Positions 1-32,000 of a stretch of DNA of 32,000 bases are shown one piece after another. Numbering within the stretch: the first letter of the stretch is position 1; each line of letters begins with the position of its first letter. Under the pieces are notes generated by a model. It ran no database searches, was not told the origin of the DNA, and was given only the letters and a program-made list of their open reading frames with translations. This DNA comes from Pseudidiomarina andamanensis (GTDB taxonomy: Bacteria; Pseudomonadota; Gammaproteobacteria; Enterobacterales; Alteromonadaceae): assembly GCF_009734345.1 (NCBI RefSeq), contig NZ_CP032551.1:1620001-1652000 (forward strand). The letters run 5' to 3'. Position numbers and translations under genes: made by a program.

Positions 1-664
1 GTAACATGACGGCAACCATTACCGCGGCTTGCACCGCATCAATCACATCTTGCGTTAGAGCGCCGAGTTCTTCGCCCTTAGCAATTTGTTCAATGCGCTT
101 TTTGTGGGTTTTCAGCTCTTCTTTACTAAAAACATCTTTGAGTAGGTAGGCACTTTTCGCGAGCGCCACCATCAGCGCTACGCGTGGGTCAATTTCTAAT
201 GGCTTATCCAGCACCAACCGGCGCATCTCGTGACGTAAATGACGTTCGGGTTCAGGGTTCACTTCGGGATAGATTTTCTGGGTAAAAATCCACAGCACTT
301 TCTTTTCATCGCTTTTGATAATGCCATCAGCCACCAATTGCTCAGCAACTTTGTGCTTCAATTTGGAAATGTTGGCGATGGACATAACCCAGTTTTTCAG
401 GGTATCCGGACGCTTCTTGTCTGCAATTTTCTGCAGCACTTCATCCATAACTTGGTCACCCGTTGGCGAAGCATCAAGCACCTCAATTTTGTCTTTATTG
501 TCAGCGTTCACCTGAATACGTTTGGCTAACAACAACTCAGCCAGCACGGCCGCCGCCACTGTGTACTCAATGTACCAACCTTCTGACGTACCCTTTTCGT
601 CGTGCAAGGACAGCAGCACAAGGCCTTCGTAGAGTTTTACTTGAAGTTCGTTAGTGTGATGCAT
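1..664 (-). CDS. GPP34/GOLPH3-family protein (N-terminal about 221 codons; gene continues past the left window edge)
   Basis: Absent from the ORF track because it runs off the window. My own minus-strand translation from ATG 664..662 gives MHHTNELQVKLYEGLVLLSLHDEKGTSEGWYIEYTVAAAVLAELLLAKRIQV...IDPRVALMVALAKSAYLLKDVF..., open to position 1. An AAGGTG SD-like sequence lies 4 nt upstream. The LL.L.DEKG start and helical repeats fit bacterial GPP34 proteins. The + strand ORFs 239..529, 315..515 and 463..654 are its shadows. Confidence 0.65.
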   Translation of the reverse strand, partial: MHHTNELQVKLYEGLVLLSLHDEKGTSEGWYIEYTVAAAVLAELLLAKRIQVNADNKDKIEVLDASPTGDQVMDEVLQKIADKKRPDTLKNWVMSIANISKLKHKVAEQLVADGIIKSDEKKVLWIFTQKIYPEVNPEPERHLRHEMRRLVLDKPLEIDPRVALMVALAKSAYLLKDVFSKEELKTHKKRIEQIAKGEELGALTQDVIDAVQAAVMVAVML

Positions 665-835
665 GCGTCACCTTTTTATTGATGTTGTTTTAACCATCAT
701 AGGGAGGTTGGTGCGAATGCTCAATTTTAGTGTGTAAGTTTTTGTATCAACGAGAGCGAAGTGAATGAATCACTATTATTCGGCTCACACAATGAGCCGA
801 AAACTGAAGTGAATCGGCTCATTGCTTCGTTCACG

Positions 836-1270
836 TTACATCCGATAACCATGATGGTTTGCTAGGTCAGCAAACACTTTGGTCAATCCTGACCAGAAAG
901 ATGAATGCGAGCTATTTTCAGTTTTTGGCTCAGTGACGCACTCTCGGCATAACACCACATCAGAATGACCAGGCACCCGCAAACGAACTGGTAATTCACA
1001 ATCGCGTGCGGCACTCATTCCGAATTGACGACTGAACAAACCGCCATTGCGTTCCAATGCTGAAAGTAAACGCTTACTTAATGGCAAACATGATGCTGGT
1101 CGGCTAGCAACATTCGCTACCGACGATGAGTAAACCGCTAAGCGCGAATCATCGGCTAATTCGAACTCAGCACAGGCTGCGCTTTGTGACACCAACGGCA
1201 AACGAAGTTGGTCTTGAATATAGTGGATGCTTTCAGATAACTGACGAACAATAAGTGAATAGGTTTTCAT
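836..1270 (-). CDS. hypothetical protein (144 aa from ATG 1270; the track ORF begins at an upstream GTG at 1279)
   Basis: ORF 836..1279. GGAG at 1282..1279 lies 8 nt before ATG 1270, which favours MKTYSLIVRQLSES... as the start. The gene is divergent from the LysR gene, so it may be its target. I recognise no family motif. Confidence 0.55.
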   Translation of the reverse strand: MKTYSLIVRQLSESIHYIQDQLRLPLVSQSAACAEFELADDSRLAVYSSSVANVASRPASCLPLSKRLLSALERNGGLFSRQFGMSAARDCELPVRLRVPGHSDVVLCRECVTEPKTENSSHSSFWSGLTKVFADLANHHGYRM

Positions 1271-1358
1271 GGCTGACACTCCAAAACGTTAGGTTGTATT
1301 CGATGTAAGGAGTATACTGTTTCCAAAATAAATGATTAGATAGCAGAAATTAAATTCG

Positions 1359-1378
1359 TTGTTTCTTTTAGGAAACAA
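1359..1378. promoter_or_regulatory. candidate LysR-type binding box, inverted repeat TTGTTTC-N6-GAAACAA
   Basis: Perfect 7-bp inverted arms (1359-1365 and 1372-1378) contain a T-N11-A type core. The site lies in the 121-bp divergent region between the 144-aa gene and the LysR gene, 22 nt before the LysR ATG. Confidence 0.35.
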
Positions 1379-1400
1379 TAGATAGTTAAAGGGACTTCTC

Positions 1401-2282
1401 ATGCTGAACCGCTTAGCCGATATGGCCATTTACGCCACCGTAGTTGAGCAACAATCGTTTACTGCCGCAGCTGAGCGCCTTGGCATTTCCAAAGGTGCTG
1501 TGAGTAAAGCGATTAAGAAACTTGAGCAGGAGCTGAATTTAAGACTCTTGCAACGCACCACACGAACCATGGCAGTGACTATTGAAGGCCGCGCGTTTTA
1601 CGAATACTGCCGTGAAATGATGAGCCAGGTTGAAGCCGCCGAGCAGCACTTGGGAAGCTTCCGCAATACACCAAGCGGCTTAATTCGCATCACCGCGCCG
1701 GTAACCTTTGGCAGTGTACAAATCGCCCCATTAATTCCTGAGCTCCTTCAGCAATACCCTGATATCAACATCGACCTATTGCTTGACGACAAACGCGTCG
1801 ATCTCGTCACACAACAGGTGGATATTGCGATTCGCTGTGGTCGACTGGAGAGCTCTTCGTTGATTGCCAAGCGTTTAAATGACTTACCGTTGGTGGTGGT
1901 CGCTACGCCAGAATTTTTAGAAAAGCATGGCGCGCCAGCACACCCGCAAGAACTAACAAACTTTCCCTGTTTGAGTCACAGCTCGCATGTGGTGGATAGG
2001 CGCTGGACGTTCCTCGAGAACAATCAAGAAATAACCGTGCGCGTGAAGGGGCCGATGAACGCCAACAACAACGCAGCGCTGAAGCAAGGATTGTTGGCAT
2101 CACTCGGCATTGCGTATTTACCTCGGTATCAGGTGACTGAGCAGCTCGCCAACGGGCAGTTGGTGCCACTATTGGAAGACTATTTACCGACACCAACGCC
2201 GGTGCATGCGGTTTATCGCCATCGGCAGCATTTGAGTGCGGCCATGCGTGCTACGCTTGATTTTTTGACCGCAAGGCTTTGA
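1401..2282 (+). CDS. LysR-family transcriptional regulator
   Basis: 293 aa. N-terminal wHTH FTAAAERLGISKGAVSKAIKKLEQELNLRLLQRTTR, followed by a LysR substrate-binding-type C-terminal part. Backbone G+C. Confidence 0.9.
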   Translation: MLNRLADMAIYATVVEQQSFTAAAERLGISKGAVSKAIKKLEQELNLRLLQRTTRTMAVTIEGRAFYEYCREMMSQVEAAEQHLGSFRNTPSGLIRITAPVTFGSVQIAPLIPELLQQYPDINIDLLLDDKRVDLVTQQVDIAIRCGRLESSSLIAKRLNDLPLVVVATPEFLEKHGAPAHPQELTNFPCLSHSSHVVDRRWTFLENNQEITVRVKGPMNANNNAALKQGLLASLGIAYLPRYQVTEQLANGQLVPLLEDYLPTPTPVHAVYRHRQHLSAAMRATLDFLTARL

Positions 2283-2510
2283 TGCCCTTCATTTTGACTG
2301 AAGGAAATTATTCACTCCTACACAGTGAGAAATTATACAGTTTTTACATGGGAAATGCTCTTTTTCACTGTAGTCTAGAAATTTACATGACTACAAGACA
2401 GAGTTTAAGCTAGCTACACAAATAATAGTAAATACTTCTGATCATAGTTCGTAATATTCTATAGTAATGGGCACAATAAAATAACTACTCCACCAAAATG
2501 GATTTTAAAT

Positions 2511-2576
2511 TTTCACGTAAATTTTTATTTTTTTGTTTACAAACGGAATTTGTTACGTAAAATTTTAACGTAAACT
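2511..2576 (+). promoter_or_regulatory. candidate dnd promoter (TTTACA 2536-2541, N16, TAAAAT 2558-2563) overlapped by three ACGTAAA repeats; possible DndB operator
   Basis: ACGTAAA occurs at 2515-2521, 2555-2561 and 2568-2574. The last two form the near-palindrome TACG-N11-CGTA (2554-2572), which sits over the -10 element immediately upstream of dndB. Confidence 0.35.
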
Positions 2577-2581
2577 TACAG

Positions 2582-3676
2582 ATGGATTTGAAAATGAACC
2601 AGATTGATAACGATTTTTGCTACTCTTTTCCAGCCGTGAGGGGTGTGCAAGCTGGCCGCCCGTTTTATATCGCGACTTGTCCACTTAGAATAATCCCCAA
2701 AATTTTCATCTACGATGAAGAAGAAGTGCCACCAGAATTACGGGCACAACGGACTTTAAATAAAACTAGAATTCCGGAGATGTGTCGATACTTGGTTGAT
2801 AATCCAGATGATTATGTTTTTTCAGCTTTGACGGCCTCAGTAGGAAACGAAGTAACATTCATAGAACATGAAAACGCCCCCAATATGGGCATGCTGCGGG
2901 TATCAATGAATGCTAGTATTTTAATAAATGATGGGCAGCATCGCAGAGCCGCTATCGAGGAAGCTATCAAGCTTCGTCCAGAGCTCGGTCAAGACAATAT
3001 AGCTATTGTTTTTTATATAGATGAAGGCTTGCGAAGAAGTCAGCAAATGTTTGCTGATCTAAACCAGCATGCGATCCGACCATCCACTTCGTTGTCTACT
3101 CTATATGATATGCGTGATCCTGGGGCGCGTATCGCAAAGTATCTTGCAAATAATGCAACTCCATTCGTCGGTTTTACCGAGATGGAAAAAAGCAGTATAC
3201 CGGTTAAAAGCAATAAGATTTTTGCATTGAGCGCTATAAAGCATGCGACACGAGCTCTCCTTCAAAAAGGCCCAAAGGACGAGATCAGTGAAGAGGAAAA
3301 AGCTATGGCTTTGCAGTTTTGGAACGAGATTAATGAAAACATGCCTGAGTGGAAATTAGTACAAGAGAAGAAACTGTCGGTTAGCGAGTTTAGACAAGAA
3401 TATTTAACAGCACACGGTATTGCGCTGCAAGCACTCGCAAATGTAGGTAGCCAGCTTATTCCCTTAGCTGAAAAGGAACGAAAAGCTATATTGACCAAAC
3501 TTCAAAGTATCGACTGGCGACGCTCTAACTATGAATGGATAAAGCGAGCAATGATGCATGGAAAGTTATCCAAAGCCAGTTCCAACATATTCTTGACGTC
3601 ACTGGAGATTAAGCGGCAATTGGGGCTTCAGATTACTGAAGATGAGATCACTAAAGAAACTGAGTTGTTAAAATGA
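2582..3676 (+). CDS. dndB: DndB, DGQHR-domain DNA phosphorothioation regulator
   Basis: 364 aa. Contains LINDGQHRRAAIEEA (DGQHR motif) and QQMFADLNQ, both characteristic of DndB/DGQHR proteins. Its stop overlaps the dndC start (ATGA at 3673-3676). An alternative start at ATG 2594 (MNQIDN...) has a slightly better GGA spacing. Confidence 0.9.
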   Translation: MDLKMNQIDNDFCYSFPAVRGVQAGRPFYIATCPLRIIPKIFIYDEEEVPPELRAQRTLNKTRIPEMCRYLVDNPDDYVFSALTASVGNEVTFIEHENAPNMGMLRVSMNASILINDGQHRRAAIEEAIKLRPELGQDNIAIVFYIDEGLRRSQQMFADLNQHAIRPSTSLSTLYDMRDPGARIAKYLANNATPFVGFTEMEKSSIPVKSNKIFALSAIKHATRALLQKGPKDEISEEEKAMALQFWNEINENMPEWKLVQEKKLSVSEFRQEYLTAHGIALQALANVGSQLIPLAEKERKAILTKLQSIDWRRSNYEWIKRAMMHGKLSKASSNIFLTSLEIKRQLGLQITEDEITKETELLK

Positions 3677-5301
3677 TGACGAATTTTAGTCAATTTGATT
3701 TAGATGAGTACATCGAATTTATCGAGCAAGAAAAATTTGCCGACAAATTGCTGTCGGAACATATCGCAAATGTACAAAGAGTTTACTTACAAGATAAACG
3801 TCCTTGGGTAATTGGATATAGTGGCGGAAAAGATTCTTCTGCGGTAATGGTAATCGTTTATCTAGCTTTACTGGGATTGGAGCCACAACAAAGACATAAA
3901 CACGTATTTGTTGTGGCGTCGGACACATTGGTAGAGACACCTATAGTCGTAAATCACGTAAATAACTCTCTTGATGCTATTCAAAAGGGGGCCCAGCGGG
4001 ACAAATTGCCAATTACGTCCCACAAAGTAGTGCCGAAAACCAATGAAACTTTTTGGGCGAACCTTCTTGGTAAGGGATATCCAGCTCCAACTCGCCAGTT
4101 CCGTTGGTGTACAGAGCGAATGAAAATTGACCCAGTCAGTTCTTTCATAACTGATAAGGTTAGTCAATTTGATGAAGTGATTGTCGTGCTAGGCTCTCGC
4201 TCACAGGAGAGCGCTTCGCGAGCTCAAGTCATAGCTAAGCACAAAATATCTGGTTCAGATTTGGCTAAACACACAACGCTTTCGAATGCTTTTATTTACA
4301 CTCCTATCGACACATGGGGCGTTGATGATGTTTGGAAAATCTTACGTCTCTGCCATTTAGAAACACAAGAGACACCTTACGGAACGAAGAATAAATGGCA
4401 TGACAAGTATGATCTTGAGTGGGAAAACCCGTGGGGTGGGAAGAATCTAATTTTATGGAATCTTTATAAGGACTCCTCGGGACAGGGTGAATGTCCCATG
4501 GTTATTGACGAAACCACTCCCTCATGCGGCAACTCTCGTTTTGGGTGCTGGACTTGCACAGTAGTTACAAAAGACAGAGCTATGGAGAGTCTCGTTCAGA
4601 ATGGCGAAGACTGGATGCTGCCATTGCTAAAATTTAGAAATATTTTATCTCGCAGCACATCACCGAAACTTAAGAAAAAATATCGAAGTCATATAAGACG
4701 TGATGGTCGATTAGCATTCAAAACTCTGCGAGAAGATGGTGATAAAATTTTAACTAATGACTACACAACTGGTCCCTACTTGTTGAAGTACCGGAAGTTG
4801 GCTTTAAAGATTCTTCTTCGGATGCAAAAAAAATTAGCGCTTGTGCAAAAAGACTTGGAACTGATCACAGTACCAGAGCTGCACGCTATTCGGCATGAGT
4901 GGTTAAATGATCCTAACGACCCGGACTGGAACGATGAGTTACCTAAAATTTTTAAAGAAGTATTTGGATATGATCTTGATTGGTCAGTAGATGATACAAA
5001 CCAGTTTACACATCAGGAGTCAGCTCTTCTCGACGAAGTTGCTCCAAATTTTAATGTCTCACCGCAGATGCTGAAAAAATTAATCGATCTAGAAATATCC
5101 ATGAGCGGTTTAACTCGAAGAGTCGGGATTTTTAATAAAATCGGTCGTCTTATTCAACAGGATTGGGGATCCGCCGAGTCTATTATTCTGGAGCACAAAG
5201 ACAATCGTCAGCGTCAGATTAATCAATCTCGGGAAGTTGAACTCCTAACAGAAGAACTAAATATGCTAAACGCTTCAATAGAGAAAGAGACAAAAATATG
5301 A
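3673..5301 (+). CDS. dndC: DndC, PAPS-reductase/PP-loop family sulfurtransferase for DNA phosphorothioation
   Basis: 542 aa. PP-loop GYSGGKDSS, FRWCTERMKI, and a Cys cluster CGNSRFGCWTCT typical of DndC. ATGA overlaps with dndB (3673-3676) and dndD (5298-5301). Confidence 0.93.
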   Translation: MMTNFSQFDLDEYIEFIEQEKFADKLLSEHIANVQRVYLQDKRPWVIGYSGGKDSSAVMVIVYLALLGLEPQQRHKHVFVVASDTLVETPIVVNHVNNSLDAIQKGAQRDKLPITSHKVVPKTNETFWANLLGKGYPAPTRQFRWCTERMKIDPVSSFITDKVSQFDEVIVVLGSRSQESASRAQVIAKHKISGSDLAKHTTLSNAFIYTPIDTWGVDDVWKILRLCHLETQETPYGTKNKWHDKYDLEWENPWGGKNLILWNLYKDSSGQGECPMVIDETTPSCGNSRFGCWTCTVVTKDRAMESLVQNGEDWMLPLLKFRNILSRSTSPKLKKKYRSHIRRDGRLAFKTLREDGDKILTNDYTTGPYLLKYRKLALKILLRMQKKLALVQKDLELITVPELHAIRHEWLNDPNDPDWNDELPKIFKEVFGYDLDWSVDDTNQFTHQESALLDEVAPNFNVSPQMLKKLIDLEISMSGLTRRVGIFNKIGRLIQQDWGSAESIILEHKDNRQRQINQSREVELLTEELNMLNASIEKETKI

Positions 5302-7289
5302 TTTTCAAAACTCTAACATTAAACAATTTTAGGGTTTTTAAGGGGTTACATGACATTGATTTGGCTCCTAAAAAACATGGACTTGTCGGTAAGCCAATAG
5401 TTTTATTTGGTGGATTGAATGGCGCTGGGAAAACGAGCATTTTAACAGCCATTCGACTTATTCTAATGGGACGAAAAGCGTTAGGTACCGCAATTAGCCA
5501 GAAAGAGTACATCAAATTTTTAATCGAACAAATAAACAAAGAAGCTTTAAGTTCGCAGAAAAACGCTAGAGCATCGATTGAGTTAGAGTTCACGCATACT
5601 CACAAAGGAAAGCATAATACTTTTGTAGTGAATAGAGGATGGAACTCAGAAGGAACCGAGTCTCTGAAACTAAAGCTAAATGACGAAATTTTAGACACTC
5701 TAAACATCGAACAAACTCAGGCAATACTCTCAGATCTAGTTCCAACGGGTATTGGGGATCTCTTCTTTTTTGATGGAGAAAAAATTGCAGAGCTTGCGGA
5801 AGATGACACTGGTCACTACTTAAAGGACGCAGTGCAAAAGTTACTCGGTATTGATGTGGTAAATCGCTTGAGAGAAGATTTGGAAATCTACCTTAAACAG
5901 GTAACAAAGGACTCATCGGATAATGAGTCAGTTAAGCAAATAACAGCTCTAGAGGCAGAAAAAGATCTGCTATACCAATTAGCGACGCGTTCCCGCCAAA
6001 AAGCTGAAGAAATTCGTCCACAGTTGTTCGAACTGCGAAAGTTGGCTTCTCACCTTGAAAATAAATTGCAAGAACGGGGCGGCGCCTGGGCCAAAACAAA
6101 AAAAGACGAAAAGGCACGAGCAGATCAATTAATTAGAGATGAACATCAAATAAGTGGCGTCATATTAAATGAGCTCGATGATTACTTCCCATTAGCTTTA
6201 GCACCAAACGCAGTTAAGTCGCTTTTCGAACAATTACACAAAGAAAAATCCAAGAAGCAGGAGAACGGCTTTTTGGAGCAATTGACCAAGTTAGTACCTA
6301 AGTTGTCTCGGGTCCTTGCCAAAGAAATCAACGCTGACGCTGCCAACTTAGAGAAATTAATTCTGGACCATGCAGAGTTATTAAGTTCAAGCCGCCAAGA
6401 TGGGAGCGTTGTTCTCGACATTTCTGACACAGATTTTTATCGTTTACTTAATGGAAATGAAGCATCTCTTAACTCGAAGGCCAAATTAGTCGAAAGCCTA
6501 AGAAAGCTAGAGTTTTCCCAGTCGGAATTAGCATCGCTGTCGACCAACATTTCTCGTGCCCCAGACGAAGAAGAATTGGGAGAGATATTTGCTGAATTAC
6601 GGGAATTAGATAAGAAGATTATTGAAAAACGAGATAATTATCTTGCTCATTTGAAAGAGGCGCAATCTCGAATGATGAAGACGCTCGAGCTTTCTCGACG
6701 TCTTGAAAAATTAATAAGTCAGCAAAAAAATCAAGTAACGATAGTTAAAGCTATTAAGCGCGTAAGCTCTGCACAATCTGCATTAACACAGTTCGCCCGA
6801 CGACTAACAAAGTTACGTGTTAGTCAATTGGAAGAATTATTCGTAATATCTTATCGAAAGCTTGCTAGAAAGGATGAATTGAAGTTAGCAGCAAAAATTA
6901 ACCCTGAAAATTTTGACGTTTCACTCATTGATCAGGATGGTACTGAAATTAATAGAAAATCTCTTTCTGCTGGGGAGAAACAAATTTTCGCATTCGCAAT
7001 TCTCGAGGCTTTAGGAAAATTATCAGGAAAGGTATTACCTCTTGTAGTTGATACCCCGCTTGGACGTTTAGATTCCAAACACCGAGATAAGCTTATAACT
7101 CGTTATTTCCCAGAAGCAAGTGATCAGGTCATTTTGCTGTCTACTGATACGGAAGTCGATAAAGGTTTTTATTCAATGCTTGAAGAGTATGTTTCTCATT
7201 CGTATGAAATTAAATTCGATGGTAAATTGCGAAATTCAAGAATATTTGAAGGATACTTCTGGAAAGATAATTACATGGAGGTCGTGTAA
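5298..7289 (+). CDS. dndD: DndD, SMC/ABC-like ATPase of the phosphorothioation complex
   Basis: 663 aa. Walker A GGLNGAGKTS, a long charged coiled-coil middle, signature-like LSAGEKQIFAFAILEAL, and Walker B/D-loop PLVVDTPLGRLD. Confidence 0.9.
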   Translation: MIFKTLTLNNFRVFKGLHDIDLAPKKHGLVGKPIVLFGGLNGAGKTSILTAIRLILMGRKALGTAISQKEYIKFLIEQINKEALSSQKNARASIELEFTHTHKGKHNTFVVNRGWNSEGTESLKLKLNDEILDTLNIEQTQAILSDLVPTGIGDLFFFDGEKIAELAEDDTGHYLKDAVQKLLGIDVVNRLREDLEIYLKQVTKDSSDNESVKQITALEAEKDLLYQLATRSRQKAEEIRPQLFELRKLASHLENKLQERGGAWAKTKKDEKARADQLIRDEHQISGVILNELDDYFPLALAPNAVKSLFEQLHKEKSKKQENGFLEQLTKLVPKLSRVLAKEINADAANLEKLILDHAELLSSSRQDGSVVLDISDTDFYRLLNGNEASLNSKAKLVESLRKLEFSQSELASLSTNISRAPDEEELGEIFAELRELDKKIIEKRDNYLAHLKEAQSRMMKTLELSRRLEKLISQQKNQVTIVKAIKRVSSAQSALTQFARRLTKLRVSQLEELFVISYRKLARKDELKLAAKINPENFDVSLIDQDGTEINRKSLSAGEKQIFAFAILEALGKLSGKVLPLVVDTPLGRLDSKHRDKLITRYFPEASDQVILLSTDTEVDKGFYSMLEEYVSHSYEIKFDGKLRNSRIFEGYFWKDNYMEVV

Positions 7290-7645
7290 TGTTACCCAAC
7301 AGAATGCAGTTATCGAAGGTGGTCGAAGAACAGTTAAAAAGACTAAAATCGCAAACTGGTATAACTCCGAATATATCGGCACGTATTGCCTTTTTTAAGT
7401 CAATTGAAAGTGGATATAGGTTTGATCCTAGCATCAGTTACAAACTAGATGGTACGTTGACTTTAGATAAGGTCACCTGGTTAGGAAAAACTCAGCAAAT
7501 CACTGAACTGCTACTACGATTAAACTACCAAGAGTTAGATGAAAAGCATTTGCAAGTAGCTTGGGCTGCTCATGTAGAACATGGAATTTCCTCGCTGAGA
7601 AATCAAAAGACGTTAGCTGATTTTTGTCAAAGTATACTTCTATGA
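7289..7645 (+). CDS. dndE: DndE, small DNA-binding phosphorothioation protein
   Basis: 118 aa. Its start shares one base with the dndD stop (TAATG). N-terminus LSKVVEEQLKRLKSQTGITPNISARIAFFKSIE. Size and position (last gene after dndD) are as in characterised dnd loci. Confidence 0.8.
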   Translation: MLPNRMQLSKVVEEQLKRLKSQTGITPNISARIAFFKSIESGYRFDPSISYKLDGTLTLDKVTWLGKTQQITELLLRLNYQELDEKHLQVAWAAHVEHGISSLRNQKTLADFCQSILL

Positions 7646-7665
7646 TGGAGTTCTTTAGTTCTAAC

Positions 7666-7707
7666 AATGCCGAGCTAGAAAATTCGCTCGGCATTATTAT
7701 TTTATTT
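7666..7707 (+). terminator. rho-independent terminator after dndE, shared by the convergent operon
   Basis: Perfect 10-bp stem AATGCCGAGC (7666-7675) / GCTCGGCATT (7686-7695) with a 10-nt loop, followed by ATTATTTTATTT. It is the only structure in the 56 nt between the two converging stop codons (7645 and 7702). There is no T-run on the minus-strand side. Confidence 0.6.
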
Positions 7708-8157
7708 AGCCCAACTGAAAGGGTTTAGGTTTGTATCATTATTCAGCTCGTCATTTAATTCCGAATTTATCAATAGCTCAATCGACTGAAGTGCATTCGT
7801 ACCATCTTTGATATATTCAGAAATGACTGACAGTCCACCATTGGCATATTCTTCAAAAATAAGAATAGCATTGGAGAAATGTTCTTTCTTCAATATGTTT
7901 GTATCCTTAGTTTCAGCTAGCGCTAGACAATGAATGAAAGGAATATCAATATTTTCATCGAATATTCTTAACATTATACGTTCACCACTTTTATCGAAAG
8001 GTAAGCGTATTTGCTTTTTATAGCCTAATGAAGCTGCAAAAACTAAGATATTCTTGAAAGAAGAAAAAATATTTTCATCTTTCAATATAGTTAATAGTTT
8101 ACTATGCTCTTCTGGGCGACGAACTCTAATATCTTCTCTTTTCTCGTTATTAGGCAT
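7702..8157 (-). CDS. 151-aa protein, last gene of the dnd-linked operon (possibly the small dnd-associated / PbeA-like protein)
   Basis: Its ATG 8157 overlaps the upstream ATPase stop by 8 nt (AAATGCCTAA). Sequence ...NILVFAASLGYKKQIRLPF...FIHCLALAETKD...LIFEEYANGGLSVI.... No catalytic motif recognised. The family assignment is from memory of dnd-neighbourhood annotations and is unverified. Confidence 0.7.
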   Translation of the reverse strand: MPNNEKREDIRVRRPEEHSKLLTILKDENIFSSFKNILVFAASLGYKKQIRLPFDKSGERIMLRIFDENIDIPFIHCLALAETKDTNILKKEHFSNAILIFEEYANGGLSVISEYIKDGTNALQSIELLINSELNDELNNDTNLNPFSWAK

Positions 8158-10213
8158 TTATTTTTACCTCATCTATAGACGAGTAATCAAATCCAGTATC
8201 AGAAGCAGCTAAGTAACCTCGTTCCGTTAGCTTATTGTCTTTAATAGATGACGTGTGATAAACCAGCTTGTAGGACTTACCAATACGGCCTTCACAAGCC
8301 TGTTTCACATTGCCTGACCATTGCGAGTTAGAAACAAAAATAATAACTTGATCTGCTAGATTAGAAACACTTTGTGCAACTTTAAATCTATAGTCATCGT
8401 CCAAAGCCCCAAAAGGTGAGTCCATAACTAAAGGATATATGCCTCCTGTAAAAAAGTTTGTGTTCTTTTTATTAATCTGCTCTTTAGCTAATTCAATTAT
8501 GCTTGCAATAAATGATAGGCTGGTAACCTGCTTCTCGCCAGTCGATTGTTCTCTAGCTTCCTGTGTTGCCCCGTCTATATCTGTTTTAACTACCTTTAAA
8601 TGATAGTTTTCATCAATAATAGCTTCTACAGGCTTTCGCATAATTGCTTGGAACGTTCTGTTGACTCTTTGAGACAAGTCTAAACGTATGCGATCTGTTA
8701 AAAACTCATTAAGAGAATTTAATGCATTAGCAACGTTTTGTGCGGCAGTGTATCTTGCTGAAGTCAAAGTGTGTTTCTCTTTCTTGTCTTCCAGCTCTTC
8801 AAACTGCTCTTTTCTTTCCTTTAAACTTGCTTCAATAGTTTCGAGCTCAATATCGTGCCGAGCCAGTTCTTTTTCTAAATTAATCGCTTGTTTGTTTAAG
8901 TCATTAATATCATTTTCTAATTTCGCAATCTGGTCATCATCTTGACCCATTTCTCGAAGTTTTAAATTAATTTCTGTGATTTCATCTTGGATGCTTTCGA
9001 TCTTTAACAAGCGTTCATTATATCGATTTGTGAAAACTTCGTGTTTTTGTTTATAAGTATCATTATCGCTATCGAAATGACTAATCAAAGCTTGCAGCCG
9101 AGTAAAGACCTCCTCCGCATCATCGCTTCCAGCGTCTTTCAGAGCGTCTTGCAATGTATTTTCTTCAATAGAGTTAGGTCTTATAGGATTTCCGCACATA
9201 CAGTAACCTGACTCAATGAGGTCTTTGATAAATTGATCTCGAACCCTATACGGTAGGCGCCCGATCTTTCTATTTTCTTCAATTATTTGCTTGGAGTCAT
9301 TAATTACTTTTGAAGACAATATTGAGGCTCGATATGCGTCAATCGTGCTCGCGCGATCTGAGTTTATCTCGTCCATTTCCTTTTTAAGGTCACGAATGTT
9401 GCGGTTCAAAGCTTCTCGTTTATCAGCTAACGATTTTGCTTTTTCAATTTTTTTTAACTCGTTATTCTTCCCGTCGATGGATTCGCGAGTCGAAGCTAAA
9501 ATTTGTTTAGTTGACCGAATCGAATCCGAAATGCGTGTTTTCTCGTCTTCTTTAAGGTTTATTTCGTCATATATGTCTTGATGAAGCTCCGACTTAAAGT
9601 CCTTTCCTTCTTTTCGAATTTGACGTGCGGCTTTCTGGACATGTTTGTGAGCTCTTTCTATTAGCTCTAGGCCAGTTAAATATCGAATAGCTTGCTTTAT
9701 CTTGTCACCTTCATTCACATTTGCGATTTTTTCTATACGTTCACCATTGAAAAAGAAATATGGCTGAAGATTTCTTGGTATAAGCAACTCAATTGTGGAG
9801 CCTGGCATTTTTGAGCGCACCGTCTTCCCTGATTCGTCAGTAACATCGACAGAAAAATCAGATTCCTTTAACGAAACGGTACCGTCTGAACGCTTTAGAT
9901 ACTTGTTTTTTCTTGTTATATCGTATCGATTGCCAACATCAGAACACTTTATTTGTACCGAAGTAGTAATTAAATCTCCTGCATTTGCATTAGTAATGGC
10001 AGCTTCATTGAGAATGAAGTCATTTTCGGTGTCAAAGTCGGTTTGACCATAAAAACACCATTTAAAAGCGTTAAGCAGACTAGTTTTTCCTGCGCCGTTT
10101 GCTCCATGAATTACGGTTACGTTTTTGTCGTTGCTTGTTGCAAAGTCCAAAATTATTGGCTTCCAAAACTGCCGGAAGTTTTCAATCCGCATTGAATCAA
10201 TTTTCATTAACAA
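8150..10213 (-). CDS. DndD-like SMC/ABC (RecF/Rad50-type) ATPase with long coiled coil
   Basis: Track ORF is 687 aa from TTG 10213. The likely start is ATG 10207 (MKIDSMRIENF...), which overlaps the micro-ORF stop by 11 nt. Walker A HGANGAGKTS, a coiled-coil middle of about 350 aa, signature-like STGEKQVTSLSFIASI, and Walker B YPLVMDSPFGALDDD (compare DndD PLVVDTPLGRLD). A CMCG motif lies mid-coil. Confidence 0.9.
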   Translation of the reverse strand: MLMKIDSMRIENFRQFWKPIILDFATSNDKNVTVIHGANGAGKTSLLNAFKWCFYGQTDFDTENDFILNEAAITNANAGDLITTSVQIKCSDVGNRYDITRKNKYLKRSDGTVSLKESDFSVDVTDESGKTVRSKMPGSTIELLIPRNLQPYFFFNGERIEKIANVNEGDKIKQAIRYLTGLELIERAHKHVQKAARQIRKEGKDFKSELHQDIYDEINLKEDEKTRISDSIRSTKQILASTRESIDGKNNELKKIEKAKSLADKREALNRNIRDLKKEMDEINSDRASTIDAYRASILSSKVINDSKQIIEENRKIGRLPYRVRDQFIKDLIESGYCMCGNPIRPNSIEENTLQDALKDAGSDDAEEVFTRLQALISHFDSDNDTYKQKHEVFTNRYNERLLKIESIQDEITEINLKLREMGQDDDQIAKLENDINDLNKQAINLEKELARHDIELETIEASLKERKEQFEELEDKKEKHTLTSARYTAAQNVANALNSLNEFLTDRIRLDLSQRVNRTFQAIMRKPVEAIIDENYHLKVVKTDIDGATQEAREQSTGEKQVTSLSFIASIIELAKEQINKKNTNFFTGGIYPLVMDSPFGALDDDYRFKVAQSVSNLADQVIIFVSNSQWSGNVKQACEGRIGKSYKLVYHTSSIKDNKLTERGYLAASDTGFDYSSIDEVKINA

Positions 10214-10397
10214 TACCCCGGTTTATGCACGCGACTATTGTATTTACTATACTGTCATACTTGTTCTCATTCTTTTCTAATTCAGCATCAGCTAAACTTT
10301 GCTTTTCTAGTGCAAGAACTTCACGAAAAATTCTTTGTTCTGCTGGGGTAAGACTTTGAATAATTTCATCAACGCTATTCATCAAAATGTACTCCAT
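10197..10397 (-). CDS. micro-ORF (61-66 aa), acidic helical protein, translationally coupled between the helicase and the ATPase
   Basis: It exactly fills the only gap in an otherwise overlapping operon. Start is ATG 10397 (23-nt overlap with the helicase) or ATG 10382 (ATGAATAG overlap). Its stop TGA 10199..10197 lies inside the ATPase start region. No motif recognised. Confidence 0.55.
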   Translation of the reverse strand: MEYILMNSVDEIIQSLTPAEQRIFREVLALEKQSLADAELEKNENKYDSIVNTIVACINRGIVNEN

Positions 10398-12420
10398 GTC
10401 GTTTGGCTAGGTCCAATAGCATGTCTTCATTATCCTTAGCATTTATAGCTAATGAGTTGTACTCCAGCCCTCTAAAAACCTCACGAGAAACTAGTTCAGG
10501 GCTAATTGCTGCATGTTTAGGCGGAATAACAATAAAGTCAAATATTGCAGCTTGTGTCTTTCCTTGTGCTTTTCGAAGTACACGCCCCCGACGCTGTATA
10601 AACTCTCTGGGATTCGTGGTTGACGAGAGAATAAAAGCATTTTGGGTGGCAGGTACATCTACCCCCTCGTCTAGACACTTTATCGCTGCTATAACTTCCA
10701 GTTCACCGGAGGCGAATAAGCTCAGTATTTCTTGTCTATCTTCAAGTGACTCAGATGCTGTAAATTTACGAGCTTTCAGTCTAAGTTCCTTTCCAACTAA
10801 CTTTAAAACTTTGTCTATATGGCGCAACCCGTCACTGTCACGATGTGTTCCGCAATAAATTAACGTATGAGTTTTTGACTCCATACGCTGAATTTCTTGT
10901 GACAACAGGTCAAGTTTGCTTTCAACCATCGATATTAGTTCATTTCTCTGTCTTAATAATTTTTCATGCAGCTGAGTACGAGGTTGGCCTGGCCGTCTGT
11001 TTTTTTTCTGCTCCTCAATATCATCACTAAGCTCCTGATAGAGATAAAACTCCTGTTCCGTCATTTCACAGAGAAGCGGTGTGTAACTATAAGGAACCAA
11101 GAAACTTTTTTGAATTGCATCTGCCAATGAAAACTCATAAACACTTTTACCAAAGTAATTGAAAAGTGATTCGGTACCTTCATCGTCATTATGCCTTACA
11201 GGAGTCGCGCTTAACGCTAGTCGAAAATTCGCATTATCTGGCAACTTAGACGAGAAAGTCGGAGCCCCAAGATTATGCGCTTCGTCTGCGATAATTAGAA
11301 AATCTCCAGTAATCGGTTTGATCAAAGCCTGAAAGTAATCCGAAATAAAAGTACTGTTCGTAACCATAGCCATGACAATACCTTCGCGCTTGGCTGAAGT
11401 AGTAACTAAAGCATCAGCAAGCTTACTACGCCATGCGTCTGAACTTTCATAACATTTTATTGGAGAGTATCCGAAGTTACTTGCTTCATCAAACCATTGA
11501 TCTAAAAGGTGCTTCAGCGGAAGGATAAAGCACACAAATAACTTGCGCTTTGCCGGCAATGTGCGTTGTTTGATAAGCTTTTGAACTATCGATAATGCTG
11601 TAATAGTTTTACCTGAGCCGGTTGCCATTACCAAAAAGCCTTTACCGCTAGCTTGACCCCATGCTTCTATCGCTTCAATTTGATAGTCACGAAGTGTTAT
11701 ATGAGATGCGGTTTGGGTTATTTCACTCTGCAGTTTTTCCAAGCTACTAGCTTTCTCCGAAATTTGTGATATCAGGTTCAAAGAGGGTGTGAGGACTTTG
11801 TAACTTGGATCTATATTCTTCCATAAGTTTTCAAAACGTTCACAATTGATATTGATTCGACGTTTTTCAGTTGAAACCCAGCTCTTGAAAACATCGATGT
11901 GCTCCCAGTTAGACTTGGCGTTACCAGTTAAGTTGTAAGAGCCTGTGAATGCAATTCTGTTCTCAAAAAAATCTGTTGCATTCCCTATCTTCGCATGGAA
12001 CATTCCGGAGGATGTAATCTTAGGTAACGCTATTTTGAACTCTAAAACTCCATATCTGATCAATGTGGCGAGGCGTGTTTGTAGTGGTTTATCTAACTCT
12101 AAAAACTCGCTTATAATCCGATCGTCTAGTAATTTCTTTGTAACGCCACTGTCTTCTTCAGCTTTCACGGTGCTTATGACTTCAGCATCTTCTTTTTGAA
12201 GTTGTGGTGAAATTACCCATCTGCTCTTACCGTTATTTGATGCGAACATTAAAATTGCTTCGCATACATCTCGTAACCAAGCGGATGAAAAATATCCTAC
12301 AGCAACATCAAATGTTTTAGCATTCGAAAGTAAAGGAACAAACAACTCTTCGTTTGGATCTGAATACCCAGACGATAAAGTCTCAGGAAGATCAATTTCA
12401 GAAAATTGTTTAGAAGTCAC
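10375..12420 (-). CDS. PLD(HKD)-family nuclease domain fused to an SF2 DEAH-box (type III Res-like) helicase; candidate PT-dependent restriction enzyme
   Basis: 681 aa with a GTG start at 12420. N-terminal HKD-like motif GMFHAKIGNATD...GSYNLTGNA (His codon at 11997..11995). Helicase motifs DYQIEAIEAW, MATGSGKT (I), IIADEAHNLG (II), LALSATP (III), IKCLDEGVDVP (V) and FIQRRGRVLR (VI). Confidence 0.9.
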   Translation of the reverse strand: MTSKQFSEIDLPETLSSGYSDPNEELFVPLLSNAKTFDVAVGYFSSAWLRDVCEAILMFASNNGKSRWVISPQLQKEDAEVISTVKAEEDSGVTKKLLDDRIISEFLELDKPLQTRLATLIRYGVLEFKIALPKITSSGMFHAKIGNATDFFENRIAFTGSYNLTGNAKSNWEHIDVFKSWVSTEKRRININCERFENLWKNIDPSYKVLTPSLNLISQISEKASSLEKLQSEITQTASHITLRDYQIEAIEAWGQASGKGFLVMATGSGKTITALSIVQKLIKQRTLPAKRKLFVCFILPLKHLLDQWFDEASNFGYSPIKCYESSDAWRSKLADALVTTSAKREGIVMAMVTNSTFISDYFQALIKPITGDFLIIADEAHNLGAPTFSSKLPDNANFRLALSATPVRHNDDEGTESLFNYFGKSVYEFSLADAIQKSFLVPYSYTPLLCEMTEQEFYLYQELSDDIEEQKKNRRPGQPRTQLHEKLLRQRNELISMVESKLDLLSQEIQRMESKTHTLIYCGTHRDSDGLRHIDKVLKLVGKELRLKARKFTASESLEDRQEILSLFASGELEVIAAIKCLDEGVDVPATQNAFILSSTTNPREFIQRRGRVLRKAQGKTQAAIFDFIVIPPKHAAISPELVSREVFRGLEYNSLAINAKDNEDMLLDLAKRHGVHFDE

Positions 12421-13201
12421 TGAAGTCGTCCAATAATTTGTCTAATGAATCATCGACTTCGAACTCAATAATATCGCTATTTGTCAATCTACTTTTGGCC
12501 CCAGCAATAGCTATATTTTTATGCTTGGCGAGTGCTTTTAAATCTCTAACAACTTTTTTTGTCGGTATTTCTGCAGATCTGTAAAGTTCTCGTAGAATCT
12601 GTACTTCATTCTTTGCGATTTCGGCATCTGATATTGCAATATCTTTAGCAATAGTCACGATCTGCAACTTCGCCACGCTGTTGAGACTCTCTATTTCCTC
12701 AATTAAATCTTCAATGCTATAACGGCTAAAAAGCCAGTAGAGGGCCCTCATAAGAACGAAGTCTTTCTCTGAGCTGGTTAGAAAAGTCAAACCTCGGATT
12801 GAATCTCGAACTTGCTGAAGCTCCTGATATTTTATAGAGCCATCTATCTTAGCCATCATCGCAGAAACTTTTGCGATGAGGAGCGCATATCGCATGTTCG
12901 AGGATGTTTTATCTACAGCGGGTTGCTTGTGAAAAATGACTACAGGCTCATGAAGAAGTTCGCGACTGAGGTTGGCGACAGTAATTCCGGAGCTCGTTTT
13001 TACTAACTTAGGAAGAATATCTAACTGTTCCTCAATTAAAGTTTCATATATCAACTCCAAGGAAATTTGACGAGTTACATCAAGTTTAGAAAATTCTTCT
13101 ATATTTGCGATCGTGCCTAGGAAGTATCCTTCGGTATCTATATTACGCCGAACCTTGTCCAAGTTGTAGACTTCTTCATAACCAATAACATTAGTGTTCA
13201 T
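12410..13201 (-). CDS. TerB-like domain protein, first gene of the operon
   Basis: 263 aa. Its stop TAA 12412..12410 overlaps the helicase GTG start by 11 nt. The C-terminal half shows the paired TerB-type helices LLIAKVSAMMAKIDGSIKYQELQQVRDSI and VTIAKDIAISDAEIAKNEVQILRELY, followed by an acidic tail DDSLDKLLDDFSDF. The domain call is by pattern only. Confidence 0.7.
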   Translation of the reverse strand: MNTNVIGYEEVYNLDKVRRNIDTEGYFLGTIANIEEFSKLDVTRQISLELIYETLIEEQLDILPKLVKTSSGITVANLSRELLHEPVVIFHKQPAVDKTSSNMRYALLIAKVSAMMAKIDGSIKYQELQQVRDSIRGLTFLTSSEKDFVLMRALYWLFSRYSIEDLIEEIESLNSVAKLQIVTIAKDIAISDAEIAKNEVQILRELYRSAEIPTKKVVRDLKALAKHKNIAIAGAKSRLTNSDIIEFEVDDSLDKLLDDFSDF

Positions 13202-13394
13202 TCCGTTGCCCCACTTATTAAATGATAGTTTTGAAACAAGCTTTATTTTTGATGATATGAAATTAACTCATTTATAACTGAGAGACAATACGAATAACTA
13301 CTGTTAAAAATCGGGGGACTAGACTAGTAATTAAGATTTATTCAATTACTTTTCGATTAGTTAGGCTAGTTAACAAAGTAAGTTCAACTGCATT

Positions 13395-13429
13395 GAAACG
13401 AAAACGCCCTCATCGATGAAGACGTTTTA
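13395..13429 (-). terminator. rho-independent terminator of yicC
   Basis: The minus strand reads AAAACGTCTTCATCGATGAGGGCGTTTTCGTTTC. The stem is CGTCTTCA/TGAGGGCG (two G-U pairs) around a TCGA loop, followed by TTTTCGTTTC, about 25 nt after the yicC stop. Confidence 0.55.
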
Positions 13430-13452
13430 GGAATCAAAATAAATGAAATTAG

Positions 13453-14316
13453 CTACTCGATGTTCTGGATCTGCTCACGCATCTGCTCAATCAACACCTT
13501 CAACTCCACAGCAGAAGCAGTAATGTCAGCGTTAATCGATTTCGAGCCCAAGGTGTTCGCTTCACGGTTGAATTCTTGCATCATGAAGTCTAAACGACGG
13601 CCACAGGCGCCGCCTTTACGCAGAATTTTGCGGGTTTCAACAACGTGCGCGTTCAGGCGGTCGAGCTCTTCGGCTACGTCTACTTTTTGCGCCAGCATCA
13701 CCATTTCCGCTTCAAGGCGCGTTGGGTCGAGTTCCACACGAGCTTCTTCAAAGCGCGCAAGCAATTTCTCACGCTGCCATTGCAGTACTTCTGGCATGCG
13801 GCCGCGCACAAAGCTGACTTGCTCTGAAATGCCTTCAAGGCGCTCTTCAATCATGCGCTCGAGTGCCTTGCCTTCGCTAGCACGGTTTTCAATAAATTCA
13901 GCAATGCAGGCTTCAAAAGCGCCAAGTACGTCGGCTTGAATCACATCCATATCGTCTTCTTGCTGCGCCACAACACCAGGCCAACGCAATACGTCTAACG
14001 GGTTCAGCTGTGCACTTGAGCTTTGGTTGGCTACCCAATTCGCCGATGAAATGACGCTACGAGCGAGGTCTTCGTTCAGACTTAAACCGCCTTCGGCTTT
14101 TTGCTCAATGTGCAAACGCAGGTTGCATTCTACTTTGCCGCGCTGCAGTTGCTTGCGTAAGCGGTCGCGTAAGCCATTTTCGAGTGAACGAATTTGCTCG
14201 GGTAGGCGAAAGTAGGTTTCTAAGAAGCGTTGGTTTACCGAGCGCATTTCCCACGTGGCTGTGCCCCACTCGGCTTTCAGTTCATGGCGCGCGTAGCCGG
14301 TCATTGATTGAATCAT
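13453..14316 (-). CDS. yicC: YicC-family stress-induced protein
   Basis: 287 aa. MIQSMTGYARHELKAEWGTATWEMRSVNQRFLETYFRLPEQ is near-identical in pattern to E. coli YicC. The gene is divergent from rph, as in enterobacteria. Confidence 0.93.
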   Translation of the reverse strand: MIQSMTGYARHELKAEWGTATWEMRSVNQRFLETYFRLPEQIRSLENGLRDRLRKQLQRGKVECNLRLHIEQKAEGGLSLNEDLARSVISSANWVANQSSSAQLNPLDVLRWPGVVAQQEDDMDVIQADVLGAFEACIAEFIENRASEGKALERMIEERLEGISEQVSFVRGRMPEVLQWQREKLLARFEEARVELDPTRLEAEMVMLAQKVDVAEELDRLNAHVVETRKILRKGGACGRRLDFMMQEFNREANTLGSKSINADITASAVELKVLIEQMREQIQNIE

Positions 14317-14423
14317 TGCTATTCCTTGTAAGCTTTATCTGCCGTTAGTTTATCACCTATCTCAATCTCGTACAGCAGGGCAATAAAACCGGTTAATCTT
14401 GCAACGGAATTTCACATCCATAT

Positions 14424-14432
14424 CTGATATAA
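14424..14432 (+). promoter_or_regulatory. candidate extended -10 promoter (TGATATAAT) for rph-pyrE
   Basis: TG-N-TATAAT at 14424-14432, 38 nt upstream of the rph ATG. No good -35 element. SD GGAG at 14460-14463. Confidence 0.35.
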
Positions 14433-14469
14433 TCGCCAGCCATAATTTTGCACAAAACAGGAGCCAACC

Positions 14470-15183
14470 ATGCGTCCAAGTGGTCGTACTGCCCAACAGA
14501 TCCGCCCGGTGACTATTACCCGGAATTTTACGCGTCATGCCGAAGGTTCGGTGCTCATTGAGTTTGGTGATACCAAGGTGTTGTGTACAGCCAGTGTGGA
14601 TAAAAGCGTACCGCGCTTTTTGAAGGGCAAGGGCCAAGGTTGGGTCACGGCGGAATACGGCATGTTGCCGCGTTCAACGCACTCGCGCATGGATCGCGAA
14701 GCTGCGCGTGGTAAGCAAGGTGGCCGCACAGTTGAAATTCAGCGCTTAATTGGCCGTTCATTGCGTGCTTGCGTGGATATGGCAGCGCTAGGTGAGAACA
14801 CCATCACTATCGATTGCGACGTGTTGCAGGCCGATGGCGGTACGCGTACCGCATCAATTACTGGTGCCTGTGTGGCGTTGGTGGATGCGCTGAACTGGAT
14901 GCGCAAAGAAGGCATCGTCAAAACGAATCCGTTGAAAGGTCTGGTGGCTGCGGTATCGGTGGGTATGTATGAAGGCCATGCGGTGGCGGATTTGGATTAC
15001 CCAGAAGATTCCAAAGCGGAAACTGATATGAACGTGGTGATGACTGAAGCGGGCAAGTTCATTGAAATTCAGGGTACCGCTGAGGGCGAACCGTTCTCCA
15101 GCGAAGACATGAATGCGATGCTGGATTTAGCGAAGCATGCCATTCGTGAATTGATGGATTTGCAGAAACAGGCATTGGCGTAA
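14470..15183 (+). CDS. rph: ribonuclease PH
   Basis: 237 aa. [43 protein letters not shown] matches the RNase PH signature. GGAG SD 6 nt upstream. Confidence 0.95.
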
Positions 15184-15234
15184 TCTTTCGCTTAACGAAT
15201 AACCAATAACGAGTAACCAACAACGGCTCTTTGT

Positions 15235-15876
15235 ATGAAACAATATCAAAAAGATTTTATCGAATTTGCCATTGAACGTGGCGTGTTGAAGTTTGGTGAG
15301 TTTACTTTGAAATCAGGCCGCACGAGCCCGTATTTCTTCAATGCGGGGTTGTTTAATCAGGGTTCTGATTTGGCGCGCCTTGGTCGGTTTTATGCGGCGG
15401 CGTTGCAAGACAGCGGCGTGGAGTTTGATGTGTTGTTTGGCCCAGCGTACAAGGGCATTCCAATTGCCACAGCGGCGGCGATTGCGCTGTTTGATACGTA
15501 TCAGAAAGATGTGCCGTATTGCTTTAACCGCAAAGAGAAGAAAGACCACGGCGAAGGCGGCAACTTGGTGGGTTCACCACTCAATGGTCGCGTGATGCTG
15601 GTGGACGATGTAATTACGGCGGGCACGGCTATTCGTGAATCGATGGAAATTGTGCAGGCCAACGGCGCTGAGTTAGCGGGTGTGTTGATTGCGCTTGATC
15701 GCCAAGAGAAAGGCAAAGGCGAGCTAAGCGCTATTCAGGAAGTTGAGCGCGATTACAATGCGCAAGTGATCAGCATTGTGCAGCTGAATGATGTGATTGA
15801 GTATTTGAAAGACTCGCCCGATTTAGCGCAGTACCTAGATAAAGTCACTGCGTATCGGGCGGCGTATGGGGTGTAG
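15235..15876 (+). CDS. pyrE: orotate phosphoribosyltransferase
   Basis: 213 aa. [40 protein letters not shown] and the PRPP-binding loop [17 protein letters not shown]. Conserved rph-pyrE order. Confidence 0.95.
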
Positions 15877-15895
15877 CCCGGCGTTGCACGCCGAG

Positions 15896-17578
15896 CTAGA
15901 ACGTTTCGGGTTGCCAAGAGAGGCCGATGCGAGCATCGGTCACTTGGCATTCGCCACCGGCTTTCACGCGTTTGGTGGATTCATCGCCAGCCACCATTAA
16001 GCGAAATTCTTTCTCAATCAGATTGAAGCTATTACGCTCTTGGCAGAGCAAGCGTAATGAATCGACCATGCCGCGATCACTCAAGAAGCGTGTGGTTGGT
16101 GGTTCTTGCACCACTTCTTCACCTTTCGCAAAATGGACATTCGTGATGCCATCATCAGTGAACTGACCACGAGCGCCAGCCACTAAATAATGGAAGGTGG
16201 CAGCCACCGCATTCTCGGTTTGCTGGGCGCCAATACCAAAGAACACGCCACGCTCACCAAGCACTTCAAATGCGCCGTTCAACACATTCACCGCAAGCGC
16301 CGTGCGAGTATCGATACCCACTGCTACTGGCGTATTGGTAGTTGCCGCTACGCGCAGTAAGCGACCATGACGACCCATATCTGAGAACTGACCATCAAGT
16401 GTCGCAACACTAAACAGCCCGACACCACCAAGCGGGTGATAGGTTACACTATCGGAATTCATATTTCGTGGGCACGAATCATCTTTGCTGCAAGCAAACG
16501 GCGGCGCTTCACCGGCAATAACGCCGGCGCGCAAGGCTTCGGCGCTGGTGCCACTGGCCACCATCGAGCGCGCAGTCATCGCATTCATGGCATCACTGGT
16601 GGCACCCACCACTAACTTATTCGCGCGCATTTTCAGATAAATGCTGGTCATTAAATCGGTTGGTTGACTCAATGGGTTCAAGAACGCTTTGCGAACTAAG
16701 CCCGGATCATTGCCAACAATCAAAACGGCATCCGCCCAGTCGACAATTTTCGGGCCTTGCAGCGCATCTTTACAGAACGCGACTTGCTGCTTGTGCTGCT
16801 CAGGGAATACACGTGCGCGCTTCCAGGTGCCAAGCTCTTGCTCACGCAACGCATCAAGCTCATCGCATTTGCCAGTGCGCTGCGCTGCATTCACAGCGGC
16901 ATCAATTGGTAACCAGCGCACTTGCGCACCTAAGCTTTCAAATGCACTAATAAATGGCTCGACAGCGGTAATTGGGTCACGCGCGCCAGCGGCGGCAATG
17001 GCAATGCGCGGCATATCATCACTTGCGCGCACTTTATCGGCCTGTTCTAACATGGCTTGTAGAATTTGGCGCTTCGCTTCCACTTTCGTTAGCTTGATGC
17101 GCGCGGTGTCGTGCTTACCTTTCGGAGCCGGCATTTCAAGGTGGTCAATAATGAGGTTCCACTCACGTTCCGACAAACTGTCATATAAATGACGCGTGGC
17201 CCGGCGGGTAAATTCTTCTTGGAAGCTACGCTCCGGCACCACTTCAGAACGCATGCGCTCATATAAAATCTCCAGCGCCATTTTAACGTCATCACGGGTT
17301 TTACGACGGTGTACTGGCCACAACTCATCGCGCAACAGTGGCGTGGTGTAGGCTTCACTTAAATTAATGTAGCGATCGGTGCGCATAGTGGTGCCATCCA
17401 GCCAATCGGTGTCATTGCAGTGCGTCCACGCCATGCTTGAGCACAGTGCCATTTCATCACCCATCAAAAACAATTGATAATTAGGGCCGGTGGCGCGCTC
17501 CGCTTCTTGTGCAGATGCAGCTTGCGGAAACAACGCTCCCCCCACAACACATAAGGCAGCGATTATTGAATATTTCAT
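15896..17578 (-). CDS. exported cyanophycinase-like (peptidase S51 / class I GATase-like fold) protein with an N-terminal extension
   Basis: 560 aa. Signal peptide MKYSIIAALCVVGGALFPQAASAQE. The C-terminal part has LIVGNDPG, VVGATSDAMNAM (compare cyanophycinase GTSAGA), DGQFSDMGRHGRLLRV and GIDTRTALAV, resembling the cyanophycinase blocks DQHF..RGR.GRL and GIDE.TAL. Confidence 0.5.
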   Translation of the reverse strand: MKYSIIAALCVVGGALFPQAASAQEAERATGPNYQLFLMGDEMALCSSMAWTHCNDTDWLDGTTMRTDRYINLSEAYTTPLLRDELWPVHRRKTRDDVKMALEILYERMRSEVVPERSFQEEFTRRATRHLYDSLSEREWNLIIDHLEMPAPKGKHDTARIKLTKVEAKRQILQAMLEQADKVRASDDMPRIAIAAAGARDPITAVEPFISAFESLGAQVRWLPIDAAVNAAQRTGKCDELDALREQELGTWKRARVFPEQHKQQVAFCKDALQGPKIVDWADAVLIVGNDPGLVRKAFLNPLSQPTDLMTSIYLKMRANKLVVGATSDAMNAMTARSMVASGTSAEALRAGVIAGEAPPFACSKDDSCPRNMNSDSVTYHPLGGVGLFSVATLDGQFSDMGRHGRLLRVAATTNTPVAVGIDTRTALAVNVLNGAFEVLGERGVFFGIGAQQTENAVAATFHYLVAGARGQFTDDGITNVHFAKGEEVVQEPPTTRFLSDRGMVDSLRLLCQERNSFNLIEKEFRLMVAGDESTKRVKAGGECQVTDARIGLSWQPETF

Positions 17579-17731
17579 GGTGTACTCCTACAACTGAAGG
17601 CGGTCAACCTAACGGCAATCAACGTAAAGGTCAATTTTAGTCTAGTTTCATAAAAGCTTCGACCTGATATACTGCTAAAGGTTTAACTATCCGTTACGAC
17701 CACGAAAGACGACCATGAAAGGAAAGTTGTT

Positions 17732-19150
17732 TTGACTATGTTTCTGCGAATGCTATGTGCGTTACTGATTGTCGCTTCGACAGTCGCACCCCTGCGCGCG
17801 GAACAAACCACGCTAACCTTCCGCGCGCCTGACGAAGGCCCTGTAACCGCAGCCGTGCAACAGATACTTGAAGAGGCCTACGCTGAGTTAGGCATCACGT
17901 TGCGTTATGTCGAGATGCCGCGCAATCGCAGTTTAGTTGAAGCAAACGCTGGCCGTATCGCTGGAGAGCTGGGTCGGTTACCTGATCTCGACAAACAATT
18001 TCAAAATCTCACGCAGGTGCCATTCCCTTTGTTCGCGTTCGAGATTGTGCTGGTGGCTGATCGTCGTGATTGCGGCTTATGCGCTATTGATGACATTGAA
18101 AACCTAGCCTTTATTAGCGGCATGCAAACTGTTATCGGGCTTATTAAAGAACACCAATTTAAGGGCCCAACCGTTCAAGCGCTGGATATTCAGCAGTTGA
18201 ACTTAATGTTCACGAATAATCGCGTGAAAGCGGTGATGCTCAATGATTTTGAAGCGCGGCAGTTAGGCTATTACGATAATCCGCATCTCATTGTCACCCC
18301 AATGCTCTCGTTGATTGGCTATCACTTCTTGCATGAGAAGCACGCGCACTTAGTACCCGCATTGAACCAAGTACTTGAAGATATGCATGCATCAGGGCGT
18401 GTGGTGACTGTATATAGGGAGCATGGGGTGTCATTCGAAAGACGTACCGAGTTTCCAGAGCCGCCGTTGTACCCCGCGCTGTCGGCAACCGCTGGGTTAA
18501 TGGAAGAACGCGCTCACATCGATGGCACAGGACGTTATTGGCAATTGATTCAAGAAATTTTTGCGTCAGTAACACAAGAGTTGCAGCTACATACCAACAG
18601 TTATCAGCGCGCTGTACTTGGCTTTAACGAAAACCGCTTTGACATGCTGGTTGGCGGCACAAGAACGCAAGAGTCGATAGATGGCGTAGCGTCGTATACG
18701 CATTTCGATTACGACAGCCCGGTTTCAGCGTTTGCGCTTCAGCAAGCCGACCTTGATGCGATGTTAGATGGCACATTAAAGCGGCCAATTTGCTTTGTTG
18801 CTGGTTATGATTACCACAATTTCTTTCGCGAGGGGCTAAATTACTATTTAGCCAATAGTATTTTGGACTGTTTCGCCATGCTTGATATGCATCGAGTTGG
18901 TGCGGTGGTTACGTTTGACGATAATGCCCCTGATTGGGCGGGTAACGACTATGTGAAACATCAATTGCGCGAGGCGTTGCCCATTCATGTGATGTTTCAC
19001 AACACCCCACGCGGACGCGAATTACGCGATTGGTTTGATAAACGGCTGCGTGAGCTGGTTGAAAGCGGTGAAATAACGACCATCATGAACAAAACCCAAC
19101 TACAACATGCTCGCCTTGATGCGAGTTTACCTGAATCATCAACACGATAA
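17732..19150 (+). CDS. exported protein with two family-3 solute-binding-protein-like halves
   Basis: 472 aa. Signal peptide [22 protein letters not shown]. The track start is TTG 17732; ATG 17738 is an alternative. Product assignment is weak. Confidence 0.6.
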
Positions 19151-19164
19151 GTTTGAGTACTGGA

Positions 19165-19629
19165 ATGTTTCATATTGCCTTGTTTAACCCTGTGATGCCG
19201 GCCAACACTGGTAATGTCATTCGTCTTGCCGCCAACAATGGCTGTACGTTGCACCTCATTGAGCCGCTTGGCTTTGATTTCGAAGAGAAAAAATTGCGCC
19301 GCGCAGGGTTGGATTACCATGACTTGAGCCGTGTTGAGCGTTACCCCGATTTCAATGCATTTAAAGCGGCTATGGGTGACCGTGCCATTTACGCAATCAC
19401 AACCAAGGGCACACGGGGCTATGCCGAGGTACAGTACCAACCGGGCGATGTACTGTTGTTTGGCTCTGAAACCAGTGGTTTGGCGCCGGATGTGATGGCT
19501 CAAATTGCGCCTGAACAGCGCATTCGTATTCCCATGATGCCGAACAACCGCTCTCTTAACTTATCTAATTCGGTTGCCATTGTGAGTTATGAAGCGTGGC
19601 GCCAGCAAGGGTTCCCAGATGGCAGCTAA
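19165..19629 (+). CDS. trmL: tRNA (cytidine/uridine-2'-O-)-methyltransferase TrmL (SpoU family)
   Basis: [52 protein letters not shown]...[16 protein letters not shown] is colinear with E. coli TrmL/YibK. The track ORF starts at TTG 19153; ATG 19165 matches the E. coli N-terminus. Confidence 0.9.
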
Positions 19630-20530
19630 CAACCCGCACGAAAACTATGCGTATTGGGTAAAAATTGCGACACGTGCGTCAGTTTCTGTCGCATTCATAT
19701 TAATTGCGGTAAAAATAGCGGCGTGGTTGATAACCGATTCCAGCAGTATGTTGGCGTCGTTAACCGATTCTCTACTCGATAGTCTCGCCAGCTTGTTCAC
19801 ATTTTTCGCGGTGCGTTATGCGGTGCAACCAGCCGACAATGAGCACCGGTTTGGGCACGGTAAAGCCGAATCGTTAGCGGCGTTGGTGCAGTCTGCGTTG
19901 ATTACCGGGTCGGCCATGCTGCTATTGATTCACAGTGTTCAGCAGTGGGTTCAAGGTACGCCTGTACAGCAAGCTGAAATTGGTGTGTATGTGTCGGTAT
20001 TCGCAATTGCATTAACGCTTGCGCTAGTGGTGTTGCAGCGGGTGGCAATTAAGAAAACTGGCTCTCAGGCAATTGCAGCCGATGCACTTCACTTTTCATC
20101 TGACTTATTACTCAACAGTGCGGTTATTGTGGCGCTTATTTTAAGTGCTTACGGGTGGCTGTGGGCCGATAGCGTTTTTGCCATCATCATTGCAGTATTT
20201 TTAGCGCAAGGGGCGGTACGTATAGGCTGGGATGCGTTTCAGTCACTGATGGATCGCGAGCTTCCTAGTGACGAAAAACAGCTAATTATCGATACTATTA
20301 AAGGCATTCAAGGCGTGCACGGTATTCACGGTTTAAAAACCCGCTCAGCTGGCCCAACCCGTTTTGTGCAAGCCCATATTGAGCTCGACGATAACCTAAA
20401 CTTGCGCCAAGCCCACGATATTGCCGATAAGGCCGAACTGGCTGTTGCCAACCTGTTCGACCATACCGACGTGATTATTCACATGGACCCGTTATCGGTT
20501 GTTCCGGCGAAGGTTGACGGAGCGACGTAA
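19619..20530 (+). CDS. fieF: cation diffusion facilitator family Fe/Zn efflux transporter
   Basis: Colinear with E. coli FieF: [59 protein letters not shown] prefer ATG 19619 (AAGGG 8 nt upstream, 11-nt overlap with trmL) over the track start at 19589. Confidence 0.88.
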
Positions 20531-23500
20531 CGCCGCTCCCATCAAGCCCATCAACAATAACCACCAAGTCATTTGACCTGAAGATGATTGTGGTGCAGCC
20601 GGTTCATGCGGCACATTTACCTGTACTCGCAAGATACCTGAAGCCGTTGCCCCGCGATTATCTGTTACCACGTACACAACAGTTACTGCGCCTGTGATAC
20701 CCGTAGCTGGCGTTACGGTTACGGTGCCGCCTTCGAATGCAACGGTTCCCCCAGTACTTGAGGTGATTTCAGCTGATGCTACGGTTAGCGTGTCACCATC
20801 GGCGTCAATGTCATTGGCAACTACGTCGACGCTCACCGGCTTATTAACCACTGTACTCACCGTATCAACTGTCGTTTCTGGTGCACGGTTCGCTAATATC
20901 GTCACCGCAACAGAGGCTGTCGCAACACCACCGCGTCCATCATCAATGGCATAGGTGACCGTTGCCGTTCCGGCGTAGTTTGTTGGGGCATCGTAATGCA
21001 GTGCCGCGCCGTCGTTGATAACAGTTACTGTGCCGATATCTGCGTGCGCCGACGTAATCACGAGTGAATCGTCATCAGCATCAATGTCGTTGGCTAGTAC
21101 ATCAATTTCAGCATCCCCTTGCCAAATGACTGTCACCGAATCTGCCGTAGCTTCTGGCGTGGTATTGTCAGTTGCTGCAACACTTAGTGCACCCGGATCA
21201 ACAATCACACCGTTAGCCATACCATCTGCGTCGTTCGCACCACCATCTTCAAGCAGTAACTGCACACACCAGTGACCAGCTGTTAAACCGGCCTGCCACT
21301 GCGACGAGCCTAGTGCTGGACAAACGCCTGGTTCACCAGCAGCACTGAAGATCTGGTTGTTTTCGTCTTGCACAAAATCTTGCCATGCACCACCAATGTG
21401 CTTCCGATACAGGGCATTGGTTGGAATTGGTTGTGATAATGGCAGAACGATACGGCTGGTGCCGCCTAGCTCAGAGAGATCAAAGATTTCAAAATCAAAG
21501 GCCGAACCCATTCGGGTATGGTTTGTATCGACATCTAAATCTTCTGACACACTGATATGCGTGTTGAATTGACGCATGCCTAGCTCACCGAGTCGCAAAC
21601 ACGCACTCATTGAACCTTGAGCGAAGTGAATGTTACCCGCTTGTGCAGAACGTGCGGCTATCAGTTGGCAACTACGGCTTGGGTTTAGATAATTTGGCAT
21701 GCCCTGACCTAAGTCGTCATTGGTGCCATCATACATATCTGGTAAGCCATCGCCATCCGCATCGGTATCTGAACCCAGCGTAGGGTGAGCATCAACAGCA
21801 TTCAAAATTACACTCGCATAGCCACGCAGGCCTGCTGCGTCGGTTACTGTGACTCGAACGGTTGCCGCGGTATTCGCCGCAATTAACAGTGGGTCAATCA
21901 CATAGCGAGTGCCACCATCGGTTGCGCCGCCGGCAACTGGGCTTTGCCAATTGTAGGTGAGCGTATCACCGGCATTCGCATCGGTTGCCGTTGCCACTAA
22001 CTCGATCAAACCACCACTGCGAAGCACGGTAGTGCGCTTCTGGCCGTCTTGTGAGTAAGCGACGCTAACTTGCGGAGCCATGTTGGCAGCGCTACTGGTT
22101 ACCGAAACCTCTGCAACTTCGCCTAGGTTCATGCTATCTGCGAGCGCCACAACAATGGTATTGCCTGCAGCTGGAGCGGTAACACTGATGGTGCCTTGTG
22201 TGCCTTGCTCAAGCTCAAGCGAACTCGCGACACCATCAATGGTGTAGTTGATGACAAATGGGTAGCTTGGCGCCAGACCATTCAACATCACCGACAAGTT
22301 CACTGAGGCGCCAGCCGCTGTTGTTACGTTGCGTGCTAGCGATACCATCGGCACCACTTCAATGCGCTGACCAAGCACGGTACGCTCGCCATCTGCATTA
22401 GTCGCTTGCCACATCACTTCGTGTACACCTGGCGCGAATACTGGCGCCCGTTGCTCAACTAAACTGACTGGCAACGGCTGACCGTTTGCATCTGTCGCTG
22501 AAGCTTCGCCGAGCTCGACACGAGTGAGTGCGCCGGTTGCAGGAACAACAAGGTCATCAGGTACCACAAGATTGATGGCGCCAGAGCCAGTGATTGTCAC
22601 TTCAGCCGTGGCGGAGTCACGCCCACCCATACCATCGTCAACACTGTAGTTCACGCTGACTTTGCCGGTATATTGCGCATCAATTGTTAGCTGAACTTGA
22701 TTCGAAGCAATACTGACTGAACCGACACTTGCCGATGCTTCAACAAGTGTAAGCGAGTCTTCATTAATGTCGGTATCATTCGCTAATACGTCCAGTAAAT
22801 ACACGCCATCGTTATTGCGTGGCAGACTGAAAGTATCATCGTTTGCTACCGGCGGCTCTTGACTGTACGTCACTTCAATAGTGAACATCGGCAAACTTAC
22901 ACTAACAGTTCCGTCATTCACGCTAAGCGAAATATCAACCCAAACCGCAATGTCTTCCATTGCTGGCGTGCCACTCAACGTACCGGTTGCTGTATCGATA
23001 GTTAACCAAGTCGGTAAGTTTTCTGCACTGAATGTCAGCACGTCGTTATCGATATCTTCAACTGTTGGGGTGAAACTATAGGCTTCGTCCACTTCGGCAA
23101 ATGACGCTGGTGTGCCAGTAATGGTTGGCACATCATTAACGTTGGTAACTTCAATTGCGAACGCAGGAAGGTCGGCGGTTAACGTGCCATCACTCACCGT
23201 GATCACAATATTACTGTGAACGCCTACATCGTCATTGGTTGGCGTACCCGTCAGCGCACCGGTTGAGCTATTGAAACTCGCCCACGTTGGTGTGCCGGTA
23301 ATGCTAAAGCTAAGTGAGTCGCCATCAACATCAGATGCTGTCGGCGTAAAGCTATAGGCTGCATCTTGCGCAACGGTTGTTGCAGGCGTACCGCTAATCA
23401 CTGGTGCATCGTTCACGTTCGTTACTTCAATACTAAACGCTGGTAGCGATGCACTGAGTTCGCCATCGCTCACCGTGATAGTGAGACCAGCTGTACTACC

Positions 23501-26500
23501 CAAGTGATCTTGGGTTGGTGTTCCTGACAACGTTCCCGTACTGGTGCTAAACGTTGCCCAGACTGGTTTGTTCACAATGCTATAAGTAAACGAGTTGCTA
23601 TCAATATCGTTCACCGTCGGCGTGAAGCTATAGGCGGCATCCTGGGCAACTGTTGTCGCTGGGCTACCGCTTATAGTTGGCGCATCATTCACGTTCACCA
23701 CGGTGATGGTAAAGCTTGGTAAGCTTGCGCTTAATTCGCCGTCGCTCACACTGATGGTGATTGCTGCACTTGTGCCAACATGATCATTCGTTGGCGTGCC
23801 GGTTAGCGTACCCGTTACCGCACTGAAACTTGCCCATGCCGGCATGCCACTGATGCTGTAAGTGAAGCTAGTGCTATCAACGTCTGCCACTGCTGGCGTA
23901 AACGAATAAACACTGTCTTCGTTCACAGACGTTGATGGCGTGCCACTAATCGTCGGCGCATCATTCACGTTCACCACGGTAATCGAGAATGGCGCAAGTG
24001 AAGCACTTAAGGTGCCATCACTTACTGAGATGGTAACGCCTGACGCTGTACCCACATGATCATTAGTTGGAACGCCTGCCAAAGTGCCTGTAGTTGGGTT
24101 AAACGTTGCCCAAACCGGCTTATTGGCAATACTGAAGATTAGCGAATCGCCCACATCAACATCACTCGCCGATGGGGTAAAGCTATAGGGTGTATCCTCG
24201 TTTACTGACGTTACTGGGGTACCAATAATGGTTGGTGCATCATTCACGTTCACCACGGTGATAGAAAACGCTGCCAACGCGCTTCCTAGCTGACCATCAC
24301 TAACACTTATTTGAACGTTGCTATGAACACCAACATCGCTATTGCCTGGTGTACCTGCCAGTGCGCCAGTTAAAGTATTGAAACTTGCCCATGCTGGCTT
24401 GTTGGTGATGCTGAATGACAAGCTGTCGCCATCAATATCAAGCGCCGCTGGGGTGAACGAATAGAGACTATCTTGATCAACCGACGTTGCCGGTGCACCG
24501 TTGATTGTTGGTGCATCGTTGACGTTTTCAACGGTAATCGAAAACGCAGTTAACGTATCACTGAGCCCGCCATCTGACACCGAAATTTGAATGTTGCTAT
24601 GCACACCCACATCGGCATTCGTTGGCGTTCCGCTTAATGTTCCGGTGTTTGTGTCGAAGCTTGCCCAAGTTGGTGCGTTTAGTACCGCATACGTCAACGA
24701 ATCGCCATCGATATCATTGGCGGTTGGTGTGAAGCTGTACAACGCATCTTGTAACACCGTCGTCGCCGGCGAACCGCTGATTGTTGGTGCGTCATTAACG
24801 TTCACTACTTCAAGGTTAAAGGCCGGTAACGAAACTTGGTTGTCAGCATCAGCCACCGTAATCACGATGTTTTCTGTGACTCCCACATGTGCCTGTTGCG
24901 GTGTTCCAGAAAGCTCACCGGTGGTCGTCGAAAACGATGCCCATACTGGCTTATTGACGATACTGAAGGTCAGTGCATCATTTTCAGCGTCGGTAACCGT
25001 TGGTGTGAAGCTGTAGGTACTACCCTGCAACACGGATGTGCTTGGTGTGCCCGTAATAACTGGCGCGTCGTTGAGGTTGAGATAATAAACTTCTCGACCG
25101 AACTCCGGTAAGTTTGCGGTGAAGAAGTAGGTTTCGCCAACAGCTAATGACGTTGAATAGTTGCCGATATAATCGCCATCTTCGGCGCTCGTTAACTGAG
25201 TGATTTCGCCCGTTTCAAAACTGTATGAGTAGATATCTTCTTGCCAAGAGCTATTTGAAGAGCGCACATAGGCATATATATAAACCTGCGTATCTGTCGC
25301 TGTCATCATGCCATATGAAGTGGTGAGTGCGCCGGGTGATAAATCAGCAATTAATGACACCGAGTCACTAGCAAATTCATATTTAAAGAACTCATAGCCG
25401 GTTTCAGCAGTATAGGCATGCATCAGAATGCCATCACTGACCGGAGCGATGTATGACGATACTTGGAAATTTGTAGCTGGTGTTACAGCGACTGTGCTTT
25501 CAGTATTCGGGTTGTATTGAAAGAGTTGCCAATTGCTTGCGCCGTTGTATGCAGAAAAGTAGAGATTGCCATCGGTACCTTCCACAAAAAATCTTGGATT
25601 GCTTGAACTCCCGCCAGCGAAAATATCCGCCGCCAACTCAATGGCATTGGTTGTATGATTAATTCGGAAAAGCTCCCATCCATAGGTTGATGAGTAAACA
25701 CGAAAATAGAGATCGCCATTAAAACTTAGCAACTCCTCAAATTGACTAGTTAAATCGATACCGCCATAAACATCATTTACTTTTGCTAAAGAGTCAGTGG
25801 CTGGATCATAAACTGCTTGATACCAACTTGGATTGGCTGGGTCGACAGTCCCAAGGAAATAAATCTTGCCATTGGATTCAACAAGATTTCTCGCTGCTGA
25901 AAGACCGCCATTATCTGGCAATGCTAGATATTCGCGAATATCATTGGTCGTAGGGTTATAGGCAAATAGTTTACTACCGCCAATATCTGCGCTACCTGCT
26001 GCAAATATTAACTCACCATTGAGTTCTACCATCGTTGTGCTGTAGTTGAACGCGTTAGTTCCAACAACAATTTCTTGGTTCGGGGAAGTAAGAACTTTGG
26101 TTTCTGGGTTATACCGGAATAGTTCTATGCCAAACTCGTCGGTACTTGCAAAGAAATAAAGCTCCCCATTCATTTTATGCAATGCATTGGTAACAGAGCT
26201 GTTGCTCACCGAAACTGTCCCACCTACAGTTTGAACAGTGTTCGTTGCGACATCAAAACGAACCAAATCATGCTGTGGAAGCTCCTGCGTGCCGGCCCGC
26301 ATGTAAAGCACATCACCAACAACGATAAAACTGTCTGGACTACCTGAGACTGTTCCAGGGTAAATATCAGCAGCTAAAGAACTTGTAAGATTAGAGGGAT
26401 TGATACGATGTAATTCATAGCCATGCTCGTTGCTGTACGCGCGATAATAAACAGAGCCGTTGTAACTATTATAATGATACGGATTGGGATTTGTTGAGGC

Positions 26501-27472
26501 CACGGATAACTCAACCATGGTAGCTGAGCTACCTTGCTGAACAAATGTCTCACTGGTACCGGACATTGCGTTGTAGGCTGAGAAATATAAATCTGAGCCA
26601 ATTAAACTCAGACTGTGGGGGCTAGAGCTCCCTGACCCCGAAAAGATATCATTTAAATTGGCTGAATTATTATTAGTTAAGTTAATGATCAGTAACTCAT
26701 TACCATAGGAAGGATACTGAGAAGCCATATAAATGAAGTTGTTGTTCGCAACTAACTCCCCGAAACTATTCGCAGACTCAGCATTAAATACGAGGCTGAT
26801 TGGAACCTCTTCAGAAGTCTCAGGGTTGAATTGCGATAATTTCGGTGTTCCATTGAGGTAGTACTGAATAAATAGACTCGTATCGTTTTTAGCTAAGCGA
26901 ACAATACTAACGCCGACAGAATCAACACTAAATTCATAGATTAACTGTGTCGCACCACTGGCGGGATCAAATTCATATAACCCCTGACCATTTTGGTTTG
27001 AATTATAAGCGCCAAAATATATTTTTCCTTTAAATTCAAAAGGCTGAGTTTGAACCCCATAAGGTAAGCTGGAGGCAAGGATAATTTCGTCACTTACTGA
27101 GTCATAGTAATACATCTGATAGGTGGAACCAGATCCAGTATATGAAATTCCTCTGAAGTAAATTCGATCACCGAGTGCAATGAGAAAATCCGGCTGCAAG
27201 GAACAGTTTCTCGGACAATGGTCCATCACCATTCGCCGTGAATCCGTTGCAGGATCGTATTCCCATAGTTCATAACCGTAATACTGATGATACCCACGGT
27301 AATAAATTTTACCGTTTAGCTCAGTCATGTAATAAGGGCTCTGACCAACAAGGGTCGTGCTGGAGTTTAAGTCAGCAACTACCTCGACTTTTGCTGCAAA
27401 TGAAGCAGCTGGGAATAATACAAACAGGAACAAGAATGCGGCTGCGAGGCGCATTGAGGTTGCAAATTTCAT
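20492..27472 (-). CDS. giant exported multi-repeat adhesin-like protein (2326 aa)
   Basis: AAGGA SD, then signal peptide MKFATSMRLAAAFLFLFVLFPAASFAAKV. About 16 propeller-type repeats follow, then 8 Ig/cadherin-like (NVNDAP...) repeats. After these come cadherin-like ANDTD/ANDID domains, a HYR-like segment, a PKD-like segment, the calcium-binding motif DTDADGDGLPD, and a C-terminal hydrophobic-basic tail. Confidence 0.9.
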   Translation of the reverse strand: MKFATSMRLAAAFLFLFVLFPAASFAAKVEVVADLNSSTTLVGQSPYYMTELNGKIYYRGYHQYYGYELWEYDPATDSRRMVMDHCPRNCSLQPDFLIALGDRIYFRGISYTGSGSTYQMYYYDSVSDEIILASSLPYGVQTQPFEFKGKIYFGAYNSNQNGQGLYEFDPASGATQLIYEFSVDSVGVSIVRLAKNDTSLFIQYYLNGTPKLSQFNPETSEEVPISLVFNAESANSFGELVANNNFIYMASQYPSYGNELLIINLTNNNSANLNDIFSGSGSSSPHSLSLIGSDLYFSAYNAMSGTSETFVQQGSSATMVELSVASTNPNPYHYNSYNGSVYYRAYSNEHGYELHRINPSNLTSSLAADIYPGTVSGSPDSFIVVGDVLYMRAGTQELPQHDLVRFDVATNTVQTVGGTVSVSNSSVTNALHKMNGELYFFASTDEFGIELFRYNPETKVLTSPNQEIVVGTNAFNYSTTMVELNGELIFAAGSADIGGSKLFAYNPTTNDIREYLALPDNGGLSAARNLVESNGKIYFLGTVDPANPSWYQAVYDPATDSLAKVNDVYGGIDLTSQFEELLSFNGDLYFRVYSSTYGWELFRINHTTNAIELAADIFAGGSSSNPRFFVEGTDGNLYFSAYNGASNWQLFQYNPNTESTVAVTPATNFQVSSYIAPVSDGILMHAYTAETGYEFFKYEFASDSVSLIADLSPGALTTSYGMMTATDTQVYIYAYVRSSNSSWQEDIYSYSFETGEITQLTSAEDGDYIGNYSTSLAVGETYFFTANLPEFGREVYYLNLNDAPVITGTPSTSVLQGSTYSFTPTVTDAENDALTFSIVNKPVWASFSTTTGELSGTPQQAHVGVTENIVITVADADNQVSLPAFNLEVVNVNDAPTISGSPATTVLQDALYSFTPTANDIDGDSLTYAVLNAPTWASFDTNTGTLSGTPTNADVGVHSNIQISVSDGGLSDTLTAFSITVENVNDAPTINGAPATSVDQDSLYSFTPAALDIDGDSLSFSITNKPAWASFNTLTGALAGTPGNSDVGVHSNVQISVSDGQLGSALAAFSITVVNVNDAPTIIGTPVTSVNEDTPYSFTPSASDVDVGDSLIFSIANKPVWATFNPTTGTLAGVPTNDHVGTASGVTISVSDGTLSASLAPFSITVVNVNDAPTISGTPSTSVNEDSVYSFTPAVADVDSTSFTYSISGMPAWASFSAVTGTLTGTPTNDHVGTSAAITISVSDGELSASLPSFTITVVNVNDAPTISGSPATTVAQDAAYSFTPTVNDIDSNSFTYSIVNKPVWATFSTSTGTLSGTPTQDHLGSTAGLTITVSDGELSASLPAFSIEVTNVNDAPVISGTPATTVAQDAAYSFTPTASDVDGDSLSFSITGTPTWASFNSSTGALTGTPTNDDVGVHSNIVITVSDGTLTADLPAFAIEVTNVNDVPTITGTPASFAEVDEAYSFTPTVEDIDNDVLTFSAENLPTWLTIDTATGTLSGTPAMEDIAVWVDISLSVNDGTVSVSLPMFTIEVTYSQEPPVANDDTFSLPRNNDGVYLLDVLANDTDINEDSLTLVEASASVGSVSIASNQVQLTIDAQYTGKVSVNYSVDDGMGGRDSATAEVTITGSGAINLVVPDDLVVPATGALTRVELGEASATDANGQPLPVSLVEQRAPVFAPGVHEVMWQATNADGERTVLGQRIEVVPMVSLARNVTTAAGASVNLSVMLNGLAPSYPFVINYTIDGVASSLELEQGTQGTISVTAPAAGNTIVVALADSMNLGEVAEVSVTSSAANMAPQVSVAYSQDGQKRTTVLRSGGLIELVATATDANAGDTLTYNWQSPVAGGATDGGTRYVIDPLLIAANTAATVRVTVTDAAGLRGYASVILNAVDAHPTLGSDTDADGDGLPDMYDGTNDDLGQGMPNYLNPSRSCQLIAARSAQAGNIHFAQGSMSACLRLGELGMRQFNTHISVSEDLDVDTNHTRMGSAFDFEIFDLSELGGTSRIVLPLSQPIPTNALYRKHIGGAWQDFVQDENNQIFSAAGEPGVCPALGSSQWQAGLTAGHWCVQLLLEDGGANDADGMANGVIVDPGALSVAATDNTTPEATADSVTVIWQGDAEIDVLANDIDADDDSLVITSAHADIGTVTVINDGAALHYDAPTNYAGTATVTYAIDDGRGGVATASVAVTILANRAPETTVDTVSTVVNKPVSVDVVANDIDADGDTLTVASAEITSSTGGTVAFEGGTVTVTPATGITGAVTVVYVVTDNRGATASGILRVQVNVPHEPAAPQSSSGQMTWWLLLMGLMGAALRRSVNLRRNNR
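22868..25078 (-). repeat. 8 tandem in-frame repeats of 276-279 bp (92-93 aa) encoding dystroglycan-type cadherin-like / He_PIG-type Ig domains
   Basis: The anchor 17-mer encoding NVNDAP (plus-strand GG[CT]GC[AG]TC[AG]TT.A.GTT) recurs ending at 25078, 24802, 24526, 24250, 23971, 23695, 23419 and 23143. The spacings are 276, 276, 276, 279, 276, 276 and 276. Units read NVNDAPTISGTPATSV.QD..YSFTP...D.DGDSL.FSI.NKPAWASF...TGTL.GTPTN.DVG.....I.VSDG.LS..L..F.I.V. Confidence 0.9.
25079..27390 (-). repeat. about 16 degenerate 45-55 aa repeats (G-x-[IL]-Y-[FY] ... G-x-E-L-[FW] ... [DN]-P), beta-propeller type, ELWxxDGT-repeat-like
   Basis: Examples: ELNGKIYYRGYHQYYGYELWEYDPATD, KMNGELYFFASTDEFGIELFRYNPETK, SFNGDLYFRVYSSTYGWELFRINHTTN, GTDGNLYFSAYNGASNWQLFQYNPNTE. 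The family name is from memory. Repeats are protein-level only. Confidence 0.6.
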
Positions 27473-27652
27473 GGCGAAATCCTTTGGTATTTACTCAAAC
27501 ATTTGTGTTTTCGGTGCCACGAAACAGCACGGTGCAGCCGTGCCGGAAGTTTAGATTAAATTTTGATCTTTACAATATATTTACGTTATTTCTAAAAATA
27601 AATTCATTTAAATTGCAAGTGAAATGGATTAATTTTTTGATTTTAATCAAAT

Positions 27653-28630
27653 TTATTTATCGGGTTGAAACCAGCTCAAAACAGCATCAAGCGCCGGTTG
27701 ACGGAAGCGATCAGACTCCATAAAGAGCTCATGCTTGGCGCCTTCAATACATTTGATTTGGCTTTGGTCGTTTTTTAGTTTGCTGAAGAATTTGCGTTGC
27801 GCTTGGTTATCGACCACTGTGTCGGCGCCGGACTGCAGCAACAGTATTGGCACGTCAATGCGGTCGGCTTGTTGATGAGCGGCATGCATGGCGGCAAAGG
27901 CCTGCGCAAGCCAATTGAAGGTAGGGCCCCCGAGTTGCACCTGCGGGTTTTCTTCATAGGCATCGCGAAACATTTGATAGCGCGCTTCGCTGTGGGTGAG
28001 CTCGTTTTCATCAAACGGCACGTGGATATAATCGGTCATACCAAAGAAGTACCACGGCTTACGCGGGCTAAACCAACGATTCAACAGAGCACCGCCAACC
28101 GCAATCGTTTTCGCCAGCCATTGTGGCGTGTCCCCAGTCAATACACCGAGCATCGGCGATGACAATACGGCTTTGCGAATGGTGTGTTTGTGTTGGGCTA
28201 AATACAACGCGCTAATTGCGCCACCCATTGAGTGGGCCAACAAATAGTGCGGAATACGCGGGTAGTAACGTGTCGCCTCTTGCACCACGGCATCGAGGTC
28301 ATCCACGAAATCTTGAAACTGGTCGATATGCCCGTGGTGCGGGTTATTGCTTAAACGGTCTGAGAAACCCTGCCCACGATGATCCACAATGGCAACAGCG
28401 TAGTTCGCTTGCGCTAAATGCCACACCAATTCTTGATATTTTAATGACGCTTCAATTCGGCCTGGGCAAATAATTATGAGCCCTTGCGGGTGCACCGGAC
28501 GATGCAAAAACCAATGCAGCACCACGCCGTCAGGACGTGTTAGGTTATTGACTTCAACGTGATCGTGCCAAAACGGCTGAATTTGCTGAGTGAAGAAACG
28601 GATCCACTGCGGGTCGTCATCCGTGTACAT
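27653..28630 (-). CDS. pldB: lysophospholipase L2 (alpha/beta hydrolase)
   Basis: 325 aa. LIIICPGRIEASLKYQELVWHL...VDHRGQGFSDRL...GHIDQFQDFVDDL...LLAHSMGGAI is colinear with E. coli PldB (VVVICPGRIESYVKYAELAYDL...IDHRGQGRSGRL...ILAHSMGGAI). Confidence 0.85.
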   Translation of the reverse strand: MYTDDDPQWIRFFTQQIQPFWHDHVEVNNLTRPDGVVLHWFLHRPVHPQGLIIICPGRIEASLKYQELVWHLAQANYAVAIVDHRGQGFSDRLSNNPHHGHIDQFQDFVDDLDAVVQEATRYYPRIPHYLLAHSMGGAISALYLAQHKHTIRKAVLSSPMLGVLTGDTPQWLAKTIAVGGALLNRWFSPRKPWYFFGMTDYIHVPFDENELTHSEARYQMFRDAYEENPQVQLGGPTFNWLAQAFAAMHAAHQQADRIDVPILLLQSGADTVVDNQAQRKFFSKLKNDQSQIKCIEGAKHELFMESDRFRQPALDAVLSWFQPDK

Positions 28631-30052
28631 TTAGTTAGACTCCTGCGGCTCCTGCGCTGATGCTTCGGTATCGGTTGGCTCATCTTCTGTGATGGTATCG
28701 ATTGGCACAATTGGCAAGTTCACCGATACTTCAAGACCACCTTCGGGGTGGTTTCGAGCCGTCACAGAGCCACCCAACACGTTTGCTGCTCTTAAGCTTA
28801 ATGCCATACCAAGGCCAACGCCAGCTTTATGATGACGCGAAGGGTCACCGCGGAAGAACGGTTCAAATAACTGGGCAAGTTGCGCTTCTGGTACGCCGTC
28901 ACCGTGATCTCGAACCAAAATAGTGAAATGTTTCTCGTCATGGCGCACGCAATCAAGCTCAATGATACCCGCAGTATACTGCAGGGCATTGCGCACAAGG
29001 TTTTCGATTACCAAACGTAGTAGCTCATCATCGGTCGCTGTTGTTGGCCAGTCGGCATCCAGCACTAAGACACGTTCGCCATATTTGGCATCGACATAAG
29101 CTAAGTCAGCCGCCAAAGTTTTCGCGAGATCATGTGTGTTTACCGGTTGCGGATCGAGTTTCACCAAGCCATTTTCCAGCCGCGACAACGATAAAATACG
29201 TTCAATAATGGTGCCGAGACGGTCAACATCACGACTCATTTGTGTGAGGTGCGGGTTGGCGTCTGGGTTTTCGTCATCTTGGCTAAGCATGAGCGCCACT
29301 TGCATGCGCGCTAAAGGTGAACGTAGCTCATGCGAGACGTCACTTAATAGGCGGCGTTGGGCATCACGGGATACTTTTAAGTCATGGGCCGCGGTTTCTA
29401 ATGCACGTGCCAATTCACCTAACTCGTCGGTGCGCCGTGGTAGGCGCTTCAGATGGAGTTTGTCGGCGCCAGCAGCAATTTCACGGGTGGCACTAATTAA
29501 GCGCTTCAACGGCAATACCAACCAAATACCAAGCAGCACGGCAATTAATAACGAACCGAACAATAACACCATGGTTTGCGCTTGTTCGGCGCGCCGTGAG
29601 TTAACTTGCTGGTCTACTCGTTCGTCTTCACTAAGCGGGCGAATCAACAAAATACGCTGAGTATTCAGCACAAATGGCCCAACTAACATGCCATTGGGTA
29701 AACGCAGTTGCTCGGGCTGATCAGCATCGAGTTGACGCAGCAGTTCACGACGATGCGTATTGGCTAAGTTCGGCTCAAGCTGTAGCCGGTTCGGCCCCTC
29801 TTCCGGCGTGACCGCAGCAGCGACTCGATAATTACCCGCCAACAATCGGCCCGGTGTTAGTGACGAGAAAGTGACTTGGTCGCTGAGTAACGGCGACAGT
29901 GTTTCTTGAACTTCTTGCGGAAGCGGTTTCGCTGTTTCCGGTTGGGCGTACCAAATCGCTAACAAGAAACCGCTGCTGGCCACTGCGAAAAGCAGCGCCC
30001 AGAACAGCAGTAACAGTCGAAGTGTTAGTGAGTGGTACCAGCGAATTTGCAT
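28631..30052 (-). CDS. cpxA: CpxA-like envelope-stress sensor histidine kinase
   Basis: 473 aa. N-terminal TM segment, periplasmic segment with LVGPFVLNTQRILLIRPLS (compare CpxA LVGPFSV...YLIRPAS), second TM, HAMP domain, H-box RRLLSDVSHELRSPLARMQ, and HATPase motifs NLVRNALQY, DHGDGV, GVGLGMAL. Orthology to CpxA is inferred from resemblance only. Confidence 0.75.
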   Translation of the reverse strand: MQIRWYHSLTLRLLLLFWALLFAVASSGFLLAIWYAQPETAKPLPQEVQETLSPLLSDQVTFSSLTPGRLLAGNYRVAAAVTPEEGPNRLQLEPNLANTHRRELLRQLDADQPEQLRLPNGMLVGPFVLNTQRILLIRPLSEDERVDQQVNSRRAEQAQTMVLLFGSLLIAVLLGIWLVLPLKRLISATREIAAGADKLHLKRLPRRTDELGELARALETAAHDLKVSRDAQRRLLSDVSHELRSPLARMQVALMLSQDDENPDANPHLTQMSRDVDRLGTIIERILSLSRLENGLVKLDPQPVNTHDLAKTLAADLAYVDAKYGERVLVLDADWPTTATDDELLRLVIENLVRNALQYTAGIIELDCVRHDEKHFTILVRDHGDGVPEAQLAQLFEPFFRGDPSRHHKAGVGLGMALSLRAANVLGGSVTARNHPEGGLEVSVNLPIVPIDTITEDEPTDTEASAQEPQESN

Positions 30053-30059
30053 GGCGGCC

Positions 30060-30737
30060 TCACGCTAAATGAAGTAAGCGATATCCTCGGCCACGCACGG
30101 TTTGAATGCGCTCTGGATTATGGTCAATTTTCTTACGAATATTACTGATGTGTACGTCGAGGCTACGATCAAATGGTGCTAATTGACGACCAAGTGCCGC
30201 TACTGATAATTGGTCTTTACTCACCACTTGGCCCTTGCCCTGCACCAGTGCGCGTAGAATATCGAATTCGGTTGGCGTGAGCTCTAATAACTGCTCGTCA
30301 CAACGCACTTCGTTTTGCAACGGATTTACATGGAAGCCGGCATATTCGAGTGGCTCTGGACGCACAGACGTGTTTGGCGTACGGCGCAATAATGCTTTGA
30401 CGCGCGCAACTAACTCGCGTGGGTTGAACGGTTTTGGCAAATAATCATCAGCGCCGAGCTCAAGACCTTGTACGCGATCTTCATCATCGCCACGTGCAGT
30501 TAACATCAGCACCGGGGTGCTGCGCAGCTGCTGGCGTAACCGCTGCAATAATTGGAAGCCATCGATACCTGGCAACATTACATCAAGTAGAATCAAATCA
30601 TAAGAACCGCTTAACGCGCGTTGCAAACCAATCTCACCGTCTGGGGCGAGCGTTAGCTGGTAGCCCTCTTTGGTAAGAATTTGTTCTAACATACTGCTTA
30701 ATTCTGCGTCATCATCTACAAGTAATAACTTAGTCAT
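30060..30737 (-). CDS. cpxR: CpxR-like OmpR-family response regulator
   Basis: 225 aa. MTKLLLVDDDAELSSMLEQIL...LILLDVMLPGIDG...MLTARGDDEDRVQGLELGADDYLPKPFNPRELVARVKALLRR...VRGRGYRL is colinear with E. coli CpxR. Confidence 0.8.
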   Translation of the reverse strand: MTKLLLVDDDAELSSMLEQILTKEGYQLTLAPDGEIGLQRALSGSYDLILLDVMLPGIDGFQLLQRLRQQLRSTPVLMLTARGDDEDRVQGLELGADDYLPKPFNPRELVARVKALLRRTPNTSVRPEPLEYAGFHVNPLQNEVRCDEQLLELTPTEFDILRALVQGKGQVVSKDQLSVAALGRQLAPFDRSLDVHISNIRKKIDHNPERIQTVRGRGYRLLHLA

Positions 30738-30767
30738 GGGGATGTCGTCCTGCGTGTCTGTCTACAG

Positions 30768-30796
30768 CTTATAATTGGTGTTCTTAATTATGTAAA
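30768..30796 (-). promoter_or_regulatory. candidate sigma70 promoter of the cpxR-like operon (TTTACA-N17-TATAAG on the minus strand)
   Basis: -35 is the reverse complement of 30791-30796. -10 is the reverse complement of 30768-30773. The spacer is 17 nt, and the -10 lies about 31 nt upstream of ATG 30737. Confidence 0.4.
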
Positions 30797-30820
30797 GATT
30801 CCACGCCACTTAATACCGTG

Positions 30821-30836
30821 TTTACGGAACTTTTAC
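30821..30836 (-). promoter_or_regulatory. CpxR-box-like direct repeat GTAAA-N6-GTAAA upstream of the cpxR-like promoter
   Basis: The minus strand reads GTAAAAGTTCCGTAAAC. As I recall it, the E. coli CpxR consensus is GTAAA-N5-GTAAA, so the spacing here is off by one. Confidence 0.3.
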
Positions 30837-30859
30837 TGATAAGAGAAGCACCTACGCTG

Positions 30860-32000
30860 CTATTTTATTTCGTTGAGTTTGCGGGCAACCGTGTTGCGCC
30901 CCCAACCCAGTATCTCAGCGGCTTTTTGTTTGTGCCCCTCTGAGTGTTCTAAGGCAACATCAAGCGCTAAGCGTTCAATAGTTGGAAGCAGGTTATCTAA
31001 GATGTGGATATCTCCTGCTTCGCATCGATTTTTTAATTCAGTGCGTAACAGTGTATACCATTGAGCGGAATTTTCCTGCGGCATTTTGCCACTTTCTGAA
31101 AAAAAATCTTCAGGTAAATCATGTACATCGATAGTTTGACCTGGCGCCATGACGGTCAACCAACGACAGGTGTTTTCTAATTGTCGGACGTTTCCCGGCC
31201 ATGGCGCTTGCTGCAATACTTGTTCGGCTGCGGGGGTTAAGCGTTTTGCTGAACCACCGAGCTCTTGTGCGGCGTTTTGCAAAAAATGTTGCGCCAATTG
31301 CGGAATATCTTCACGTCGTTCAGCCAAGCTTGGCAGTTGCAATCGAATCACATTCAGTCGGTGAAATAGGTCTTCACGAAACGCGCCTTCGCTTACCCGT
31401 TGCTCAAGGTTTTGATGGGTAGCAGCAATAATTCGCACATCCACTTTGACCGGCTGATACCCACCTACGGGATAGAACTGCCCTTCGGCCAATACCCTCA
31501 GTAAGCGCGTTTGTACCGCCAGTGGCATGTCACCAATTTCATCTAGGAATAACGTGCCGCCGTGCGCTTGTTCAAAGCGACCTTGGCGTTTTTGTGTGGC
31601 GCCTGTGAAAGCGCCTTTTTCGTGCCCGAATAATTCTGATTCAATCAGATCTGCGGGAATTGCCGCCATATTTAGGGCAATAAATGGTTTGTTGGCGCGC
31701 GGACTATGTTGATGCAAAGCGCGAGCAACCAACTCTTTACCGCTACCTGAGGCGCCGGTAATGAGCACGGTAACACTTGAGTGCGATAAGCGCCCAATGG
31801 CTCGAAAAACATCTTGCATGGCCGGCGCGTTACCGATGATTTCGCCTACGTCTGTTGTCGAATTTGCTTCATTGTTTTCGTCTTGGAACGCAGTTTCTCG
31901 CGTTAACGCTCGGCTCACGGTATGCACTACTTCATCTAAATCGAACGGCTTAGCGAGGTACTCAAAAGCCCCGCCTTGAAAGGCACTCACGGCAGAGTCA
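30860..32000 (-). CDS. glnG: nitrogen regulation protein NR(I), sigma54-dependent response regulator (C-terminal about 380 codons; receiver domain lies beyond the right edge)
   Basis: The reading frame is open to the window end. [44 protein letters not shown] (GAFTGA), [32 protein letters not shown] and the [24 protein letters not shown] are very close to E. coli NtrC throughout. Confidence 0.9.

Follow-up and report, generated by a model that had tools for sequence, protein, structure and literature searches.

A TerB-type lead gene as a candidate fifth component of a bacterial PbeABCD module convergent with dndBCDE

We analysed a 32,000-nt stretch of the genome of the marine bacterium Pseudidiomarina andamanensis (GCF_009734345.1, NZ_CP032551.1:1620001-1652000; hereafter the window, in whose positions all coordinates are given). 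Five minus-strand open reading frames (ORFs) at 7702–13201 run toward the phosphorothioate (PT) modification genes dndBCDE. The gap that separates the two gene sets measures 56 nt, from the stop of dndE at 7645 to that of pbeD at 7702. The features are as follows.

13202–13452, minus strand: region upstream of the lead gene, 251 nt, intergenic; presumed operon promoter region
12410–13201, minus strand: TerB-like lead gene (TerBL), 263 aa; NCBI WP_156267640.1; Pfam TerB, 3.5e-7
12413–12448, minus strand: codons of the TerBL C-terminal tail, residues 252–263, SLDKLLDDFSDF; proposed docking peptide
10375–12420, minus strand: pbeA, 681 aa, GTG start; PADLOC PbeA
10197–10397, minus strand: pbeB, 66 aa; an internal ATG at 10382 would give 61 aa
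8150–10213 (TTG start, 687 aa) or 8150–10207 (ATG start, 685 aa), minus strand: pbeC; PADLOC PbeC
7702–8157, minus strand: pbeD, 151 aa; TIGR04062, 'DNA phosphorothioation-associated protein 4'
7666–7695, no strand: convergent hairpin, 10-bp perfect inverted repeat
2582–3676, 3673–5301, 5298–7289 and 7289–7645, plus strand: dndB, dndC, dndD and dndE, PT modification genes

All junctions of the five-gene operon overlap. The lead gene shares 11 nt with pbeA, and pbeC shares 8 nt with pbeD; the pbeA–pbeB overlap is 23 or 8 nt and the pbeB–pbeC overlap 17 or 11 nt, depending on which start is taken for pbeB and for pbeC. The pbeC ATG at 10207 coincides with the start point of the PADLOC PbeC profile match. 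Junctions are tight again in homologous TerB-led loci (−23 to +10 nt; the widest gap in the ten loci tabulated is 37 nt), so the coupling is conserved rather than a product of chance. In the gap facing dndE, the hairpin arms AATGCCGAGC (7666–7675) and GCTCGGCATT (7686–7695) fold as RNA at −17.3 kcal/mol (z = −3.39 against shuffles) and probably form a shared bidirectional terminator, which the terminator scanner does not call because its loop is 10 nt. At the other end, the 251-nt region upstream of the lead gene contains the yicC terminator hairpin (near 13410–13437), and a consensus scan of the minus strand of 13202–13452 found no sigma-70-like site, so the operon promoter is presumed rather than located. 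GC content is 0.35–0.42 across 2–13 kb, against 0.46–0.53 in the flanks, and this AT-rich island adjoins yicC-rph-pyrE; a megablast search of E. coli genomes with the operon gave no match. An earlier note on this DNA had described the five overlapping minus-strand ORFs, their AT-rich composition and their convergence on dndBCDE with a hairpin in the gap; every ORF and overlap is present where it placed them, and the GC values and the 10-bp repeat bear out the rest.

On the plus strand, PADLOC identifies DndB (1.5e-163), DndC (1.9e-259), DndD (2.2e-226) and DndE (2e-50), with DndB and DndE also called by Pfam, and no dndA lies within the island. Two of the facing genes are full-length matches to PADLOC Pbe profiles. 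PbeA, which joins a single-HKD (PLD) nuclease domain to a DEAH SF2 helicase (Pfam PLDc_2 and ResIII/DEAD/Helicase_C), matches PDLC02707 at 4.1e-204, its residues 6–665 covering positions 2–669 of 672. It also matches TIGR04095 (dnd_restrict_1) over residues 239–675 at 1.6e-148, under that model's 600-bit cut-off, and its motifs are intact (H142-x-K144, G-S-Y-N, GSGKT268, DEAH379, SATP404 and QRRGRVLR609). PbeC matches PDLC02714 at 1.2e-204 (residues 3–653 on positions 1–650 of 651) and is called AAA_23/SMC_N by Pfam; it carries a Walker A motif (GANGAGKT37), a signature motif (STGEKQ557), a Walker B motif (LVMDSP595) and, mid-protein, a CxC (CMC) zinc hook, C338-M-C340.

The two small proteins are placed by other means. 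PbeB, for which no model exists, has no match in the PADLOC (even at E 10), Pfam or NCBIfam libraries; its position between pbeA and pbeC and its size agree with published PbeB, an alignable counterpart of 56–66 aa is found in 10 of the 10 loci compared, and the one at locus L001 is 59% identical (tblastn, 1.3e-20). PbeD matches TIGR04062 at 5.3e-30 with 104.6 bits, above the model's cut-off of 74.25. The top Foldseek PDB matches of its AF2 model (pLDDT 90.6) are all DndE (7x4e, 4lrv and 5wtu), at a target TM of 0.58–0.66, an rmsd of 3.5–4.4 Å and E values of at least 0.84. Comparison with DndE profiles by hhalign gives a probability below 1% with both shallow and deep alignments, and the PbeD profile finds no match among PDB sequences.

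Judged by these matches, the module is PbeABCD, also known as the CxC ABC-ATPase/DndE-like system (Aravind laboratory). In Haloterrigena jeotgali A29, four proteins in the same order and of near-identical size adjoin dnd genes (PbeB is 66 aa in both, and PbeD is 152 aa against 151 aa here; PMC6459918), and in the window the A-B-C-D order likewise occurs in one operon next to PT modification genes. The window differs in its bacterial host, in having dndBCDE without an adjacent dndA, and in a TerB-like lead gene translationally coupled to pbeA. Pbe was previously reported beside dndCD in 235 bacterial genomes (PMC6459918) and later re-analysed as the CxC ABC-ATPase system (PMC10853773). The CxC ABC-ATPase/DndE-cognate conflict systems of that analysis combine a CxC zinc-hook ATPase with an HKD-SF2 helicase, a small protein and a partner resembling DndE, in tandem with a DndD-DndE system; the window has the same arrangement, with PbeD as the candidate DndE-like partner. 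The accessory genes listed for those systems, however, are cytosine methylases and MTaX1 (PMC10853773), whereas the window has a TerB-type gene; the main text and one supplement of that description do not mention TerB. DndFGH and SspE/SspFGH are, like Pbe, partners of PT modification genes but differ in architecture. None of the five proteins has a PADLOC match to the DndF, DndG or DndH models (DndH is about 1,600 aa, and the largest ORF of the island is 687 aa), and PADLOC reports no SspE (DUF262-DUF1524-type) or SspFGH effector, only a weak SspD cross-match of DndC.

The earlier note was therefore right that this dnd-linked module is neither DndFGH nor SspE, and its guess of PbeABCD was correct, but it had named the genes in reverse: the PLD-helicase is PbeA, the micro-ORF PbeB, the ATPase PbeC and the 151-aa protein PbeD (PADLOC, TIGR04062 and PMC6459918). 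Pfam supports its calls of a TerB protein, a PLD-helicase and an SMC/ABC ATPase, whereas the 151-aa protein it had considered featureless is the one that matches TIGR04062. Because all genes but the TerB lead gene match, over their full length, a system that has been characterised by experiment and is known from 235 bacterial genomes, its description of an uncharacterised bacterial variant applies to that lead gene alone.

The way in which Pbe acts is disputed. In H. jeotgali it caused PT-dependent replication arrest without DNA cleavage being seen (PMC6459918), whereas comparative genomics takes the conservation of the HKD nuclease to mean that DNA must be cut (PMC10853773). The term 'restriction module', used in the earlier note, is doubtful, since in this sole tested Pbe no viral DNA cleavage was visible and cells tolerated the loss of dnd (PMC6459918). 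One of two models from the Aravind laboratory (PMC10853773) would make the five-gene module an abortive-infection or self-targeting device: a brake formed by PbeB, TerBL or both would be released on infection, leaving the HKD nuclease free to attack DNA generally, PT-marked DNA not being spared. The HKD catalytic residues are intact in the window and conserved in 10 of 10 loci, the published analysis finds a nuclease in nearly all such systems and suggests that the small protein could be an inhibitor that is released (PMC10853773), and 58% of pbeAC pairs have no dnd genes nearby (PMC6459918), all of which fit this model. We nevertheless consider it rather unlikely here, since in H. jeotgali protection depended on PT and did not hold against PT-modified virus, viral DNA remained intact and cells deleted for dnd grew without defect (PMC6459918), and since the TerBL clade has dnd genes in 10 of the 10 loci with enough flanking sequence.

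The lead gene is the new part: a TerB protein as a Pbe component was not reported in the literature searched, a scope that left out the CxC source paper (Krishnan et al. 2020). TerBL consists of an N-terminal alpha/beta domain (residues 1–95), a TerB helical domain (100–228) that retains both DxxxxxxE acidic motifs (D120/E127 and D192/E199), a disordered linker (235–251) and a C-terminal helix (252–262). The only PDB fold matching its AF2 model (pLDDT 86.6, pTM 0.82) is the TerB-like protein 2h5n. It has no match in PADLOC, even at E 10, or in NCBIfam, and a tblastn search of plasmids found none. Profile comparison with PADLOC-called SngA proteins of Shango gives an E value of 1.8e-28 and a probability of 99.8% (hhalign), aligning TerBL 14–221 with SngA 351–559 of 730, which makes TerBL and the middle and TerB parts of SngA remote homologues. 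Each has an SF2 helicase and an ATPase encoded beside it; SngA, however, has a TerB_N-TerB-TerB_C architecture and TerBL has TerB only, and the Shango partners are the SngB ATPase and SngC helicase whereas those of TerBL are PbeC and PbeA. PbeA matches PADLOC SngC at 3.4e-5 over 70 residues, covering helicase motif I only.

Several observations support TerBL belonging to the module. First, it is the gene immediately 5′ of pbeA in 13 other loci as well, at 26–63% identity to the window protein, which agrees with the earlier suggestion of an extra component. The sample of 14 loci is small and partly ascertained through TerBL; the association was found from both directions, with PbeA immediately downstream in 10 of 11 loci found through TerBL and TerBL upstream in all three found in a contig search with PbeA alone (Seongchinamella, Shewanella colwelliana and Vibrio chagasii, PbeA 48–52% identical). 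Five metagenome loci came from an 8-sequence alignment of close TerBL relatives. Second, the junction between TerBL and pbeA ranges from −11 to +5 nt across the seven tabulated loci with TerBL. Third, flanks vary among the loci, with dnd genes convergent, divergent or 8 kb away, so the five genes travel as a unit. From this conserved position, the TerB-type lead gene is probably a fifth component and the new part of this Pbe variant. It is evidently not required for Pbe generally, because the archaeal PbeABCD works without a lead gene and the Pbe loci on Lactiplantibacillus and Halococcus plasmids have no annotated one.

Fourth, TerBL ends in a short, acidic-aromatic tail, LDKLLDDFSDF in the window and of the form LxxLLxxFxF. 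Of 37 TerBL family members, 29 carry the pattern [LIVMF]xx[LIVMF][LIVMF]xxFx(1-3)-COOH and the other 8 fail it in its strict form; among 283 background ORFs, only 3 match it. In Pbe clades farther from that of the window (loci L016, L020, L021 and L025) the lead slot is occupied by a Sigma70_r4 protein of 720–1,026 aa, named 'sigma factor-like helix-turn-helix DNA-binding protein' by NCBI, and all four of these carry the tail pattern. Such loci, exemplified by a plasmid of Ruegeria sp. THAF33, resemble the window in five-gene layout, in a lead gene abutting pbeA and in the tail motif, but their lead protein is unrelated to TerBL (hhalign probability 0.5%, a value that also led us to reject a hidden TerB domain) and their PbeA is only 38–44% identical to that of the window. 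The closest library match of the Sigma70_r4 lead protein is the sigma region of MzaA. Since unrelated lead proteins use the same slot and the same tail, the lead gene behaves as an exchangeable plug-in, and its product may serve as an interchangeable input subunit, attached to the Pbe core via the tail. We also considered whether SngA shares the tail and rejected this, as SngA proteins lack it.

These data bear on the possibility that TerBL stands outside the Pbe machine, as an independent small gene for defence or stress that happens to be carried in the island, perhaps with a partner of its own. The TerBL family is not confined to Pbe loci: the genes downstream of a close paralogue, P0012 (E 3.6e-39), encode a 203-aa membrane protein and a type I Zorya system rather than Pbe. 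TerB proteins are found in several unrelated defence systems, and the archaeal PbeABCD needs no more than its four genes (PMC6459918). The Zorya-linked paralogue, however, lacks the tail, the gene is fixed immediately 5′ of pbeA in all 14 loci despite differing flanks, overlapping it or nearly abutting it, and where TerBL is missing another protein with the same tail fills the slot; we therefore find a separate gene improbable. A genuine tellurite or metal-stress TerB unrelated to defence, as the above-gathering-score Pfam TerB match and the NCBI name of WP_156267640.1, 'TerB family tellurite resistance protein', might imply, has very little to recommend it, as no further Ter domains (terZ/A/C/D/E) occur among the annotated ORFs of the window, the nearest relatives outside the TerBL family are Shango SngA proteins and the TerBL neighbours are always defence genes.

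We conclude that the locus probably encodes a bacterial PbeABCD antiviral module paired with dndBCDE and extended by a fifth, co-translated subunit that would be input or regulatory, tail-docked and exchangeable. Following the published work, DndBCDE and a cysteine desulfurase encoded elsewhere would place the PT mark on host DNA, and PbeABCD is predicted here, too, to require that mark to halt the replication of phage DNA. Scanning or clamping of DNA is the role proposed for PbeC and PbeD, while PbeA would provide ATP-driven translocation and the single-HKD nuclease, and PbeB would be an essential small subunit, possibly an inhibitor. TerBL, resembling an SngA core without TerB_N and TerB_C, may bind the Pbe core through its acidic-aromatic tail, and its TerB domain may make activity responsive to a metal, a ligand or a signal near the membrane; in distant Pbe clades the unrelated Sigma70_r4-containing protein would take the slot and use its tail alike. 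More tentatively, and with the balance of our judgement against it for now, bacterial Pbe systems may have an unrecognised fifth position, held by an exchangeable input subunit of TerB type (SngA core) or Sigma70_r4 type that joins the PbeABCD core via a common C-terminal peptide (hydrophobic-x-x-hydrophobic-L-x-x-F-x-F).

For annotation, automated tools would call a four-gene Pbe here and overlook the fifth gene, labelled tellurite resistance by NCBI. A conserved TerB subunit on PbeA, swappable with a sigma-like protein by virtue of their shared tail, would offer a small, testable handle on the unsettled mechanism of Pbe, and likewise on the role of the TerB domain in Shango, Bunzi and Dionysus. 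If the fifth position is real, one PT-reading effector would be gated by different infection signals, and its TerB version would link Pbe and Shango mechanistically and help to show what TerB senses in immunity.

Five minus-strand ORFs occupy 7702–13201, at the same coordinates as first read from the sequence, and the overlapping junctions described then are borne out (11 nt; 23 or 8 nt; 17 or 11 nt; 8 nt), with the ATG at 10207 in the third junction coinciding with the start of the PADLOC PbeC profile. Six proteins encoded in the window (the TerB-like protein, the helicase, the 151-aa protein, DndC, YicC and RNase PH) are identical to NCBI entries for Pseudidiomarina andamanensis. The operon is convergent with dndB-C-D-E across a gap of 56 nt:

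2582–7645, plus strand: dndB-C-D-E (PADLOC, 1.5e-163 to 1.9e-259 for dndB-D and 2e-50 for dndE)
7666–7695: perfect 10-bp hairpin in the convergent gap, read from the sequence
7702–8157, minus strand: pbeD
8150–10213, minus strand: pbeC (ATG at 10207)
10197–10397, minus strand: pbeB
10375–12420, minus strand: pbeA
12410–13201, minus strand: gene for TerBL, the 263-aa TerB-like lead protein

The hairpin, folded as RNA, has a free energy of −17.3 kcal/mol (z = −3.4); Rfam returned no RNA family across the whole 32 kb. GC content is 0.35–0.42 in the island (~2.3–13.4 kb) vs 0.46–0.53 outside, and the island is bordered by a LysR regulator on one side and the core genes yicC-rph-pyrE on the other, with no integrase or tRNA at these borders within the window. 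Although dndBCDE is present, the island (2283–13452) holds no dndA or other cysteine desulfurase gene. Outside it, a 560-aa ORF (15896–17578, minus strand) has no Pfam match and a 147-aa ORF (836–1279, minus strand) has no Pfam or NCBIfam match. A 2326-aa repetitive surface protein with Big_9, He_PIG and cadherin-like repeats (20492–27472, minus strand), overlapping a second GC dip of 0.42–0.44 at 25–28 kb, is probably a large adhesin unrelated to the Pbe finding.

Four of the five genes encode PbeABCD. The 681-aa protein is a full-length match to the PADLOC PbeA model (4.1e-204), as is the 685/687-aa ATPase to PbeC (1.2e-204), and the 151-aa protein scores above the curated threshold of TIGR04062 (‘DNA phosphorothioation-associated protein 4’). 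The gene order (PLD-helicase, micro-ORF, ATPase, ~150-aa protein) equals the published order pbeA-B-C-D, in which PbeB has 66 aa and PbeD 152 aa (Xiong et al. 2019, PMC6459918), so the positional naming proposed in the earlier note has to be reversed. Its statement that the module is neither DndFGH nor SspE agrees with PADLOC, which finds no resemblance to DndFGH or Ssp effectors. PbeA carries H142-x-K144 ... G-S-Y-N, GSGKT, DEAH, SATP and QRRGRVLR motifs, its HKD residues being kept in 10/10 aligned loci, and PbeC has a CxC hook (C338-M-C340) together with Walker A, signature and Walker B motifs. These parts correspond to the ‘CxC ABC-ATPase’ system that the Aravind laboratory equates with PbeABCD and describes as combining an HKD-SF2 helicase and a CxC-hook ATPase with a small protein and a DndE cognate (PMC10853773). 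For PbeD, the best PDB matches of an AF2 model (pLDDT 90.6) are DndE crystal structures, with a target TM of 0.58–0.66 but weak E values of at least 0.84 and no connection to DndE by sequence profiles, so that a DndE-like fold is plausible only. Because 235 bacterial genomes had already been reported to carry Pbe next to dndCD (Xiong et al. 2019, PMC6459918), the core is a known system; the operon does not represent a new class. As a side observation, the PADLOC ‘PbeC’ model PDLC02756 scores 6.7e-210 on the DndD of the window (5298–7289), whose best DndD model scores 2.2e-226; automated calls can therefore swap PbeC and DndD, which makes it necessary to look at the best-scoring model and at the CxC hook.

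In the archaeal system, protection requires dnd-made phosphorothioate (PT) and all four pbe genes, PT-modified virus escapes, viral DNA replication is halted with no visible cleavage, and loss of dnd is not toxic to the host (PMC6459918). It has been proposed that PbeC and PbeD scan DNA, that PbeA, the HKD-helicase, acts as effector and probably cuts, and that PbeB may be a releasable brake (PMC10853773). Abortive infection as the way in which the system works is an unlikely alternative.

The lead gene is where the novelty claimed in the earlier note survives; for the PbeABCD core the claim falls away. TerB is mentioned neither in Xiong et al. 2019 (PMC6459918) nor in the 2024 re-analysis (PMC10853773) and one supplement to it, and among the papers searched none combines TerB with Dnd or Pbe terms. 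We examined the context of TerBL in two ways, from its relatives (26–63% identity to the window protein) and from PbeA, in comparison loci from other genomes and metagenomes (L001–L025). Starting from TerBL, the pbeA gene lies directly downstream in 10 of 11 distinct loci, and PbeB, PbeC and PbeD follow in L001, L005/L006 and L008–L015 as far as each contig reaches. Starting from PbeA, TerBL is upstream in all three loci sampled at 48–52% PbeA identity (Seongchinamella sediminis, Shewanella colwelliana and Vibrio chagasii) and in none of those sampled at 44% or less. The hosts of the TerBL-led loci are mostly marine Gammaproteobacteria.

Three features show that TerBL and PbeABCD travel as one unit. 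First, the TerBL–pbeA junction is tight, from −11 to +5 nt in seven tabulated loci. Second, the flanking genes vary from one TerBL–Pbe locus to another. Third, the placement of dnd varies: convergent in the window, L001, L013, L014 and L018, divergent in L002, L009, L010 and L019, and ~8 kb away in L008. Ten of the 14 TerBL–Pbe loci have dnd genes; in the other four, the contig ends too early on one or both sides for a judgement. That TerBL is a mere neighbour in the island is unlikely.

The sole exception downstream of TerBL is L007 (94–7390), where a 259-aa TerBL paralogue without the acidic C-terminal tail precedes a multi-pass membrane protein (203 aa, no family match) and a Zorya type I operon (ZorA, ZorB, ZorC with EH_Signature, and a fourth gene); the first two may form an accessory pair of Zorya type I, led by the TerB protein, or a two-gene module in its own right. 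Some islands adjoin extra nuclease or defence genes (L001 11271–11295, L018 11221–12131, L013 5900–8603, L005 6031–9266), among them an SBD(ScoMcrA)-HNH and an HNH_4 protein beside dndB and, directly 3′ of pbeD, a 592-aa HATPase_c_3 protein with an MzaB-like N-terminus plus an HNH or AIPR protein; the window has no comparable gene. On a Rhizobium indigoferae plasmid (L023, 3285–8085), the Pbe operon has the permuted order pbeB-pbeC-pbeD-pbeA and adjoins an Ssp/Dnd-like alternative modification set made up of a PAPS-reductase, an ATP-binding protein of 1100 aa, a DUF4007 protein and a cysteine desulfurase.

TerBL matches the Pfam TerB domain (3.5e-7) and no PADLOC or NCBIfam model; that it is a true tellurite-resistance protein is very improbable. 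The family is small: its profile, run against 1.84 billion representatives, matched 72 proteins at E ≤ 1e-3 and 39 at ≤ 1e-10. The AF2 model (pLDDT 86.6, pTM 0.82) has four parts, an N-terminal alpha/beta part (1–95), a TerB helical domain (100–228) with the TerB-like protein 2h5n as its sole PDB match, a disordered linker and a short C-terminal helix; across 37 family members, the DxxxxxxE motifs of the TerB domain (D120/E127 and D192/E199) show no or almost no variation. Weaker profile matches are 670–990-aa proteins with TerB_N, TerB and TerB_C, called SngA (Shango) by PADLOC. Since TerBL 14–221 aligns to SngA 351–559 of 730 (probability 99.8%, E 1.8e-28, profile–profile), TerBL is a cut-down SngA core. 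Both are encoded beside an SF2 helicase and an ATPase; however, TerB_N, TerB_C, SngB and SngC are all absent from the window operon, and we therefore reject Shango membership for TerBL.

Where PbeA is 38–44% identical to that of the window, in alpha- and other proteobacterial loci, the gene abutting pbeA encodes instead a 720–1026-aa protein with Sigma70_r4 as its sole recognisable domain:

L016 3906–6986: Sigma70_r4 lead protein
L020 6835–8997: Sigma70_r4 lead protein
L021 6600–8999: Sigma70_r4 lead protein
L025 2933–5986: Sigma70_r4 lead protein

NCBI names these ‘sigma factor-like helix-turn-helix DNA-binding protein’, and their nearest library match, far under the cut-off, is the sigma region of MzaA. 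Despite being unrelated to TerBL (hhalign probability 0.5%), they share its end peptide: ...LDKLLDDFSDF, ...LDVLLDEFDF and ...LDSLLEEFEEF in TerBL, ...IIDNLLNSFGF, ...LNKILREFNF and ...LGMILGDFGID in the sigma type. The pattern [LIVMF]xx[LIVMF][LIVMF]xxFx(1-3)-COOH occurs in 29/37 TerBL members and 4/4 sigma-type lead proteins, against just three non-lead ORFs, one a PbeD, among 283 ORFs of at least 100 aa in all fetched loci, and is absent from the Zorya-adjacent paralogue and from SngA proteins. From this shared ending we infer that the tail may dock onto the Pbe core and that the lead position may hold a plug-in input or regulatory subunit. Separately, PbeD has an acidic-hydrophobic C-terminal tail (window 7702–7790, L002, L016, L019, L020 and L021; ...SIIDDISSF, ...TILDDITELANF, ...IDDVLGIFDDW) that resembles the lead-protein tail, and the two might compete for or share one binding site.

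In this clade, TerBL would attach to the Pbe core through its own tail, and its TerB domain would gate or localise that core. Since metal binding and shuttling between cytoplasm and membrane have been suggested for TerB proteins, TerBL might conceivably help to sense DNA as it enters at the envelope. The TerBL lead gene bears on two questions: how Pbe works and what TerB does in immunity.

Follow-up and report, generated by a model that had tools for sequence, protein, structure and literature searches.

Why does an operon of phosphorothioate-linked defense genes in Pseudidiomarina andamanensis open with a gene for a TerB-domain protein, and what might that protein do there? The gene, which we call ORF263, lies on the minus strand at 12410..13201 of the window, the 32,000-nucleotide stretch of DNA analyzed here, and encodes 263 amino acids from an ATG start. 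This ORF is a real gene for a TerB-domain protein. Its product is an exact match to the P. andamanensis protein WP_156267640.1, which NCBI names “TerB family tellurite resistance protein,” and was modeled at full length by AF2 with a pLDDT of 87.3 and a pTM of 0.83. The TAA stop of ORF263 (12412-12410) overlaps by 11 nt the next gene, PbeA, whose GTG start is at 12420; PbeA homologues align from that start, and the same 11-nt overlap is present in two other loci (L001 and L002). An earlier note on this DNA, made from the sequence alone, had described a lead gene tightly coupled to a PLD(HKD)-helicase through an 11-nt overlap, within a phosphorothioate-linked defense island, and this description held in each particular.

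The genes downstream of ORF263 are the published PbeABCD (CxC-ABC-DndE) module. PbeA (10375..12420, minus strand, 681 aa) is an HKD (PLD) nuclease-SF2 helicase fusion that matched the PADLOC PbeA model (E = 4e-204) and Pfam PLDc_2, ResIII, and Helicase_C; its HKD motif is intact, with H142, K144, D150, G160, S161, and N163 invariant across homologues. The PbeB-like small protein that follows (10197..10397, minus strand, 66 aa) had no profile match in Pfam, PADLOC, or NCBIfam and was assigned by position and size, which are as in PbeB (PMC6459918, PMC10853773). PbeC (8150..10213, minus strand, 687 aa) is a CxC-type ABC ATPase (PADLOC PbeC, E = 1.2e-204) with the C-x-C motif present in its translation (ESGYCMCGNP). 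PbeD (7702..8157, minus strand, 151 aa) is a DndE-like “DNA phosphorothioation-associated protein 4” that scored 104.6 bits against NCBIfam TIGR04062, for which the cutoff is 74.25.

A scan found no terminator inside the Pbe operon, which is convergent with the phosphorothioate modification genes dndB, dndC, dndD, and dndE (2582..7645, plus strand), identified with Pfam and PADLOC (DndB, E = 1e-130; DndC, E = 2e-259; DndD, E = 2e-226; DndE, E = 2e-50). Both gene sets lie in a low-GC island whose right edge, in the GC profile, is the AT-rich intergenic region of 251 nt upstream of ORF263 (13202..13452, minus strand). The operon promoter is presumed to lie in this region, where a consensus scan found no sigma-70 match; flanking direct repeats were not found at the island boundaries.

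The order PbeA-PbeB-PbeC-PbeD beside dnd modification genes is that of the described systems (PMC6459918, PMC10853773), and the nuclease operon is therefore not a new one. The described PbeABCD comprises four genes plus optional methylases or MTaX1 proteins, whereas the operon of this island opens with a fifth. In the archaeal system all four pbe genes are required for defense, and the Haloterrigena system is the one case in which phosphorothioate-dependent anti-phage activity has been demonstrated (PMC6459918). The action of PbeABCD is disputed: Xiong et al. found no DNA cleavage (PMC6459918), whereas the Aravind group predicts cleavage (PMC10853773). Since canonical PbeABCD functions without a TerB protein (PMC6459918), ORF263 is an add-on and could be modulatory rather than essential.

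The TerB helical bundle of ORF263 spans residues 101 to 227 (12521..12901, minus strand). Pfam TerB (PF05099) matched residues 109 to 215 at an E value of 3.5e-7 and 31 bits, against a gathering cutoff of 24.4; it matched every one of the 42 members of the family as well (best E, 1.1e-11). The two TerB-type helix pairs proposed earlier correspond to a duplicated D-G...E motif, in which the segments AKIDGSIKYQE and ISDAEIAKNE contain D120/E127 and D192/E199; the bundle also carries Y207. Three of the four acidic residues, D120, E127, and E199, do not vary across the 42 sequences, and D192 is kept in at least 90% of them. The bundle was also matched by PDB 2h5n, both by profile (E = 6.6e-7) and by Foldseek (prob 1.0; target-normalized TM, 0.56 to 0.64), and the match of Klebsiella TerB (2jxu) by profile was marginal (E = 0.04). 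ORF263 thus has its Pfam family, its duplicated acidic motif, and its helical-bundle fold in common with terZABCDE TerB and with PG1108 (PDB 2h5n) but differs from them in its extra N-terminal domain and tail, its defense context, and the lack of a ter operon. We know of no TerB domain with an established metal or ligand. The TerB-N/TerB-C modules that the earlier note had brought up are absent here: TerB_N (PF13208) and TerB_C (PF15615) were matched by none of the 42 family members.

The roughly 100 residues ahead of the bundle had been left unassigned. That remains accurate with respect to Pfam, NCBIfam, and PADLOC, none of which gave a match, but the region folds confidently as an alpha/beta domain at residues 12 to 91 (12929..13168, minus strand; pLDDT 87), in which P64 is invariant in the family. 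An hhalign comparison showed the domain to be homologous to an un-annotated segment of the Shango protein SngA that precedes the SngA TerB domain. Searched against the PDB with Foldseek, the isolated domain had no match (best E, 0.57). A winged helix, considered from the order of secondary-structure elements, was dropped on this Foldseek result, with TM values of ≤0.35.

The similarity to SngA extends across most of the protein. Aligning the ORF263 family against SngA with hhalign gave a probability of 99.6 and an E value of 1.3e-24 over 207 columns, covering family residues 14 to 226; the homologous part of SngA is its central pre-TerB plus TerB region. Proteins of the SngA out-group matched the PADLOC SngA model at E values of 1e-30 to 5e-114, and among the seven scanned with Pfam, TerB_C was found in seven and TerB_N in five, along with TerB. 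The same PADLOC model did not match ORF263 at an E value of ≤1, nor any of the 42 members at ≤0.01. ORF263 is also shorter (263 aa, against 500 to 850 aa for SngA), lacks TerB_N and TerB_C, and carries in their place an acidic tail of its own. In terms of domain content, the ORF263 protein is a “mini-SngA” that retains the alpha/beta domain and TerB bundle from the center of SngA, without TerB_N and TerB_C.

In Shango, whose TerB protein is SngA, the other two components are an ATPase and a DEAD/DEAH helicase, and protection against phages has been shown by experiment (PMC10250203; bioRxiv 10.1101/2022.05.11.491447), so that TerB-helicase defense can no longer be called essentially untested, as the earlier note had it. 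SngA and ORF263 each lead an operon encoding an SF2 helicase and an ATPase. Their partners differ: SngA has SngB (ATPase) and SngC (helicase), and ORF263 has PbeA to PbeD, with an HKD nuclease and a DndE-like protein among them. PbeA matched the SngC model only at an E value of 3.4e-5, over helicase residues 241 to 311. Bunzi and Dionysus also employ TerB proteins, and in BnzA and DinB, as here, the TerB domain sits within a multigene anti-phage system (bioRxiv 10.1101/2025.09.30.679545). In those two systems TerB is paired with transmembrane or pore-forming effectors, whereas here it is paired with a DNA nuclease-helicase. PADLOC models for BnzA and DinB had no match in the ORF263 family, and the likeness is otherwise one of description. 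The mechanism of SngA and BnzA is still unclear, and for DinB there is only a suggestion of membrane surveillance (bioRxiv 10.1101/2025.09.30.679545).

Beyond the bundle, a disordered linker (residues 228 to 246) leads to an acidic amphipathic C-terminal tail (residues 247 to 263, FEVDDSLDKLLDDFSDF-COOH), the two together occupying 12413..12520 on the minus strand. In the AF2 model, residues 236 to 250 have pLDDT values below 50, and a short helix forms at 252 to 256. The tail follows the consensus E-phi-D-D-phi-L-x-x-L-L-x-D-F-x-x-F-COOH (phi, hydrophobic), with the core DDxLxxLLxDFxxF; column counts among the 42 homologues were 37 for L253, 32 for L256, 39 for D/E259, and 36 for F260, so that the tail is conserved as strongly as the TerB motif residues. 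The last 20 residues contain, on average over these homologues, 7.3 acidic and 0.4 basic residues, and the acidic tail described in the earlier note is therefore real and conserved.

A HMMER tail profile run against 8,481 ORF segments scored only ORF263-family members. The idea that the tail is a remnant of TerB_C was rejected for lack of a profile match, and the tail had no match in SngA. A docking tail shared with the HARE-HTH lead protein that stands upstream of a TerB-less PbeA at locus L035 was also considered; the hhalign E value of 0.062 is probably due to chance, the HMMER profile missed this tail among the 8,481 segments, and homologues of the HARE-HTH protein, as well as the lead protein at locus L019, lack an ORF263-type tail. 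The PbeA C terminus “...GLMDF,” found in another clade, was rejected as an analogue because it aligned with the ordinary C-terminal end of linked PbeAs.

The ORF263 family comprises about 46 clusters at 50% identity, and each of the 11 members examined is followed immediately by a PbeA homologue, at a spacing of −11 to +6 nt. These 11 are distinct (20 to 90% identity) and differ in their outer flanks. The earlier note had staked its reading on a TerB-family profile match and on adjacency to the PLD-helicase in other genomes; since both were found, neither point tells against it. The complete five-gene order occurs in the window and in loci L001, L002, L004, L009, and L010, and the linkage is constant whether the dnd genes are convergent with the operon, divergent from it, or separated. 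Seven full-length linked PbeAs cluster alone, with 39 to 67% mutual identity against 31 to 41% to 76 unlinked PbeAs. Pairwise identities of the TerB proteins and of the PbeAs correlate (r = 0.90), the TerB protein evolving faster (18 to 63% identity against 39 to 67%). None of 80 other PbeA loci had an ORF263-type gene, in a census that sampled 80 of at least 592 matches plus 3 genome matches; in PbeA loci without a TerB gene, dndA mostly precedes PbeA. A genome-collection scan with ORF263 as a single-protein query gave no matches, and tblastn against plasmids and phages found nothing.

Compared with described PbeABCD, then, the extra TerB lead gene is confined to one PbeA clade. Neither PMC6459918 nor PMC10853773 uses the term “TerB” in its main text, one supplementary file of the latter has no mention of the protein, and none of the PADLOC v2 Pbe models or NCBIfam r20 covers the ORF263 protein. 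These patterns of linkage and divergence show ORF263 to be a dedicated, co-inherited fifth component of a rare PbeABCD subtype, and it looks like a subunit not described before. The novelty is narrow and consists in a truncated SngA-like TerB protein as a conserved fifth gene of that subtype. Because the family is conserved as part of such a Pbe subtype, the label “tellurite resistance protein” is misleading for it.

What the fifth component does is a matter of interpretation. ORF263 likely docks on the Pbe machinery as a subunit with a regulatory or sensing role. We infer that it is made together with PbeA by translational coupling and that it would bind that machinery, most likely through the PbeA helicase-nuclease; the acidic tail would act as a docking or occluding peptide, whose partner may be PbeA, PbeC, PbeD, or a host protein. 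The task of PbeC and PbeD would be to inspect DNA for its phosphorothioate status and that of PbeA to act as the effector, with ORF263 as the sensor or gate deciding when PbeA acts. Reading the signal would fall to the TerB bundle, with its four conserved acidic positions; the signal might be a metal, a small ligand, or a membrane-proximal state, the last as in proposals for other TerB defense proteins. Taken as a whole, a mini-SngA fifth Pbe component that serves as a tail-docked sensor or gate for PbeA is the explanation that we favor, and we hold it to be somewhat probable.

The composition of the tail can also be read in another way, with ORF263 as an immunity or antitoxin-like inhibitor that keeps the nuclease-helicase off host DNA before infection, its tail, as a DNA mimic, filling a DNA-binding groove of PbeA or PbeD until infection displaces or destroys the protein. 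In favor of this are the C terminus, highly acidic (about 7 of the last 20 residues) and aromatic at its end, the faster divergence of the TerB protein relative to PbeA, and four basic positions found specifically in the clade of linked PbeAs (K303, K322, K537, and R551). A role as negative regulator in these systems has already been proposed for PbeB by the Aravind group (PMC10853773). Against it, no linked locus lacks PbeB, and the need for another inhibitor is therefore not evident. The folded, conserved two-domain body and the invariant TerB acidic residues likewise exceed the needs of a plain inhibitor, and we consider this reading unlikely.

Localization is another conceivable role: ORF263 might sit reversibly on the inner membrane, like Escherichia coli TerB, and keep the Pbe complex close to where phage DNA enters. 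TerB is reportedly membrane-associated. A role in membrane surveillance is the proposal made for Shango, Bunzi, and Dionysus (bioRxiv 10.1101/2022.05.11.491447; 10.1101/2025.09.30.679545), but it is not directly supported for ORF263, because neither a transmembrane helix nor a lipid-binding domain was found in its AF2 model; moreover, the SngA parts that it has lost, TerB_N and TerB_C, may be those relevant to a membrane role. We regard localization as very unlikely. A last alternative is that ORF263 is an ordinary TerB protein of tellurite or stress resistance, in line with its public annotation as a tellurite resistance protein, or that it regulates dnd modification, and that it lies beside the defense operon by chance. 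This is highly improbable and already near refuted: the 32-kb window has no ter genes, the link to PbeA with start/stop coupling recurs in 11 of 11 members while the dnd orientation varies, and the linked PbeAs form a separate clade whose identities track those of the TerB proteins.

A broader idea, which we hold to be quite doubtful, is that the SngA core with its TerB domain is a portable infection sensor that moved from Shango to a phosphorothioate-linked nuclease-helicase and was plugged in through an acidic peptide. If this were true, a modification-reading, restriction-like module would have gained a second, TerB-sensed gate, and TerB defense proteins in general would directly control SF2 helicases. 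The current defense-finder models of PADLOC v2 and NCBIfam r20 overlook the fifth gene, which is conserved in its Pbe subtype. Its product is a minimal SngA tied strictly to one operon, with a core that folds confidently and a candidate docking peptide, and it offers a small and tractable handle both on the mechanism of TerB defense proteins and on the action of PbeABCD.

ORF263, the TerB-domain lead gene (13201..12410 on the minus strand), was found as the earlier note described it, with an ATG start and a 263-aa product. The TerB-type C-terminal half that had been read from the translation was recovered by Pfam TerB (PF05099) over residues 109 to 215 (E 3.5e-7; 31 bits against a gathering score of 24.4), and the two helix-pair motifs singled out there, AKIDGSIKYQE and ISDAEIAKNE, hold D120, E127, D192, and E199, which are invariant or near-invariant in an alignment of 42 homologs. 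An acidic tail was borne out, as was an 11-nt overlap between the ORF263 stop codon (12412-12410) and the GTG start of PbeA at 12420, a start backed by the N-terminal alignment of homologs. The product exactly matches a chromosomal protein of Pseudidiomarina andamanensis labeled “TerB family tellurite resistance protein” by NCBI, so the bare TerB assignment is already public; PADLOC and NCBIfam gave no match for ORF263. It belongs to the TerB Pfam family, yet it is not a ter-operon TerB.

The gene lies in a low-GC island of ~11 kb (window ~2300-13450; GC ~0.35 to 0.42, versus ~0.50 in the flanks), bounded on one side by a LysR-type regulator gene (1401-2282) and on the other by a 287-aa ORF (13453-14316), beyond which are rph- and pyrE-like ORFs, their names assigned from the translations. 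No integrase was found in the island, and no flanking direct repeats were found at its edges. The genes dndB, dndC, dndD, and dndE (2582-7645, +) converge with a five-gene minus-strand operon in which ORF263 is followed by a 681-aa HKD(PLD)-nuclease/SF2-helicase (PADLOC PbeA, near E 1e-204), a 66-aa PbeB-like protein (10197-10397), a 687-aa ABC ATPase with a C-M-C motif (PADLOC PbeC, near E 1e-204), and a 151-aa protein scoring above the cutoff for NCBIfam “DNA phosphorothioation-associated protein 4.” The operon belongs to PbeABCD, which Xiong et al. reported in 2019 (PMC6459918) and the Aravind group redescribed as a CxC ABC-ATPase/DndE-anchored system (PMC10853773). Because dndA is missing from the island, a cysteine desulfurase must be supplied from elsewhere, probably IscS. 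Elsewhere in the window, a secreted-looking 2,326-aa protein (20492-27472, −) has the look of a giant adhesin of the cadherin-like or VCBS-like repeat type, with numerous ~100-aa units in tandem that follow the pattern NVNDAPTI(S/T)GTPxTSVxEDxxYSFTP...; it has no relation to the defense island.

When 1.84 billion representative proteins were scanned in full with HMMER, only 54 hits at E < 1e-3 were returned, about 46 of them proteins or fragments of 94 to 401 aa (mostly 250 to 280 aa) with the ORF263 architecture; the rest were much longer or carried TerB_C. Genomic context was obtained for 11 distinct TerB-family members with 20 to 90% identity to the window protein (the window and loci L001, L002, L004, L007, L008, L009, L010, L093, L094, and L095). 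The earlier note would have taken it as a refutation if homologs never lay next to the PLD-helicase in other genomes; in 11 of 11 loci a PbeA homolog is directly downstream on the same strand, at a spacing of −11 to +6 nt. The small ORF, PbeC, and PbeD come next wherever the contig is long enough. The dndBCDE genes are nearby in varying orientation (convergent, divergent, or with other defense genes in between), and the outer flanks are not alike.

The seven full-length PbeAs compared that have a TerB-family gene directly upstream form their own cluster, sharing 39 to 67% identity among themselves versus 31 to 41% with 76 unlinked PbeAs, and the nearest neighbors of each are other linked PbeAs. 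Identity between pairs of TerB proteins correlates with that between their PbeAs (r = 0.90), but the pairs are not independent, so the correlation shows co-inheritance and nothing more. In our census, which is a sample, no TerB-family gene was found even at E <= 10 in 80 of 80 PbeA loci retained from a metagenome scan or in 2 unlinked genome loci; dndA usually precedes PbeA in loci that lack the gene. Given the 11/11 linkage, the linked-PbeA cluster, and the absence from unlinked loci, the ORF263 gene is no chance neighbor but an add-on conserved within one rare PbeA clade. Lead genes have been acquired in other PbeA clades too: PbeA is directly preceded by a HARE-HTH gene in L035, a TerB-less PbeABCD locus, and has Sigma70_r4 and HNH lead genes in L019 and L063, respectively.

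Several further features were seen at these loci. One TerB-family member, P0038 (L093 618-1823, +), reaches 401 aa through an extra N-terminal region of ~135 to 200 aa with no Pfam match and is still directly upstream of PbeA. PbeA C termini are clade specific (L013 to L037; L039 to L092): one clade has a conserved ...DVIWDxAxxYGLMDF ending, a gut-metagenome clade has very acidic, aromatic-containing tails (e.g., EIEIDDENQEDDDYV), and the TerB-linked clade has neither. PbeB has been described as rapidly evolving, yet its endings likewise mark the clade, with ...(R/V)(N/D)E(N/D) (NEN, DEN, or DED) in the TerB-linked clade (window, L001, L002, L004, and L010) and ...EEEVxCY in the gut clade. Related TerB-Pbe islands carry additional defense genes: a ScoMcrA-like sulfur-binding-domain/HNH gene adjoining dndB (L001 11271-11295), HATPase_c_3 and AIPR genes between the Pbe and Dnd genes (L004 6031-9645; L005), and GmrSD_N and ABC-ATPase genes (L009 1-2551).

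The AlphaFold2 model of ORF263, built from the 42-sequence alignment (pLDDT 87.3; pTM 0.83), comprises an alpha/beta domain (residues 12 to 91), a helical bundle (101 to 227), a disordered linker (~236 to 250), and a short terminal helix. For the bundle, both sequence profile (E 6.6e-7) and Foldseek (prob 1.0) gave a match to the TerB-like crystal structure 2h5n; the N-terminal domain modeled alone (pLDDT 87) had no PDB match (best E 0.57). Weak out-group matches in the protein scan were SngA, the TerB protein of the Shango antiphage system (PADLOC SngA, E 1e-30 to 5e-114), with Pfam TerB_N, TerB, and TerB_C. In a profile-profile comparison (Prob 99.6; E 1.3e-24; 207 columns), TerB-family residues 14 to 226, which take in the N-terminal domain as well as the TerB bundle, align with the SngA segment between TerB_N and TerB_C. 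Of the three profiles proposed earlier, PF05099 held, and TerB_N and TerB_C did not (0 of 42 members match either). Judged from this alignment, ORF263 is a truncated “mini-SngA” without TerB_N and TerB_C. It is an SngA homolog but not an SngA by defining features, as it lacks both domains, does not match the SngA model, and has other partners.

In the place of TerB_C, the family has a tail (residues 247 to 263 in ORF263) of the form E-phi-[DE]-D-phi-L-x-x-L-L-x-[DE]-F-x-x-F-COOH, and its positions match the TerB motif residues in degree of conservation. It did not match SngA, and no match outside the family was found in 8,481 ORF segments drawn from all the retrieved loci. The HARE-HTH C terminus (DDLLDLLFADYEDGR; L035 4318-4998, +) aligned with it at hhalign E 0.062; the HMMER tail profile did not reproduce this, HARE-HTH homologs lack the tail, and the likeness is probably chance. 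The PbeD of L009 (12984-13415, +) ends in IDDVLGIFDDW, resembling the tail; the window PbeD ends in NLNPFSWAK.

ORF263 belongs to the Pbe module and is tightly coupled to PbeA, stop to start. It has a conserved SngA-like core, in which four acidic residues are conserved, and a conserved acidic amphipathic C-terminal peptide carried by a flexible linker. We infer that ORF263 serves the Pbe machinery as a bound regulatory or sensor subunit, with PbeA as its most likely partner in view of the start/stop coupling and of the combination of TerB protein, SF2 helicase, and ATPase that recurs in Shango (PMC10250203). In this reading it would gate the helicase-nuclease, with its tail serving to dock or to occlude a groove; K303, K322, K537, and R551 of PbeA, four basic positions particular to the linked clade, are pointers to a docking site rather than evidence for one. 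A rival reading makes ORF263 an inhibitor or DNA mimic, and another a membrane tether. As to what the TerB bundle may sense, published ideas are limited to “membrane surveillance” and metal/ligand binding (bioRxiv 10.1101/2022.05.11.491447; 10.1101/2025.09.30.679545); ORF263 has no transmembrane segment. That it is an unrelated stress protein is close to excluded, with the PbeA linkage (11/11 loci) speaking against it.

The earlier view that TerB-helicase systems are essentially untested is out of date, since Shango has been experimentally validated. The word “TerB” is missing from the main text of PMC6459918 and PMC10853773, and no TerB/SngA-like PbeABCD component was found in those papers, PADLOC v2, or NCBIfam r20. 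Open-access literature naming TerB, phosphorothioate, and helicase together covered unrelated topics, none mentioning PbeABCD. The context of ORF263 corrects a misleading annotation (“tellurite resistance protein”), and the protein offers a minimal, tractable way into two mechanisms, those of TerB defense proteins and of PbeABCD.
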